Assembly (NCBI GenBank): GCA_038849525.1
Contig: JAWCMS010000001.1
Location: forward strand, 61,612-125,611
Reading direction: 5' to 3'
Length of the DNA: 64,000 bases
From: Candidatus Pacearchaeota archaeon
GTDB lineage: Archaea; Nanobdellota; Nanobdellia; Pacearchaeales; JAHJTO01
The notes beneath the pieces were generated by a model that ran no database searches, was not told where the DNA came from, and saw nothing but the letters and a program-made list of their open reading frames with translations. A program made the position numbers and the translations under genes. This document shows, piece by piece, positions 1 to 64,000 of this stretch (positions are counted from its first letter, which is position 1; each line of letters opens with the position of its first letter).

Positions 1-25
1 TATTTTTTGTTTATATGATTATTTT

Positions 26-1027
26 ATGGGAAAGGAAGCGCTATTCTGGAAAAAATTAAATGATAATAATGTTCAATGCCAGTTGTGTCCTCGCAATTGT
101 ATTATTAAAGAAAGAAAAAGAGGAAATTGTGGTGTAAGAGAAAATCAAAAAGGTAAGCTTTATAGTCTTGTATATTCAAGACCTGCATCTGTTGCTTTAG
201 ATCCTATAGAAAAAAAGCCGCTTTATCATTTTTTTCCTTCTGAAGAAACTTTAAGTTTCGGAACTGTAGGTTGTAATTTGCACTGTCTTTACTGCCAAAA
301 TTTTGAAATTTCGCAATGCAAGCCTGAAAACATTAAAGTAGAAGAAGTAAAACCTACTCAAATAATAGAAAAATGTAGGTCAGTTAAAAGTAAAATTATT
401 TCTTATACTTACACAGAACCTATTATTTTTTATGAATACATGCTTGATACTGCTGAGCTTGCAAAAAGAAACTTTTTAAAAAATGTAATTGTCAGCAATG
501 GATTTATTAATCCTGAACCTTTAAAGAAACTTGTTCCTTTTCTTGATGCTGCGAATATTGACTTTAAAGGAAATGACAGATTTTATAGAGAAATTACAGG
601 AGCATGGTTAGAGCCTGTTTTAAAAACACTCGAGGAATTAAAAAGAAAAAAAGTATGGCTTGAGATAACTAATTTGATTGTCCCAACGCTGAATGATTCT
701 GAGAAAGATATTAAATGGATTGTTGATTGGATCGCTGATAATCTTGATTCTGATGTTCCACTTCATTTTAGTGCATTCTGGCCAACGTACAAACTTCAGC
801 ATCTACCTTCAACTTCTTTGAAAACACTAAGAAAAGCAAGAGAGATAGGAATGAAAAAATTGAATTATGTTTACACTGGAAATTTGCCTGACAGCGAAGG
901 AAATAATACTTATTGCCCTAGATGCAAAAAAGCTGTAATTAAGCGAAATGGGTTCTGGGTTACTGAAAATCTACTGAAAGATGGAAGATGTCCTTGTGGA
1001 GAAAAAATTGCAGGAGTTTGGAAATGA
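26..1027 (+). CDS. amrS: AmmeMemoRadiSam-system radical SAM enzyme (PflA-like)
   Basis: N-terminal CQLCPRNC..CGVR, DPIEKKPLYHF, radical SAM CNLHCLYC, TYTEP, C-terminal YVYTGN..TYCPRC. Confidence 0.85.
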   Translation: MGKEALFWKKLNDNNVQCQLCPRNCIIKERKRGNCGVRENQKGKLYSLVYSRPASVALDPIEKKPLYHFFPSEETLSFGTVGCNLHCLYCQNFEISQCKPENIKVEEVKPTQIIEKCRSVKSKIISYTYTEPIIFYEYMLDTAELAKRNFLKNVIVSNGFINPEPLKKLVPFLDAANIDFKGNDRFYREITGAWLEPVLKTLEELKRKKVWLEITNLIVPTLNDSEKDIKWIVDWIADNLDSDVPLHFSAFWPTYKLQHLPSTSLKTLRKAREIGMKKLNYVYTGNLPDSEGNNTYCPRCKKAVIKRNGFWVTENLLKDGRCPCGEKIAGVWK

Positions 1028-1830
1028 TGAAAAAAATAATTTTTTTCTTTATTTTTCTTATTATTTTAAACTCTTCTGCTTTAGCTGTAAGTATAAATGA
1101 AGTTAAATCAAAGGGCATAGAATGGATTGAAATTTGGAATAAAGATAAAATAATGCTTAATTTAAGCTTATGGACTATTCAAGACAATAGCACAGACAAT
1201 CCAGATACATTAAAATGTGAGATTGAAAACTGCTCTCTTGAGACTAATGTAGAATATTTCTTGATATTAGGAAAGGCTGTAAGAATAGAGAACATAACTT
1301 CTGAAGATGTAGTTTATTTTTATACTGATGACCAAAAAATAGGCAATGGATTAAATGACAATGGAGATATAATAATAATTAAAGAAAATAATTTAACCAT
1401 CAGCAGTATAAGTTATGGAATAATAGAAAATTCTTCTCTCAGCTTCCAGCTTGTCGGAGAAGAGTTGTGCGAAGGAGTGCCAACTCCTGGAAAAGAGAAT
1501 AAATGCATTGAAGAGTCTACAGAAAAAGAAATTAAAAAAGAAGATTCTATAAATAATGAAACAACAATTGAAAAAATTGAAAAAGATGCTGAAATTCTTG
1601 ATGAAAAAGATGATACAAAAAATGAAAGTGATAATATTACAAGAATAATTGCTAATCAGACTAATACTAAAAAAACATTAACAACGCAGACAATCAAAGA
1701 AAATATGACTTCTGAAAATGTAAAGATAATTTATCAATCTAAAAATGATAAAATAAAAGATGCAACAATTTACTTATTAATGGGTTTGCTTATTTTGCTT
1801 GTTATATACATAATTAAACGCAAGATTTAA
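1024..1830 (+). CDS. Secreted lamin-tail-domain (LTD) protein with C-terminal membrane anchor
   Basis: Start moved to ATG 1024 (ATGA overlap); signal peptide; LTD motifs INEV..EWIEIWN..LSLWTIQD..GLNDNGD..PTPGKEN; acidic/Thr linker; C-terminal TM plus KRK. Confidence 0.7.
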   Translation: MMKKIIFFFIFLIILNSSALAVSINEVKSKGIEWIEIWNKDKIMLNLSLWTIQDNSTDNPDTLKCEIENCSLETNVEYFLILGKAVRIENITSEDVVYFYTDDQKIGNGLNDNGDIIIIKENNLTISSISYGIIENSSLSFQLVGEELCEGVPTPGKENKCIEESTEKEIKKEDSINNETTIEKIEKDAEILDEKDDTKNESDNITRIIANQTNTKKTLTTQTIKENMTSENVKIIYQSKNDKIKDATIYLLMGLLILLVIYIIKRKI

Positions 1831-1854
1831 AACAATAAAAGTTAAAATAAAAAG

Positions 1855-2370
1855 ATGACAAATGTGAATATTAGAGAGAAAATAGAAGAAGGGTGGATTA
1901 GATGTATAGTAATAATTGAGGTTCTTGGAAAGCCGGCAGAATATTTAGACAAAGTTCTAAAAAAAGCAATCGAAGAGCTTGAAAAAGAAAAAAATATTAT
2001 TGTTATAGAAAAAAAATTCAACGAGCCAAAACCGATAGAGAAAATGTTTTCAACTTTTACCGAGTTAGAACTGTTAATAAAAGATATGCATACCTTAACA
2101 GAATTTGTTTTTGCTTATATGCCTTCTAATATTGAGATAATAGAACCAAATGATATAAAATTTGAACTAGTCAGTGCAAATGAATTTATTAATAAATTAA
2201 TTGCAAGGATACACCAATATGATGCAATTGCAAAAAGAATAGGATTTGAGAATAAATTGCTTAAACATAAGTTAGAAGAGCTTGGAGAGTTACCAGAAGA
2301 GATTAAAGAGATGGATAAAATATTAGAAGAAACAAGAAAAAAAGCAGAAAAAGAAGCAAAAGAAAAATAA
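1855..2370 (+). CDS. Conserved archaeal hypothetical protein (ferredoxin-like fold plus coiled coil)
   Basis: IIEVLGKP...FSTFTELEL...YMPSNIEIIEP pattern recalled from DPANN/euryarchaeal hypotheticals; helical C-terminus. Confidence 0.55.
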   Translation: MTNVNIREKIEEGWIRCIVIIEVLGKPAEYLDKVLKKAIEELEKEKNIIVIEKKFNEPKPIEKMFSTFTELELLIKDMHTLTEFVFAYMPSNIEIIEPNDIKFELVSANEFINKLIARIHQYDAIAKRIGFENKLLKHKLEELGELPEEIKEMDKILEETRKKAEKEAKEK

Positions 2371-2378
2371 ACTTTAGA

Positions 2379-4568
2379 TTATTGATTAAACTTTTTTTCT
2401 TCTGTTTCTATTTCTCTAAAAGGCATTTTTGACTCTTCTTTTATTTTTTCAAGAACTCTTGTAAGAGCAGGTTTTTTGGGCTTCCGCAGTTTAAGAAGGA
2501 CAAATAAGATAACTATGATAATAGCAAGAATAATCATTATTATACTTATTGTTTTCATTGATACTTTTTCTTTTACTTGAGATTGCACACACGTTCCAAG
2601 ACAACATTCTCCTTCTTTTGTTATTGTCAGATTTCCTGAACAAGAATAACCAGAACTACAAATTTTTCCATTCAGTTCAGAACAGGATTTTTCTGAAATA
2701 ACTTGCTGTTTTGCAGAAATATAAACAGGAATACTTACCGACTGTCCTTTTGATTCTGCTATTATCTGTCCTAAATAATCAAAAGGATATTTTGATTTAA
2801 ATTTGATTGTTAAAGTTTCAAGTGAATTAGGTTTCAGAGTGATTGAAAGTGGGATTTCTTCGATAACTTCGGAAAGACCCCAAATCGCAAAATCTATAGT
2901 TAATGGCTCTGATGCAAGATTTCTAATAGTTATGTTAACTTCATGAACTTCATTAATATTTATTGTTTCATTAATCTCAGATTCAAGAAATTGAAAATTT
3001 GCTGTTTTCAAAGTTTTTTCAGATACTGTTTGATTTATAATATTTGTTTTTGTTCCAAGAGGAATAATAACAAGAGGAACAGAATAGCTTCTTTCTACAT
3101 TTTTGAAGTTGTAAGTTATATCAATAGAAGAAATTGTAAACTCTTGAATCTGTGGAATTGAAAAAGTTAACGGTAAAGTTGTTTTAGGGGGCAAGATTAT
3201 ATTTTGTGAAGCACCATAAAAAACTGCTTTAAGAGTGACTGGAAAAATGCCTTTGTTTGTAATTTTAAAAGTTATATTTTGCATAGGATTTGCCTTTATA
3301 ATTCCCTGTTCCAAAGAAACAATAGGTTCGATTTCATCTGAAAAAACTTGTAAAGCAAGTGCTTGTTCTTCAAAACTAAAATTATCAAGATTCTCTCGTA
3401 TCCAACTTTTTGCTTTTGCATTTTCTATTGCTTTAATTGCTGAAACAGTCGCTGAAACACTTGAGATATTTGAAATTGTCAATGAAAAATTGCTCCAGTA
3501 ACCTAAAGGATGCTGGTTATTCACCAACCATTCGTTAAAATCTGGCTTTTTTGTATAAATATAAGCGTAAGCTATTTCTTCTGTTGTCTTTGCATTTTCA
3601 ACAAGCCAAGATTCTGCTTTTGTGTCCCGAAATATTTGCAATGCATACGCTGTCGCTTCTGCATTACACTCGCTTTTATAAGTTTTACCCCAACATTTTT
3701 TATTATTTATTATTCCTAAAGAAAATTCATGAACTTTACCAAGATAGGTATGGGAAATTTTTGCGCTATTGACATTACAATCTAACGAAACATTAATTAT
3801 TTCAGCGTCAGGAAAGTCAAGAGAAAATTCATTTATGCCTAAAGGAATCGATAGTTCTTTTACTTTTTCATTAATTGTCAAATTACATTTTTTTTCTGAA
3901 TCTGATTCTACAACTAACATCCATATTCCATTATCGACTGAATTTTGCGAGTCGAACAGCCAATTTTTTGCTTTTTCTGTATTATTACCTAAAGCGAGAA
4001 TAGCGAGAGATGTTGACTTGACAGTACAGACAGGAGAAGGCCAACATTCACCTGTTCCTTTTTTTAAAAGAGCATTTTTGCCCTCCGCTGTTAACTCTGG
4101 AAAATTAGTTAATGCAATAAGCGCTAAAGAAAGCTCATCTGAATTTAAATAGGCTGATCTAGTTCTGACTTTGTCTGCAAGCGAAGAATAATAATATTGA
4201 AGTGGTTTTTTTACTGTGAATGAAATTTTTTTACTTTCTTCTTTCAATGTTTCATTTTCTCTGCATATGACTTTTGCAACAGAAAGTTCATTTAAACCGT
4301 ATTTTTCTGGAATATCAAAAAAAACAATCCATTTATTCGCAGCTATCTGCTCTAATGAGAATATGGGAAAATATTCCTTTCCATTACAATAAAAATAAAT
4401 GTTATTATAAGTGAGAGGTTTTATTAGATTACCAGTAATTTCTACTTGGAAAGTTTCTCCTGCGAGATATAGTGTCTTTGCTGTCTTTATATCTAAACAT
4501 TGCGCTGAAATTAAAGGGATAGAGAAAATTAAAAAAATAAAAGTAAATAAAAAGTATAACTTTTTCAT
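2379..4568 (-). CDS. Secreted membrane-anchored protein: alpha/alpha-toroid (prenyltransferase/squalene-cyclase-like repeats), Ig-like domains, Cys-rich module
   Basis: Signal peptide; AKNWLFDSQ / WLVNNQHPLGYW QW-like repeats; beta-rich Ig-like region; CSELNGKIC..CC; C-terminal TM and basic tail; upstream AAAGAGGTT. Confidence 0.6.
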   Translation of the reverse strand: MKKLYFLFTFIFLIFSIPLISAQCLDIKTAKTLYLAGETFQVEITGNLIKPLTYNNIYFYCNGKEYFPIFSLEQIAANKWIVFFDIPEKYGLNELSVAKVICRENETLKEESKKISFTVKKPLQYYYSSLADKVRTRSAYLNSDELSLALIALTNFPELTAEGKNALLKKGTGECWPSPVCTVKSTSLAILALGNNTEKAKNWLFDSQNSVDNGIWMLVVESDSEKKCNLTINEKVKELSIPLGINEFSLDFPDAEIINVSLDCNVNSAKISHTYLGKVHEFSLGIINNKKCWGKTYKSECNAEATAYALQIFRDTKAESWLVENAKTTEEIAYAYIYTKKPDFNEWLVNNQHPLGYWSNFSLTISNISSVSATVSAIKAIENAKAKSWIRENLDNFSFEEQALALQVFSDEIEPIVSLEQGIIKANPMQNITFKITNKGIFPVTLKAVFYGASQNIILPPKTTLPLTFSIPQIQEFTISSIDITYNFKNVERSYSVPLVIIPLGTKTNIINQTVSEKTLKTANFQFLESEINETININEVHEVNITIRNLASEPLTIDFAIWGLSEVIEEIPLSITLKPNSLETLTIKFKSKYPFDYLGQIIAESKGQSVSIPVYISAKQQVISEKSCSELNGKICSSGYSCSGNLTITKEGECCLGTCVQSQVKEKVSMKTISIIMIILAIIIVILFVLLKLRKPKKPALTRVLEKIKEESKMPFREIETEEKKFNQ

Positions 4569-4610
4569 GCTAACCTCTTTTTACATAAGCAGAATTAATG
4601 ATTAATAAAT

Positions 4611-6536
4611 TTATTTCTTTTCTTCTGCTAGCTTTTTTAATTTTTTTAAAGTTTCATCTAATTCTTTCGTTTCTTTTCTGACTAATGGTTTTGTTGGTTG
4701 TGGCTGTGATTGTATTGCTGCTTGTGAAGGTATCTGTTGAGAAGGTTGTTGTATTAATGGACGGATTTGGGGTTTATAACTTGAAAGGGTAGTAGGAAAA
4801 AGAGATTTTTTAATTATTGGTTTTTTGAAAAAACCTTTTTTATAAAGAAAAAATGCGCCTGCTGCTAATGCAAGAATGATTATGATAATGATAAAAGGAA
4901 GAATATTTGTTTTTGATTTACATTTTTCTGAACAGCAATAAGAAGTATCCGAAGCTGTAAGCCATACACCTTTACATTCCTGTTCTGCAGTACACTTAAA
5001 TCCTTTCTGTTCAGAGCATGTTTTGACAGGTATACATGTTGCAAGACAGCATTCATCGGTATCGAAGGCTTTAACTATATGTTCTGAGCATTTTTCATCT
5101 AAGGAACAGATTTTACCTCCTTTTTGAGAACATGTTTCTGTGCAATCATTATCATTGAAGTCTATTTTGCCATCGCCATCATTGTCAAAATTATCATCAC
5201 AAGTTAATTCCTCGGGATATTCGCATCTTTTTTGTATTCCTGTAATAAGAGTTATCCATTCTCCCCTACATTCTCTTTTTATGCAGTCATTAGAAGTTTT
5301 GCATTCTACTCTTGCACCTTTTGGTTTACAGCATATTCCTGATATGCAGGAATAATCTGCCTGCTCTTCATCTTCAAAACAAGAGATTCTACATACATAA
5401 TCATAAACATCTTGGCATTCATTACTTGGCAAGATTCTTTGGACAGAGGGCCATACTAATGAAAGAATTAATGATGTATCCCTTAGTTTAGCAGTTGTGC
5501 CCCACCCATCTTTTTGTTCATTAATAAGCCATTCTTTTGCTTTTGTTATATTATCTGAAGAATAATCCTTAAGAGCATTAATTGCAAGAGCAGTATCATA
5601 ATATTTGCCAAATCCACCTACATCCGACCAGTAGCCTTCTTTACTTTGTTGAGCTAAAAGAGATTCTGCATATTCTGTTTTTGACGTTAGTAGATAAAGA
5701 AATGCATCTGCCATAAATTTCTGATTTTCTTCTTTTTGGTCAATAAGATAAGGAATTAAAAAAGAATAATCATTGCCTGTTTCTTTTAATGCATAAGCAG
5801 CCCATAATGTTGAATCATAGTTGCATGCTATTCCTTCTTTCAAACAAACTGTTCTTATCGCAACAGTTGCAGAAGTTGGAAAGCTTTCTGAAGGCACATA
5901 CAAAATGTCTTGATGTTTATAAGGCAAAGAAACTACAGATGGTTTAGTGCATGTAATATCAAAGGATTTATCAAGACATGTTTTTGAAATTTCAAGCCAA
6001 TAATTGTCATTTGTGAGGCTTAAACAGGTCGGTGTTGAACCAGACCAAGAATAAGTTTTGTTTTTATAAACATTAAGATTGTAAGTTTTTGAATCATAAT
6101 TAATTGTGCAATTTGTCTCATATTCTGAATCTATCTGCAAAAACCATCTAATTCCTGTAGAAGTATACGCTGCTTTTCTTTCGAGCAACCATGAAACAGC
6201 AGAGTCTGTATTCTGTCCAAGCCTATTTAATGCTAGAACTGCAAAAGCCGTGGATTTTATTTTGCATGTTGGGGATGGCCAGCATTCTCTGTTTTTAGAC
6301 TTATTTAATAAAGTATTTTTTCCTTCTGTTGCTAATCTATCATCATATGAAAGCGCAAAGAGAGCAAGGGAAATATCGTCTGAAGAGAGAATATTCCATT
6401 TTCCATCAACCTGATTTATTAACCATAAATTTGCCTGTTGAACAGCTTTTGTTTCCAAAGTTTCATTTATCTCTGCAGATGTCAGAGGAATTAGAAAGGT
6501 TGCCAGTAAAAGTAACAACAAAACCCTCTTTTTCAT
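4611..6536 (-). CDS. Paralogous secreted membrane-anchored alpha-toroid protein with Cys-rich repeats and DxDxDG Ca-binding motif
   Basis: Shares ECWPSPxCxxKST.xA.LAL with 2379..4568; LLAQQSKEGYW, AKEWLINEQKDGW; CDDNFDNDGDGKID; TM; Pro/Gln-rich tail. Confidence 0.6.
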   Translation of the reverse strand: MKKRVLLLLLLATFLIPLTSAEINETLETKAVQQANLWLINQVDGKWNILSSDDISLALFALSYDDRLATEGKNTLLNKSKNRECWPSPTCKIKSTAFAVLALNRLGQNTDSAVSWLLERKAAYTSTGIRWFLQIDSEYETNCTINYDSKTYNLNVYKNKTYSWSGSTPTCLSLTNDNYWLEISKTCLDKSFDITCTKPSVVSLPYKHQDILYVPSESFPTSATVAIRTVCLKEGIACNYDSTLWAAYALKETGNDYSFLIPYLIDQKEENQKFMADAFLYLLTSKTEYAESLLAQQSKEGYWSDVGGFGKYYDTALAINALKDYSSDNITKAKEWLINEQKDGWGTTAKLRDTSLILSLVWPSVQRILPSNECQDVYDYVCRISCFEDEEQADYSCISGICCKPKGARVECKTSNDCIKRECRGEWITLITGIQKRCEYPEELTCDDNFDNDGDGKIDFNDNDCTETCSQKGGKICSLDEKCSEHIVKAFDTDECCLATCIPVKTCSEQKGFKCTAEQECKGVWLTASDTSYCCSEKCKSKTNILPFIIIIIILALAAGAFFLYKKGFFKKPIIKKSLFPTTLSSYKPQIRPLIQQPSQQIPSQAAIQSQPQPTKPLVRKETKELDETLKKLKKLAEEKK

Positions 6537-6673
6537 TTTATTTAAAAGGAAAAGAGATTTAAAATTCTTTCTTTTTTATATTTTATAAAAAATGAATATC
6601 ATATTAAAAGATGTGCATTTTGTTGGCTGTAAATTGCTTAATAATTAACAAAAGCTAGTCTTTAACTGCTTTT

Positions 6674-7939
6674 TTAAACCTTTTTTCGTGCTGACTTTTT
6701 TTCATTTTGTTCCTGCTCTTTTAACTTATTTTTCATAAATATATAATTCACAGGATTTTTTATTTTTTTACAGAAAAAGTCAGGATGGCAGATTCCTAAT
6801 TCTTTATATCTTGAATTTTCACAATTTGGTGGAAGCATCGTTTTGTGTTTGAAAGTCCAGTTTAGCTGTGAAAGAATGTAACCGCTCCTTAAAGGCAAAT
6901 AATTAAGTTTGTTCCATCCTTCTATTTTTTCCTTTATTTCATGCTCTGGAAGGTTTATAGAGCGCAAAAAATTAAGTAAAATAAATAATGCCCTCTTTCT
7001 GCCATCTTCTTTTATACCTTGCAAACAATTTTTTATGCATGGTGGATAAGTTTCTGGAGAAACATCTTTAATTGTAATTATTTTTGCAGATTTTTTTTCT
7101 TCTTCTTTTTTTGTTTTTTTGCTCCAGTCAAGAGCCTGAATCACAAGCTCTTTGGCTTCATCTTTTTTTGCTTGAGGCAAAAATGATTTTGGATATACTC
7201 TATCTGGCTTTGCCCATCCAGGGCTGAATTCATCTAACTGCTCTGGTTTAATTACAATACTTACCAATCCTGATTTTTCATTTAAAGAATATGGTGCGCG
7301 GAATAGATGTCTTGGAGAAACAAGAATCATATCTGGAATTACTTCCTTCGCAAAATCTCCCGAGACTTCTATTCCTTTTATATAATTGTTTTTTTGTAGT
7401 TTGCTCATTTCATCTGACAGTTTATTTTTAATAAATGCTGAAAGATATTGAACAATTATCCTTGGTAATTCTGGAAAAAGAATCTCTGTTCTTATACCAT
7501 TTATTTCTGAAGGAAATGCACTCCATGGAACTCCTATATGAAATCCTTTATTTCCAGAATATTTTATCCCAATACTTGAAATATTATGAAATTTTAACGC
7601 TTCAATCATCAATTTTGCTGCTATTTTGCTATAATCAAGAAACTTGCTGTCTATGTCAATAATCAAATCCCATCCTATTCTTAAAGAATCAAATTCTTCT
7701 TTTGTCATGTCTGTTTTTAGTTCTAGAGGATTGCTCCATAACTCTTCTGAACAGTGAAAAGATGTAACTCCCTTTTCTATCAGCCCTTGAAAATCATTTT
7801 CATATTCTAAAGTATCTGGGCGTTTGCCAAATCTGCCATTAAAATTAAATGCAACTTCTCTTTTTCTTGAGAACTCAAGTAAAGTCTTTTGAATGTCTTT
7901 TCTTGAATAATAAGATCTTGCTTTGCTTATAATATTCAT
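6674..7939 (-). CDS. priS: Fused DNA primase (PriS catalytic domain + PriL C-terminal Fe-S domain)
   Basis: DLIIDID, SGNKGFH, RHLFRAPYSLNEKSG (PriS); YPPCI..PPNC..GIC..C..IKNP (PriL-CTD); likely ATG at 7939. Confidence 0.88.
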   Translation of the reverse strand: MNIISKARSYYSRKDIQKTLLEFSRKREVAFNFNGRFGKRPDTLEYENDFQGLIEKGVTSFHCSEELWSNPLELKTDMTKEEFDSLRIGWDLIIDIDSKFLDYSKIAAKLMIEALKFHNISSIGIKYSGNKGFHIGVPWSAFPSEINGIRTEILFPELPRIIVQYLSAFIKNKLSDEMSKLQKNNYIKGIEVSGDFAKEVIPDMILVSPRHLFRAPYSLNEKSGLVSIVIKPEQLDEFSPGWAKPDRVYPKSFLPQAKKDEAKELVIQALDWSKKTKKEEEKKSAKIITIKDVSPETYPPCIKNCLQGIKEDGRKRALFILLNFLRSINLPEHEIKEKIEGWNKLNYLPLRSGYILSQLNWTFKHKTMLPPNCENSRYKELGICHPDFFCKKIKNPVNYIFMKNKLKEQEQNEKKSARKKV

Positions 7940-8055
7940 AAAATTTTTTATCTTAATATTTTTAATAATCTTTTGATGATTGAGTATATAGTTGTTAATC
8001 AATACAATAAACCTTAAAAATAAGAAGAGATAGATTTCTCTGTTAATTTCCAAAA

Positions 8056-8772
8056 ATGTTACTAAAACTTGCTGATCCAAAATTGCTTACAGACTCTATA
8101 GCTATAATTTCTGAATTAGTAACTGAAGTAAGAATTAAAGTAAACAAAGTAGGATTGAGTATAATCGCTGTTGATCCTGCAAATGTAGCTTTAGTATCAT
8201 TAAAAATTCCTCATTCGTGCTTCACCCATTTTGAATCAGAAGAAGAAAGTTTATGCGTGAATCTCGAAGATTTTAAACAGATATTAAAAAGAGCAGAAAT
8301 TGGTTCTACATTAATACTCGAGAAAGAAAATAATAAATTAAAGATAAGCATAGAAAATGAAATAAGAAGAAATTTTTATCTTTCGCTAATAAATATTGAA
8401 CAAGAAGAGAAAATGATTCCTGAATTAGAATTCAATGCTTCAGTTGAATTGGCATCTGAAATGTTTAAGCATGCAATTGAAGATGCAGCTGTTGTTTCAG
8501 ATGCGTGTTCATTTGAACTTGGAAAAAACTTTATAATAGAAGCTAAAGGTGCATTAAACGCAACAAGAACCGAATTTTCTAGCGATGAAGCGAAATTTAA
8601 AGGGGAAGCGAAAGCAAAATATTCTCTCGAATATTTACAAAAATTCATAAAAGCATCAAGGTTTTCTGACAAAGTAAGTCTACAATACAAGACTGATTTT
8701 CCTCTGCGTTTAGATTTCAGAGGAAATATAGACATGACATTTATTCTTGCTCCAAGAGTTGAAGAAGATTAA
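8056..8772 (+). CDS. pcn: DNA polymerase sliding clamp PCNA
   Basis: AVDPANVALVSL, YSLEYL, PLRLDF..FILAPRVE. Confidence 0.97.
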   Translation: MLLKLADPKLLTDSIAIISELVTEVRIKVNKVGLSIIAVDPANVALVSLKIPHSCFTHFESEEESLCVNLEDFKQILKRAEIGSTLILEKENNKLKISIENEIRRNFYLSLINIEQEEKMIPELEFNASVELASEMFKHAIEDAAVVSDACSFELGKNFIIEAKGALNATRTEFSSDEAKFKGEAKAKYSLEYLQKFIKASRFSDKVSLQYKTDFPLRLDFRGNIDMTFILAPRVEED

Positions 8773-8896
8773 TCCTTTTTGTTATTTAAAAATTTAAACA
8801 ATTATGAATGCCTGTTCATAATATAGTTTTAGTATTTATAAGCAAGGTTTATAAAAACAAAAATCCTCTAAAAAACATCTAAAAACAGAGGAAAAA

Positions 8897-9679
8897 ATGT
8901 TCAAAAGAGGACAGATTACTTTATTTGTGATTATAGCTATTCTTCTTGTTGGTGCTGTAGCTATATTTTTACTTTTTCAGCAAGGAATAATAAAACCTTC
9001 CGTATCTCCAGAAGAAGCTGAGAAAATCGTTGCTTCTGAAGTTCAACCAGTAAAGGATTTGATGATTAGATGTGTAAAAGAATCTTATTTTGATGCTTTA
9101 AAGAAAATAGGCATGCAAGGAGGGTACTGTTCTCCTGTGCCAGTAAAACATAATCAGATTGGAAATTATTCTGTTCCTTATCTTGTTGAGAAGTCTGGAG
9201 AGAGATATATTAATAATATTCTTTTGCTTGAAGGAGATGGGATAACGATAGAAAAAGAAATAGAAAAATGTACAGACATGCAAAAGATAATGAAGTGTAT
9301 TAATAATTTTAAGTCATTTAAAGATGTAGATGTTAAAGCTAGCAGAGATATAAGAATAAATACAAAATTCTTTAATGGAAAGATTATTTTAACAATAAAT
9401 TATCCTTTAACAATTTCTAGAGGAAGTGCAAAGACAACAATAGAGGAAATGAAACTTGAAATAAAATCAGGACTGCAAAATGTCTATAATGCGGTTATAG
9501 AAATAACAAATTCTGAAATAAAGAATCATGATTTTAATATCAATGAATTTGCAAGAAAAAATCTTTTTGTAAGCATAGAAAGGCAAGGAGCGCTTGAAGG
9601 AATTTATTATTATTTAAAAACAAAACCTCAGCAAGAAGATGAAGAATCTTATGAATTTAATTTTATAGTTGAGAGATAA
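8897..9679 (+). CDS. Class III signal peptide (pilin-like) protein
   Basis: KRG|QITLFVIIAILLV basic-G|Q-hydrophobic N-terminus. Confidence 0.7.
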   Translation: MFKRGQITLFVIIAILLVGAVAIFLLFQQGIIKPSVSPEEAEKIVASEVQPVKDLMIRCVKESYFDALKKIGMQGGYCSPVPVKHNQIGNYSVPYLVEKSGERYINNILLLEGDGITIEKEIEKCTDMQKIMKCINNFKSFKDVDVKASRDIRINTKFFNGKIILTINYPLTISRGSAKTTIEEMKLEIKSGLQNVYNAVIEITNSEIKNHDFNINEFARKNLFVSIERQGALEGIYYYLKTKPQQEDEESYEFNFIVER

Positions 9680-9680
9680 A

Positions 9681-12600
9681 ATGAAAAACCTAAAAATAAA
9701 ATTAATTGCATTAATTTTTTGCTTAATGCTATCTCTAACAACAGTGTCTTCAGCATTAGCTCTACAAATTCCTTTTGATGTTTTGTCTAGTGCTAATGCC
9801 CAAACTCAGGGAACATGCATAATTGACAATTCCAGAAGATATTTTTGCAATGAAAGTATCCCTGAAAGTCAATGCTATTTGTTTAGGGCAGGAAGAAGCG
9901 TTGATGAAGTAGAAGAATGCAAGCTTGGAACTTGCGTGCCTCTGGAAGAGGGCAGATGCATCAGCAATATAGAAAGAATAAAATGTGAATATAATAATGC
10001 TGGAAAGTGGTATTCTTCGGCTAAAGAAAATGTCGCTGATTGTAATATAGGATGCTGTGTTGCTCCGAATAAAGCAAGTTGTGAAATGGAAGAAAAAGCA
10101 AGCTGTGAAAAAAAAGGATATAACTGGAGTTCTAAATCTGAGGAAGAATGTAAACTAATTTGTGGGGCTGTCGAATACGGATGCTGTAATGAAGCTGGAG
10201 TATTTACAAACAAGCACAGACAGGAATGTAATGGTAGGTTTTATGGAAATGGAATTTATTGTTCTCAAGTCATTGGTTCTGGTATTCAAGCTTGTAAAGA
10301 CATAAGGCCTGGAGATGGAAGCACTGATAATGATAAATATGATTGTTATTGTTATGATAGCTCAGGAAAAAGAGAAATGATTGCCTCAAGCGTAAAGCAT
10401 GTAACAGCTGAAGGTGAAACAAATATCGGAAGCGGTGATTGCAATGAAAATGAAATCTGCAAAGATAATGATGGAGTAATGGGAGAGCCTGCTTACTGTG
10501 GTTCAACAAGCTGTATTGATTATTGTCCTAATTGCGAGCCTTCCAATCTTAAAAATGGGGAGTCGATATGTGCAAATGTTAACCTTGGATTTTTCAATCC
10601 TGAAATGAGAAGCAAAGCACTACAGAATTGGATAATAATGTGTCAAAATGGAGAAATAAAGGTAGATAGTGGATTTGATCCACAGGCAAAAAGAGAGAAA
10701 ATATGTATTGAAAAAATAGAAAACGGGTTAAAGACAACAAAAGTGATTGCTAACAAGTGGGAAGAATGCCAAAAATGCGGGGATAATGAAAAACTCTTGG
10801 ATATTTTAGGGTATATGCCTATAGTTGGAGGCACTGCTCTTTTTTTACTCCATTCTATTGGAATAGCTGATGCCTGTCAAGGAGATTCTGGACTTAGAAT
10901 TGGAGATAAATGTTCTGATATGGGAAAAACAAATGTAGATGGAAAGACAATACAGATGTGTGACGGAGGCAGAGGAGAATTTGGAATACTGGGATTAACT
11001 GCAAAAGATGAATATGACCATGACTTATGGGCTCCTATAGGTTCTTGTAATCCTATTTATCCTCCTGGAAGAGATGATACTTGCAACAAATGCGGATTTG
11101 GAAATGGTGGAGATCCTCTGACAAATCCTTGCACAGAAGAAGAGTGCAATCATCTTGGAGATTGTCAATTTTATCCTGATGAGGGAATTTTATCACAAGG
11201 AGTCATGACTGCAGGAATGACTGCGATTGGAACAGCTGTTGGATTTTACTCAACTTGCAAGATTGCTGGTGCTTTGGGTTGGGGAGTATGTGAAAATTCT
11301 GCTGCAAATCTAATGAAAGAAATGTTCTCAACAAATCCGAACATGTATTATTGGGCACTGTATTCTATAGCCATGCAAATTACTGGGGCAGGAGCAGCTC
11401 AAGCGAATATAAAAGAACAACATACAGAATTGACTGAAAATTCTAAGATTCCTTTAAGAAATGGAATAATTGTTGCAAGGGCTGTTGAATATTCTCCTAC
11501 ATTGCTGTTTGGCGATGCAGTAACACTGGCAGCTGATGTGCTTTTACTTAAAAATAAAGGTTTTAATATTGAATATAAGGGAAAAAAATTAGGAATAGCG
11601 TCTGAAAAATTAAACAAAATTCTTAATGTTGTTGGAATTTTTGTGAATATCTATTATGCAGGAAGAGCTATGAATACAGGAAAATGCAAGGCAGAAAGTC
11701 CTTATTCTTGGGATGAGAAAAAAGAATTAGGACTTAGATGTGAAGATTGTGGTTGGGGAGAGGGACAGCCTTTCTGTACAAGAGAAAGATGTAATGTTCT
11801 TGGGGCAGATCCTTCTCTTGGAGACAGAGCAACATGCATTTTCATTCCAAAAGATGGAAAGGCATATGGAGAATGTAAAACAAAAGCTCCAGATGATGTA
11901 ACTGCTCCTGAAATAACTTACCTTAAAATAGAATATTTTGATTCGACAAAGAAAAAAATCAGCGAAGATTCAAGAACACCAAGTATAAACAGAAGAGAAG
12001 AGCTGCCTTTTAATACAACTTACATAAAAATTTCAGTGAAAACAAACGAACCTGCAAAATGCGCCTACTTATTGCAAGAAAATGAAAGAATGACTGATTC
12101 AAATTTCTTAAATGACAGTTACTATCCTTTAGAGCATGTAACTGATTACTTAAATTTTTCAAGAAATATTTTGCCTGCAACATTTACTTATTATATAAAA
12201 TGTAAGGATCCTGCAGGAAACTCGCAGTCACCTGAAGATGACAGATATTTTATAAGATTTAAAGTGGCTGGAGGGCCTGACACTGTTGCTCCTATTCTTG
12301 AATATATTGACCCTCAGGCATTTATGCCTGAAGGGACTAAAACAATCAATCTAAAAGTTCTTGCTTATGATAGCAATGGTGTAAGTGAATGCAAATACTA
12401 TACTGACACTACTGAGAACATAATGACAAGGCAAACAGGACAGAGATGTATGACTTCTGCTGAAAACAAGTGCGATATGTTCACTGCCCAAAATGTTTTG
12501 TTGAATTGTACTGAATTTACTTTAGGAAATACTGAAAGACTTGGATTAACAGGCGAGAAGCTGCAGGCATTCCTTAGCCAGCAGAAAGAATTTAGAGGAA

Positions 12601-13229
12601 CAAAAGTCTGTCCTTTAACAATAAAATGTAAAGATAGTAAGGGAAATGAAGCTGAATTTAACAATTCAATAACAATAACTTCTATGTTTAATTTGACAAT
12701 TTGGGATATAACAGACAAATATGACAGAACTCCTATATTCAATGTTTCAACTTCAAGAGCAACTGTATGCACTTATGAAATAAGCAATAAAAAATATGAC
12801 TTTAATGATCCTGTATACGGAATAAAAGAGCATGTTATTGAACATAATGAAACTTTGTTGCCAAGAAATACGCCCTACAGAATCACAGTTGAATGTAAGG
12901 ACATAGCAGGAACAAAAAGAAAGGAATCAAAAGATTTCACTGTCTTGCTTGATTCAAGTCCGCCTGAAATTGTAAGAGCTTACAGCGATGGAATGATTTT
13001 ACATATAGCAACAAATGAAAAGGCAATCTGCGTCTTCTCTACAAAAGACTGCAATTATGAATTTGATGAAGGAACAGGAATGCCTGAAGCAAGAACAATT
13101 CCAGAAATAACACATGAAACAATATTCAGAAAGGACATTTCTTATTATATAAAATGCAAAGATGAATGGGAAAATAAGCCTGCTGGCTGTACAGCAATAA
13201 TAAAACCTTATGAAATTGCTACTATCTAA
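9681..13229 (+). CDS. Giant secreted Cys-rich protein with central hydrophobic region and C-terminal Ig-like repeats
   Basis: Signal peptide; many GCC/CxxC modules; Gly/Ala-rich hydrophobic core; about four repeats ending Y/LxI(K/E)CKDxxGN; likely ATG 9681. Confidence 0.65.
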   Translation: MKNLKIKLIALIFCLMLSLTTVSSALALQIPFDVLSSANAQTQGTCIIDNSRRYFCNESIPESQCYLFRAGRSVDEVEECKLGTCVPLEEGRCISNIERIKCEYNNAGKWYSSAKENVADCNIGCCVAPNKASCEMEEKASCEKKGYNWSSKSEEECKLICGAVEYGCCNEAGVFTNKHRQECNGRFYGNGIYCSQVIGSGIQACKDIRPGDGSTDNDKYDCYCYDSSGKREMIASSVKHVTAEGETNIGSGDCNENEICKDNDGVMGEPAYCGSTSCIDYCPNCEPSNLKNGESICANVNLGFFNPEMRSKALQNWIIMCQNGEIKVDSGFDPQAKREKICIEKIENGLKTTKVIANKWEECQKCGDNEKLLDILGYMPIVGGTALFLLHSIGIADACQGDSGLRIGDKCSDMGKTNVDGKTIQMCDGGRGEFGILGLTAKDEYDHDLWAPIGSCNPIYPPGRDDTCNKCGFGNGGDPLTNPCTEEECNHLGDCQFYPDEGILSQGVMTAGMTAIGTAVGFYSTCKIAGALGWGVCENSAANLMKEMFSTNPNMYYWALYSIAMQITGAGAAQANIKEQHTELTENSKIPLRNGIIVARAVEYSPTLLFGDAVTLAADVLLLKNKGFNIEYKGKKLGIASEKLNKILNVVGIFVNIYYAGRAMNTGKCKAESPYSWDEKKELGLRCEDCGWGEGQPFCTRERCNVLGADPSLGDRATCIFIPKDGKAYGECKTKAPDDVTAPEITYLKIEYFDSTKKKISEDSRTPSINRREELPFNTTYIKISVKTNEPAKCAYLLQENERMTDSNFLNDSYYPLEHVTDYLNFSRNILPATFTYYIKCKDPAGNSQSPEDDRYFIRFKVAGGPDTVAPILEYIDPQAFMPEGTKTINLKVLAYDSNGVSECKYYTDTTENIMTRQTGQRCMTSAENKCDMFTAQNVLLNCTEFTLGNTERLGLTGEKLQAFLSQQKEFRGTKVCPLTIKCKDSKGNEAEFNNSITITSMFNLTIWDITDKYDRTPIFNVSTSRATVCTYEISNKKYDFNDPVYGIKEHVIEHNETLLPRNTPYRITVECKDIAGTKRKESKDFTVLLDSSPPEIVRAYSDGMILHIATNEKAICVFSTKDCNYEFDEGTGMPEARTIPEITHETIFRKDISYYIKCKDEWENKPAGCTAIIKPYEIATI

Positions 13230-13342
13230 AAATTTTTTTCTATGTAGATAAACAAAAGAATTACAACAGAATCGCTATTTTTCAGAAAAATCTATGGTTG
13301 ATAAACTAAGAAGATGTTTTGCTGGAATTAAAAAATGAAAAA

Positions 13343-13744
13343 TCAATCTTTCCAGGCAAGTATGCCTAAAACTATCAAGTTAACTATTGGAATTATCATC
13401 AATATACCTAACCATCCTGGCATACTTCTTCTTTCAGATATCTTCCAGAACCAAAAGGCCATTACTGCCAAGAAGACAATTCCGCCAATTACCGGTATGA
13501 AGTAAAGCAAAATTGCAAATATCTGCCACCAAGGTTGTTCTGCAATTTGAATTATTAACCAGATATTTACGACAGGAATCCATGCAAGCCATGCGTTTTC
13601 TGTTTTTGTCTTTTTCGCTATTGTCATCAATGCTAGAGAAGTATAGACATAAATGGCTATTACAACAATAGCTGCAAGAATCATTATTGTAAGACCCATA
13701 GCAGCTAAAGCACCCAATCCCAATATTTCTAGAGGTCCAACCAT
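13343..13744 (-). CDS. Small multi-TM membrane protein (DUF5684-like)
   Basis: IAKK...AWLAWIPVVNIW...IPIVNLI duplicated motif; AAAGGAGG Shine-Dalgarno upstream. Confidence 0.65.
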   Translation of the reverse strand: MVGPLEILGLGALAAMGLTIMILAAIVVIAIYVYTSLALMTIAKKTKTENAWLAWIPVVNIWLIIQIAEQPWWQIFAILLYFIPVIGGIVFLAVMAFWFWKISERRSMPGWLGILMIIPIVNLIVLGILAWKD

Positions 13745-13833
13745 CTCAGCCTCCTTTTAGATTATGAAAAAAAAACAATATTTAAATTTAACTAAACGTT
13801 AAGTATTAAAAACTTGAAAAACAATAAATTAGA

Positions 13834-14355
13834 ATGAAAAAAAGAGGGCAGATTGAAATTTCATTTCAGCTAATCTTTTCTTTAATTTTGATTGCGACAT
13901 TTATTTATGCGGCAATCTATGGAATAAGATATTTTCTTGAGACAGCTGATTTGGCTAAAATAAATTATTTCAATGCCGAACTGCAATCAAAAGTAGAGAC
14001 AGCATGGCTTTCTACTGAAATCTCGCAAGATTATGAACTTTCGCTTCCTACAAGAATAAAGTATGTATGTTTTAGCCAACCAAATGATTTGACTTTAGCA
14101 AAACTAAAAGCGGCAAATATTCCTGAATGCGCAGATTTTGAAAATTATATAATAACTTTTAGAGATATGAACATGTTTTTTTGCCCTGCAGAAAAAGTCT
14201 GGAAGATAGGAGCTCCTATTTACATTTACATTAACTGCAAAGGCAAGGACTGTTTACAATTTGAAAAAACACCTTACTGCATCAAAAACGAAAAAGGAAA
14301 AGTCAAAATTAAACTAGAAAAAAATTATGGTGAGACAAAGATAAGGCTGTCTTAA
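13834..14355 (+). CDS. Class III signal peptide (pilin-like) protein
   Basis: KKRG|QIEISFQLIFSLIL; LPTRIKYVCF; several Cys. Confidence 0.7.
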   Translation: MKKRGQIEISFQLIFSLILIATFIYAAIYGIRYFLETADLAKINYFNAELQSKVETAWLSTEISQDYELSLPTRIKYVCFSQPNDLTLAKLKAANIPECADFENYIITFRDMNMFFCPAEKVWKIGAPIYIYINCKGKDCLQFEKTPYCIKNEKGKVKIKLEKNYGETKIRLS

Positions 14356-14421
14356 TAGCATTAAAGTTAGATTTAGTGTATTTATATATGATTTAAAATA
14401 GAAATAATTCAATAATTAAAA

Positions 14422-15327
14422 ATGAATAAAATAAAAAAACTCAAGAAAGCACAAGGAATGCAGTTTAGCTGGATTTTCGCATTAATCATTGGAGGAGTGA
14501 TATTATTTTTTGCAATCTTTTTCTCAGGAAAACTTTTTCAGTTAAAAACTTATGAAGCAGAAGCAGAGCTAACAAAAAACTTAGACATTTTGCTAAACCC
14601 TTTTACTTCAATAAGCTATGCAGAAGTCACTTTAAGCAAGCCCATTAGCTTAGCTAAAAAAACAGAGATAAACTTTAGCTGTAATTCTATGGATGATTTA
14701 CAGACAATTTCAACAAAGATAGGAAAAGCAGAGTCGTTCAGTTATAACATAAGAAATAAGTATATTTTTTCTGAAGATTTCAATACAAAAGAATTATGGG
14801 TTTTTGCCAAACCTTTTAATATGCCGTGGAAAGTTGACGACTTGATTTTTGTTGTTTCTAAAGATTATTGCTTTGTAAATCCGCCTGAAAAAATAAAAAA
14901 TGAACTTTCTAATTTAAATGCAACATTGATAAAAGTTGTTTCTGACATAAGAAACTGCAAGCAAGAATCAGCAAAAGTATGCTTCTCAGGAACATGTGAT
15001 ATTTATGTTAATACTGCCAGTAGTTATGTAAAAACAAAGCAAGGCAGCTTTAATTTTTTAGATGATTCAAGCATGTATGCAGCTATTTTTGGTAGCAAGC
15101 AGTACAGCTGCAATCTTGAAAGGTTATTTAAAAGATTAGAAATACAGACAAATATCTTTTTGAAAAAAGCCGATTTATTATCTGCAAGAGGATGCTATGA
15201 AGCTGAAAAAATCAAGCCTTCATTAAAAAAGATGGAAACAGCCGTAAAAGCAAGAGATTATATGAATATTAAAACAACAGCTATTGAAATTGAAAGCAAT
15301 AATCCTGTTTTATGTCCTTTATATTAA
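14422..15327 (+). CDS. Class III signal peptide (pilin-like) protein
   Basis: KKA|QGMQFSWIFALIIGGVILFF; Cys pairs; C-terminal CPLY. Confidence 0.7.
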   Translation: MNKIKKLKKAQGMQFSWIFALIIGGVILFFAIFFSGKLFQLKTYEAEAELTKNLDILLNPFTSISYAEVTLSKPISLAKKTEINFSCNSMDDLQTISTKIGKAESFSYNIRNKYIFSEDFNTKELWVFAKPFNMPWKVDDLIFVVSKDYCFVNPPEKIKNELSNLNATLIKVVSDIRNCKQESAKVCFSGTCDIYVNTASSYVKTKQGSFNFLDDSSMYAAIFGSKQYSCNLERLFKRLEIQTNIFLKKADLLSARGCYEAEKIKPSLKKMETAVKARDYMNIKTTAIEIESNNPVLCPLY

Positions 15328-15328
15328 A

Positions 15329-15805
15329 ATGACAAACATGAAAAAAAACATTAAAAGAAAAATATTACATCAGAAGAAAGCACAGGTAAAAATACAGGAA
15401 ATGGCATTTGTCCTACTTGCTATTGCTTTACTTGCGATTATTGCATTCATATTTTTTGTAAAATTTCAAGGAGAGAATATAGCAAGAACAGCAGAGATGA
15501 CAAGACAGCAAGAGGCATTGTCTTTGCTTGGCAAGATAGCAGCTTTACAAGAGCTAAGATGCTCTAAAGGGGAAATATGCATAGATGAAGATAAAGCTAT
15601 TATTGCAAAGGATTATGACCTTAAGAATATTTTTCAGGGAATAAACAAGGTTGAAATAAAAAGGATTTATCCTACTGGAAATAATATAATAATTTATCAG
15701 TCAGGAAAAGGAAATCAAAGCGTATCAACCTTTATTAGTTTATGCAGGCAAGAATCTGATTGGAATTGTGGTATAGCTTTATTGGAATTATGGTACCAAA
15801 AATAA
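15329..15805 (+). CDS. Class III signal peptide (pilin-like) protein
   Basis: KKA|QVKIQEMAFVLLAIALL; ELRCS..CIDEDK; start at ATG 15329 or 15338. Confidence 0.7.
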   Translation: MTNMKKNIKRKILHQKKAQVKIQEMAFVLLAIALLAIIAFIFFVKFQGENIARTAEMTRQQEALSLLGKIAALQELRCSKGEICIDEDKAIIAKDYDLKNIFQGINKVEIKRIYPTGNNIIIYQSGKGNQSVSTFISLCRQESDWNCGIALLELWYQK

Positions 15806-16212
15806 CTAAAAACAAAAAAGGGCAAGAAGAGATAATGGGATTTATATTAGTTGTAGTAATGGTAGTTGTTATAGGAATAGCCTTTTTGTTTTTCTTTACA
15901 CCAAGAGCGCAAGAAAGGCAAGACTTGGAACTGCAAAACCTTCTTTATTCATGGCTTTCTGTTACTATAAACGGCAATGAGATTAAGGAAACAATAAACA
16001 ACTGTTTTTGGGCTTGTGAATTAGATTTTCCTGTCAGCATACTTGACAGTTCAATAAATTACAAATTTGGAGATAGTCTTAATGGTTACAGTTTAAATAT
16101 TACAGGAACAGCAGAGTTCTATTATGAAAAAGGCAATCTTACAGGCAATTTAAGAACAGCTGTTATTCCATTAAAAGACAATGAAATAAAACTAAGAGTA
16201 TATTTTTCCTGA
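15790..16212 (+). CDS. Class III signal peptide (pilin-like) protein
   Basis: KKG|QEEIMGFILVVVMVVVIGIAFLFF; ATG at 15790. Confidence 0.7.
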   Translation: MVPKITKNKKGQEEIMGFILVVVMVVVIGIAFLFFFTPRAQERQDLELQNLLYSWLSVTINGNEIKETINNCFWACELDFPVSILDSSINYKFGDSLNGYSLNITGTAEFYYEKGNLTGNLRTAVIPLKDNEIKLRVYFS

Positions 16213-16239
16213 TAAATAGCAATTATTAAAACGAACTTA

Positions 16240-16605
16240 TCAAAAATTAATATTTATCTGTAAGCTATCTAAATTAAGAATGGGCATTAAGCTTTTTCTT
16301 TTTGAATCTTTTTTTTCTGTTTTTACTAACTTAACAATGTTTAAATGTTCAAGTACTGAAAGATCTTTTCTGACTGCCTTAAAGTCTCTTCCAAGATGCT
16401 TTGCGAGAATATAAACAGAAGAAGGCTTTTTTTCTTTTATTGTATGGATTATTTTTGCTTTTTCATTGCTTAAAATGCTTCTTACAATTGGAAGTTCAGT
16501 AAAAATTTCTTCTTTTGAAAATAAATGAAATAATACTGAAAAAGCATTTCTTTCTGGCTCTAATGAGATATTTATTATGCCTTCTCGCTTCTTTTTTTCT
16601 GTCAT
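16240..16605 (-). CDS. Winged-HTH transcriptional regulator (COG4190/HVO_A0114-like)
   Basis: ILSNEKAKIIHTIKEKKPSSVYILAKHLGRDFKAVRKDLSVLE HTH; divergent from S-layer gene. Confidence 0.8.
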   Translation of the reverse strand: MTEKKKREGIINISLEPERNAFSVLFHLFSKEEIFTELPIVRSILSNEKAKIIHTIKEKKPSSVYILAKHLGRDFKAVRKDLSVLEHLNIVKLVKTEKKDSKRKSLMPILNLDSLQININF

Positions 16606-16620
16606 TTTAGCTTATTTTTT

Positions 16621-16635
16621 TATATACTGTATATA
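16621..16635. promoter_or_regulatory. Perfect 7-1-7 palindrome TATATAC-T-GTATATA, candidate operator
   Basis: Inverted repeat seen directly, 15 nt upstream of the HTH start and downstream of a minus-strand TTTATATA box (~16656-16663). Confidence 0.4.
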
Positions 16636-16864
16636 TTGGTTTAATACTAACATATATATAAATCTTATGTTTTTTAGTTATAGGATATTTTATATTATAT
16701 AATTATATTATATATGATAAAAAATATATAATATTAATCAATAAAAAATTTTTCGTCGATAAAATTTATTTTTTGTTTTATTAAATGGTAGTAACATAAT
16801 ATTTAAAAAGAAATTGAATATTTCAGCCTGAAAAAGTTCGTATTTTTTAAAAAAAACAGTAAAA

Positions 16865-16981
16865 TTTATAAACCAAATTTTATTAATTAAGACGTAGGCC
16901 AGAAATTATTATTTCTGGTAGGGATCCCAGAAAATTACACAAACATTGGCCTCGTATATTGTTGAAAGGAGGTTAGTGAAC
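16865..16981 (+). promoter_or_regulatory. S-layer promoter (TTTATAAA) and ~90-nt structured 5' leader with Shine-Dalgarno AAAGGAGGTT
   Basis: TATA 16865-16872; GC-richer leader from ~16891 with inverted repeats; SD 16965-16974; ATG 16982. Confidence 0.6.
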
Positions 16982-19270
16982 ATGAAGTTTAGCTTTAAGA
17001 AGATAGCACCAATATGCGCAGGAGCTATTTTACTAGGCTCTACAATAGGATTTGCAGGAGCAATGGCGCAAAGTGTGAGCTATCCTAATGACTTTGCAGA
17101 TGCAGTTGTTGTCATAGGCTCTGCTGGAGTAGCAGACATGGCAGCAGCTAACAATATTGCAGCTGATTTAGGAAAGCTTACAACTGGAGTTGAAACTTCT
17201 GTAAGCCAAGGTTGGCTTGTTAAAAAGGCAGGAGAAAAGTTGAACTATGGAGAAGACATCTTTGATATTGATAGTAGCATAGGTTCAGATGAACTTCCTG
17301 ACTTGCTTGCAGATGGTGTCTATAAAGAGACAAAAGGAAACACTGATAATGATGTCAATTATGAACAATACATTGACTTCACGAACAATGGAAACTTACT
17401 TGATTTCACAGTAGATGATACAGTAGATAATGAACCTGCTGGTTCGTATCTTAAACTTACAAAAGGCACCAATGCATTTACATACAGGCTGAAATTTACC
17501 GACAAGGTAAAATTTGATAATTCAAGTTCAACAACAACAAAAGAGGATTTTGAATTATCAAAGTTGAAGATGCTTGGCACAGAATGGACAATAATTGACG
17601 CTACAAGTTCTGGAGGAGCTATCAATAAGCTTGTCTTAATGGGTGGAGCAGCTACAGCAACACTTAAATCTGGAGCAAAAACAGATTTGATTGTTGGTGG
17701 AAAAAGCTACTCAGTTGAAGCTACTGTCTATAGTGGAAAAGATCTTGGAAAAGCTTCTTTCGTAATAAACGGAGAAGAGCTTACAATAGACGAAGGCTCG
17801 ACAGACGAGCTTTCTGATGGCACTGTAGTTGGAGTAACAGAAATTTCAACTTCTCAAAAAGAAGCAACTCCGGATATTGTAACTTTCTATCTCGGAGCAA
17901 GAAAACTTGTTCTTGAGAATGGAGAGCCGGTAGAACTGAATGGAGAGGAAATTGACGGAAGCACTGTTGCAATAACATCAAGTAACAAAGAGCTTTCTCA
18001 AATTTCAATCTCATACGCGCCAGATGAAGATGACGTCTTTATTGGTGTTGGCAAATCCTGGACAGACCCTGTATTCGGAGCAATAAAGTTTGTATTTGCA
18101 GGCTTAGAAAAGAATACAGAAAAAATAGAAGTATCAACAAGTGCTGATAAAGGAAAGCTTAAAGTCAAAGACACTGCAGGAAACACAATTGAGATACCGT
18201 TTATCGACAATGACACAAATGTGTTCCTTGGAGATAAATTAGTACCTACAAACACTGCAACAATTTCAACTGGATTGGGCAATTTGATTACCCAGGATGG
18301 AGGTTATTGTACAGGCAAGTCATCTCTTGAAGACTGCGAGAAGATAAAGTTCTTAGCAGTTGATTCAAGCGGAGAAGCGAGGATCATAGAAATAAAAAAC
18401 ATCGACCTTTCAAAAAGTGAGATAGACTTCTATGACGTAACAAAAGGCTTAACTATTGACAATGTAGCCTTTGTGAATGGAACAAATGATGCGCTTGACG
18501 TGGGCTTTATGGAAATAAACATAAACATTAGCATAGAAGATAGATCAATTGTTCTGAATGACATAAACAAGTATAACGTAAGCGGAGCATTCCAGACTTC
18601 TTTAGAAGGAAGCCTGAACTTAAGCCAAAGTGGTAAAGTTGTAAGAATACAGCTTTATCAAGAAGATAACAGCCAGATAGCAGAATTCAATATAACTGTT
18701 GAGAGTGATGGAGACATGATTGTTGACAACATCGATGCAACTCTTTATGACATTGAAGAGGATTCTGACACCCAGGTTGGTATAGACAAAACTAAATGGG
18801 GTGCATTATTTACATGGGACAGTGAAGATAAAAATAGCTTAACAATAGAATATCCTGAAGAAAAAGTTGTTGCTAATGTCTATGTCGCACCTATAAGCGC
18901 AATAGTTTCTGGCGGTGGAATTGTGCCTGTTGTCAAAGATACTGAACTTGGAGACCTTAAAGCAACTAAAAACTTAGTTGTTGTCGGAGGTTCAGCTATC
19001 AATAGAATAGCTGCAGAATTGTTGAAAGTAAGCTTCCCAACTTACGGAACAGATGCTGCATGGCAATCTGCAACCGGAGTCGGCCCTGACATGGCTATAA
19101 TCAAGCTGTTCTCAGGAGCAGACAAGACATTTGGAGCTGGTAATGTGGCTTTACTTGTCGCTGGTTACGAAGCTGCTGATACACAAGCTGCTGCTAAGTA
19201 CTTGATAACAAATCCAGGTGCTGTCACAACAAAAGTTATAAAGAAAACAACTGCGGGAACCTACGCTTAA
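16982..19270 (+). CDS. Major S-layer protein (Methanococcales-type N/C-terminal domains)
   Basis: MKFSFKKIAPICAGA signal; VVVIGS..ADMAAANNIA; ELPDLLADG; NLVVVGGSAINRIAAEL; LLVAGYEAADTQAAA; acidic; higher GC and strong SD suggest high expression. Confidence 0.85.
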   Translation: MKFSFKKIAPICAGAILLGSTIGFAGAMAQSVSYPNDFADAVVVIGSAGVADMAAANNIAADLGKLTTGVETSVSQGWLVKKAGEKLNYGEDIFDIDSSIGSDELPDLLADGVYKETKGNTDNDVNYEQYIDFTNNGNLLDFTVDDTVDNEPAGSYLKLTKGTNAFTYRLKFTDKVKFDNSSSTTTKEDFELSKLKMLGTEWTIIDATSSGGAINKLVLMGGAATATLKSGAKTDLIVGGKSYSVEATVYSGKDLGKASFVINGEELTIDEGSTDELSDGTVVGVTEISTSQKEATPDIVTFYLGARKLVLENGEPVELNGEEIDGSTVAITSSNKELSQISISYAPDEDDVFIGVGKSWTDPVFGAIKFVFAGLEKNTEKIEVSTSADKGKLKVKDTAGNTIEIPFIDNDTNVFLGDKLVPTNTATISTGLGNLITQDGGYCTGKSSLEDCEKIKFLAVDSSGEARIIEIKNIDLSKSEIDFYDVTKGLTIDNVAFVNGTNDALDVGFMEININISIEDRSIVLNDINKYNVSGAFQTSLEGSLNLSQSGKVVRIQLYQEDNSQIAEFNITVESDGDMIVDNIDATLYDIEEDSDTQVGIDKTKWGALFTWDSEDKNSLTIEYPEEKVVANVYVAPISAIVSGGGIVPVVKDTELGDLKATKNLVVVGGSAINRIAAELLKVSFPTYGTDAAWQSATGVGPDMAIIKLFSGADKTFGAGNVALLVAGYEAADTQAAAKYLITNPGAVTTKVIKKTTAGTYA

Positions 19271-19273
19271 ATA

Positions 19274-19312
19274 AGGTTTTTTAATTTTTTCTTTTTCTTT
19301 TTTTATTTTTTA
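19274..19312 (+). terminator. Oligo-T archaeal terminator after the S-layer gene
   Basis: Consecutive T-tracts immediately downstream of the stop codon. Confidence 0.5.
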
Positions 19313-19390
19313 ATTGTACTTTAATAATAATTATTGAAGTATTAATTCCATTATAACAAGGTTTTTAAGGCAAAAACATCTTTTTGGGTT

Positions 19391-20023
19391 ATGCAAGAAA
19401 AAAGAATTGAAGAGGAAAACGAAGAACAAAAAAAGCTGAAAACAAAAAAACTTGAAAAACAAATAATCATTTTGTTTGTTGTTCTTGGAATAGTTTTTCT
19501 GTCTTTTTTGGCTATTTATGATATTTTTAAGCCAAAGCCTTATTTTACGTTTTCAGGTTTTACGGTATACAAAGCGACAATTAAAGGCTCTAATACAGTA
19601 TTTTATTTAATTCCTATTTCTGGAGGAGGGGGCGAAGGGCAAGTTATGTTAAGAAATGATCCTAGAAAGCTAAATGTGTCTATAGAAGTTAATGAACTTT
19701 TTTCAGGCATAAAAAAGGTATGGATAACAGTTAACTCTGAACTAAGCTCTGATGCTATTCTTGCAGCAAATGATTTAGGGATGTTTACATCAAGAATAGG
19801 CTTAAACACAGATTTTGCGCTGACAAATTCCACAACAGACTATCCTGAGATAACATGCGAAAATGCAACAAAAGAAATAAGAGTTTTTTTGCTTGATATT
19901 GGAAATGAAACAAAAGTTTATGAACAGGAAAACTGCATTATTGTTCAAGGCAGGAATTATGAAGAGTTAATCAAAGCAGCTGATGCCTTAATAATGAAAT
20001 GGCTTATTAGAATTAGAATATAA
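19391..20023 (+). CDS. N-terminally membrane-anchored hypothetical protein
   Basis: Single TM; ITCENAT..GNETKV..NCIIVQG..ELIKAADAL; paralog of next gene. Confidence 0.6.
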   Translation: MQEKRIEEENEEQKKLKTKKLEKQIIILFVVLGIVFLSFLAIYDIFKPKPYFTFSGFTVYKATIKGSNTVFYLIPISGGGGEGQVMLRNDPRKLNVSIEVNELFSGIKKVWITVNSELSSDAILAANDLGMFTSRIGLNTDFALTNSTTDYPEITCENATKEIRVFLLDIGNETKVYEQENCIIVQGRNYEELIKAADALIMKWLIRIRI

Positions 20024-20059
20024 TAAAATTTTCAACCAGCCAAACATAAGGATTTTAGC

Positions 20060-20647
20060 ATGATTCCAAAACTGCAAACAAAGGAAGAAAAAGAAAAAAG
20101 AGAAAAAAGGTCAAGGCTCATAATGACTATAGTTGTTGTTGTAATTCTTGGAGTATCTACAGCGGCTTATGCTTTAATGGAAACACAAACAACAGAAACA
20201 AAGAAATACAAAGAATTTACTTTTTTCAGGACAGATGAAGGATGGAAACCTAAAAAAATGAATTTTGTTACATCTTACTTGCCGCAGGATGTTGAAAACA
20301 TAAGCATTTCAGGCAGTTTGAAATTAGATGATTTTACTGAAAATGCTTATATTGTTGCTATCAGCAATTATGAAATTACTGCTGCAAACGAACTTTTGAA
20401 AGTTTTGAGAATAAAAAAGGCAAATATTGCCTGCCTACCCGAAAACGAGAATGAAACTTTTTGTGCTGATTTTCCTATAAAAGATTGCAGAGATGCTGCT
20501 ATTGATAATGGAATAATAATCTTTTCTGAATCAAATGAGACTTCTGTTTCTTATGATAATTACTGCCTTCAGATAAGAGGAAGTAAAGAAAATTTTATTA
20601 AAGCTGTTGACAGGATTATTTTCGAGCTTTACGGAATAATAAGTTAA
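20060..20647 (+). CDS. N-terminally membrane-anchored hypothetical protein (paralog of 19391..20023)
   Basis: Single TM; KDCRDA..SNETSV..YCLQIRG..FIKAVDRIIFELYGII. Confidence 0.6.
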   Translation: MIPKLQTKEEKEKREKRSRLIMTIVVVVILGVSTAAYALMETQTTETKKYKEFTFFRTDEGWKPKKMNFVTSYLPQDVENISISGSLKLDDFTENAYIVAISNYEITAANELLKVLRIKKANIACLPENENETFCADFPIKDCRDAAIDNGIIIFSESNETSVSYDNYCLQIRGSKENFIKAVDRIIFELYGIIS

Positions 20648-20650
20648 ATT

Positions 20651-21163
20651 TTATATCTTTATTTTCTTAAAGTCGGAAATAAAGGGTATTTCTTTTATTT
20701 CTGCAAACTTAACAGTAAAAATCCATATTAAAATCACTAAAAGTATAGAAACAGCATACCATAATATAAAATGGGCAGTATTAAAAAAGATTGAATTATT
20801 TATCAAAAGAACTGAAAGAAAAAAAATCCTTAAAATATTTATCAGCAGAAAAATTCCACAATCAGCAAGCAATATAAAAATTCTTTTTTTAAATTTTATT
20901 TTTGCTGTAGAAAAGTTTAAGATAAAAAGCAGAAAATAGGCAGAACCTGCAACGCATGCATTTATTATTTCAATTTCAGTATTATTTGCAATTATAATAT
21001 TTTCAATTATTGTAGTTTTATAAAAAATGCTTAAAAGGATATATACAGAATAAATTGTTAAAGGTGAAAAAACAAGATAAAAAATATTTAGAAATATGCC
21101 AAAAAAAAGCATAAGAGTATAACGAAAGATAAGATCCTTAAAATCCATGATTAATTCATTCAA
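20651..21163 (-). CDS. Short exosortase/archaeosortase-family protein (pacearchaeosortase-like)
   Basis: Multi-TM; catalytic-triad motifs EIINACVAG (Cys), INILRI (Arg), FNTAHF (His). Confidence 0.8.
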   Translation of the reverse strand: MNELIMDFKDLIFRYTLMLFFGIFLNIFYLVFSPLTIYSVYILLSIFYKTTIIENIIIANNTEIEIINACVAGSAYFLLFILNFSTAKIKFKKRIFILLADCGIFLLINILRIFFLSVLLINNSIFFNTAHFILWYAVSILLVILIWIFTVKFAEIKEIPFISDFKKIKI

Positions 21164-21198
21164 GCAAAATATTTAAAGATTCTTTTTCTGAAGAAGAT

Positions 21199-21771
21199 AT
21201 GCCAACAAAGAAAAAAAATAATGATTATATGATTTATTTTTATGGGATTCTTTTTATAATTTTGTTTTTAATAGTACTACAGTTTGATTCAAAAATTTTA
21301 GAAGTAATCATTGGACTAAGAAATAATATACTTGACAAAGCCATGTTAATGATTACATCAAATAATATGCAAATAGCCCTCTTATTACTAGCAAGCGGTA
21401 TAGTTTATTTAAAAAACAAAAAGAAATTGCTGCATTTATGGTTAAGCGTAGCGATTTCAATAATGCTTTCAATTCTTCTGAAGATAATTATTGCTAGGCA
21501 AAGACCGTTGATTGAAGGTATTTCAACAATAAGTAACTTAATTAAAGAATCTTATTTGACATGGGATTTCAGCTTTCCATCAAATCATACAGCCTTTGTC
21601 TTTGCAATGCTGCTTTTCATGCCAAAGAAATGGTTTTGGTTTTGGCTGATTATTGCAATAATAATCGCATTTTCAAGAGTATATTTGGGATTACATTATT
21701 TATCTGATGTTATTGCAGGAGCTTTTTTAGGATTGTTTGTTTCCCATTTAATTATTAAAAAGATAAAATGA
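21199..21771 (+). CDS. PAP2-family lipid/polyprenyl (pyro)phosphate phosphatase
   Basis: KIIIARQRP, SFPSNH, SRVYLGLHYLSDV. Confidence 0.92.
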   Translation: MPTKKKNNDYMIYFYGILFIILFLIVLQFDSKILEVIIGLRNNILDKAMLMITSNNMQIALLLLASGIVYLKNKKKLLHLWLSVAISIMLSILLKIIIARQRPLIEGISTISNLIKESYLTWDFSFPSNHTAFVFAMLLFMPKKWFWFWLIIAIIIAFSRVYLGLHYLSDVIAGAFLGLFVSHLIIKKIK

Positions 21772-22340
21772 AACTCGAATTAAGAAGAGCAATAATGCAT
21801 TCTTTAATATGTGGTGTTATAATATTTGCTTCTTTAAAGATGAGGATAGTATGGCATCTTTTCTTTTTGCTTATTTTTGGATTGATTATTTCAATCCTAT
21901 CATTAAAGTATAAAATTCCTGTAATAAGGGAGTGCTTGAAAATATTTGAAAAGCCAAGATATATAAAGACATTTCCAGGTAAAGGAGTTTTATTTTTAAT
22001 TGCTGGATGTCTTTTTGTTCTAAAGTTTTTTTCTCAAGAAATAGCGCTTGCTTCTATTACTATCCTTGCTATAGGAGATCCCGTATCGCATTTAGTCTCT
22101 GGGAATTTTAAAGAAAAAATTCTAAAGAAAAAAAGTTTATCTGGATTTATACTTAGTGTTATGCTTTCTTCTATTACCGCTTCAATATTTGTACCTTTTG
22201 GCTATGCTTTAATAGCTGCGATAGCTGCAATGATATCAGAGATTTTAATTATAAAACTTGGAGAAGATCCTATTGATGATAATATAATAATACCTGCTGT
22301 CGCAGGAACAGTTCTTTATCTGCTGATAAATTATATCTAA
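21768..22340 (+). CDS. CTP-dependent dolichol/phytol/diacylglycerol kinase family (SEC59/DGK1/VTE5)
   Basis: ELRRAIMH, ILAIGDPVSHLV, KKSLSG, IDDNIIIP. Confidence 0.82.
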   Translation: MKLELRRAIMHSLICGVIIFASLKMRIVWHLFFLLIFGLIISILSLKYKIPVIRECLKIFEKPRYIKTFPGKGVLFLIAGCLFVLKFFSQEIALASITILAIGDPVSHLVSGNFKEKILKKKSLSGFILSVMLSSITASIFVPFGYALIAAIAAMISEILIIKLGEDPIDDNIIIPAVAGTVLYLLINYI

Positions 22341-22396
22341 ATATCAACTGAAGATTTTACAGAACCAACAAAAGAAATCGTCTTATAAAAAGGAAA

Positions 22397-23995
22397 TTAA
22401 GCAGATTTTTTTCCTACCAATAAAAGTATTATTACAATAATTATTGCAATAATAAGGGCAGCGTCTATTATAACCCATGTTGGATTATATTTCATTTGGA
22501 ATTTTATTTGGTCTATTAGTCCAGACGGCTGAGATGACTGTTGTACATTAACAGCCACTGTTTTTGATTCTGAAATTCCGTTATGCTGCACATTTACAAT
22601 AAGATTATGGGCACCGATAGTTGTTCCTGATTTTGCAGTCAATTTTATTATTACTTCTTTCTCCTGCCCTGAAGTTAAAGCTATAGATGATGGAGTTATA
22701 GAATTTATATTTGCCCAGTCAGCGCTTGCGCTTATAGTAAATGTTTCTAAATTGTCTCCAGTATTTTTGATTTTAATTCTGACTTCAGATTCTATTCCAA
22801 TAATTGCAGTTGAAACTTCTGTAGTTATTGTCTGGTTTGAAACCAGCATCTGGCAATTTCCTAATACCTTGAACATATAAATTGTTGTTTCTACATCGCC
22901 GTATATTTCATCATCTTCATCATAGTCATAATAAACATTGAATGTTGCTGTGTAATCACCTTCTGTCAAATTTTTTGGAATCTTTAGTGGGAAATTGAGC
23001 AGAGACTTGTCTCCTGAATCAAAATTATCTATTACTATTGAAACAGGTGTTCCACTGATTTCATTTATTAAATACTCAATTTTTATCCTCTCTTCATCTT
23101 TTTTTCCTATATTAAGAATACTTCCTGCTAAAGTAGTTGATGTTCCGCATGATACATTTGCAGGCATATTAACATTAAGAACAAGTTCTCTTGACTTCTT
23201 CTTGATTTCTATAGGAATTACATTCATTTTAGAATAAAGTCCTGATTGCATGCAGTTGTCTTCGTCATCATCATTGTATACTTTGATGTAAAGATAATAA
23301 ATACCTTCGTCTATATCAGCAGGGACTGTCATATTAAGAGTTACTGATTCTGTATCATCTGCGTCTATCTTAATACTTTTCTTAACATCTGTATCATCAA
23401 CTTCACTGTTTCCTCTAATAAGCACTGCTTCTATTATAACTTTTAAATCTTCTTCGTCATCAAGATTTTGAATTTTAAGCTTTATATCAAAAGATTCGAG
23501 AGGTTTATATGTCTCTTTTTTTAGGTCATTCTCGTTCTTTATTTCAACTACTCTTATGGGTGATGTCTTGTTGCTTCCTATGCCACAATAATCATAAAGA
23601 ACATTGAAGTTTGTTGAAGATGATGCTGTAAAATTCTCTGTCCCATTTGTTCCTGCTGCTGTTAAGGTTACTGTATAAAAGCCTATATCTGAGTCTTCTG
23701 TAGTTGTTATTGAATAAGTCCTAATTATAGAATTATTTACTGCAAGATTGCTAAATGATTGTGATTCTAAAGGCACTATATTAATATTAGAAGATGAAAG
23801 ATTAGACACTATAAGATTTCCTGAAGTAATATTTGATTCTCCATTGTTTGTTATGTTAAAAGTTACAGAGGTATTTTGTCCAGGATAAACATTTGCAGGC
23901 GATTTGATAACACTCACACTCAAAGCAAGAACAGCATTTATTGACAAAACCATTAATGCAATTAATGCTATAAAAAAAACAATTTTATTTTTCAT
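22397..23995 (-). CDS. Putative S-layer/surface protein with tandem Ig-like (CARDB/NEW3-like) domains and C-terminal TM
   Basis: Signal peptide; repeated ITNNG/IQN/ILNIG/IKNTG Ig strands; acidic YDYDEDDE; many N-x-S/T sites; TM plus KK. Confidence 0.7.
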   Translation of the reverse strand: MKNKIVFFIALIALMVLSINAVLALSVSVIKSPANVYPGQNTSVTFNITNNGESNITSGNLIVSNLSSSNINIVPLESQSFSNLAVNNSIIRTYSITTTEDSDIGFYTVTLTAAGTNGTENFTASSSTNFNVLYDYCGIGSNKTSPIRVVEIKNENDLKKETYKPLESFDIKLKIQNLDDEEDLKVIIEAVLIRGNSEVDDTDVKKSIKIDADDTESVTLNMTVPADIDEGIYYLYIKVYNDDDEDNCMQSGLYSKMNVIPIEIKKKSRELVLNVNMPANVSCGTSTTLAGSILNIGKKDEERIKIEYLINEISGTPVSIVIDNFDSGDKSLLNFPLKIPKNLTEGDYTATFNVYYDYDEDDEIYGDVETTIYMFKVLGNCQMLVSNQTITTEVSTAIIGIESEVRIKIKNTGDNLETFTISASADWANINSITPSSIALTSGQEKEVIIKLTAKSGTTIGAHNLIVNVQHNGISESKTVAVNVQQSSQPSGLIDQIKFQMKYNPTWVIIDAALIIAIIIVIILLLVGKKSA

Positions 23996-24021
23996 TTTGT
24001 TGTAATTTTAAAATTAAAACA

Positions 24022-24660
24022 CTATTTAAGCTTTTCTATACTTTTATTCAAGTTTTTATATTCAGAAAGATTTATCATATTGGAAATATCGAAAATCAAT
24101 CCAGGACATGCTGTATTAAGCCATGCATCAATTTGAAAATTCTCTAATTCTTTTTTGTCTATCGTATCAGAAATAAAAAGAAAAACTTTTTTTTCTTTAA
24201 GTTTATTCTTTAATAAAATAGCTTTTTTCAATTTAAATTGTCTAGGTTTTGTTGAGATAATTATACCTATTTTATCTGCAAGTAAAAATTTTGATATTGC
24301 AGCTTTTCTTTTTTTCTTAATATGCTGTGAGTCAATTTTTTCTAGTTTATTATTTATTATTATATATATAGGCTTGTTAACATTGAGAGCAAGAGATAAA
24401 GGATGAAATTTACCAGATGAAATAAGCAAAAAGCAATCTATATTTTTTTCTATTTTTAATGCAGAAGAAAAATTACATCCTGTAATCTGGCCTCCAAGAA
24501 TAACTTTTTTTCCCTGTTTTTCAAGTTCTGTTTTTATCTTTTTTGCTATTTGTTCAAATTGAATTGTATAAAGTAGACCTACTTTTTGAGGAATACATGA
24601 AAAATCTAATTCTGTATTTTCAAAATGCCTTTTTTTTGCTTCTATAAATAAAGTTTTCAT
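24022..24660 (-). CDS. dph2: Diphthamide biosynthesis enzyme Dph2 (short form)
   Basis: TIQF, GQITGC, GKFHP, GIIISTKP.Q, NTACP. Confidence 0.85.
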   Translation of the reverse strand: MKTLFIEAKKRHFENTELDFSCIPQKVGLLYTIQFEQIAKKIKTELEKQGKKVILGGQITGCNFSSALKIEKNIDCFLLISSGKFHPLSLALNVNKPIYIIINNKLEKIDSQHIKKKRKAAISKFLLADKIGIIISTKPRQFKLKKAILLKNKLKEKKVFLFISDTIDKKELENFQIDAWLNTACPGLIFDISNMINLSEYKNLNKSIEKLK

Positions 24661-24707
24661 GATTTAGGATTAAAAGACAAAAAGACTCTGACAATTACTT
24701 GGAGTTA

Positions 24708-25091
24708 TTAAATTTTCTCTATTTTTTCTATTTTTGGAGGTTCTGCTTTGTATATTTTCGCAAAAGAAGGAGTTGCTATAAGAATATTTTCACCGAAACC
24801 TGCTATAGAACCTTCAAGAGCATCTATTGTTTTTTTCAATTTTGCAATTGATCTTTTAAGTTCGATAACATCTTTGTTTCTTAGTTGTTTGATATCTATT
24901 AAAGCAATTGTGTATCCTTCCCTCAATACATCCAAGATTACATTTACATCTTCAAATGACTTAAGAACAAATGGTCTAATGATTATTTTTGCTTTTTTTC
25001 CTATGTCTCTAGCAATGTCTACCTCTATATATTCTTCTCCAGAAGGTTTTTCTTTTGACAACAGATCTTTAATTTTCTCTATAAAACTCAT
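24708..25091 (-). CDS. sepF: Cell division protein SepF
   Basis: VLREG..IALIDI..ELKRSI..LKK..GSIAG..ILIATP. Confidence 0.88.
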   Translation of the reverse strand: MSFIEKIKDLLSKEKPSGEEYIEVDIARDIGKKAKIIIRPFVLKSFEDVNVILDVLREGYTIALIDIKQLRNKDVIELKRSIAKLKKTIDALEGSIAGFGENILIATPSFAKIYKAEPPKIEKIEKI

Positions 25092-25164
25092 TTTTTTAAG
25101 ATTGTTTATTTCTTTCTTAAGTCTTTAACTTTATAAATATTTCTATTCTCAATTTTAATTTGTC

Positions 25165-25506
25165 TTATTTTGTATCTGCTAAGATTTCATCACGTAATTT
25201 AGATATTTTATTCCTCAAAATTGTTTCCTGCTTTTCAAGATTCTTATTTCTCAGCTCAAGGATTTCTTTTTTGCTTTTAAGATCTTTTTCTAATTCGTCT
25301 TTAGATGTCTTAAACATTATTTGCCCAATTATTTTGTAAACATCTTTGTCAGAAGTTTTTAATTCCTCAAGAGCCAAATTTGTTTCATTAAGTTCAAGAA
25401 GAAATGCCTGTCTTTGCAGCAAAATATTCTGGAGACTTTGCTCAGAAATCTGCAATTCCTGGATTTTCTTTGCTGTTTCCTGTGAAATTTTTTTTTCTGT
25501 TGTCAT
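25165..25506 (-). CDS. pfdB: Prefoldin beta subunit
   Basis: Coiled coils flanking VYKIIGQIMFK hairpin; position after rpoP. Confidence 0.93.
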   Translation of the reverse strand: MTTEKKISQETAKKIQELQISEQSLQNILLQRQAFLLELNETNLALEELKTSDKDVYKIIGQIMFKTSKDELEKDLKSKKEILELRNKNLEKQETILRNKISKLRDEILADTK

Positions 25507-25514
25507 ACTATGGA

Positions 25515-25652
25515 CTATACAGCTTTTATCTTTACTATTTTTGTCCTTGGCTTAAAAAATATCTTACTTCCACATGCCGGACACACAAAACGCTTTTCTA
25601 GACTTTTATGCGAAATTTGCTTTCCACAAAAAAAACATTTGTATGTTACCAT
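25515..25652 (-). CDS. rpoP: DNA-directed RNA polymerase subunit P (Rpo12); not in ORF track
   Basis: Hand translation MVTYKCFFCGKQISHKSLEKRFVCPACGSKIFFKPRTKIVKIKAV; zinc ribbon; between eL43 and pfdB. Confidence 0.9.
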   Translation of the reverse strand: MVTYKCFFCGKQISHKSLEKRFVCPACGSKIFFKPRTKIVKIKAV

Positions 25653-25658
25653 TTTTTA

Positions 25659-25868
25659 TTATTCTAAATAATATGCCCCCCCAGTAAATTTTTTATTGCA
25701 TTTTTTGCATTGCCATATCCCTTTTGCAATGCGTTTTACTTTTTGTTTCTTGCAATAAGGACATTTTTGTTTTTGTCTTTGTCTTTTTTCTACTGCTACA
25801 ACCGACTCTCTTATTCTCTTGCCGTATCTTACTCCAAATCTTCCTGCTGATGCAACTTTTTTTGTCAT
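25659..25868 (-). CDS. rpl37ae: 50S ribosomal protein L37Ae (eL43)
   Basis: [27 protein letters not shown]. Confidence 0.97.
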
Positions 25869-25924
25869 TTTGTATTGTTAAGGAAAAATTTCCTTAGTAG
25901 GGAATGACTTATTTTTCTTTGGCA

Positions 25925-25998
25925 TGGGGCTACTGCGATTTGAACGCAGGTCACAAGGTCCCAAACCTCGTAGGCTAACCAGGCTACCCCATAGCCCC
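25925..25998 (-). tRNA. tRNA-Pro(UGG)
   Basis: Reverse complement GGGGCTA TG GGGTAGCCTGGTTAGCCT A CGAGG TT TGG GA CCTTG TGAC CTGCG TTCAAAT CGCAG TAGCCCC A; no encoded CCA. Confidence 0.95.
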
Positions 25999-26036
25999 AA
26001 AATCTCTTAATAAATTATGACATTTAGCTTTAAAAT

Positions 26037-26726
26037 TTAACTTTTTTCTTTCACAGTAGCTTTTGCTGTTGTAGTAGGAGTTTTTGGTACTACAGTAGGG
26101 GCTTTTTCTGCCGTAGTTTGTGGCGTAGCAGTTGGAGTAGCGGCTGCTTCTTTTGCTTTCTCTTCTTCTTCTTTCTTTAGCAATTCTTCCTGTTTTTTCT
26201 TGATGCCTTCAAAATATTCTTTCAACCGATTGAGTTTTTCTTTATCAGGAATTGTTTTTAATTGATTTATTTCTTTATCATAAAATCCTTTATTAATTTC
26301 TTCTATTACTTCTTTTGGTTCTTTATTTTCAACTAAAATACCTAAAGAGACACAAGAACCAAGAACAGTTTTAACTGCTGATTTCAAATCTTTTTCAAGC
26401 GCTCTTTTTGTTTGTGCAATTTTAATTATTTGTTCTATCGCTGCATTCGCAACTTTAACTTTCTTAGAATCTCCTGTACCTTTTTCAATACCAAGTTCTT
26501 TTTTCAAAAGCTCAGATACCGGCGGAGAAGAAACTTCAACCTTAAAGGTTTTTGTTTTAACGTCTATATCTAAGATAACTGGAACTTTTATTCCTTCAAA
26601 GTTTTTTGTTGCAGCATTAACATCAGAAATAATCTTGCCCATGTTTAATCCTAAAGGACCTATTTTTTGGGCTATTGCAGGACCAGGTTTCATATTTCCT
26701 CCTTCTACTAATAATTTTATTATCAT
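26037..26726 (-). CDS. rpl11: 50S ribosomal protein L11 (uL11) with long C-terminal extension
   Basis: GGNMKPGPAIAQKIGPLG, SPPVSELLKK, GSCVSLGI. Confidence 0.95.
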   Translation of the reverse strand: MIIKLLVEGGNMKPGPAIAQKIGPLGLNMGKIISDVNAATKNFEGIKVPVILDIDVKTKTFKVEVSSPPVSELLKKELGIEKGTGDSKKVKVANAAIEQIIKIAQTKRALEKDLKSAVKTVLGSCVSLGILVENKEPKEVIEEINKGFYDKEINQLKTIPDKEKLNRLKEYFEGIKKKQEELLKKEEEEKAKEAAATPTATPQTTAEKAPTVVPKTPTTTAKATVKEKS

Positions 26727-27187
26727 TCTTTTTTCTCCTCACCTTCTTCTTTTTCTCGCCTTATAACCCTTATATTATCTAATTTTACTGTTATTGGAAT
26801 TGGAACAGTGGCTTCAAGCAATTCTACAACAACTTCTTCTTTTGCCTTATCAATTCTAACAACTTTCGCTTTCTCTTTTTTAAATGGTTCTGCTATAATT
26901 TCTACAATATCATTTTTTTCTATATTGACTGCAGTAACTTCTGGAATTATCATACCTTTAATATCTTCGTAATTAACTGTTTTTGGTAAAATGCCTTTAA
27001 CATAAGAAAGATTGTATATTGCTTCTTCTACTGTTTCTCTTGAATCTGCTTCTAACAACAGATAACCTCTTAATCCATGTGGTTTTGCGATAGAAAATAC
27101 ATTTAAAGAGTTTTTCTCAACTCTGTCTACTATTAAGTCAAGAACTTGATCTTCTTTATTTGTTGAAACTTTTAAGATTAAAATCAT
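26723..27187 (-). CDS. spt5: Transcription elongation factor Spt5 (NusG)
   Basis: NGN domain LRGYLLLEA; KOW NDIVEIIAEPFK; VELLEATVPIPITV. Confidence 0.95.
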   Translation of the reverse strand: MILILKVSTNKEDQVLDLIVDRVEKNSLNVFSIAKPHGLRGYLLLEADSRETVEEAIYNLSYVKGILPKTVNYEDIKGMIIPEVTAVNIEKNDIVEIIAEPFKKEKAKVVRIDKAKEEVVVELLEATVPIPITVKLDNIRVIRREKEEGEEKKE

Positions 27188-27199
27188 TTTTCAAATTTT

Positions 27200-27376
27200 T
27201 TAGCTTAAGAATCTTATAGCTGTGGACACCAAAAATCCAACTAAGCCTATAGCAAGAATCCCTATTGCTGAAGCTTTCGCTATTGTTTTGAATTCTAAAT
27301 TTGTAGGTTTTTTTGTTACAACCCATACTCTCTTGCATTTAAGCAAAAAATCCTGTAATGAGATAAATAAAGACAT
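27200..27376 (-). CDS. secE: Protein translocase subunit SecE/Sec61-gamma; not in ORF track
   Basis: Hand translation MSLFISLQDFLLKCKRVWVVTKKPTNLEFKTIAKASAIGILAIGLVGFLVSTAIRFLS; ftsZ-secE-spt5 synteny. Confidence 0.93.
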   Translation of the reverse strand: MSLFISLQDFLLKCKRVWVVTKKPTNLEFKTIAKASAIGILAIGLVGFLVSTAIRFLS

Positions 27377-27501
27377 ATTTCTCCATTTAAGATGATTAAA
27401 GAGAAAAAACTAAATTTTTAAACCTTTTTATTTATTATGTGTAATATTTAAATAGGACAAGGAAATTAGTTTGCATATACTAAATTTAAATTTTAAATAG
27501 T

Positions 27502-28587
27502 TTATTCCTCAACAAATTCTATTCCGAGCTCTTCACTTAACTCGCGAGTTTTTTTGTTTTTTGTACTTTCACCTGGGCCTAAAATTTGTGGTGATTTAAC
27601 ACCTGTAACAATAAGCATAACTCTCAATGTTTTTTCCATATCTTCACTTATTTGAGCTCCCCAAATAAGTTTTGCATCAGGAGAAAGTTTTTGAGAAATA
27701 GTTTCAATTACTTGCTTTGCTTCTTTTAGACTTAAATCGGTTCCTCCGATGATATTCACTAAGGCTCCAGAAGCGCCTTGGATATCTACATCTAATAAAG
27801 GATTATCAAGAGCTTTATTTACTGCTTCTTGTGCTCTATCTTGAGAATCAGATTCTCCAACTCCAATTAATGAAACCCCGCCGCTGCACATTATCGCTTT
27901 TATATCTGCAAAATCAAGATTTACTAAACCCGGTTTTGTTACTAATTCAGTTATTCCTTTTACAGCATTTGTCAAAATTTCATCAGCTATTTTGAAAGCT
28001 GTATGAATTGGTAGTTCAGGTGCAAGTTCTAACAATTTATCGTTTGGTATAACAACTAAAGTATCAACAAAGCTTTCTAAATTCTCAAGTCCATACATCG
28101 CATTTTCATATCTTTTGTTACCTTCGATGCTGAAAGGTAATGTAACAATACCGATTGTAAGAATTCCTGCTTTTCGTGCAAGTTCTGCAATTACAGGGGC
28201 TGCTCCTGTTCCTGTTCCTCCACCCAAGCCACATGTAATAAAAATCATATCTGCACCTTGAACGCGCTCTTTTAATTGATGTTCAGATTCACGGGCAGCC
28301 TCTTCTCCTATCTTAGGATTGCTTCCAGCACCATTTCCTTGAGTCAATTCTTTTCCAATAAGAATTTTATCGTCTGCAGAGGTATAAAGCAAATCTTGAG
28401 CATCTGTATTCACGGCAATTGTAATAGCTCCTTTTACTCCAACTTCTTTTATCCTAGTAATAGTATTATTACCTGAACCACCAACTCCGAAAACCCTTAT
28501 TTTAGCTTTTTGTTTATTTACAATATCTTCTAACTCTTTATCAATAGAATCCAAATTACTCATCTCTTTTATTGTTAGTTCAGCCAT
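27502..28587 (-). CDS. ftsZ: Cell division protein FtsZ
   Basis: GVGGSGNN, AVNTDAQ, GLGGGTGTG, VNLDFAD. Confidence 0.98.
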   Translation of the reverse strand: MAELTIKEMSNLDSIDKELEDIVNKQKAKIRVFGVGGSGNNTITRIKEVGVKGAITIAVNTDAQDLLYTSADDKILIGKELTQGNGAGSNPKIGEEAARESEHQLKERVQGADMIFITCGLGGGTGTGAAPVIAELARKAGILTIGIVTLPFSIEGNKRYENAMYGLENLESFVDTLVVIPNDKLLELAPELPIHTAFKIADEILTNAVKGITELVTKPGLVNLDFADIKAIMCSGGVSLIGVGESDSQDRAQEAVNKALDNPLLDVDIQGASGALVNIIGGTDLSLKEAKQVIETISQKLSPDAKLIWGAQISEDMEKTLRVMLIVTGVKSPQILGPGESTKNKKTRELSEELGIEFVEE

Positions 28588-28643
28588 CGTAATTAAGTAT
28601 AAGAATAAAAAAGAACTTTATAAATTTTAGTGTATCTTATAGA

Positions 28644-29261
28644 TTACTTTTCTTTATATTCTATATCTAAGTTAAGAAGCTCTTTTGTTTTCAATTCAAA
28701 AGTTTTATTTTTTTTCATTTTTTTATCTATGTTTATTACTGCCTTGTTATTTTCTATTTTTGTCTCTACATTTCCAAGAAAAAATTCTGCTAGAGTTTTT
28801 AGCTTTTCTTCTTTGTCTTCGATAAGACGTAAAACCTTAAATTCATAAACTACTTTTTTTCCCGCTAATGGAGAATTAAAATCAGTTATTACTCTCCCCC
28901 CCGAAACTGAAATAATTCTAGCAAGAATACCATCTACATTTAAAACTAATCCAGGATAAGGATTAACATTTTTTTCTGTAAATACAGACAAAGGTATTAC
29001 TCTTATCAGTTTGGAATCTCTTAAACCGAATGCTTTTTTTGGCTCCAATTCTATAGAATACAATTTGCCGACTTCCTTACCTTCGAGTGCTTCATCAAAA
29101 CCTTCAGGAAGCATTTTTTCTCCTATACATAATTTCAATGGTTTGACTTCTTTTAATCCAATTTTTTTTGCATCTTTCTCGATTGTTGTATCGAAAATTT
29201 GTCCTGATTCTTTGATTTTTCCTGTAAATTCTATTTCAATAAAATCTTTTTTCTTTAACAT
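28644..29261 (-). CDS. FKBP-type peptidyl-prolyl isomerase (SlyD-like)
   Basis: IFDTT, GFDEAL, AFGLRD, DFNSPLAGK; likely ATG 29261. Confidence 0.9.
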   Translation of the reverse strand: MLKKKDFIEIEFTGKIKESGQIFDTTIEKDAKKIGLKEVKPLKLCIGEKMLPEGFDEALEGKEVGKLYSIELEPKKAFGLRDSKLIRVIPLSVFTEKNVNPYPGLVLNVDGILARIISVSGGRVITDFNSPLAGKKVVYEFKVLRLIEDKEEKLKTLAEFFLGNVETKIENNKAVINIDKKMKKNKTFELKTKELLNLDIEYKEK

Positions 29262-29312
29262 TAAAGGCAAAAATAAAAAAGATTTATAAATGTTATTTCT
29301 CAAAATATATTT

Positions 29313-29702
29313 ATGCCTCTAAAATCTATCACTGCTCATGAAGCAAAACCAGGTACTTATATTTTAATTGATGGTGTTGCATGTGTTGTTAAATCTGTCG
29401 ACATAAGCAAAACAGGAAAGCATGGAGCAAGTAAGGCAAGAATAGAAGCAATTGGAATAATAGATGATAAAAAAAGAGTTCTTGTTAAGCCGGGACATGA
29501 GAAATTTGAGGTTCCGCTTATAGAGAAAAGAAAAGGACAGGTACTTTCTATAGAAAATGAAAATGCTAATTTAATGGATGTTGAAAACTTTGAAACATTT
29601 TTAGTATTTATTCCAAATGAATTAAAAGAAACGATAAAAGAAGGATTACAAGTGGAATACTGGAATGTTGAAGGCCAAAGAATAATAAAGAGGGTATTAT
29701 AA
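29313..29702 (+). CDS. eif5a: Translation factor aIF-5A
   Basis: Hypusine loop SKTGKHGASKAR. Confidence 0.97.
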   Translation: MPLKSITAHEAKPGTYILIDGVACVVKSVDISKTGKHGASKARIEAIGIIDDKKRVLVKPGHEKFEVPLIEKRKGQVLSIENENANLMDVENFETFLVFIPNELKETIKEGLQVEYWNVEGQRIIKRVL

Positions 29703-29705
29703 AAA

Positions 29706-29867
29706 ATGGCGAAGATACCTGCTGCTCAAACAAGATTGTTTAAAAATGTATTTGTTTGCAAAAAATGCAAAACGAAAATAAGAGCGAGTGCTATCAAAAT
29801 AGCAGAAAAAAAAGTGAAATGCAGAAGATGCAAAGGTAGAGCATTTAGACCAATTAAACGCAAATGA
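29706..29867 (+). CDS. rpl40e: 50S ribosomal protein L40e; not in ORF track
   Basis: Hand translation MAKIPAAQTRLFKNVFVCKKCKTKIRASAIKIAEKKVKCRRCKGRAFRPIKRK. Confidence 0.85.
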   Translation: MAKIPAAQTRLFKNVFVCKKCKTKIRASAIKIAEKKVKCRRCKGRAFRPIKRK

Positions 29868-31270
29868 AGTTCATTTATTATGATTTGATTTTTCTTGTAC
29901 TATTCAGTATTATAGTAAGTATATTTCTTTACAAAAATAGAAAAAAGCTTAAAATAGAATCTAAAATTTTATTGCTTTACAAAACTTCTTTTGGTTTAAA
30001 TTTTATAGAAAAAACAAGTTCTAAAGCACCTGGAATTTTTAAAATACTTTCAGTTCTTTCGATAGTCTGTGGTTATTTTCTAATGCTTGGAGGAATTTTT
30101 TTGCTTTTGGAAACAATAAGATTAATATGGACATCTGTTATTGTTCCTAAAGTTCCACCATTAATGCCATTAGTTCCTTATTTGCCTAATTTATTCAAAA
30201 TAGAATTCTTACCTCCATTCTATTTTACTTATTGGATAATTTCTATAGCGATAGTTGCAATAGGCCATGAATTTATGCATGGGGTTTTTGCAAGATTTTA
30301 TAAGATAAAATTAAAATCAACAGGATTTGGATTTTTAGGGCCTTTTTTGGCAGCATTTGTTGAACTTGATGAAAAGATAATGGAAAAAAAATCAGTTAAA
30401 GCGCAACTTGCAGTACTTTCAGGTGGCTCTTTTGCAAATTTAGTAATAGCTATTTTATTTTTCTTTATTTTAAATTTGTTTTTTGCTGTTTCATTTAGCC
30501 AAGCAGGTGTTATTATCCCACAATTAAGTATTGGAGAGGCGACTATTCCAAGCTATATTATGGTTTCGGCTAATATAAGTGAATTTACTTATCAAGATAA
30601 TGCTATAAACCTAACAGAACTTAAGCTTGAAAATAAAACAGAATTTAAACTTGAAAGAGAAGGTGAAAATTATTATTTAACAAAAGAAATTTTAAGTATC
30701 ACTCCAGAAAATTCTTCTGTTTTAATTGTTTATGCTGATACTCCTGCATATCGAATGAAGATAAATGGAACGATACGAAAAATTAATGGAAATGAAATAA
30801 AGAATATGAGTGATTTTCAATATATTCTAAAAGAGTACAAGCCAGGAAATAATATTTCTTTAGAAACAACAGAAGGAAATTATACATTTGAACTTGCAAA
30901 AGATCCTGCAAATGCAAGTAGAGGGATTATTGGAATAGGGTTTCCTCAGGAAACTAGAAAAAGAATTCTTGTAAGTTTTTTTGAAAAAATTATGACAAAA
31001 AAAGACACTTTTACTTATTATGCTCCTAAAGCATATTTTACAATATTCATTTATAATCTTTTGTTATGGATACTTTTAATTAATGTAAGTGTAATGCTAA
31101 TTAACATGCTTCCATTTTCAATATTTGATGGTGGAAGATTTTTTTATTTAACATTACTTGGACTAACAGGCTCAAGAAAAAAAGCAATAAAAGGATTTAA
31201 GATAGTAAATACATTAATTCTATTAATATTTGTAACTCTTATGTTTGTCTGGATTCTAAAATCTTTTTGA
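29864..31270 (+). CDS. Site-2 (M50) intramembrane metalloprotease with PDZ-like insert
   Basis: HEFMH, AFVE, GGSFAN, NMLPFSIFDGG. Confidence 0.93.
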   Translation: MKFIYYDLIFLVLFSIIVSIFLYKNRKKLKIESKILLLYKTSFGLNFIEKTSSKAPGIFKILSVLSIVCGYFLMLGGIFLLLETIRLIWTSVIVPKVPPLMPLVPYLPNLFKIEFLPPFYFTYWIISIAIVAIGHEFMHGVFARFYKIKLKSTGFGFLGPFLAAFVELDEKIMEKKSVKAQLAVLSGGSFANLVIAILFFFILNLFFAVSFSQAGVIIPQLSIGEATIPSYIMVSANISEFTYQDNAINLTELKLENKTEFKLEREGENYYLTKEILSITPENSSVLIVYADTPAYRMKINGTIRKINGNEIKNMSDFQYILKEYKPGNNISLETTEGNYTFELAKDPANASRGIIGIGFPQETRKRILVSFFEKIMTKKDTFTYYAPKAYFTIFIYNLLLWILLINVSVMLINMLPFSIFDGGRFFYLTLLGLTGSRKKAIKGFKIVNTLILLIFVTLMFVWILKSF

Positions 31271-31338
31271 TTGTTGAGACTTCTTGCAAGATATGATTTC
31301 CTTTAAGTTTTTAAATATATTAAGAGTTTTAAAAAGAA

Positions 31339-31445
31339 GGGCCTCTAATTCAATGGTAGAATGCTTCCCTCGCAAGTAAGAAACAATGTTTCTTATCAGT
31401 TTAAGAGAGCGGAAGATGTTCTGGGTTCGATTCCCAGGGGGTCCA
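31339..31445 (+). tRNA. tRNA-Ala(CGC) with 35-nt intron (31375-31409) at position 37/38
   Basis: GGGCCTC/GGGGTCC acceptor with G3:U70; CTTCC/GGAAG anticodon stem; CGC anticodon; T-arm CTGGG TTCGATT CCCAG; intron hairpin TAAGAAAC/GTTTCTTA. Confidence 0.9.
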
Positions 31446-31457
31446 TAATTAAATAAA

Positions 31458-32408
31458 ATGAATCGAAAAACAAAACAAATTCTTGAAAAACAGGGCTATG
31501 CTATTTATGGGGACTTAGCTATACAAATCTGCAGATGGACTAAAAAAAGTCTTTTAAATAAAGGATTTTGCTACAAACAAAAATTTTATGGCATCCAAAG
31601 CCACAGATGTTGTCAGATGTCTCCATGTGTCATGAATTGTCATAATCGATGCCTTCATTGCTGGAGGCCGATTGAATTGAATGAGGGTATCAAAATGAAA
31701 GGAAAAATAATGAAACCTCAAGAGATAATAGAAAAGTGTATTGAAATGCAGAAAAAAATGATTGTTGGTTTTAAAGGAAATGCAAAAACAAATATAAAAA
31801 AATATTCTGAAGCGATGTTTCCAAATCAATTTGCAATTTCATTGTCTGGAGAACCTACCATTTACCCTTATTTAGGTGAGTTAATTGAAGAACTAAAAAA
31901 AAGAAAAATAACATCATTTTTAGTTACAAATGGTTTAAATCCCGATGTTTTGATAAAATTAAACAAAAAAAATCAATTACCTACTCAATTATATCTTTCT
32001 ATGATTGCTTCTAACAAAAATTTATATGATAAATTAATAAGAAGCCAGCTGAAAGATGCATGGAAAAAGTACATGAAAACAATAAAAATATTTCCAAAAC
32101 TAAAAACAAGAAAAGTAATAAGAATAACCTTAATAAAAGATTTGAACATGTCGGATGAGCTCTTAAAAGAATATGCTAAAATTATCAAAATATCAAAACC
32201 AGATTTTATTGAAGTAAAATCTTTTATGTCAGTTGGATTTTCAAGACAAAGATTAGGATATGAAAAAATGCCAGTTCATAAAGAAATAAAAGATTTTTCC
32301 AAAAAACTGGCAAAATTAACTGGATTAAAAATTCTTAATGAAAAAAAAGAATCAAGAGTTGTGCTTCTTGGAAAATCAAAGAAAAATATAAAGATTAAAA
32401 AGATATAA
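31458..32408 (+). CDS. taw1: 4-demethylwyosine synthase Taw1/TYW1 (radical SAM)
   Basis: ICRWTKKSL, CYKQKFYGIQSHRCCQM, CHNRCLHCWR, ISLSGEPT. Confidence 0.95.
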   Translation: MNRKTKQILEKQGYAIYGDLAIQICRWTKKSLLNKGFCYKQKFYGIQSHRCCQMSPCVMNCHNRCLHCWRPIELNEGIKMKGKIMKPQEIIEKCIEMQKKMIVGFKGNAKTNIKKYSEAMFPNQFAISLSGEPTIYPYLGELIEELKKRKITSFLVTNGLNPDVLIKLNKKNQLPTQLYLSMIASNKNLYDKLIRSQLKDAWKKYMKTIKIFPKLKTRKVIRITLIKDLNMSDELLKEYAKIIKISKPDFIEVKSFMSVGFSRQRLGYEKMPVHKEIKDFSKKLAKLTGLKILNEKKESRVVLLGKSKKNIKIKKI

Positions 32409-32431
32409 TTTTTAAGTTATTTAGAACGATA

Positions 32432-33043
32432 TTAAAGTTCAATTATTTTTCCTTCATGGCCTGGATTAAGAATAATTGTTTCTCCAATTTTATCGGTTTT
32501 GCCTTCATTTTCATGAATATGCCCACAAATGCAATAAGCTGGTTGGTTTTTTTCTATAAATTTGCGTATTGATCTTGAACCAGAATATTCATTATATATT
32601 TTATCAAGTTCTGTCTTATATGGTGGCTGATGAGTTACAAGAACAACAGAATATTTATGGTCCTGTAATTTTAATTTTTTTATTGATTCTGCAAATTTTT
32701 TTTCTGACTGTTCAAATTCTGCATGCTTTTTTGTAAATCCTCCGCCACCACATCCAATAAAAAAAACATTACCAATAATGAAATGCTTTAAGTGTATATC
32801 TTTTATTGACTTGAATTCTTTTGAATAAACATAAATTTCTTCAGGGAGTTCATGATTTCCGGGGATAATTAGAAAAGGAATTCCAATATTAAATTTTTTT
32901 AATATTGTTCTTAAACCATATGAAAAATTTGAAATGTCTCCAGCGCATATTATTACATCTGGCTTCCCTATTTTTATTTTCGCCAATAGTTTTTTAATAT
33001 ATTTTGGCTCACCGTGAATATCTGTAAATGCAAAGATTTTCAT
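32432..33043 (-). CDS. Calcineurin-like metallophosphoesterase
   Basis: DIHG, AGD, PGNHE, THQPP, CGHIHE. Confidence 0.92.
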   Translation of the reverse strand: MKIFAFTDIHGEPKYIKKLLAKIKIGKPDVIICAGDISNFSYGLRTILKKFNIGIPFLIIPGNHELPEEIYVYSKEFKSIKDIHLKHFIIGNVFFIGCGGGGFTKKHAEFEQSEKKFAESIKKLKLQDHKYSVVLVTHQPPYKTELDKIYNEYSGSRSIRKFIEKNQPAYCICGHIHENEGKTDKIGETIILNPGHEGKIIEL

Positions 33044-33094
33044 TTTTATTATATATTTTAATTTGCAACTAACTATTTAAATTTGTTTTAAATC

Positions 33095-34192
33095 ATGTTT
33101 GGAATGGTTGAAATATTTAATACAGATTTATGGTCACAAAAAGAAGATAAAAATATTATTCTTTCATCGACCCAAATAAACACCTATATAGGATGTACTT
33201 TATCATATTATTATTACAAAATTGCAAAGATAAAAGTACCTCAGATGCCATATATGGTTTTTGGAGCAGCATTGCATCAAGCGATTGAAGATTTTTATAA
33301 ACTTAATTTCAAGTCTATTGAATCTTTTTGTAGTTATTGGAGATTCCTTTGGCATTATAAAATAAATACTATTGAAAAAGGCAAAGAAAAGAAAAAAACT
33401 AAAATTCCAAAGAATCAATTAACCTTAGACATGGTAATAGATGATACTCCAAGAGAACAGAAGCCTCTTATAGAATTTGGACAAACAAAAAAGAAAAAGG
33501 AGATATTATGGAAAAATAAATGGGCTGAAATAAAAGCTTATAAAATTGCTGGTGAAGAGATTTTAACAAAATTTTGGTATTTTGCTCATCAAAATCCTGA
33601 ACCTATAATGAAAGAGCAAGAATTTGAAATAAATTATGAAGGGCATGATTTAACAGGAATATGGGATAAAATTGATATGAAGAATAACGAAATAAGAATT
33701 ATTGATTACAAATCAGGATTTAGTAAACCTGAAAAAAATTCTATAGAATTTAGGTTTATGCCTCAGCTAACCCTTTATGCTCTTGCTTATAAAATTATTT
33801 ATGGAGAAGAGCCTGGAAAAGTTGGAATTCATCATTTAAGAGAAAGTGAAGAAATAACTAGGGAAATAAATCCTGGCGAGTTTGAGGAATTCACGAGTAG
33901 ATTAAAAAATACTGCAAGAAAAATAAATAATGGCGAATTTTGGAGATATCCTGGATGGCATTGCAAATACTGCAATTATCCATATGTATGCCATAAAACG
34001 CAGTTTAGAAAAGGAGGCAAAGAGATAATCATATATGATGAAACACCGGAATGGAAAGCGTGGGTAAGAAAGCTCACTAAAGACAAAAAGGTTATTGAAA
34101 GAGAAATTGATACAAAATACCTTTCTGAAGAAGGTAAATTAAGATATGTCCACAATACAGATAAAAATAAATTAAGTATAGAAAAAATTTAA
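33095..34192 (+). CDS. PD-(D/E)XK nuclease, Cas4/AddB-like with Fe-S staple
   Basis: SSTQINTYIGC, GAALHQAIE, GIWDKID..IIDYKSG, QLTLYA, CKYCNYPYVC. Confidence 0.85.
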   Translation: MFGMVEIFNTDLWSQKEDKNIILSSTQINTYIGCTLSYYYYKIAKIKVPQMPYMVFGAALHQAIEDFYKLNFKSIESFCSYWRFLWHYKINTIEKGKEKKKTKIPKNQLTLDMVIDDTPREQKPLIEFGQTKKKKEILWKNKWAEIKAYKIAGEEILTKFWYFAHQNPEPIMKEQEFEINYEGHDLTGIWDKIDMKNNEIRIIDYKSGFSKPEKNSIEFRFMPQLTLYALAYKIIYGEEPGKVGIHHLRESEEITREINPGEFEEFTSRLKNTARKINNGEFWRYPGWHCKYCNYPYVCHKTQFRKGGKEIIIYDETPEWKAWVRKLTKDKKVIEREIDTKYLSEEGKLRYVHNTDKNKLSIEKI

Positions 34193-34539
34193 AAGAATAT
34201 TATCCCGTCTTTTGTCAGTGCAGTAAATTTTATTCCAACAGGCATATCTATTAGTGCAGAGATAAGGGCCATATGTTCTTTACCTGTTCCTGAAGCTATT
34301 GATAAAGCGACTTCCATTCCAGAGATTTTTCCTCGCAATTTTTTTAAGAATTCTTCTTTCAATTCTTTAAGAGGTAAGCTTAAATCAACTGAGATAAAAT
34401 CTGCCTGTTTTTCGGAAATAAATTTTTTAGCATAATTATCCCCTAAAAGAATTATTTTCTCCCATTCCCCTCTTTTTATGAGGCCTGCAATTTGACCCCA
34501 TGTTCCTTCTCCTGAAGAAAGAAGTGCAATAAATTCCAT
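34189..34539 (-). CDS. Small Rossmann-like protein, putative stand-alone CARF-like domain
   Basis: Alternating beta/alpha pattern with ALLSSGEGTW and EVALSIASGTGKEHMALISAL resembling CARF motifs I and II; fold inferred. Confidence 0.45.
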   Translation of the reverse strand: MEFIALLSSGEGTWGQIAGLIKRGEWEKIILLGDNYAKKFISEKQADFISVDLSLPLKELKEEFLKKLRGKISGMEVALSIASGTGKEHMALISALIDMPVGIKFTALTKDGIIFF

Positions 34540-34630
34540 ATACTTACTTTCTTTTTATTTTTTATAAATATTTATATAATAAAAAAGTAACAATAGAAGA
34601 ATTTAAGAATTATATTTCATTTTGCAAAAT

Positions 34631-35074
34631 ATGACAGATTTTCCTCTAACTGAGATTACATTAAGGAAATATGAACCCCCTTATGATTTGAATAAACGTG
34701 AATTAGTAAAAAAGATTTGTCTCTCTTTAGGATTATTACAACCTGGAGACTCTAGAGATGTTATAGTTGATATTTTGCTTGTTCTTCTTGAGACTAACAA
34801 GACAAAAAGAGCACTTACTTCTGAAGAAATTAAAAAGAAAGTTATTGAATCAAGAAAAAATTTTAACTGTGAAGAAAAGGGGATTGCTGAAAGTAATATT
34901 CGAAGGCAGTTAAAGAGATTAAGAGATTTACTTCTTATAGAGAAATCTGAAAATAAGTATAGAATTGCTGAATTTCAACCATTGAGCAAAATTTTCGAAG
35001 AAAAAGTAAATAATTTTCTTATTCCTTCTATAACAGCAAGGATAAAAGAGTATCTAAAAGCCATAGAAAGTTAA
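34631..35074 (+). CDS. Winged-HTH protein (putative transcriptional regulator)
   Basis: LSLGLLQPGDSRD, LTSEEI, GIAESNIRRQLKRLRDLLLIEK..YRI; ATG 34631. Confidence 0.7.
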   Translation: MTDFPLTEITLRKYEPPYDLNKRELVKKICLSLGLLQPGDSRDVIVDILLVLLETNKTKRALTSEEIKKKVIESRKNFNCEEKGIAESNIRRQLKRLRDLLLIEKSENKYRIAEFQPLSKIFEEKVNNFLIPSITARIKEYLKAIES

Positions 35075-35178
35075 TTTATCTAATTATTTGTTTATAAAAA
35101 CATTTAAAAATACGTATTTCTGAAAAGGAATATCCGTTTGTACTACCATTTCGTAAAGAATATAGGTAGGAGGTTAAA

Positions 35179-35793
35179 ATGGATTTTCTGAAAGCACTGG
35201 GAGAATTAAGAAAAAGCGAAAAAAGAAAGTTTAATCAAACAGTAGACTTAATAATAAATCTGAAGAATTATGATTTAAGGACAAAACCTATAAATCTTTT
35301 TGTCGAATTGCCATATCCATTTAAAGAAAATAAGATTTGTGGTTTTTTAGAAAATCCTACATCGGAAATTGATAGAACTATTACAAAAGCAGAACTTTTA
35401 AGAATAAATAATAAAAGAGAGATAAAAAAAATCGCAAAGGAATACGATTTCTTTATTGCGAGTATAAAATTAATGCCTCAAATTGCAACTACTTTTGGTA
35501 AGATATTAGGGCCTTTAGGGAAAATGCCAAATCCGAAATTCAATGGTGTTTTGACAAAAGAAGAACCTTCTATTATTAAAGATGTAGTTTCGAAACTAAA
35601 AAAAATGATAAGCATAAGGCCAAAAGAAATCAGCATTAAAATAGCAGTAGGAAAAGAATCTATGACTAACGAGGAAATCAATGAGAATATTAATACAATT
35701 TATAATGCATTATCAAATGTGATAACTAAGGAAAATATTAAATCTGTCTTTTTGAAGTTTACAATGTCAAAACCTGTAAAGATAAAAGTCTAA
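35179..35793 (+). CDS. rpl1: 50S ribosomal protein L1 (uL1)
   Basis: KRKFNQTVDLIINLK, LGPLGKMP, KFTMSKPV; SD GGTAGGAGG. Confidence 0.95.
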   Translation: MDFLKALGELRKSEKRKFNQTVDLIINLKNYDLRTKPINLFVELPYPFKENKICGFLENPTSEIDRTITKAELLRINNKREIKKIAKEYDFFIASIKLMPQIATTFGKILGPLGKMPNPKFNGVLTKEEPSIIKDVVSKLKKMISIRPKEISIKIAVGKESMTNEEINENINTIYNALSNVITKENIKSVFLKFTMSKPVKIKV

Positions 35794-35794
35794 A

Positions 35795-36589
35795 ATGAAA
35801 ACTAAAATAAAAAAACCAAATAAAGAAGTTTCCGTAAAAAAGAAAGAATTATTAAAAGAATTAGTAAATCTTATAGATAAAAATAGGACAATAATTATTT
35901 CTTCAGCATTGAATATTCCTTCTAGTTTATTTCAGAAGATAAGAAAAAACTTGCGTGAAAAAGCAATAATAAAAATTGTTAAAAAAAATTTGGGGGTTAG
36001 AGCATTAGAAGATAATAAAAAGCCTAAAATAAAAGAAATGCAAAAATATGTAGAAGCAAGTACTGCATTTATATTTTCATCGTTAGATCCTTATGAATTA
36101 GCTGCTCTATTTGCAGAAAACAAACAACCTACATTTGCAAAAGCCGGTCAAATTTCTCCTATAGATATTACAATAGAAAAAGGACCTACTGATTTGCCAG
36201 CTGGGCCTGCAATTTCTGAATTGTCAGCAGTCGGATTAAAAGTAGGAGTTGAAGGAGGTAAGATAACAATTAAAGAAACAAAAACTTTGGTTAAAAAAGG
36301 AGAAGTAATATCAAAAAATGTTGCTGATGTTCTCCAAAAACTTGAAATAATGCCATTCACAATAGAAATTTCAGTCTTGGCTGCTTACGATTCAAATGAT
36401 AATAAAATTTATACAAATATTATAATTGATAAAGAAGGTTTCCTGAACAAGTTAAAAGAATGCTATTTTTCAGCATTTAATTTCGCTGTAAATATTGGAT
36501 ATGCTTCAAAAGAGACTATAAATACTATATTAGAAAAAGCAGAAAGAGAAGCTTTAACAATACAAAATTTATTATCAAAAACACAATAA
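35795..36589 (+). CDS. rpl10: 50S ribosomal protein L10/P0 (uL10), C-terminally short
   Basis: FQKIRKNLR, AKAGQISPIDITIEKGPTDLPAGP, LQKLEIMP. Confidence 0.95.
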   Translation: MKTKIKKPNKEVSVKKKELLKELVNLIDKNRTIIISSALNIPSSLFQKIRKNLREKAIIKIVKKNLGVRALEDNKKPKIKEMQKYVEASTAFIFSSLDPYELAALFAENKQPTFAKAGQISPIDITIEKGPTDLPAGPAISELSAVGLKVGVEGGKITIKETKTLVKKGEVISKNVADVLQKLEIMPFTIEISVLAAYDSNDNKIYTNIIIDKEGFLNKLKECYFSAFNFAVNIGYASKETINTILEKAEREALTIQNLLSKTQ

Positions 36590-36598
36590 AAAAATAAA

Positions 36599-36889
36599 AT
36601 GGAAAACATATATGCGGCACTTTTGCTACATAAACTTGGAAAACCAATAGAAGTGAATGCTATAAAGAGGATTATAGAAGCTGCAGGGGGGGTAGCAGAT
36701 GAAAGTAGCATCAAATCGCTTGTAGTTTCTTTAGAAGGAGTTAATATAGAAAAAGCTCTCGAAGAAGCAAAAGCTATGCCTACAGTTTCAGTATCTCCTG
36801 CTACAGGAATAGTAGAGAAGAAAGAAGAGAAGAAAGAAGAACCAAAAGCAGAAATAGCCGCAGAAGGACTTGCAGCACTCTTTGGCTAA
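36599..36889 (+). CDS. rpl12: 50S ribosomal stalk protein P1/L12
   Basis: MENIYAALLLH, AAEGLAALFG. Confidence 0.97.
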   Translation: MENIYAALLLHKLGKPIEVNAIKRIIEAAGGVADESSIKSLVVSLEGVNIEKALEEAKAMPTVSVSPATGIVEKKEEKKEEPKAEIAAEGLAALFG

Positions 36890-37011
36890 TTAAAATCAGA
36901 AAGCCAAAGAGTCGAAAGCTTTTAGAGAGTGATATATTTAGTTAGAGAGCTTATCTATTTCAAATTGTTTTCTAATTAACTTTAAATAATCACAAAATTT
37001 TTTATTATTGT

Positions 37012-37093
37012 GCCCGGATGGCCCAACGGTACGGCGCAGGCCTTGAGAGCCTGTTTCCTTCGGGATTTCCAGGTTCGACTCCTGGTCCGGGCG
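37012..37093 (+). tRNA. tRNA-Ser(UGA)
   Basis: GCCCGGA/TCCGGGC acceptor, G discriminator; CAGGC CT TGA GA GCCTG; long variable arm TCC TTCG GGA; T-arm CCAGG TTCGACT CCTGG. Confidence 0.95.
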
Positions 37094-37132
37094 TTTCTAA
37101 ACATTTAAAATCTATATAATTATTATAATAAC

Positions 37133-37552
37133 ATGAAAAAAGTGGATGATAAGGAAAATAAAAAAGAACAGAAAAAATCTTCTCCTAGAACATTTGTAAT
37201 TGCTCTTGCACTAATAAGCATTATAGGATTTATTGGGATTATTAGTGAAACTATGTTTAACTATAATATGAAAACTATTGTTGAGTCGTCATGGATAATT
37301 ATACTTGGCATAAGCATTCTAATTAAGACAAAATTATCAAGATTAAAATCTTTAAAAGAAGGTTTAAGTAGTACAAATTTTCCTTATTTGACTAATCTTA
37401 TAATTGGCTTAATAGCAGTTATATCAGGAATATTGAGCTCACCTTTTTTTAAAATAACTAATCCAGCATTCCATGCAATAAGAGGGATAATAAGTATAAT
37501 TGCAATAGCGGTTATAATAATCGAAACATGGATAGTCAAAAAAGAAGATTAG
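37133..37552 (+). CDS. Hypothetical four-TM membrane protein
   Basis: Four hydrophobic segments; no family motif recognised. Confidence 0.55.
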   Translation: MKKVDDKENKKEQKKSSPRTFVIALALISIIGFIGIISETMFNYNMKTIVESSWIIILGISILIKTKLSRLKSLKEGLSSTNFPYLTNLIIGLIAVISGILSSPFFKITNPAFHAIRGIISIIAIAVIIIETWIVKKED

Positions 37553-39030
37553 ACTAATAAAATTGGCTTTAGTCTTTGATAGACTTTTTTTGCAAAATTT
37601 AATTTTTCTTTTGTCTCCGCATAAATTATCATTAAATTCTGATTTTTTTCTATCTTGTCATTCAAATGAACATGTAAAAAAACTCCTGCGGCTTTGTCGG
37701 ATGGACAGCCTGCTGCCCTTGCTATTGCTGATATTTTTTTGTTATCAATCTCTTTAATTTTTCCACTTTTTTCTGCTTTTATTGCAAAAGATAATTTTGC
37801 TAGCTGAAGTTTTTTGTTTATGTCTTTTAGTGTTCCACCTTGAGCTTCTATTATATGCTTAAATTTTTGATAAGCCATTCCTGATTTTAATATCTCTGAT
37901 GCCATCTTTATTCCTTGCCCTTTTTTCGCTTTTCCAGACATCTCTAAAAGTAATGAAGAAAGATAGAGAGCCTTTTTTTCTAAATCTAACGGTCTTGATT
38001 TTTCTTGTTTTAATACTGAAAGAACATCTCTTGCCTCAAGAACAGGTCCTATGCCATTGCCTATAGGCTGGGAACCATCTGTTAAGACTGCTTTAATATT
38101 CAATTTAAGAATTTTTGCAATTTTTTGAAATCTTTCTTTTAGCCTAACTGCATCTGATTTTGTTTTTACTTTTGCTGAGTTTCCATAAGGAATATCAAGT
38201 AAAACACCTTTTGCTCTTACAGCAAGTTTTTTTGCTAGAATAGAAGCAATAAGTTGCGCTTCTGGATCGAGAGAAAGAATCCTTTCTACTTGTATTATTT
38301 TGTCGTCAGCTGGCGCAAGTTTTAAAGCACCTCCCCATACCATACATCCATTTGTTTTTTGAATTATTTTTTTAATTTCTTTTATATCAAACTCAACATT
38401 CGCAAAACACTCAATAACATCTGCTGTTCCAGCTGCAGAAGTTATAGCTCTACTAGAAGTTTTTGGAATAATAACGCCTGCTGAAGAACAAATTGAAACT
38501 ATTAAAGGAGTAGTACGATTGCCAGCTACTCCACCTATGCTGTGCTTATCATAAACAATATTATCTATCTCTAATTTTTTTCCAAATGAAACCATTGCTT
38601 TAGTCAAATCTGCAATTTCCTTATCAGACATACCGTGAATATAAACTCCTGAAATAAAATAGGCGAGTTCTGCTTCTGTCAAAGAATTATTTACTATGTC
38701 TGAGACTATAGAAAAAAGTTCATTACAACTTAATTTTTCTCCATTAAGCTTTTTTAATATATAGCAAATTGTTTTAGGTGGGGGAGCAATAGTAACTTCA
38801 ACCGCATGACCTTTGCTTATATTTAATGCATTTATTATTTCAGAAGAAAGGGCTATTTCATTTTCTTTTAAAATTCCATTTGCGATATCGACAACTGCAA
38901 TTATAGATTGTTTATTTTTTATTTTTATTCTTTCACCAACATAAACAGCAAGTTTTTTTGCTGTTTTCTCGTGCAATATTGCCACTGGTCTTCCAGTTGA
39001 AAGATTTAAAGATTTTACTCTAAGTAACAT
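37549..39030 (-). CDS. AMP phosphorylase (thymidine phosphorylase family)
   Basis: N-terminal double-psi domain; DKHSIGGVAGNRTT, PKTSSRAITSAAGTAD, QPIGNGIGPVLEA, AGCPSDKAAG. Confidence 0.93.
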   Translation of the reverse strand: MLLRVKSLNLSTGRPVAILHEKTAKKLAVYVGERIKIKNKQSIIAVVDIANGILKENEIALSSEIINALNISKGHAVEVTIAPPPKTICYILKKLNGEKLSCNELFSIVSDIVNNSLTEAELAYFISGVYIHGMSDKEIADLTKAMVSFGKKLEIDNIVYDKHSIGGVAGNRTTPLIVSICSSAGVIIPKTSSRAITSAAGTADVIECFANVEFDIKEIKKIIQKTNGCMVWGGALKLAPADDKIIQVERILSLDPEAQLIASILAKKLAVRAKGVLLDIPYGNSAKVKTKSDAVRLKERFQKIAKILKLNIKAVLTDGSQPIGNGIGPVLEARDVLSVLKQEKSRPLDLEKKALYLSSLLLEMSGKAKKGQGIKMASEILKSGMAYQKFKHIIEAQGGTLKDINKKLQLAKLSFAIKAEKSGKIKEIDNKKISAIARAAGCPSDKAAGVFLHVHLNDKIEKNQNLMIIYAETKEKLNFAKKVYQRLKPILLV

Positions 39031-39040
39031 TTTCTCTTTT

Positions 39041-40069
39041 TTAATCTTCTTTTTTAAGCATATCTTTTAAATGTCCTGTTCTGTAAATTTCTAAAAAGAT
39101 TATTAAATAATCTAAAATAATAGGGCCTACTATAAGTCCTATAAAACCAAAAAGACTGAATCCTCCTAGCATACCAATCAAAGAGATAGCATGTGTTTGT
39201 TTAGCTTTTCTTCCGACAAAATAAGGTCTTATGATATTATCTATATAGCTCACTATGATAAGACCAAATAAAATTAAGCCTATTCCTTCATTAATGTTAC
39301 CTTTTATTATTAAAGATATCCCTACAGGCAACCAAATTACCCACGGACCTATTGGAAGAATAGAAAGAAGAGTAGCCATTAGTGTAAGAAGAAATGCTCC
39401 TTCAACACCAAAAAGATAGAAGCCTATACCAGCACATATTCCTTGTATTATTCCAACAGTTATTGTTCCATAGATTACTCCTGAAGTTATCTCTGAAAAT
39501 CTATTAAAAAATTTATCTCTTGTTTCTTCCTTGAATGGCAATATGCTTTTTAAATAATCTATTATTAAATCCCCGTCTTTTATGAAATAAAACATCACAA
39601 AAAAGGTCACAATCAACTGAATTATAATGATTGGAAGATTGACAATTAAGCCTGAAATTGAATTTATGGTAAAAGATGTCAACTTTTCAAGCCCGGTATC
39701 TAAAAGAAATGAAATTTGTGTAGAAAATGTTGGATCTATGATTCTAACTAATATTGCTTTCAATGGGGCTATTATGTCTGTAGATTGCGTATATGAATAA
39801 AAGTCAAGAATTTGTCTTGCTGTTATTTGTAGAACAATGAGGGAAACTGCAACAAGAAGTATAAAAACAAGTATACTGACAATAAAGGCTGAAATAGTCT
39901 TGTTTTTTATCAATTTTTCAAGTTTCAAGTGCAATGGTCGGAAGATGTAAGACAAAACAAGAGCTGTAAGAATAGATGAAATAAAAGGCTTAACAATAAA
40001 AAAAGACACTATAAGTAAAATAATAAAAATGCTAAGAGTAACTATTTTTGGGATAGAGTTTTTTGGCAT
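39041..40069 (-). CDS. AI-2E family transporter
   Basis: LSYIFRPL, FYFIKDG, IDNIIRP, GGFSLFGFIGLIVGP. Confidence 0.92.
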   Translation of the reverse strand: MPKNSIPKIVTLSIFIILLIVSFFIVKPFISSILTALVLSYIFRPLHLKLEKLIKNKTISAFIVSILVFILLVAVSLIVLQITARQILDFYSYTQSTDIIAPLKAILVRIIDPTFSTQISFLLDTGLEKLTSFTINSISGLIVNLPIIIIQLIVTFFVMFYFIKDGDLIIDYLKSILPFKEETRDKFFNRFSEITSGVIYGTITVGIIQGICAGIGFYLFGVEGAFLLTLMATLLSILPIGPWVIWLPVGISLIIKGNINEGIGLILFGLIIVSYIDNIIRPYFVGRKAKQTHAISLIGMLGGFSLFGFIGLIVGPIILDYLIIFLEIYRTGHLKDMLKKED

Positions 40070-40153
40070 AAATTACGAAGGCAAAATTATTATATAAACC
40101 TTTTTAAATGATAATTAGGAAAAATTTAAAAGCGATTTAAAATAATAATTTAA

Positions 40154-40828
40154 ATGATTTACTTTATAAAAAAAATATTTCAAGATAAAATAGATGAAAC
40201 CGTACATTGGCGGTTTGTAAGATTTTCTAAAGGGATTTTTGAGAATAGAGCTATAATGAATGTTTCAAGAAATGGAAAAATAAAAATCTCAGGTACTTAT
40301 GATTTAGTTAACGACCTAGTGCTTTTTGTTGCTAAAATAGCAAATAATTTACAGGTTTCTGGAATACTTATGATGAGAAGCGAAATAAAAGACCTTCGAG
40401 GAACAAGAAAAAAAGGCCTCTTTGTTTATGAGCTCAATCAAAAAATTAATTTCGAGAAATTGAATGATATCTTTAAAAATGCATTTGCAATATTACTTGA
40501 CTGTAATGCAGAAGGAATTACATTAAAGACAAAAAAGAAATTACCAAAACCGAGCATAAAAGGGATTGATAAAATAGACGACAAATTTTTCACTATCCAA
40601 ATGGACATTAAATTTTGGCCAGCTGTAAAAGAAGAATTTTTGTTTGACCTTCCTGAAGGTAAGAAATATAGAATAATTAATAAATATGAAATAACTGATT
40701 TAATCCTACCACAGAACGAAAAAGATTCTGAAAAATTGAGACTGCTCACGAAAAGAAAAGGAAAGGTAGTGAGAAAATCAATTATTGATGGTAGAGAAAT
40801 AATTCATGAAAAGAGCTTTACCGCTTGA
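40154..40828 (+). CDS. Hypothetical soluble basic protein upstream of the S10 operon
   Basis: Intact 224-aa ORF; HWRFVRFSKG.F.NRA and RKGKVVRK..IDG motifs; function unknown. Confidence 0.55.
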   Translation: MIYFIKKIFQDKIDETVHWRFVRFSKGIFENRAIMNVSRNGKIKISGTYDLVNDLVLFVAKIANNLQVSGILMMRSEIKDLRGTRKKGLFVYELNQKINFEKLNDIFKNAFAILLDCNAEGITLKTKKKLPKPSIKGIDKIDDKFFTIQMDIKFWPAVKEEFLFDLPEGKKYRIINKYEITDLILPQNEKDSEKLRLLTKRKGKVVRKSIIDGREIIHEKSFTA

Positions 40829-40905
40829 CGCAAGATTTATAAACGAAATTTACGCAAGAAGTTTATAATTTGGGGATTCGGTAAAATGCTCCTATTTGAT
40901 GAGAG

Positions 40906-41832
40906 ATGGGAAAACTACATAGACCTAGATTTGGAAGCTTGCAATTTTGGCCAAGAAAAAGAGCTAAAAAAGAAATTCCTAGTGTAAACTGGAAACATTT
41001 GGAAAATGCACAAGCTAAAAACCGCCTTCTTGGATTTATAGGTTATAAAGCTGGAATGAAAAGTATTCTAGTAAAAGACAACACACCTCATTCTCTTACT
41101 AAAGGTAAGAACATAGTATTGCCAGTAACGATAGTTGAATGCCCCCCATTAAAAATATTTTCAATAAGATTATATAAAAATAAAAGAGTTGTTTCGGAGA
41201 TTTTAGCATCATCGATAGAAAAAGAAATTGGAAGAAAGCTAAAAATTCCAAAGAAAGCAAAAAATGAGGAAAAAGATTTTGATGATGTAAGACTAATTGT
41301 TTATTCTTTGGTAAAAAGAACCGGTATAAAAAAAACTCCCGACATTGCTGAAATAGGTTTGAAAGGTAATGCTCAAGAAAAATTTGAGTTTGCTAAAAGT
41401 TTATTGAATAAAGAAATGAATATAGAGGATTTTTTTGATAAAAATCAGCTTGTAGATATTCATGCTGTTACAAAAGGTAAAGGCTTTACAGGCCCTGTAA
41501 AAAGATTTGGTATTTCTCTAAAACCTCACAAAACTGAGAAAGGAGTAAGAAGACCAGGTTCATTAGGACCATGGCATCCGGCAAGGGTAAATTTTAGAGT
41601 GGCTATGGCCGGTCAATTTGGTTATTTTACAAGAGTAAAATATAATAATAAAATAATAAATTTTGGCAAAGAGCCGTTAGAATTCCCACATTATGGAAAG
41701 ATTAAAACAAGCTATGTTATGATAAAAGGCTCTGTTCATGGACCTACAAAAAGAGCTGTTATTTTGACAGCCCCATCAAGACCTACAAGACATGCAACAA
41801 AAGAAAATTATGAATTTGTGAGGATGTTATGA
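40906..41832 (+). CDS. rpl3: 50S ribosomal protein L3
   Basis: RPRFGSLQFWPRKRA, GYKAGM, TKGKGFTGPVKRFG. Confidence 0.98.
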   Translation: MGKLHRPRFGSLQFWPRKRAKKEIPSVNWKHLENAQAKNRLLGFIGYKAGMKSILVKDNTPHSLTKGKNIVLPVTIVECPPLKIFSIRLYKNKRVVSEILASSIEKEIGRKLKIPKKAKNEEKDFDDVRLIVYSLVKRTGIKKTPDIAEIGLKGNAQEKFEFAKSLLNKEMNIEDFFDKNQLVDIHAVTKGKGFTGPVKRFGISLKPHKTEKGVRRPGSLGPWHPARVNFRVAMAGQFGYFTRVKYNNKIINFGKEPLEFPHYGKIKTSYVMIKGSVHGPTKRAVILTAPSRPTRHATKENYEFVRML

Positions 41833-42488
41833 CAAAAAAAACAGAAATAATATCTATAGAAGGAGAAAAAAAAGGTATTATAGAGCTACCAAAAGCATTT
41901 GAAAGCGAGATAAGAATTGATTTAATTAAGAGAGCATATGAATCAGAACAATCACTTTTAAAACCATCATATGGTTCTTTTCCTTTAGCAGGAAAACTTA
42001 CAAGTGCACCTGGACAAGTTAAGCATGCAAGAGCAGGATACAAAGCGCACTATGGCTATGGAATTTCAAGAGTTCCGAGAAAAATACTTTCAAGAAGAGG
42101 TACAAGATTTTTTTGGGTAGGGGCATTCATCCCTGGAGCAAGAGGTGGAAGGGCAGCTCACCCTCCGAAAGCATATAAGAATTTTGAGAAAAGAATTAAT
42201 AAAAAAGAGAGAAAAAAGGCATTCTACTCTGCACTTTCAGCACCTAAAACTATAGTAATAGAAAAAAAATTTGAAGATTTAAAGAAAATAAAAGAAATTA
42301 AAAATGCACTTGAAAAAATAGTTCCCAAAGAAAAGAATATTTTAATAATAACCTCAAAAAAAATTAAATCTGGAGATGGAATTAAGATAGTGCCAGTAAA
42401 ACAAATTTCGATAAGTGATCTTGCACCTAATGCAATTCCAAGAAAAATTGTTTTATGGACTGAAAATGCAATAAAGGAAATAAAATGA
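41829..42488 (+). CDS. rpl4: 50S ribosomal protein L4
   Basis: GISRVPR, PGARGGRAAHPPK. Confidence 0.96.
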   Translation: MTKKTEIISIEGEKKGIIELPKAFESEIRIDLIKRAYESEQSLLKPSYGSFPLAGKLTSAPGQVKHARAGYKAHYGYGISRVPRKILSRRGTRFFWVGAFIPGARGGRAAHPPKAYKNFEKRINKKERKKAFYSALSAPKTIVIEKKFEDLKKIKEIKNALEKIVPKEKNILIITSKKIKSGDGIKIVPVKQISISDLAPNAIPRKIVLWTENAIKEIK

Positions 42489-42730
42489 TATTAATAAAAC
42501 CATTGATAACTGAAAAAACAGCAAAAATGATAGAATTAGAAAATAAATTAACTTTTATTGTAGCGAGAAAATCAACAAAAGAAGAAATTAAAAAAGAATT
42601 TGAATCTATTTTCGATACTCAAGTAAGAACAATTAATACTCAGATAAGAAAAAACCAAAAGATAGCCTTCATAAAGCTAAAGGCTGAAAATGCTGCTGTG
42701 AATATTGCAACAAAATTAGGAGTAATGTAA
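42485..42730 (+). CDS. rpl23: 50S ribosomal protein L23
   Basis: PLITEK, NKLTFIV, KIAFIKL. Confidence 0.96.
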   Translation: MILIKPLITEKTAKMIELENKLTFIVARKSTKEEIKKEFESIFDTQVRTINTQIRKNQKIAFIKLKAENAAVNIATKLGVM

Positions 42731-42731
42731 A

Positions 42732-43433
42732 ATGGGTAAAAGAATAATTCAACAAAGGCGTGGAAAAGGAAGCCCTACATACAGAGTTAAAGAAAGAGCT
42801 TATACAATAAAAACATCTTATCCAAAAATAGAAGGAAAAGGTACTATATTGAAGTTAATAAATTCTAGCGGTTATACTGCTCCTTTTGCTTTAATAAAAG
42901 TTAATGATAAAACATTTTTTAATATTGCTACTGAAAATCTTTCTGAAGGTGATGAAATAGAAATTGGTGAGAAAGCAAAGATAAAAAATGGAAATATTCT
43001 CCCACTTAAAAACATACCAGAAGGAACAGACATATGTAATATAGAGACAAATGCATTTGGAGGAGGGAAAATGGTCAGGACAAGTGGCTCTTCAGCAAAG
43101 GTAGTTAAAAAAATAGGAAAAGAAGTTGCTATTCTACTTCCTTCAAAAAAAGAAATGGTTTTATCTGGAGAGTCTAGAGCTACAATAGGAAAAGTTGCTG
43201 GTGGAGGAAGAACAGAAAAACCTATTGTAAAAGCTGGAAAAAAATTCTTTTATTTAAAAGCAAGAGGTAAACATTATCCTAGAACATCACCTATAAAAAG
43301 AAATGCGGTTAATCATCCATTTGGCGGGGGAAGAGGAAAGAATATGGGAAAATCAAGCATAGTACCAAGATGGGCTCCTCCTGGCAGAAAGGTTGGATTA
43401 TTAAGACCAAGAAAAACAGGGAGAGGAAGATAA
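42732..43433 (+). CDS. rpl2: 50S ribosomal protein L2
   Basis: MGKRIIQQRRGKG, HPFGGG, PPGRKVG. Confidence 0.98.
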   Translation: MGKRIIQQRRGKGSPTYRVKERAYTIKTSYPKIEGKGTILKLINSSGYTAPFALIKVNDKTFFNIATENLSEGDEIEIGEKAKIKNGNILPLKNIPEGTDICNIETNAFGGGKMVRTSGSSAKVVKKIGKEVAILLPSKKEMVLSGESRATIGKVAGGGRTEKPIVKAGKKFFYLKARGKHYPRTSPIKRNAVNHPFGGGRGKNMGKSSIVPRWAPPGRKVGLLRPRKTGRGR

Positions 43434-43434
43434 A

Positions 43435-43821
43435 ATGGTAAAAGAATTTTTATATCGGGGAAAAAGTTTAAGCGATTTAAAAAAACTTGACGTTCGAGAA
43501 TTTGCAAAGTTTTTACCTTCAAGAAAAAGAAGAAGCGTTCTTAGGCAGTCAGAAAAAATAGAAGCATTTATAAAAAATTGCAAAAAGAAAATTGAAAAAA
43601 ACAAGAAAATTAGAACACATTTAAGAAATATTATAATAGTGCCACAATTAGTTGGTTTAACTATCAATGTTCATAATGGTAAGGAGTTTATTCCTGTTGT
43701 AATAACTCCTGAAATGCTTGGTCATTATATTGGAGAATTTGCATTGACAAGAAAAAAAGTGGAGCATAGTGCACCTGGAATTGGAGCAACAAGATCAAGC
43801 GCAGCATTATCAGTAAAATAA
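43435..43821 (+). CDS. rps19: 30S ribosomal protein S19
   Basis: IRTHLRN, HNGKEF, GHYIGEFALTRK, PGIGATRSS. Confidence 0.98.
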   Translation: MVKEFLYRGKSLSDLKKLDVREFAKFLPSRKRRSVLRQSEKIEAFIKNCKKKIEKNKKIRTHLRNIIIVPQLVGLTINVHNGKEFIPVVITPEMLGHYIGEFALTRKKVEHSAPGIGATRSSAALSVK

Positions 43822-43822
43822 A

Positions 43823-44245
43823 ATGGCAGAAAATAAAACAGAAAAAAATGAAAAAACCATAGATTCAAAAGAAGCTATAGCAAGAGGAAGAAATATAAGA
43901 ATATCTACAAAACATGCTATAGCTATCTGCAATTTCATAAAAGGAAAGAAAATAATGGATGCGATAGAAGAACTTGAAAAAGTAATCAAAATGAAAATGG
44001 CAATACCTATGAAAGGAGAAATACCACATAGAAAAGAAGGCTTTCAAGGGAGGTACCCGGTAAAAGCTGCAAAAGTTTTTATCAAACTACTAAAAAGTTT
44101 GAAAGCAAATGCAGACGCTAAAGGTATTGATTTAGAAAATGCAAAAATTTTTGCAAAGGCAGACAAGGCGTCTAGACCGCAAAGACCTGGAAAATATATT
44201 GGGAGGAGATTTAAAGGAACACACTTATTTGTTTCAATAAAATGA
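43823..44245 (+). CDS. rpl22: 50S ribosomal protein L22
   Basis: ISTKHAIAICNFIKG, GRYPVKAA. Confidence 0.96.
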   Translation: MAENKTEKNEKTIDSKEAIARGRNIRISTKHAIAICNFIKGKKIMDAIEELEKVIKMKMAIPMKGEIPHRKEGFQGRYPVKAAKVFIKLLKSLKANADAKGIDLENAKIFAKADKASRPQRPGKYIGRRFKGTHLFVSIK

Positions 44246-44829
44246 TAGAAAAAAAAGTTATCAAAGCAAAAAAAGATGAATTTGCTATAAAGGAATTTGT
44301 CAAAGAAGAAATAGGAAAAGGAAAAATAAGCTCTATCAAAATAGAAAGAATGCCTATAGGAGAAAAAATAATTATCAAAACAAGTAAACCTGGATTAGTA
44401 ATAGGAAAAAGAGGTGAAAGTATACAAGATTTGACAAATATTTTGAAAAAAAAATTTAATTTAGAAAATCCAAAACTCGAAATAACTGAAATAGAAAGGC
44501 CTGAATTTGATGCGCAAAGTGTTGCAGATGAAATTGCTTTAGCACTTGAAAGATTTGGCTCGAACTCATTTAAGATTATTGCATATAAAGTTATGGAAAA
44601 GATAAAAAAAGCTGGAGCACTTGGATGTGAGATAATACTTAGTGGGAAATTACCTAGCGAAAAAGCAAGAACATGGTGCTTCTCTTTTGGATATTTAATG
44701 AGATCTGGAGAAAGCGCTAAGCTTGTAGACAGAGCAAGGGCAGTTGCTCAAACTAAACCTGGAGTAATTGGTATAAAAGTCTCTATACTCCCACCAAATG
44801 TAAAAATTCCAGATAAGATTGAGGTTTAA
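44242..44829 (+). CDS. rps3: 30S ribosomal protein S3
   Basis: KH motif KPGLVIGKRG, GALGCEIILSGK, GVIGIKV. Confidence 0.97.
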   Translation: MIEKKVIKAKKDEFAIKEFVKEEIGKGKISSIKIERMPIGEKIIIKTSKPGLVIGKRGESIQDLTNILKKKFNLENPKLEITEIERPEFDAQSVADEIALALERFGSNSFKIIAYKVMEKIKKAGALGCEIILSGKLPSEKARTWCFSFGYLMRSGESAKLVDRARAVAQTKPGVIGIKVSILPPNVKIPDKIEV

Positions 44830-44830
44830 A

Positions 44831-45028
44831 ATGGCTATATTGAAAAATAAAGAAATTAAAGGAATGACTGATGAAGAATTAAATAAAAAATTAAAAGATT
44901 TAAGACTTGAATTAATAAAGAATAGTTCATTAAAAGCACAAGGTACATCTTTAAAGACAAAAGAGATTAAAAGAGCCATCGCGAGAATACTCACCCATAT
45001 TAATCAAAAAACAATTAATAAGAAATAA
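44831..45028 (+). CDS. rpl29: 50S ribosomal protein L29
   Basis: EIKGMTDEEL..LRLEL, IKRAIARILT; ATG 44831. Confidence 0.95.
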   Translation: MAILKNKEIKGMTDEELNKKLKDLRLELIKNSSLKAQGTSLKTKEIKRAIARILTHINQKTINKK

Positions 45029-45035
45029 AAAACAA

Positions 45036-45335
45036 ATGGAGATTTGCCCAAAATGCGGACTACCAAAAGAAGCCTGTGTATGCGAGACGATAGCAAAAAC
45101 AAAGCAGAAAATAAAAATTAAGCAAGTAAAGAAAAAATATGGGAAAATAGCTACAGTGATAAGCGGGATTGACATAAGAGATATAGATATAAAGAAGTTA
45201 GCTAAAGACTTAAAATCTGAACTCGCTTGTGGTGGAACAATAAAAAATGATGAAATAGAACTTCAAGGAGACCATGTGAAAAAAGTCAAAGAAAAATTAA
45301 TTTCACTTGGCTTTTCTGAAGAGGCTATAGAATAA
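45036..45335 (+). CDS. Translation initiation factor aIF-1 (SUI1)
   Basis: CPKCGLP..CVCE, LKSELACGGT, IELQGDH. Confidence 0.96.
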   Translation: MEICPKCGLPKEACVCETIAKTKQKIKIKQVKKKYGKIATVISGIDIRDIDIKKLAKDLKSELACGGTIKNDEIELQGDHVKKVKEKLISLGFSEEAIE

Positions 45336-45373
45336 AATATTGGTAAAAACGCAAAAAGCTTGAAAGGTTAAAA

Positions 45374-45697
45374 ATGAAAGAAGAAAAAATAAATAAAGTA
45401 GAATGTGAAAGAAAATGCCCTATACATGGTGAATTAAGCGTTAGAGGAAGGTATTTTAAGGGGGCTGTGAAAAAAATAGTAAATGGACAGAGGGCTGTTG
45501 TAGAATGGCAGCGAATCGTATATTATCCAAAATTTGAAAGATATGCAAAAACCAGGTCTAAAGTACATGCACACATTCCTAAATGCCTTAGAAATGGAAT
45601 AAAGGAAGGAGATTATGTTAAGATAGGGGAGTGTAGACCTCTAAGCAAGATAATTCATTTTGTTGTGCTGTCAAAAGAATCTATAAAAAATAATTAA
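45374..45697 (+). CDS. rps17: 30S ribosomal protein S17
   Basis: KCPIHGELSVRGR, PKFERY, GECRPLSK. Confidence 0.97.
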   Translation: MKEEKINKVECERKCPIHGELSVRGRYFKGAVKKIVNGQRAVVEWQRIVYYPKFERYAKTRSKVHAHIPKCLRNGIKEGDYVKIGECRPLSKIIHFVVLSKESIKNN

Positions 45698-45737
45698 AAT
45701 AATTTTCAAAAAAACTTGAAAATTTGAAGTTTTTAAT

Positions 45738-46139
45738 ATGAAAGCAATAACAGCAAAAAGAACAAAAGCACTGAATATCGGCACTTTATTGAATGTAGCT
45801 GATAATAGCGGAGCAAAGATTGCAAAGTTAGTAGCTATTAAGCATGGAAAAGGAGTAAAAGGAAGACAAATGGCGGCTGGAATTGCTGATCATGTAAAGG
45901 TAAGTATAAGGAAAGGAATTCCTGAAATGAAAAAACAAATATTTGATGCAGTTATTGTAAGACAAAAAAAAGAATGGAGAAGGTTAACGGGAGAAAGAAT
46001 CTCTTTTGCTGATAATGCCGTTGTAATATTAAAAGACGAAAAAGGAGATCCAAAAGGAACACAGATTAAGGGACCTATAGCAAGGGAAGTATTAGAACGG
46101 TGGCCTTCTGTGGCAAAATTGGCAAATATTATCGTATAA
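45738..46139 (+). CDS. rpl14: 50S ribosomal protein L14
   Basis: VADNSGAK, AVIVRQKK, FADNAVVI, GPIARE. Confidence 0.98.
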   Translation: MKAITAKRTKALNIGTLLNVADNSGAKIAKLVAIKHGKGVKGRQMAAGIADHVKVSIRKGIPEMKKQIFDAVIVRQKKEWRRLTGERISFADNAVVILKDEKGDPKGTQIKGPIAREVLERWPSVAKLANIIV

Positions 46140-46140
46140 A

Positions 46141-46530
46141 ATGAAAGAAAAAATATCTAGATATAAATCAAGCGTTCAAGCAAGAAAACAAAGAAAATTT
46201 AGAGCGTTAGCACCGCTTCATTTAAGGAGAAAGATGATGTCTGCAAACTTAAGCAAAGAACTAAGAAAAAAATATTTGAAAAGGAGTATTCCTTTGATTA
46301 AAGGCGATAGTGTGAGAATAATGAGAGGGGAGTTTAAAAACAAAAAAGGAAAAGTCTTAAATGTAAACAAAAAAAAGTTAAAAGTCTATATTGAAGGAAT
46401 ACAAAGAAGCAAAAAAGATGGAACAAAAATAAATGTCCCTTTTGATCCTTCAAATTTACAGATTATAGAACTAAATCTTGAAGATAAAAAAAGAATACAA
46501 GCACTTGAAAGAAAAGGAGTCAGAAAATGA
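46141..46530 (+). CDS. rpl24: 50S ribosomal protein L24
   Basis: RKQRK..APLH, KGDSVRIMRG, DPSNL. Confidence 0.97.
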   Translation: MKEKISRYKSSVQARKQRKFRALAPLHLRRKMMSANLSKELRKKYLKRSIPLIKGDSVRIMRGEFKNKKGKVLNVNKKKLKVYIEGIQRSKKDGTKINVPFDPSNLQIIELNLEDKKRIQALERKGVRK

Positions 46531-47171
46531 GTCATATAAAAAGAAAAGCTATGGAAAAAAGCTGGCCATTACCTAGAAAAGGTACCAAATACCTGCTAAA
46601 ACCTTATCCTGGAAAGAAAAAAGAAATGTCAATTCCACTTGGGTTAATAATTAGAGATGTTCTAAAAATAGCAAATACAAGAAAAGAAGTAAAAGCATTA
46701 CTCCACAATAATGAGGTTAAAATAAATGGAAAAATAGTAACAGAAGAAAAATTTCCACTAAGCATTTTTGATATTTTAAGTTTAGAAAAACTTGGAAAAC
46801 ATTTTAGAGTTATTTTTAATAAAAATGGAAAAATTATGATGGAAGAAATCAGTGAAAAAGAGGCTAATCTAAAAATATGTAAAGTCACAGGTAAAAAAAT
46901 ACTAAAAGGAGGAATTCAGCAAATAAATTGCCTTGATGGCAGAAATTTTATTTATAAAGATAAAGTAAAAATAAATGACAGTATAGTTGTAGATTTAAAA
47001 GAAAATAAAATAATAAAAATATTACCATTAAAACAAGGTGCGGATGTTTTTATTATAGGTGGGAAGCATATTGGTGAGAAAGGAAAAATTTCTGAAATTG
47101 ACGAAAAAATAAAAACTATCATTGATGGCAAAAGTTTTGAGATTCAAGCAAAAAATATTTATGTAATATGA
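46527..47171 (+). CDS. rps4e: 30S ribosomal protein S4e
   Basis: HIKR..SWPLPRK, PLGLIIRD, LDGRN, IIGGKHIG. Confidence 0.96.
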   Translation: MSHIKRKAMEKSWPLPRKGTKYLLKPYPGKKKEMSIPLGLIIRDVLKIANTRKEVKALLHNNEVKINGKIVTEEKFPLSIFDILSLEKLGKHFRVIFNKNGKIMMEEISEKEANLKICKVTGKKILKGGIQQINCLDGRNFIYKDKVKINDSIVVDLKENKIIKILPLKQGADVFIIGGKHIGEKGKISEIDEKIKTIIDGKSFEIQAKNIYVI

Positions 47172-47668
47172 ATCCTATGCAAAATTTAAAACTAGAAAAG
47201 GTAACGCTTAATTGTGGAACCGGTACTGATCCTACAAAACTTGAAAAAGCTTATAAGTTATTAAATATGATAACTGGTAAAAAACCAGTTAGAATACGAA
47301 CATTAAAAAGAATTCCTGCATTTGGAATAAGACCTGGATTGCAGATAGGATGCAAAGTTACAGTAAGAAAAAATGCTATGCAGCTACTAAAAATTCTTCT
47401 TGATGCAATTGGGAATAGATTAAAAGAAAATCAGATATGCCCTGGTTATTTTGCATTTGGAATTAAAGAATACATCGAAGTTCCTGGAATGAGTTATAAT
47501 AGGGATATAGGGATAATGGGATTTGAAGTATGTGCAACTTTAAAGAGAGCAGGAAAACGCATAGAAAAAAGAAAAATAAAGAAGAGTAGAATTCCAAAAA
47601 GGCATAGAATTACAAAGGAGGAAACAATAGAGTTTTTAAAACAAAATTTTAATACGGAAATAATTTAA
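47168..47668 (+). CDS. rpl5: 50S ribosomal protein L5
   Basis: [26 protein letters not shown]. Confidence 0.97.
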
Positions 47669-47669
47669 A

Positions 47670-47900
47670 ATGGGGGCTAGCGATTGGAGAAAATTATTAA
47701 AACAAATTGAGAACAAACCTGCGTTAATGAGAAGATTTTTGAAGTATAACAAACCAAAAGAAAGAAAGTATGGAGCGGCGAAAAAACCTTGTGTAAGATG
47801 TGGCAGAATAGGGGCCCATATAAGATCTTATGGTTTAGAACTTTGTAGACAATGCTTCAGAGAAATAGCTGAAGAATTAGGATTTAAAAAATATCAATAA
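47670..47900 (+). CDS. rps14: 30S ribosomal protein S14 (Zn type, N-terminally extended)
   Basis: [22 protein letters not shown]. Confidence 0.96.
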
Positions 47901-47902
47901 AA

Positions 47903-48277
47903 ATGAAACGTGATATAATTGCAAAAGCACTTAATGAAATAATGAATGCTAAAAGAGCTGGCAAAAGAATTTGTATAGTTCAACCTACATCAAAATTATT
48001 AATTGAGATTTTTGATATTATGAAAAGCAAAGGATACATTGAATATGAAATAGAAAAAAATAAATTTAATACTTTAAAAGTAGAATTGAAAAAATTAAAT
48101 GAATGTGGAGTAATAAAACCTCGATTTAATGTAAAAATTAAAGATGTAGATAAATATGTAAGGCGCTATCTTCCTGCACGAGATATGGGTATAATAATTA
48201 TTTCTACAAATAAAGGGCTAACTACAGACAAAGAAGAACTAAAAGCAGGGGGTTGTCTAATTGCATATTGTTACTAA
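47903..48277 (+). CDS. rps8: 30S ribosomal protein S8
   Basis: IMNAKRAGK, NECGVIKPRF, LPARDMG..ST..G, AYCY. Confidence 0.96.
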   Translation: MKRDIIAKALNEIMNAKRAGKRICIVQPTSKLLIEIFDIMKSKGYIEYEIEKNKFNTLKVELKKLNECGVIKPRFNVKIKDVDKYVRRYLPARDMGIIIISTNKGLTTDKEELKAGGCLIAYCY

Positions 48278-48284
48278 ATAAAAA

Positions 48285-48818
48285 ATGCATGAAGATATTA
48301 TAGAAAAAATAAATATCCCAGAAGGAGTTGAAGTTAATGTTAATTCTATTTTAACTATCAAGGGCCCAAAAGGTGAATTGAAAAAAAAATTTCCTGTTAA
48401 GATAGAGAAAAAAGATAATATGATAGTTATAGAAGCCAAAAAAGCTACAAAAAATGAAAAAAAACAAATCAAAACTGCAAAAGCGCATATAAGAAATATG
48501 ATAAAAGGTGTTACAGAGGGTTTTGAATATAGGTTACAGATATGCTCAGCACATTTTCCAATGACTGTAAATGTCGAAAAAGATAAACTGTTAATAAAAA
48601 ATTTTCTTGGAGAAACAAAAGAAAGAATTGCTAAGTTGCTTCCTAACACAGAAGTAAAAATTGAGGGAGATATAATTAAAGTAACCTCTGCGGATATAGA
48701 AGCTGCTGGACAAACAGCAGCTAATATTGAACTTGCAACAAAAATTAAAGAAAGAGATAGAACAAGATTTCAGGATGGAATTTGGATAATAAAAAAGGCA
48801 AATAAAGAGATAAAATGA
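48285..48818 (+). CDS. rpl6: 50S ribosomal protein L6
   Basis: KGPKGEL, HFPM, NFLGE, RFQDGIWI. Confidence 0.97.
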   Translation: MHEDIIEKINIPEGVEVNVNSILTIKGPKGELKKKFPVKIEKKDNMIVIEAKKATKNEKKQIKTAKAHIRNMIKGVTEGFEYRLQICSAHFPMTVNVEKDKLLIKNFLGETKERIAKLLPNTEVKIEGDIIKVTSADIEAAGQTAANIELATKIKERDRTRFQDGIWIIKKANKEIK

Positions 48819-49267
48819 AAATGAAAAAAAAATTTTTGAGAAGGGATTGGAATAAGATTTTAAGACTTGGGGGCAGAAGGAAAAAGCTAAAATGGAGAAG
48901 GTCGAAAGGAAGACACGCAAAGATAAGGCAAAAATGGAAAGGATATCCAAAAATGCCTTCCGTTGGATATAAAAGCCCGAAAATTTCAAGAGGATTAATT
49001 AAAAACAAAAAACCAATAATGATAAAGAATGTTTCAGATTTAGAAAAAATAAAAGATAATGAGATTGGAATAATCTCTGCTACTGTTGGTAAAAAAAAGA
49101 GATTAGAAATTGCAAAAAAAGCTTTAGAATTAAAAATAAAATTTGTAAATTTAGATGCTCAAAAATATATTGAAAAGATTAAAAGAGAACAAGAAAGTAA
49201 AAAAATTGAAGAGGAAAAAAAGCAAAAAGAAGAAAAAAATATTGATAATAAAAATATAGAAAAATGA
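48815..49267 (+). CDS. rpl32e: 50S ribosomal protein L32e
   Basis: FLRRD, KWRRSKG, PSVGYKSP, TVGKKKR. Confidence 0.94.
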   Translation: MKMKKKFLRRDWNKILRLGGRRKKLKWRRSKGRHAKIRQKWKGYPKMPSVGYKSPKISRGLIKNKKPIMIKNVSDLEKIKDNEIGIISATVGKKKRLEIAKKALELKIKFVNLDAQKYIEKIKREQESKKIEEEKKQKEEKNIDNKNIEK

Positions 49268-49689
49268 AAAAATTAGATATGCAAAGAAGACTTGCAGCGA
49301 ATATCTTAGGTGTTGGCAAAAAGAGTGTTGTCTTTAATCCAGAAAGGTTAGAAGATATTTCTAAAGCTATTACAAGAGCAGATATCAAAGATTTGATAAA
49401 AGAAAAGGTGATACAGAAAAGAATAATTAAAAAACAAAAAAGAAAAAGAAAAAAAAGAAAAAGAAATATCGGAAGTATTAAAAAAAGAATAAAAAGAAAA
49501 AAAGAAAGGTATATTGCTAAAATCAGAAAAATAAGAAGATATTTAACTGAACTCAAGATAAAAAAAATAATCTCTAGAGAAGAGTATCAAAAATTAAGAA
49601 AACTCGCCAAAGCAGGCCTATTCAAAACAAGAAGGCATCTTAAAGAATATCTCATAACTCTAGGTAAAAAAATTTCAGAGGAAAAATAA
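49264..49689 (+). CDS. rpl19e: 50S ribosomal protein L19e
   Basis: QRRLAANILGVG, AITRADIKDLI, KAGLFK. Confidence 0.96.
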   Translation: MKKLDMQRRLAANILGVGKKSVVFNPERLEDISKAITRADIKDLIKEKVIQKRIIKKQKRKRKKRKRNIGSIKKRIKRKKERYIAKIRKIRRYLTELKIKKIISREEYQKLRKLAKAGLFKTRRHLKEYLITLGKKISEEK

Positions 49690-50171
49690 TGAAGAATCTA
49701 ATTAAAGTCCAATTTAAAAGAAGAAGACAATTTAAAACAGACTATTTAGCAAGAAGAAGGTTGCTTGAAGCAGGAAAACCAAGAATAGTAGTAAGAAAAA
49801 CAAATAGATATATTATAATTCAATTAATAGAAAGCGAGGAAGCACAAGATAGAATTATTTGTTCAACAAATTCAAAAGAACTATTGAAATATGGTTTACA
49901 ACCTACTTTTTCAATAAAAAACTTATCAGCAGCTTATCTTACAGGTTATTTATGTGCATTAAAAGCATTAAAAAAAGGAGTTAAAGAAGCAATTTTAGAT
50001 ATTGGTTTAAACAAATCAACAAAAGGCAGCAAGATTTATGCTTCTGTTAAAGGAGCAATAGATGCAGGTTTAAATATTAAATGTGCTGAAAAAATGTTTC
50101 CTGAAGAAGAAAGAATAAAAATCAATAAGGATATTTTGGAGGAAATAAAAACAAAATTCAAATATGGTTAA
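49689..50171 (+). CDS. rpl18: 50S ribosomal protein L18
   Basis: RRRQFKTDY, PRIVVRKTN, AAYLTG, GAIDAGL. Confidence 0.97.
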   Translation: MKNLIKVQFKRRRQFKTDYLARRRLLEAGKPRIVVRKTNRYIIIQLIESEEAQDRIICSTNSKELLKYGLQPTFSIKNLSAAYLTGYLCALKALKKGVKEAILDIGLNKSTKGSKIYASVKGAIDAGLNIKCAEKMFPEEERIKINKDILEEIKTKFKYG

Positions 50172-50931
50172 AAAAGAACCAAAAGAAAGTGAAAAAAAAG
50201 AAGAAAAAATAGTAATTCCAGAACCAATAGATGAAATTTCACAAGAAATAATCGAAAAAGTAGAAGAAGAGAAAAAAGAAGAAGAAAAAGAGCTTCCTAT
50301 TTGGAAACCAAAAACCGAATTAGGGAAGCTTGTTAAAGATGGAAAAATAAAAGATATAGATGAAATACTAGAAAATGGAAAAAAGATTTTAGAATCACAA
50401 ATTGTAGATACTCTCCTCCCAAATCTTAAAGTAGAACTTCTAATGATAGGACAAGCAAAAGGAAAATTTGGTGGAGGAAAAAGAAGATTTTGGAGACAAA
50501 CACAACGAAAAAGAGCAGAAGGAAATGTTCCAAGTTTTGCCTGCTTAGCAGTTGTAGGAGACGGAAACGGTCATGTTGGTATTGGAATGGGTAAAGCACG
50601 TGAAACGCTACCAGCAAAAGAAAAAGCAGTTAGAAAAGCAAAATTAAATATTATAAAAGTAAATAGAGGTTGTGGTTCTTTTGATTGTTCTTGCTCTGAT
50701 TTGCATAGTATTCCATTTAAAACAGAAGGAAAAGTAGGTTCTGTGGTTATAAGATTAATGCCCGCATCTAAAGGAACAGGATTAGTGATAGACGATGAAT
50801 GTAAAAAAATAATGAGGGCTGTAGGAATAAAAGATATTTATAGTAGAACATTCGGACAGACTAGAACAAAGATAAATCTTGCTGTTGCGTGTTTCGAAGC
50901 TCTAAAAAAAATTAGCGAGGTTAGAAAATGA
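50164..50931 (+). CDS. rps5: 30S ribosomal protein S5
   Basis: WKPKTELGKLV, VVGDGNGHVG, PASKGTGL, GQTRT. Confidence 0.97.
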   Translation: MVKKEPKESEKKEEKIVIPEPIDEISQEIIEKVEEEKKEEEKELPIWKPKTELGKLVKDGKIKDIDEILENGKKILESQIVDTLLPNLKVELLMIGQAKGKFGGGKRRFWRQTQRKRAEGNVPSFACLAVVGDGNGHVGIGMGKARETLPAKEKAVRKAKLNIIKVNRGCGSFDCSCSDLHSIPFKTEGKVGSVVIRLMPASKGTGLVIDDECKKIMRAVGIKDIYSRTFGQTRTKINLAVACFEALKKISEVRK

Positions 50932-51338
50932 TAGCTGTGATAAGAATAGCAGGAAGAGTTGGTATATCAAATAAAGATGAAAAAATATTACATAGTCTAA
51001 GGCTAAGAAAAAAATATGTATGTATTTTATTAAAAGATAAGAAAATACTTGAAAAAATAAAAACAAAAGTTTGTTTTGGAGAAATAGATAATGAAACTCT
51101 AGCTTTGTTAATTTCAAAAAGAGGAAAAAAGGTTGGAGGAAAGATGATACAAGAAAGTGCAAGTATAATAGCGAAAAAATTAGAAGAAGGTAAAAGTCTT
51201 GAGAGCATGGGAATAAAGCCTTTTTTCTGCTTACATCCACCAAGAGGAGGTTTTAAAAAAAGCACAAAACATCTTTACCCGAAAGGAATTCTTGGAGAAA
51301 ATAAAAACATAAATGAAATTTTGAGGAGGATGATATGA
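50928..51338 (+). CDS. rpl30: 50S ribosomal protein L30
   Basis: IAVIRIAG, LRLRK, FCLHPPRGG, INEILRRM. Confidence 0.96.
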   Translation: MIAVIRIAGRVGISNKDEKILHSLRLRKKYVCILLKDKKILEKIKTKVCFGEIDNETLALLISKRGKKVGGKMIQESASIIAKKLEEGKSLESMGIKPFFCLHPPRGGFKKSTKHLYPKGILGENKNINEILRRMI

Positions 51339-51772
51339 GAAAAAGAGACAAACGTTCTAGGTTAAGGGGGAGAAGAACTTGTGGTTATGGTTCTAGAAAA
51401 AAGCATAGAGGAAAGGGGAGTAAAGGTGGAAAAGGGATGTCCGGCCTTGGTGGACCAAAAAGAGCATCTATGCTAAAATATTATCCTAAATGGTTTGGCA
51501 AAAAAGGGAAAGGATTTGTAAGCAAGAAAAAAAAGAAATTAAAAGAAATCAATCTTGATGAAATAAATAAAAAAATAGAAGAATTTCAGAAAAAAGGAAT
51601 GTTAAAAGGAAATGAATTAAATTTAGAAGGATATAAAATACTTGGAGCAGGCAATTTAAAGCAAAAATTAATTATTAAAGCAAGCAAGTTTTCAAAAAAC
51701 GCAAAAGAAAAAATAATTTCATCTGGAAGTATAATAGAAAGCAGTAAAGAAGAAAAAGAAGAGGGTGCTTAA
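51335..51772 (+). CDS. rpl15: 50S ribosomal protein L15
   Basis: RGRRTCGYG..KKHRG.G..GG.G, YKILGAG. Confidence 0.96.
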   Translation: MRKRDKRSRLRGRRTCGYGSRKKHRGKGSKGGKGMSGLGGPKRASMLKYYPKWFGKKGKGFVSKKKKKLKEINLDEINKKIEEFQKKGMLKGNELNLEGYKILGAGNLKQKLIIKASKFSKNAKEKIISSGSIIESSKEEKEEGA

Positions 51773-51779
51773 TAGTAAA

Positions 51780-53144
51780 ATGAACTTTAATGATATTCTT
51801 TTTAATTTACCAGAAGTAAAAGGGCCTATAGAAAAAAAGATTTCTTTCAATGTAAAATTGAAATGGACTTTAATCATATTAGTAGCATTCTTTGTTCTTG
51901 CAAATATACCTCTTTATGGATTAACAGCAAACTCACTAGAAAGATTTGAATATTTAGCAATAATTCTCGGGACAGAATTTGGAAGCATTATTTCATTAGG
52001 TATAGGCCCTATAGTTATGGCTTCAATAATTTTGCAACTATTAGTTGGAGCAAAGCTGATTAATATTGATATGACAAGTCATGAAGGAAAAAAATATTTT
52101 CAAGGATTGCAAAAGATACTATCCGTTTTTTTCTGCCTTTTTGAAGCAACAATTTATGTTGTAATGCGTGGACTTGAGGCTGCTCCGGGAATGCAAGGTT
52201 TGTTGATATTTCAATTATTTTTAGGAGGGATAATTATAATATTAATGGATGAAGTTGTAAGCAAATGGGGATTTGGTTCAGGAGTTTCTTTATTTATTGC
52301 GGCAGGAGTTGGATGGCACCTTTTCACAGCAGCATTTGGATTTATAGGACCGCAAAATACAATAACAGCGATAGGAAAGGTATGGGTTTTCTTTTCTTCC
52401 ATAGCTGCTGCTGACACTATCAATGCAACTGCTGCAGCTTCGGCGATTATCGCTACAATAATAATCTTTCTTATTGTAGTATATGCACAATCAATAAAAG
52501 TGGAAATTCCTCTTTCTTTTGATAGACTAAGAGGTTTTGCAATGAAATGGCCTTTATCCTTTTTTTATACATCGAATATTCCGGTAATACTTACCGCTGC
52601 ACTGCTTGCAAATATACAACTCGCTGCAAGACTTATTGAAAGTGCTGTAGGACATCCTACTTTTCTCGGTGGCTTTACGCATGGTGTTCCTACAAGTGGG
52701 ATAGCGGCATTTTTATCTTCTCCAGCTATACTAGAAAATATAATAAGGGGGAGTTTTACAGGCATCATGATTTTACAATCATTTGTATATCTTCTTTTTA
52801 TGATTCTTGGAAGTATAATGTTTGCTGTTTTTTGGGTAAAAACAAGCGGTATGGATGCAAGTAATGTTGCTAATCAGATAATTGCTTCAGGATTACAAAT
52901 TCCTGGATTCAGAAAAGATCCAAGAGTTTTAGAATCAATATTGTCTAGATATATAATGCCACTGACTGTAATGGGGGCTGCAACAGTTGGATTACTTGCA
53001 GCTACTGCTGACTTATTAGGAGCGTTAGTAAGAGGGACAGGATTACTGCTTGCTGTGATGATAGTATATAAATTATATGAGGAAATAGCTCAGCAACACG
53101 CATATGATATGCATCCTATGTTGAAGAAGGTCATCGCTGAATAA
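51780..53144 (+). CDS. secY: Preprotein translocase subunit SecY
   Basis: LGIGPIVMASIILQLL, SKWGFGSGVSLFI, YTSNIPVIL, IPGFR, GTGLLLAV; ATG 51780. Confidence 0.98.
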   Translation: MNFNDILFNLPEVKGPIEKKISFNVKLKWTLIILVAFFVLANIPLYGLTANSLERFEYLAIILGTEFGSIISLGIGPIVMASIILQLLVGAKLINIDMTSHEGKKYFQGLQKILSVFFCLFEATIYVVMRGLEAAPGMQGLLIFQLFLGGIIIILMDEVVSKWGFGSGVSLFIAAGVGWHLFTAAFGFIGPQNTITAIGKVWVFFSSIAAADTINATAAASAIIATIIIFLIVVYAQSIKVEIPLSFDRLRGFAMKWPLSFFYTSNIPVILTAALLANIQLAARLIESAVGHPTFLGGFTHGVPTSGIAAFLSSPAILENIIRGSFTGIMILQSFVYLLFMILGSIMFAVFWVKTSGMDASNVANQIIASGLQIPGFRKDPRVLESILSRYIMPLTVMGAATVGLLAATADLLGALVRGTGLLLAVMIVYKLYEEIAQQHAYDMHPMLKKVIAE

Positions 53145-53199
53145 AAATGTTAAATAAACAAATCATAAAATATAAAATCTAATATTTTATACTAATAAA

Positions 53200-53640
53200 A
53201 TGATACTTAAAGATTTTGTAACATCTATGCCATTGATTAGTATAATAGTGTTCTCTTTTTTAATAACCTTTGCTTTAACACTTGTTTATAAATTTCTTAC
53301 AAATCAAGAAAGATTGAAACAATTAAAAGAAAAAACTAAAAAATTGCAGAATGAGATTAAAAATGAAAAAGATTCTAATAAACTTATCGAATTGCAAAAA
53401 GAAATGCTAGCACTCAGTACAGAACAAATGAAACATAGTATGAAACCTATGCTCTTTACTTTTCTACCATTAATTGCTGTATTTGCTGGCTTAAAAAATC
53501 TATATTCTGGAATTGGTAATATAATAGTATGGAATGTCAATTTGCCAATTGTAGGAACAGGAGCGGGCTGGCTTTTAAGTTATATTATATTCAGCATTAT
53601 ATTCAGTATGTTATTAAGAAAAATTTTAAAGGTATATTAA
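53200..53640 (+). CDS. DUF106 / EMC3-TMCO1 (Oxa1 superfamily) membrane insertase
   Basis: TM, coiled coil, MKPMLFTFLP, GWLLSYI; typical position after secY. Confidence 0.88.
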   Translation: MILKDFVTSMPLISIIVFSFLITFALTLVYKFLTNQERLKQLKEKTKKLQNEIKNEKDSNKLIELQKEMLALSTEQMKHSMKPMLFTFLPLIAVFAGLKNLYSGIGNIIVWNVNLPIVGTGAGWLLSYIIFSIIFSMLLRKILKVY

Positions 53641-54039
53641 ATGGAAAACAAAGAAAATCGTGAAAAAGAAATAATTGAATTTAATTTTTTAGATATGCAA
53701 CTAAGACAGCTTGAACAGCAGGCAATGCTTTTAGAACAGCAGATTGTAGAACAGCAAAAAATAATTCTTAATTTAGATGAACTGAAAAAAGCAAAAAAAG
53801 GCCAAAATGTGCTATTTCCATTAAGTAAAGATATTTTTATTGAAGGAAAGATAGAAAATCCAGAAGAAGTATTTGTTAACATTGGTTCAAAAACAATTGC
53901 AAAAAAGAGTATAGAAGAAGCAAAATTAATAGAAGAGAATCAAATAAAAAAACTTATTGAAATAAATGAAGAAATAAAAGCAGAAATAGAAAAAATTCTT
54001 TTAAGAATTACTAAACTAGAAAAAAAATTAAACGGATAA
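53641..54039 (+). CDS. pfdA: Prefoldin alpha subunit
   Basis: Coiled coils around VLFPLSKDIFIEG..VFVNIGS. Confidence 0.92.
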   Translation: MENKENREKEIIEFNFLDMQLRQLEQQAMLLEQQIVEQQKIILNLDELKKAKKGQNVLFPLSKDIFIEGKIENPEEVFVNIGSKTIAKKSIEEAKLIEENQIKKLIEINEEIKAEIEKILLRITKLEKKLNG

Positions 54040-54855
54040 AATCCATGGATAGACTTTCTTGACTTTTTTTACAAAATCTTTCGGCTTTAATATTCCTAGT
54101 TCTGATATAATCGCCTTAATATATTTTGCATCGACTTTCTCAAAAGCAGGATTTTTAACTTTGACATGTTTAGGCATTTTTTTCCATAGCTCTTTATAAC
54201 TACGCATTTCAAGAATAACTTTTTTTGGAGAAAATTTCCATGAATTTCCTACTACATAAACAGGAACCTTATGATTATAAGCAATTTCAGCAAACATTCC
54301 AGAACCTATCTTATTTATTATAGAACCATCCGAAAGAATAGCATCACAACCTATTAGCACCATATTTGCCTGCTTTAATGAACCTCCTTTTTCAAGAGCA
54401 TCTGCAGCAGCCAAATCTGCAATTGTTGTTACTTTTATTCCTGCTTCTGCAAGTTCTTTTGCTGTTTTTCTTCCTTGGAATAAAGGTCTTGTTTCTGTAT
54501 TTATAACCTCAAATTTTTTTCCTTGTTTTTTTGATTCTTTTAGTATTCGAATAACAGCAGAAGAATGGCAATGTGTAAAAATGATTGAATTAGATTTAAT
54601 TAAATTTGTTCCATTTTTTATATATTCTTTTCTTGCATAATTAAAATGTTGAAGAACATAATTTATACCAAATTTTTTCGCAGCCAATATCGAATTCCTT
54701 AGCAATGGTTCTGTAGGTCTCAAACTAAGAAGTTTTTTTATATTTGCCCCTTTCATTCTTAGGGCTTTTATTCCGGTAAGAGCCACACTTTCTGCCCCTT
54801 GTATTCTGACTTTTTTTATAGCTCTACATAAAGCATCAAAACTTTTATAAGTCAT
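54028..54855 (-). CDS. Ribose-1,5-bisphosphate isomerase (eIF2B-alpha-like family)
   Basis: IQGA, RPTEP, THCHSS (catalytic Cys), ETRP, GCDAI (catalytic Asp), NKIG; ATG 54855. Confidence 0.85.
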   Translation of the reverse strand: MTYKSFDALCRAIKKVRIQGAESVALTGIKALRMKGANIKKLLSLRPTEPLLRNSILAAKKFGINYVLQHFNYARKEYIKNGTNLIKSNSIIFTHCHSSAVIRILKESKKQGKKFEVINTETRPLFQGRKTAKELAEAGIKVTTIADLAAADALEKGGSLKQANMVLIGCDAILSDGSIINKIGSGMFAEIAYNHKVPVYVVGNSWKFSPKKVILEMRSYKELWKKMPKHVKVKNPAFEKVDAKYIKAIISELGILKPKDFVKKVKKVYPWILSV

Positions 54856-54924
54856 AATTAAAAATAGACTAGAATATATAAAAATGTTATTAAACTTTAA
54901 AAATATACAAATGTTTAACAAAAA

Positions 54925-55773
54925 ATGTTAGAAATAATCCTAAACCCAAAAAAAGCAGAGAGAAGACCGTGGGAATTATTTTTTGTTGGTTTTTTCTATG
55001 CTGCTATTTCACTATTAATGGTAAACTGGCTTTTTGCTGGAAATCCAGTATTTTCTAAACATATGAGTATATTGGTTGTGACATTTACAGTAATGTTATC
55101 AATTCCATTTATGTATTACACAATAAAAATTGAGGAAGAAAGAGGAATATTTGAAGATAATAAGTTTACTCTTCTGAAAGGACATAGTAGAGCAATTAGT
55201 GCTTTTTTATGGCTTTTTTTAGGATTTTTAATTGCTTTTTCACTTTTTTATATAATTTTTCCTGAATTTGTTGGAAATAATTTTCAAGCTCAGATAGAAC
55301 AATATTGCATTATAAATATGCCTTTTAGATTTAATGAGTGTGTCTCAAACGCGATAACTGCTAATGCGCTTAGTGTTGGTGGAAGTAAAATAATTGATAT
55401 TTTGACAAATAACTTTTATGTTCTACTTTTTTGTTTAATATTTTCATTAGTTTTTGGAGCCGGAGCAATATTCATACTTGCATGGAATGCAACAGTTATA
55501 GCTACTGCGATAGGTATATTTGCAAAATCATCGATGACAAATATGCCTGCTGCTATATTTAGATATATGATACATGGGCTACCTGAAATAGCAGCTTATT
55601 TTATTGCTGCTTTAGCTGGAGGAATAATAAGTATATGTCTAATAAGATATGATATAAAAGACCAGAGATTCTGGCGAACAATGGCTGACTCTTTAAACCT
55701 TATATTGATATCAATCATAATTCTAATAATAGCTGCTTTTATAGAGGTATTTATTACTCCGAAAATTTTTTAG
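54925..55773 (+). CDS. SpoIIM/DUF95 family membrane protein
   Basis: ILTNN, FILAWNATVI, HGLPEIAAY..GG. Confidence 0.85.
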   Translation: MLEIILNPKKAERRPWELFFVGFFYAAISLLMVNWLFAGNPVFSKHMSILVVTFTVMLSIPFMYYTIKIEEERGIFEDNKFTLLKGHSRAISAFLWLFLGFLIAFSLFYIIFPEFVGNNFQAQIEQYCIINMPFRFNECVSNAITANALSVGGSKIIDILTNNFYVLLFCLIFSLVFGAGAIFILAWNATVIATAIGIFAKSSMTNMPAAIFRYMIHGLPEIAAYFIAALAGGIISICLIRYDIKDQRFWRTMADSLNLILISIIILIIAAFIEVFITPKIF

Positions 55774-55873
55774 AAAAAGTTTAACAAAATTATAATCTTT
55801 TTAAAGAAAATGTTCTTATTTGCTTCTTGCAGAGAATACAAATCTTTATAAATTCTGTAATAATAAAAAAAAT

Positions 55874-56035
55874 ATGGCTCAGTTTATATGCTCTAGCTGT
55901 AATTATAAGTTTTCTAGTTTTAGAAAGCCTATGAAATGTCCTTATTGTGGAAAGTCAAAAACAGTAAATGAAGAGGCTAGTGCAGAAGACTTGATAAAAG
56001 AGGCAGATGATATGATTTCTGAAGGAAGACTTTAA
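55874..56035 (+). CDS. Small zinc-ribbon protein
   Basis: MAQFICSSCNYKF..KCPYCGK; ATG 55874. Confidence 0.65.
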   Translation: MAQFICSSCNYKFSSFRKPMKCPYCGKSKTVNEEASAEDLIKEADDMISEGRL

Positions 56036-56139
56036 GCCATCGGTATTAGATAAAAGATATCCAATTTCAGATATCTGGGGTTAATGTTTAAGAACATTCG
56101 AGTAAGAAGGTTTTTAAATTCATTTTCTTAAATTTAATC

Positions 56140-58815
56140 ATGGATAAAGGCGAAGGGGAAACAGAAAAAATAATAATAGAAAGAAAGGAAAAATTTTTCA
56201 GTTTTATCAAAAAAAATCAGAATTTAATTTTTTATATTCTTTTAATTATAATAATAATTTATGGAGGAATTTATCTAAGAACATTAAATGTTTCCCAGTT
56301 AAAGGATGTTACCACAGGAAATTGGACTTTGGCTCCCGATTTAGATCCTTTTTTATTCTTAAGATGGGCTAAAGAAATTGCTGAACATGGTTCATTGGCT
56401 AAAATTGATAATTTAAGATATGTACCTCTAGGCTTCGATACTACAAGAGAATTAACTTTAACATCTTATTTCATATTTTATCTTTATAAAATAATTAAAT
56501 TATTTTCTCCAAATGCAACAATAGAATATGCTGCAATAATCTATCCAATTATTTTTTTCTGCTTAACTTTAATAGCGGCTTTCCTTTTTGTAGGAAAAAT
56601 ATTTTCAAAATATAAAAATGCAAATTTGATAGCATTAATTTCAGTTTTATTCATCTCTGTAATCCCTGGCTTTATACATCGAACAGTTGCTGGTGTTCCT
56701 GAGAAAGAAAGCGCAGGAATTTTTTTTATGTTTTTAGCTTTTTATTTCATTGCTTCAACTTTTAAAGAAGAAAAAACAAAAAAAGCTATTTTATTTGGCT
56801 TATTAGCAGGAGTTTCAACTGCATTAATGGGGCTCGTATGGGGAGGAGTAACATTTCTTTTTTTAACTATAGCTTTAGCAACGTTTTTGATGTTCTTTTT
56901 TAGCAAATTTGAAAAAAAAGATGTTCTTGTTTATACTTGTTGGATAATAGGATTTACTATTTTGCTTATATGGTTTCCAAGATACGGAATTAATTTATTC
57001 ACTTCAATTACGAGCGGATTTGCTTATTTTGTTTTTGGCTTGCTAATTTTAGATAGTATTATTTTTAGTACAAATTTAAAAATAAAATTAAAACTTGAAA
57101 AAGTAAAAGTACCTAAAATATTCTCATTTATTGCATTTGTTATTATTATTTTTATATTTATTTTAATTTTTGAGCCGAGTTTTATATCTCATTTGATAAC
57201 AGATGCTTCAGATTATATCTTTAGGCCTTTTGCCACAAATAGATTTACTTTAACAGTAGCTGAAAATAATAGGCCTTTTTTTGACAGCTGGAAAAATTCT
57301 TTTGGAATTCCATTTTTCTGGATTTTTGTTTTAGGTTCTGTTTTTTTAATATATGAATTATTTGAAAAACTAAAATTAAAAGACAGAATTTTACTTACTG
57401 GAATTTATTTTTTAATGATTGTTGGAATGATTTTTTCAAGGTATTCTGAAAACAGCATAATGAATGGTAGTAGTATACAAAGTTTTATTGCATTTTTAGG
57501 CAGCATAGCACTATTTGTTATAACCATTCTTGCAATTTATTTCAGAAAAAAAGAGATGGATTTAGATAAGAATATTTTATTATTATTAGCAATATTATTT
57601 TTTGCAATATTTTCTGCAAGAGCGGCAATAAGACTATTTTATTTTATTTATCCTATTGCCCCCATAATGGCTGCTTTTGCTATTGTAAGAATATCAGAGA
57701 TTGCACTTAAAACAAAAGAAGACATAGAAAAGATTATTTTATTGATAATTGCTGGAGGAATAATAATACTTTCATTAGTCGCGCTTTATAATTTTGCGCA
57801 GGCAAGCGAAGTAGAGGTAAAATATGCAACTGTTCCAGGACATTATCAGATCCAATGGCAGAAGGCAATGGCGTGGGTTAGAGAGAATACTCCTAAAGAT
57901 GCAGTATTTAGTCATTGGTGGGATTACGGATATTGGGTTCAGAGTATAGGAGAAAGAGCTACTATCTTAGATGGAGGAAATGCTATAACTTATTGGGATC
58001 ATCTTCTTGGAAGACATGTACTAACCGCAGAAAATGAAACAGAAGCTTTAGAATTTTTAAAAACACATAAAGCAAACTATCTTTTAATTGATTCTACAGA
58101 TATTGGAAAGTATCCTGCCTACTCTAGTATTGGAGCAGATGAAAATTATGATAGGTACTCATGGATTTCTACATTTATTTTAGATGAAAATGCAATACAA
58201 GAAAAAAGGAATGAAACTATTTATGTCTTTAAGGGAGGAGCTTTACTTGATAAAGATATAATATGGAAGGACCATATTTATCCAGAAGGAGAGGCTGGAA
58301 TAGGCGCTATATTACTGCCAATAAAAAAACTAAAAGACAATAATAGCGATTATGTTATTGGGAAATTTGGACAACCAAGTATAGTTTTGATTTATCAAAA
58401 TAAACAGATTAATATACCTTTCAAATGCATTTATCTTGAAGGAAGCAAAATAGAATTTGATGAAGGAATCGATGGATGTTTCTACATAATCCCATCAATC
58501 TCGCAAAACAAAGTAATAAAACTTGGGGCAGGATTTTGGTTAAGTAAAAAATTGTTAAATTCACTGATGGTTAAGGTTTATTTGTTAAATGAAACTGAAA
58601 ATTTTGTTTTGGAACATACAGAAAATGATCCTATAATAAATGAAATAAATTTAAATTATAACTTGAATCTTCCTGAACTTGTATTCCACAGCTCTGCTGG
58701 CTTGCTTGGGCCAATAAAGATATGGAAGATAAATTATCCTGAATTGATTCAGGAAAATTCTGCTTATCTAGAAATAGTTTATCCAAAAAAAGAGTTGTGG
58801 GAGGTTAAGAGATAA
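56140..58815 (+). CDS. aglB: Oligosaccharyltransferase AglB (STT3)
   Basis: DLDP, about 13 TM, TVAEN, WWDYG. Confidence 0.95.
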   Translation: MDKGEGETEKIIIERKEKFFSFIKKNQNLIFYILLIIIIIYGGIYLRTLNVSQLKDVTTGNWTLAPDLDPFLFLRWAKEIAEHGSLAKIDNLRYVPLGFDTTRELTLTSYFIFYLYKIIKLFSPNATIEYAAIIYPIIFFCLTLIAAFLFVGKIFSKYKNANLIALISVLFISVIPGFIHRTVAGVPEKESAGIFFMFLAFYFIASTFKEEKTKKAILFGLLAGVSTALMGLVWGGVTFLFLTIALATFLMFFFSKFEKKDVLVYTCWIIGFTILLIWFPRYGINLFTSITSGFAYFVFGLLILDSIIFSTNLKIKLKLEKVKVPKIFSFIAFVIIIFIFILIFEPSFISHLITDASDYIFRPFATNRFTLTVAENNRPFFDSWKNSFGIPFFWIFVLGSVFLIYELFEKLKLKDRILLTGIYFLMIVGMIFSRYSENSIMNGSSIQSFIAFLGSIALFVITILAIYFRKKEMDLDKNILLLLAILFFAIFSARAAIRLFYFIYPIAPIMAAFAIVRISEIALKTKEDIEKIILLIIAGGIIILSLVALYNFAQASEVEVKYATVPGHYQIQWQKAMAWVRENTPKDAVFSHWWDYGYWVQSIGERATILDGGNAITYWDHLLGRHVLTAENETEALEFLKTHKANYLLIDSTDIGKYPAYSSIGADENYDRYSWISTFILDENAIQEKRNETIYVFKGGALLDKDIIWKDHIYPEGEAGIGAILLPIKKLKDNNSDYVIGKFGQPSIVLIYQNKQINIPFKCIYLEGSKIEFDEGIDGCFYIIPSISQNKVIKLGAGFWLSKKLLNSLMVKVYLLNETENFVLEHTENDPIINEINLNYNLNLPELVFHSSAGLLGPIKIWKINYPELIQENSAYLEIVYPKKELWEVKR

Positions 58816-58816
58816 A

Positions 58817-59803
58817 ATGTTTTTTATTGCTCCTGTAATTGCATTAATAAGTTTTTTAACTACTTTGATAGCTACTCCTTATTTGATAAGGTATCTAAGA
58901 AGAATAAATTTGGTTGTTAAAGATCAAAATAAGGAAAATAAACCATTAATACCCTTGTCTGGCGGTTTGGCTGTAATGGCTGGAATTTTTATGGGTTTAA
59001 TGGTTTACATTTTTATGAAAGTTTTTATTTACCAAGATAGCTCAACTTTGCTTTATTTTTTCGCAGCGATAACAACTATTTTGTTGATAACTTTTATAGG
59101 GTTTATAGATGATAGCATAATTAAGAAGAATAAAGAAGCAAGTGCTGGACTTAAACAATGGCAAAAGCCGTTTTTGACTTTAATTGCAGCTATCCCTTTG
59201 ATGGTGATTAACGCTGGAGAGACAACCATGTCTCTGCCTTTTTTTGGCCCTATAGAATGGGGCCTAGTTTACCCTTTAGTTTTAGTGCCTTTGATTGTGA
59301 TAGTTGCTGCAAATATGGTTAACTTGCTTGCTGGATTTAATGGACTAGAAGCAGGATTAGGAATAGTGTATATAGGAATGCTTGGCATATTTGCGTTATA
59401 TCATCAAAACTATATAGCTGCAATACTTTCGCTTGCAACTTTTTCTGCTTTGCTAGCATTTTTAATCTTTAATTGGTATCCTGCAAAAATTTTGCCCGGG
59501 GATAGTTTAACTTATTTGCTTGGTGCTGTTTTAGCTAGTATCGCAATTTTAGGAAATATGGAAAAAGCTGTCATGATAATTGCTATTCCTTTTGCAATCG
59601 AATTTTTTTTAAAAGCAAGAAGCAAATTCAAAGCCCAATCTTATGGATATTTAGAGAATAATAAAATTAAGTCTCTTTATGGAAAAAAAATTTATTCATT
59701 AACACATATTTTTACTAAAACAGGAAAATTTACTGAAAAACAAATTGTTATTTATTTAATAATAATAGAATTTATTTTATCTTTATTAATATGGGTAGTA
59801 TAA
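58817..59803 (+). CDS. UDP-GlcNAc:polyprenyl-phosphate GlcNAc-1-P transferase (GT4/MraY family, AglH-like)
   Basis: PLSGGL, GFIDD, NMVNLLAGFNGLE, NWYPAKILPGDS. Confidence 0.92.
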   Translation: MFFIAPVIALISFLTTLIATPYLIRYLRRINLVVKDQNKENKPLIPLSGGLAVMAGIFMGLMVYIFMKVFIYQDSSTLLYFFAAITTILLITFIGFIDDSIIKKNKEASAGLKQWQKPFLTLIAAIPLMVINAGETTMSLPFFGPIEWGLVYPLVLVPLIVIVAANMVNLLAGFNGLEAGLGIVYIGMLGIFALYHQNYIAAILSLATFSALLAFLIFNWYPAKILPGDSLTYLLGAVLASIAILGNMEKAVMIIAIPFAIEFFLKARSKFKAQSYGYLENNKIKSLYGKKIYSLTHIFTKTGKFTEKQIVIYLIIIEFILSLLIWVV

Positions 59804-61002
59804 ATAAAACTTCCGACAGCCTAATTAGGGCAAGCATTGTGATACTTATTGCCTATGGTATTTTTCATGCAACTAATTTTTTTTATCATTTTTTTTCTGC
59901 AAGACTTTTAGGGCCGGCAGAATATAGCATAGTTGCTAGTCTTTTCTCAATAATATATATGATAAGCATAGGCAGCACAACCATTCAAAATGTTGTAACA
60001 AAATTTACTGCAGAATTTAAAGCTAAAAATGAAAATAATAAGATTATTTTTTTATTTAGAAAAGGAATGAAAAAACTTTCTATTTATGCGATTATACTTT
60101 TAGTTTTATATGTTTTAGCAAGTCCCCTAATTGCTAATTTTTTAAAAATTTCTTTAATTCCTGTGTTAATTTTGAGCCCTTATATATTATTGTCAATTTT
60201 AATTCCGTTTAATAGAGGAATTTTACAAGGGCTCCAGAAATTTAAAAGCCTTGGAATTAATATGATTATCGACGGAGTGGTAAAACTAATTAGTGCTTTA
60301 ATTTTGATTTATCTTGGATTAAAAGCAAATGGCGCGATTGCAGCACCGGTAATTGGAACAGCAGTAGCATTCGCATTTACATTCCCGTTATTAAGATTCA
60401 ACAATAAAATTTCAAATGTTAAAATAAGTTCAAAGGAAATTTATAAATTTACAATTGTTTCTTTTACTGCGCTTTTTTTAATAACTGCAATTTATAACAT
60501 AGATATTTTTTTAGTAAAACATTTCTTTTCAGCTGAAATTGCTGGTCATTATGCTGCTCTTTCCTTGATGGGCAAGATAGTTTTCTTTGGGGCAACTGCT
60601 ATAGGAATAACGATGTTTCCTAAAATTTCTGAATTAACAAATAAAAAAAGAATAGAGTGTGTTTTCAAAAAATCATTTCTATTTACATTTTTAATCACAG
60701 TAATTGTTGTGATAATTTATTTTTTATTTCCAAAATTATTAATAAAGTTTGTATTTGGTCAAGAATACTTAGATATAGCTAATTTACTTGGTTTATTTGG
60801 GATATTTATGTCTCTTGTTTCATTGTCTTATATCTGTATATTAAAAAAGCTTGCTATAGGGAAAAAGAAATTTGTTTGGATACTGCTGTCTGCTGTAATA
60901 ATGGAGATTATATTAATTTCATTATTTCATAATTCTTTAAGCAAAGTAATACATATTCTAATTTTGATTAATAGTATATTGCTTATCTTGTTATTAAAAT
61001 GA
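59791..61002 (+). CDS. Oligosaccharide flippase (Wzx/MOP family)
   Basis: ARLLGPAEYS, RGILQGLQKF, DIFLVKHFF, AGHY; about 12 TM. Confidence 0.88.
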   Translation: MGSINKTSDSLIRASIVILIAYGIFHATNFFYHFFSARLLGPAEYSIVASLFSIIYMISIGSTTIQNVVTKFTAEFKAKNENNKIIFLFRKGMKKLSIYAIILLVLYVLASPLIANFLKISLIPVLILSPYILLSILIPFNRGILQGLQKFKSLGINMIIDGVVKLISALILIYLGLKANGAIAAPVIGTAVAFAFTFPLLRFNNKISNVKISSKEIYKFTIVSFTALFLITAIYNIDIFLVKHFFSAEIAGHYAALSLMGKIVFFGATAIGITMFPKISELTNKKRIECVFKKSFLFTFLITVIVVIIYFLFPKLLIKFVFGQEYLDIANLLGLFGIFMSLVSLSYICILKKLAIGKKKFVWILLSAVIMEIILISLFHNSLSKVIHILILINSILLILLLK

Positions 61003-61760
61003 AATTATCAATAATAATTCCTGCACATAATGAAGAAAAAAGAATTTCGAGGACTTTAGAGGATTATGGGAAATTTTTTTCAAAAAGATATAAAAAAGAT
61101 TTTGAGATAATTGTTATTTTAAATGGATGTACTGACAATACCTATAATATAGTTAAAAAATTTAAAAAGAAATATTCTCAAATAAAATATCTTGATTTTA
61201 AACAAGCTGGAAAAGGATTTGCAATAATTGAAGGTTTTAAAATTGCTAAAGGTAATCTTATAGGATTTACAGATGCTGATGATTCTACTAATGCAGAAGA
61301 ATTTGAAAAACTTATAAGTAACATTAAAGACTATGATGGTATAATAGCATCAAGATATTTAAAAGAATCTGAAGTATTTCCAAAACAATCATTTAAAAGA
61401 ATAGTTGTATCTAGAATTTTTAATTTTTTAGTAAGAATTTTGTTTAGATTGCCTTATAAAGATACACAACTTGGAGCGAAAATCTTTAAAAGAAGAGCAA
61501 TAAAAGAAGTCTTATTAAAATTAGGATTAACAGAGTGGGCTTTCGATGTTGATTTATTATATAATTTAAAAATAAAAAATTTTAAAATAAAAGAAATTCC
61601 AATCAAATGGAAAGAGTTAGGAGGAAGTAAACTTGATATCGAAAAAATAAGCATACAAATGCTATTATCCATAATTCAATTAAGAATAATTCATTCACCA
61701 TTTAAAAAAATTTTAAAACAAATACCTTTAATAAAATTTTTGTATACAATAACAAAATGA
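60999..61760 (+). CDS. GT2 glycosyltransferase (dolichyl-phosphate glucosyl/mannosyltransferase-like)
   Basis: SIIIPAHNEE, GKGFA, FTDAD, IASR, DTQLGAKIF, WAFDVDLL. Confidence 0.92.
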   Translation: MKLSIIIPAHNEEKRISRTLEDYGKFFSKRYKKDFEIIVILNGCTDNTYNIVKKFKKKYSQIKYLDFKQAGKGFAIIEGFKIAKGNLIGFTDADDSTNAEEFEKLISNIKDYDGIIASRYLKESEVFPKQSFKRIVVSRIFNFLVRILFRLPYKDTQLGAKIFKRRAIKEVLLKLGLTEWAFDVDLLYNLKIKNFKIKEIPIKWKELGGSKLDIEKISIQMLLSIIQLRIIHSPFKKILKQIPLIKFLYTITK

Positions 61761-62803
61761 AAATAATTATAATCTCTCTTGCAGGAATAGGAGATACCCT
61801 TTGTGCTACTCCTCTTATAGCTGAATTAAGAAAAAATTTTCCTAACGCTGTAATTGATGTAGTAGTTATGTGGAAAGGCTCAAAGGATATTTTAGAAAAT
61901 AATCCTAATTTAAATAACGTTTATCACTATAATATATTAAAGGATCTAACAAAAATAATAAAATATTTTAAGCTTAGAAAAAATAAATATGATATTTCAA
62001 TAAATTCATACCCCCAAAGTAGAATTGAATATAGGCTTATTGCTAGTCTTATAAAGGCAAAGAAAAGATTAAGCCATATTTATGAAAATTGGTGTTTTTT
62101 AGATAATCATTTAATTAATCTTAAAATAAATGAAGACTACCATAGTCACCTTATAGAAAATAATCTTAAGTTTCTTAATCTCCTTAATAAAAAACAATTA
62201 CTGAAAAACCATAGTTATCAGATATTTCTCAATAAAAAAGATATTGAATTTGCAAATAAAATTATTAAATTAAATAATTTAAGAAATAAAAAAATAATCG
62301 GTATCCATGTTGGTTCTGGGACAACAAAAAATTTAGCATTACGAAGATGGCCTATTAAAAATTATTTAGAGCTCATAACCTTAATCTTAAAAGATAAAAA
62401 AAATGTTGTTCTTCTTTTCGGTGGGCCTGAAGAATTAAAAGATAATGAGTATATTAGAAAAAAGATAAATAATGAAAGAGTAATAAATATCAAAACAAGC
62501 AATATTAGAGAAAGTGCTGCAATTATTAAACATTGTGATTATTTTATAAGTATCGATACTTCACTCATGCATATTGCAGCGGCAATGAAAGTAAAACATC
62601 AAATTGTAATCGAAACACCAACTTTTAATAAAACAGTAGAACCATATAAAAGGAGATATATTTTAATTAAGAACCCTTTAATTCATGGAAAAAATTTAGA
62701 ATATTATAAATATGACGGAAAAGGAATAAAGATGGATAAAAAAGAAATAAAAAAAGTAATGAATAGTATAAAAGTAAAAGAAGTATTTAAGAAGATTGTA
62801 TAA
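61757..62803 (+). CDS. GT9 glycosyltransferase (ADP-heptose:LPS heptosyltransferase family)
   Basis: GIGDTLCATPLI..LRKNFP, GIHVGS..RRWP, FGGPEE, SIDTSLMHIAAA. Confidence 0.88.
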   Translation: MKIIIISLAGIGDTLCATPLIAELRKNFPNAVIDVVVMWKGSKDILENNPNLNNVYHYNILKDLTKIIKYFKLRKNKYDISINSYPQSRIEYRLIASLIKAKKRLSHIYENWCFLDNHLINLKINEDYHSHLIENNLKFLNLLNKKQLLKNHSYQIFLNKKDIEFANKIIKLNNLRNKKIIGIHVGSGTTKNLALRRWPIKNYLELITLILKDKKNVVLLFGGPEELKDNEYIRKKINNERVINIKTSNIRESAAIIKHCDYFISIDTSLMHIAAAMKVKHQIVIETPTFNKTVEPYKRRYILIKNPLIHGKNLEYYKYDGKGIKMDKKEIKKVMNSIKVKEVFKKIV

Positions 62804-64000
62804 ATTCATAAATTAAAGTATCTGGTTTCTTGTTTTCTTTATCTATGAATGATACATATACTAATTTTATGCTTCTATTATTTTTTTCTGGCCAGGAATA
62901 TACCCATAGTGGAGATTTCTCCCAGATTGTAAGAACCATATATCTTGGCTTTAATTCTTCTATTTTCTTATTAAAATCAGATTCGTTATCTGGATAACCA
63001 TAAGTTACTCGTTCGCTATAAAAAGTAAGTTGTGGGATACTTGAACCAAAAATAACATCGCTTTTTTTGCTATTCTCTTTTAACCATATACCTGCTTCTT
63101 TTACTCCAATATAACTATTAATTTTTTGGTTTATTATTAGTTTTGTATAGTTAAACATAGGATAAATGCCTACAAGAAGAAAGATTATGATAATTAAAAC
63201 AAAAATCAATTTCCTATTTTTATCAATTATAGAAGCAATTTCTACCAAACCATAACCGATTATATAGAATACGGCTGGAAAGATCATTGCTATATAACGA
63301 TCTTCAAAATGATTTATCAGAAGACCAAATACCAAAATTGGAATTATAATCCATAAAACCAATAACAACTTTGATTGCAAAAATTTTTTATTTTTAATTA
63401 AATCTATAGCAAAGATTAAATCATAAAAAAATAAAAGCCCTATTAGAAAAAGAATAAAAAGAATTGTATAAATATAATTAGGAAAATAAGTAATGTATTG
63501 CATTAATACAGAAAATTGATTAAAGCCTTGTTCTCTTCCCCCACCAAGTGTAAGCCTATATAATAGATTTAAAGGCCCACCAAAATTTATAACAGACCAA
63601 ATAAAAATAGGGATGAGTAATAATAGTCCAATAAGACTTGAATATATTAAATTTTTTTCTTTTAATAATGAGAAACCTTTTATTAAAAAAAGATATACAA
63701 AAAGAATTATAAAAGTTAAGGAAACAGAAAATCTTATCATTGAACCTATTATAATTAATGGGATAATAAAAAAAGCGAATGTTTTCTTTTCTCTTTTAAG
63801 AAAAAAATAGATTGCTAATAATGAGAAAACAACGGCGGGCATATCAACAAGTAATCTGCACATATAAAAGATATCTAAGTAAAAAACAGAATAAATCAAT
63901 GTTGCAATCAAAGAAATTTTTTCATCAAAAAGCTCTTTTCCTATAAGATAAACTAATAACACACCAAAAATTGAAATAAGTAACCACAGTATTTTTATGC
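62787..64000 (-). CDS. GT-C (PMT_2/ArnT-like) membrane glycosyltransferase, 5' end beyond window
   Basis: Frame stays open to the window edge; VYLIGKELF, LLVDMP, EDRYI, AGIWLKENS. Confidence 0.8.
   Translation of the reverse strand, partial: IKILWLLISIFGVLLVYLIGKELFDEKISLIATLIYSVFYLDIFYMCRLLVDMPAVVFSLLAIYFFLKREKKTFAFFIIPLIIIGSMIRFSVSLTFIILFVYLFLIKGFSLLKEKNLIYSSLIGLLLLIPIFIWSVINFGGPLNLLYRLTLGGGREQGFNQFSVLMQYITYFPNYIYTILFILFLIGLLFFYDLIFAIDLIKNKKFLQSKLLLVLWIIIPILVFGLLINHFEDRYIAMIFPAVFYIIGYGLVEIASIIDKNRKLIFVLIIIIFLLVGIYPMFNYTKLIINQKINSYIGVKEAGIWLKENSKKSDVIFGSSIPQLTFYSERVTYGYPDNESDFNKKIEELKPRYMVLTIWEKSPLWVYSWPEKNNRSIKLVYVSFIDKENKKPDTLIYEFIQSS

What the first reader, a model, noticed from the sequence alone, without database searches (positions are those of the whole stretch)
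8897..16212. Pilin-like gene cluster built around a giant Cys-rich protein: candidate DPANN host-contact apparatus
Seen: five same-strand genes with class III signal peptides (KRG|QITLF, KRG|QIEIS, KKA|QGMQF, KKA|QVKIQE, KKG|QEEIM) that do not resemble one another beyond the N-terminal helix. The first is tightly linked (TAA-A-ATG) to a ~1180-aa secreted protein. The cluster sits directly upstream of the S-layer regulator and gene. No pilus ATPase, TadC/FlaJ platform or prepilin peptidase lies in the window. Known: sets of dissimilar minor pilins plus a large adhesin form type IV filament tip complexes (e.g. PilY1 systems), and many DPANN are episymbionts needing attachment. Inference: an uncharacterised minor-pilin/tip module for attaching to, and possibly penetrating, host cells.
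Basis: partly seen in the sequence, partly recalled or inferred. Interest (0 to 1): 0.72.

Follow-up and report, generated by a model that had tools for sequence, protein, structure and literature searches.

The report
Conserved pilus-tip module of Pacearchaeota
Tiny host-dependent archaea carry a fixed-order set of five pilin-like genes paired with a giant cysteine-rich protein; it likely forms the tip of a type IV pilus, and the giant's variable oily core would be the part that touches or enters another cell's membrane.

Summary
The ~660-kb Pacearchaeota-type genome encodes a prepilin peptidase, two T4F ATPases and platform genes elsewhere.

H3 occurs in 116/121 genomes of the order and 134/151 of a wider sample, but clearly in only 1/42 from other families. 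H1-H2-H3-H4 keep strand and order in 102/102 complete loci, and A is followed directly by a large Cys-rich gene in 75/91 cases.

The predicted giant is not PilY1-like: disulfide-rich N half, four Ig-like C-terminal domains, and between them a hypervariable Gly/Ala-rich hydrophobic helical domain. H2 is predicted with a pilin-type long helix plus sheet; no Pfam family fits the six proteins.

Best reading (0.55): a minor-pilin priming/tip module of a type IV filament presenting a variable contact protein. Binding, cleavage and host contact are inferred, not shown. Seven literature searches found no description. This scan noted the same cluster before on other DNA (25 notes, at least 24 genomes).

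The parts
8897..9679 (+). Pilin-like protein A, 260 aa, class III-type site RG|Q, no Glu at +5; partner gene of the giant; often duplicated as A+giant pairs
   Evidence: paralogue p634 beside a 1635-aa secreted protein at G000:C1:236.9 kb
9681..13229 (+). Giant secreted protein G, 1182 aa, 65 Cys; split into N and C halves in many relatives
9810..11180 (+). G residues 44-500: cysteine-rich repeats and domain with many invariant Cys; includes a conserved D-x-x-G-Y-x-P-x-x-G hydrophobic motif near residue 374
11181..11669 (+). G residues 501-663: hypervariable Gly/Ala-rich, moderately hydrophobic, predicted all-helical domain with a Cys pair (526/537); low model confidence
11901..13226 (+). G residues 741-1182: four predicted Ig/Fn3-like beta-sandwiches (stalk)
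13343..13744 (-). DUF5684 membrane protein inserted on the opposite strand; not part of the conserved module
13834..14355 (+). H1, pilin-like, 173 aa
14422..15327 (+). H2, pilin-like, 301 aa; predicted helix 14-58, antiparallel sheet, small alpha/beta part and C-terminal helical bundle
15329..15805 (+). H3, pilin-like, 158 aa; mostly one strong match per genome; remote likeness to DUF7287 proteins
15790..16212 (+). H4, pilin-like, 140 aa; QxExxG start nearly invariant
16240..16605 (-). HVO_A0114-family HTH protein, divergent from the S-layer gene; found in 45 of 49 order-level loci, 0 of 58 wider ones
16982..19270 (+). S-layer protein
4611..6536 (-). 641-aa Cys-rich secreted protein with C-terminal membrane anchor; probable accessory of the module (homologues directly precede A in L037 and H1 in L107)

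Best explanation
This is a conserved gene module whose five pilin-like products are likely cleaved by the genome's prepilin peptidase and likely form the priming/tip complex of a type IV filament that would display the giant secreted protein to neighbouring cells. H1-H4 would be the invariant core (like GspHIJK or FimU-PilVWX). A, which lacks Glu+5 and travels and duplicates with the giant, would be its adaptor. The 764-aa ATPase, 707-aa platform and 91-aa small pilin encoded ~115 kb away on the same contig would build the fibre. In the giant, the Ig-like domains would be a stalk, the disulfide-rich half a rigid scaffold, and the variable Gly/Ala-rich helical core the part that meets the partner cell's envelope. 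Shown: genes, motifs, order, distribution, presence of motor genes, composition of the core. Predicted: folds. Inferred: cleavage, assembly, choice of motor, host contact.
For: Cleavage-type motif conserved in all five families. Peptidase A24, two T2SSE ATPases and two T2SSF platform matches in the genome, plus a 707-aa multi-pass gene directly behind the 764-aa ATPase. H1-H4 in the same strand and order in 102 of 102 loci holding all four, out of 107 with an H3 call; a >=450-aa Cys-rich gene within 3 kb in 88 of 107. A followed directly by such a gene in 75 of 91. H2 model pLDDT 91.7 with a 45-residue N-terminal helix and an antiparallel sheet. H1 profile matches the alpha-1 helix of pilin PilE1 (8pfb, E=5e-4, 46 residues). 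H3's nearest named Atlas cluster is DUF7287 (feature score 0.90, TM 0.63), and most DUF7287-like genes recovered sit right behind platform-like genes. In wider-class loci H4 is followed by homologues of the 303-aa gene (14 loci) and 91-aa pilin (13 loci, weak matches) that flank the 764-aa ATPase/platform here. A full-length orthologue of that ATPase is in 34 of 35 genomes tested, and in 8 it was the only match; 7 of those 8 have H3. Giant C half is Ig-like, Z 8-10.7, as in adhesin stalks. Pacearchaeota were enriched in the host-size fraction of groundwater (10.1101/2020.05.14.094862, passages).
Against: No Pfam or NCBIfam family for any of the six proteins, none shared among 92 H1 or 92 H3 homologues, and PF04021 Class_IIIsignal finds nothing in the genome. 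The PilE1 match covers only the helix; profiles of A, H2, H3 and H4 gave no significant PDB sequence match. No ATPase or platform homologue was found in any of 120 fetched loci. The 764-aa ATPase also occurs in genomes with no detectable H3 (G144, G149, G189, G206, G218, G221). In family f3, A+giant and H1-H4 lie at separate loci. The core's strongest segment reaches KD >=2.2 in 26 of 67 homologues, and 41 of 68 non-G-type giants have a strong hydrophobic segment in the last 400 residues, which fits anchoring in the cell's own membrane.
Confidence: 0.55

Rival explanations
1. A membrane-resident envelope complex without a long fibre: the class III proteins stay in the membrane (bindosome-like), G is a multi-pass protein of the cell's own membrane, and together they form a fixed attachment site or S-layer-associated portal.
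For: HTH and S-layer genes follow H4 in 45 and 29 of 49 order-level loci. The core is strongly hydrophobic in 26 of 67 homologues. Many giants of the wider class have a C-terminal anchor with a charged tail. No motor gene is linked.
Against: In this protein the core peaks at KD 1.5, against 2.7-3.0 for the strongest segments of platform, peptidase and anchored proteins of the same genome. It is <1.8 in 21 of 67 homologues. The core holds 2 or more Cys in 27 of 28 close homologues, and one homologue carries a LysM domain in this slot (E=2e-8); both suggest an outward-facing slot. The S-layer/HTH link was not detected in 58 wider loci that keep H1-H4 (single-sequence search, may miss distant S-layers).
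Confidence: 0.25
2. A DNA-uptake or DNA-exchange pilus (Com-like four minor pilins, or a mating-pair stabiliser like the Cys-rich TraN, recalled) that scavenges nucleotides or moves DNA between cells.
For: Four fixed minor pilins resemble the ComGD-G set in number (recalled). The module sits behind primase and PCNA in many order-level loci.
Against: No ComEC (PF03772) match in this 94%-complete genome. No TraN or conjugation family hit in 40 G homologues. No transfer ATPase was recognised beside the module (only motor homologues were searched).
Confidence: 0.1
3. A T2SS-like pseudopilus that pushes G, the S-layer protein or other folded cargo through the S-layer and releases it.
For: The size pattern (three ~150-170 aa, one ~300 aa) and fixed order parallel GspHIJK (recalled sizes); G has a Sec-type signal.
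Against: A and G are duplicated and exchanged as a pair, which fits a dedicated adaptor more than a general exporter. No outer-membrane barrier is expected in these archaea (established knowledge).
Confidence: 0.08

Closest known systems
Bacterial minor-pilin tip/initiation modules: FimU-PilV-PilW-PilX-PilY1 (T4aP), GspHIJK (T2SS), MshDOPQ (PMC13533445, passages)
   Same: Four dissimilar pilin-like genes in near-invariant order, next to a ~1200-aa non-pilin secreted protein; the pilin gene adjacent to the large protein lacks Glu+5.
   Different: No sequence link; a fifth pilin (A) pairs with the giant; the giant ends in Ig-like domains rather than a beta-propeller, its last strand is modelled inside its own domain, and it carries a variable hydrophobic helical core.
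Archaeal T4F system 1 / Epd pilus of Methanococcus maripaludis (PMC13705601 section 11 and passages; PMC4858521 passages)
   Same: Gln at +1 of the cleavage site (EppA-type, recalled), a small major pilin, five or more minor pilins, weak squalene-cyclase-like accessory protein nearby (E 0.003-0.03 in 3 of 9 proteins).
   Different: Genes are not in an operon with motor and peptidase; the peptidase is 261 aa with ~7-8 hydrophobic peaks and was not shown to be EppA; none of the proteins matches PF04021; no Epd counterpart of the giant was seen in the passages read.
Myxococcus Kil Tad pilus with interchangeable Tips (PMC12075869, abstract and section 8)
   Same: Minor-pilin sets that are duplicated and carry variable, disulfide-rich distal domains for cell contact.
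   Different: There the variable domain is part of a pilin (KilN); here it is in a separate Sec-type protein, and no killing function is shown.
Glycine-zipper and hydrophobic-hairpin membrane-inserting domains (colicin, T6SS TMD effectors, phage tape measure; recalled, not from a call)
   Same: Gly/Ala-rich, marginally hydrophobic helices; [GA]xxxGxxx[GA] motifs 223 observed vs 122 in shuffles, in excess in 46 of 67 homologues.
   Different: No Pfam family of that kind matched 68 core segments; this window's own core has no full zipper motif.

Membership tests
Type IV pilin / class III signal-peptide proteins | Short basic leader, K/R-G/A| cleavage site, hydrophobic helix after it | tested here: met
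Type IV pilin / class III signal-peptide proteins | Long alpha-1 helix continuing beyond the membrane segment | tested here: met
   H2 model helix 14-58; H1 profile vs PilE1 residues 6-51, E=5e-4; A and H4 not modelled
Type IV pilin / class III signal-peptide proteins | Pilin-type globular head fold | tested here: inconclusive
   H2 has a sheet after the helix, but its fold searches were filled by the C-terminal bundle; H3 Atlas model TM 0.63 to DUF7287
Type IV pilin / class III signal-peptide proteins | Cleavage by a prepilin peptidase and incorporation into a fibre | not testable with these tools
   needs bench work; peptidase gene present
Type IV filament system | ATPase, platform and peptidase in the genome | tested here: met
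Epd pilus (system 1) | Operon with ATPase, platforms and dedicated peptidase | tested here: not met
   motor and peptidase genes lie ~115-130 kb away or on another contig; no homologue in 120 related loci
Epd pilus (system 1) | ATPase of clade 1 and EppA-type (9 TM) peptidase | not tested
   no tree built; only a hydropathy count
PilY1/PilC adhesins | C-terminal beta-propeller domain | tested here: not met
   rests on a positive assignment: residues 741-1182 are modelled at pLDDT ~90 as four beta-sandwiches matching Ig/Fn3 folds; no Pfam match
Bacterial HIJK tip complex | Physical heteromeric assembly at the fibre tip in cells | not testable with these tools
   needs co-purification or cryo-EM
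Com (competence) pilus | ComEC DNA channel in the genome | tested here: not met
   no PF03772 match in a 94% complete genome; control rang in 10 of 14
Archaellum | Archaellin genes | tested here: not met
   no PF01917 match in the 94% complete genome; control rang in 4 of 14
Pore-forming / glycine-zipper effectors | Match to a described membrane-inserting family | tested here: inconclusive
   composition and motif excess only; no family hit in 68 segments

The most novel reading that the evidence does not exclude
Pacearchaeota and Woesearchaeota share an archaeal equivalent of the HIJK tip complex, and Pacearchaeota-type members use it to deliver a polymorphic, disulfide-caged protein whose hidden Gly/Ala-rich hairpins insert into the host membrane to open the feeding junction: the missing host-contact device of one of the largest uncultured DPANN groups.
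Probability: 0.2. Interest if true: 0.92.

Novelty: new variant of a known kind. Interest (0 to 1): 0.68.

Why it matters
How Pacearchaeota and Woesearchaeota find and tap their hosts is open. One groundwater preprint states that type IV pili components are missing from DPANN genomes, and a 2026 survey finds Nanobdellati T4F genes scattered and rarely ordered. Here is an ordered module, near-universal in this order, made of six families without Pfam names, in cells with 0.5-1 Mb genomes. It gives concrete targets: peptidase substrates, a four-subunit complex to reconstitute, and a hypervariable domain that may set host range. One copy carries LysM in that slot, a hint at peptidoglycan-bearing partners.

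Tried and rejected
Complex prediction of the H1, H2, H4 and H3 globular parts, H3 as partner: the tool's verdict was 'no answer'. The complex scored 0.85-0.86 and two partner-replaced controls 0.00, but the control that kept H3 and replaced H2 scored 0.73, inside the required margin. It is not used for or against.

Sequencing-run search: no RNA holder listed.

Fold searches of the H2 model listed no pilin among the rows shown; the lists were filled by generic helical bundles, so the N-terminal part was barely tested.

PDB sequence search with the giant profile: nothing significant. A pre-toxin-TG likeness of the D-x-x-G-Y-x-P motif (recalled) had no Pfam support in 40 homologues. A first regex for the core boundary caught only 7 of 92 proteins and was replaced. 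The sigma-70 promoter/terminator scan was at chance level and is unsuited to archaea. Look-up of earlier findings by place returned nothing. 'Class-wide' distribution was rejected. The Nanobdellota complete-genome preprint has no occurrence of pili, pilin, adhesin, attachment, S-layer or type IV.
Full report
OBSERVATION. The six genes are present as described. I call them A (260 aa), G (1182 aa), H1 (173), H2 (301), H3 (158) and H4 (140). A opposite-strand DUF5684 gene lies between G and H1 and had no match in 120 related loci. None of the six has a significant Pfam or NCBIfam match. The genome is 659,512 bases in 9 contigs, 94% complete. A pacearchaeosortase gene lies 4 kb downstream (NF033505, E=1e-49), and 79 of the 80 best H3 relatives in genome contigs are titled as archaea, mostly Pacearchaeota, Woesearchaeota or Nanoarchaeota. 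The placement in Pacearchaeota is an inference from these.

SIGNAL PEPTIDES. A motif-plus-hydrophobicity rule of my own returned 31 ORFs of 3244, several spurious, five of them in this block. In alignments the site K/R-G/A|Q is kept: Q at +1 in A 26/27, H1 60/92, H3 83/92, H4 89/92; H2 keeps G/A at -1 in 81/92. A has Phe, Tyr or Trp at +5 in all 27. Pfam's Class_IIIsignal model finds nothing in the genome. Profile-profile comparison links H1 with H2 over 76 residues (probability 96.5) and H3 with H4 weakly (70.8); after removing the first 28 mature residues no pair aligns.

MACHINERY. The genome has two T2SSE ATPases (C1:190.5 kb, 764 aa; C2:150.7 kb, 511 aa), two T2SSF matches behind the second, a 707-aa multi-pass gene behind the first, and one A24 peptidase. 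None is in the window. No archaellin or ComEC was found. Orthologues of the 764-aa ATPase (44-70% identity) occur in 34 of 35 chosen genomes; in 8 it was the only match at E<=1e-10, and 7 of these have H3. It also occurs in at least six genomes with no detectable H3. In wider-class loci H4 is followed by homologues of two genes that flank this ATPase in G000: a 303-aa class III protein (14 loci) and a 91-aa small pilin (13 loci, E 1e-6 to 1e-3). No homologue of either ATPase, the platforms or the peptidase was found in the 120 loci. The link of the module to this motor is therefore indirect.

DISTRIBUTION AND ORDER. G has matches in 35 of 41 genomes and 1302 representatives at E<=0.001; its nearest Atlas clusters are unnamed and archaeal. 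An H3 profile matches 116 of 121 genomes of the order and 134 of 151 of a phylum sample, all of the same class, mostly once. A deeper profile recovered 6 of the 22 misses, two of them weakly. In 42 genomes from other families of the class only 1 had a clear match and 2 weak ones. The module thus marks a large subclade, not the whole class. I fetched 120 loci: 20 around G hits and 100 around H3 hits. 107 had an H3 call; L149 and L156 fell under my cutoff and 11 G-centred loci lack H3. 102 of the 107 hold all four H genes, all 102 in the same strand and order. 88 of 107 have a >=450-aa Cys-rich gene within 3 kb or inside, and 68 have an A gene (flanks were limited, so these are lower bounds). 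A is followed directly by such a gene in 75 of 91 cases, often as two or more A+giant pairs. In family f3 A+G and H1-H4 are separate loci. HTH and S-layer matches follow in 45 and 29 of 49 order-level loci and 0 of 58 wider ones by single-sequence search. G-type giants were found in 34 of 49 and 16 of 58; elsewhere other Cys-rich giants of 900-4000 aa take the slot, 41 of 68 with a strong hydrophobic segment in the last 400 residues. Related genomes are not independent.

STRUCTURES. The AlphaFold2 model of G (101 sequences, mean pLDDT 82, pTM 0.54) shows a signal helix, a confident Cys-rich half (44-500), a poorly modelled all-helical region (506-663), a short Cys block and four beta-sandwiches (745-1175). 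The last match Ig/Fn3/PKD-type domains (best Z 10.7, rmsd 2.6, 86 residues; SiiE Z 9.7, rmsd 4.8, 167 residues). G is therefore not built like PilY1. In many relatives it is split into a ~600-aa N half and a 700-1200-aa C half. H2 (pLDDT 91.7) has one helix over residues 14-58, an antiparallel sheet, a small alpha/beta part and a C-terminal helical bundle. The H1 profile matches the alpha-1 helix of pilin PilE1 (E=5e-4); A, H2, H3 and H4 profiles have no significant PDB sequence match. H3's nearest named Atlas cluster is DUF7287 (0.90; TM 0.63). The H3 profile weakly matches DUF7287-like proteins (best E=7e-6 in a small set), most of which lie directly behind platform-like genes.

THE VARIABLE CORE. 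Among 27 full-length sequences, identity to G is 0.17-0.18 in residues 501-663 against 0.26-0.40 elsewhere, and the second part varies from 83 to 210 residues. In G it is 23% Gly+Ala (13% elsewhere) with a maximum 19-residue KD of 1.48; platforms, peptidase and an anchored protein of the same genome peak at 2.7-3.0. In 67 of 92 G-type proteins where the boundary motif was found, Gly+Ala is 0.27 vs 0.11 (higher in 64). Maximum KD is <1.8 in 21, 1.8-2.2 in 20 and >=2.2 in 26. Glycine-zipper motifs total 223 vs 122 in shuffles, in excess in 46 of 67, though G itself has none. The core holds two or more Cys in 27 of 28 close homologues. No glycine-zipper or toxin family matched 68 segments; one holds a LysM domain. 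This fits an outward, exchangeable slot that can engage a membrane, but the strongly hydrophobic third of cases fits an anchor in the cell's own membrane equally well.

MECHANISM. Most likely (0.55) the five prepilins are processed, H1-H4 prime a type IV filament built by the distant motor, and A presents G at the tip for contact with a partner cell. Rivals: a fibre-less envelope complex with G anchored in its own membrane (0.25), a DNA-uptake or exchange pilus (0.1), a T2SS-like exporter (0.08). Shown: genes, motifs, order, range, motor presence, core composition. Predicted: folds of G, H2, H3. Inferred: everything about assembly and function.

LITERATURE. Seven full-text searches (listings seen) showed no paper on this cluster. 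PMC13705601 (passages and section 11) reports Nanobdellati T4F genes as scattered, with 1990 genomes having system-1 pilins; its supplementary tables, not read, may list these genes. PMC13533445 (passages) describes invariant I-J-K order, Glu+5 loss in the apical pilin and large adhesins behind it. PMC12075869 (abstract, section 8) describes interchangeable tips. PMC4858521 (passages) describes clade 1 pili. 10.1101/2020.05.14.094862 (passages) gives size-fraction evidence for Pacearchaeota attachment. PMC11606122 (passages) has no occurrence of 'pili'. Earlier notes of this scan describe the same cluster in other genomes (25 findings, at least 24 genomes); I reached my reading before seeing them, and they are not support.

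VERDICT. A real, conserved, unnamed module. It works most plausibly like a minor-pilin tip set, without being a member of the PilY1 or Epd systems. New variant of a known kind; interest 0.68.

Noticed in passing
G000:C1:236887-243695: Second A-like gene (634 aa) directly followed by a 1635-aa secreted Cys-containing protein with no match to G or to 120 related loci; a stand-alone A+giant pair.
   Followed up: partly
window 2379-6536 (minus strand): Two membrane-anchored secreted proteins (641 and 729 aa), related to each other; homologues of the 641-aa one show weak squalene-cyclase/TED-like repeats and lie in or beside the module in 18 loci.
   Followed up: partly
G000:C1:190530-208419: 764-aa ATPase, 707-aa platform-like gene, a run of class III genes including a 91-aa small pilin, and the A24 peptidase; the ATPase is 44-70% identical across 34 of 35 genomes tested.
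   Followed up: partly
G000:C2:147476-162089: Second T4F locus: 511-aa ATPase, two TadC genes, six class III genes, followed by 903-, 805- (69 Cys) and 414-aa secreted proteins.
   Followed up: no
L118:6600-10241: G homologue with a LysM domain (E=2e-8) in the variable core position.
   Followed up: partly
window 6674-8080: Fused primase small and large subunit gene, divergent from PCNA; primase-PCNA precedes A in many order-level loci.
   Followed up: no
window 20651-21163: Pacearchaeosortase (NF033505) 1.4 kb behind the S-layer gene, after two conserved single-pass genes; its substrates may include proteins of this envelope cluster.
   Followed up: no
L060, L068, L071, L073, L076, L077: In wider-class genomes H4 is followed by long runs (8-12 genes) of further class III genes, including several 80-105-aa pilins.
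   Followed up: partly
L143:2203-14190, L068:2-10147: Cys-rich giants of about 4000 and more than 3380 aa with a C-terminal hydrophobic segment, directly upstream of H1.
   Followed up: no
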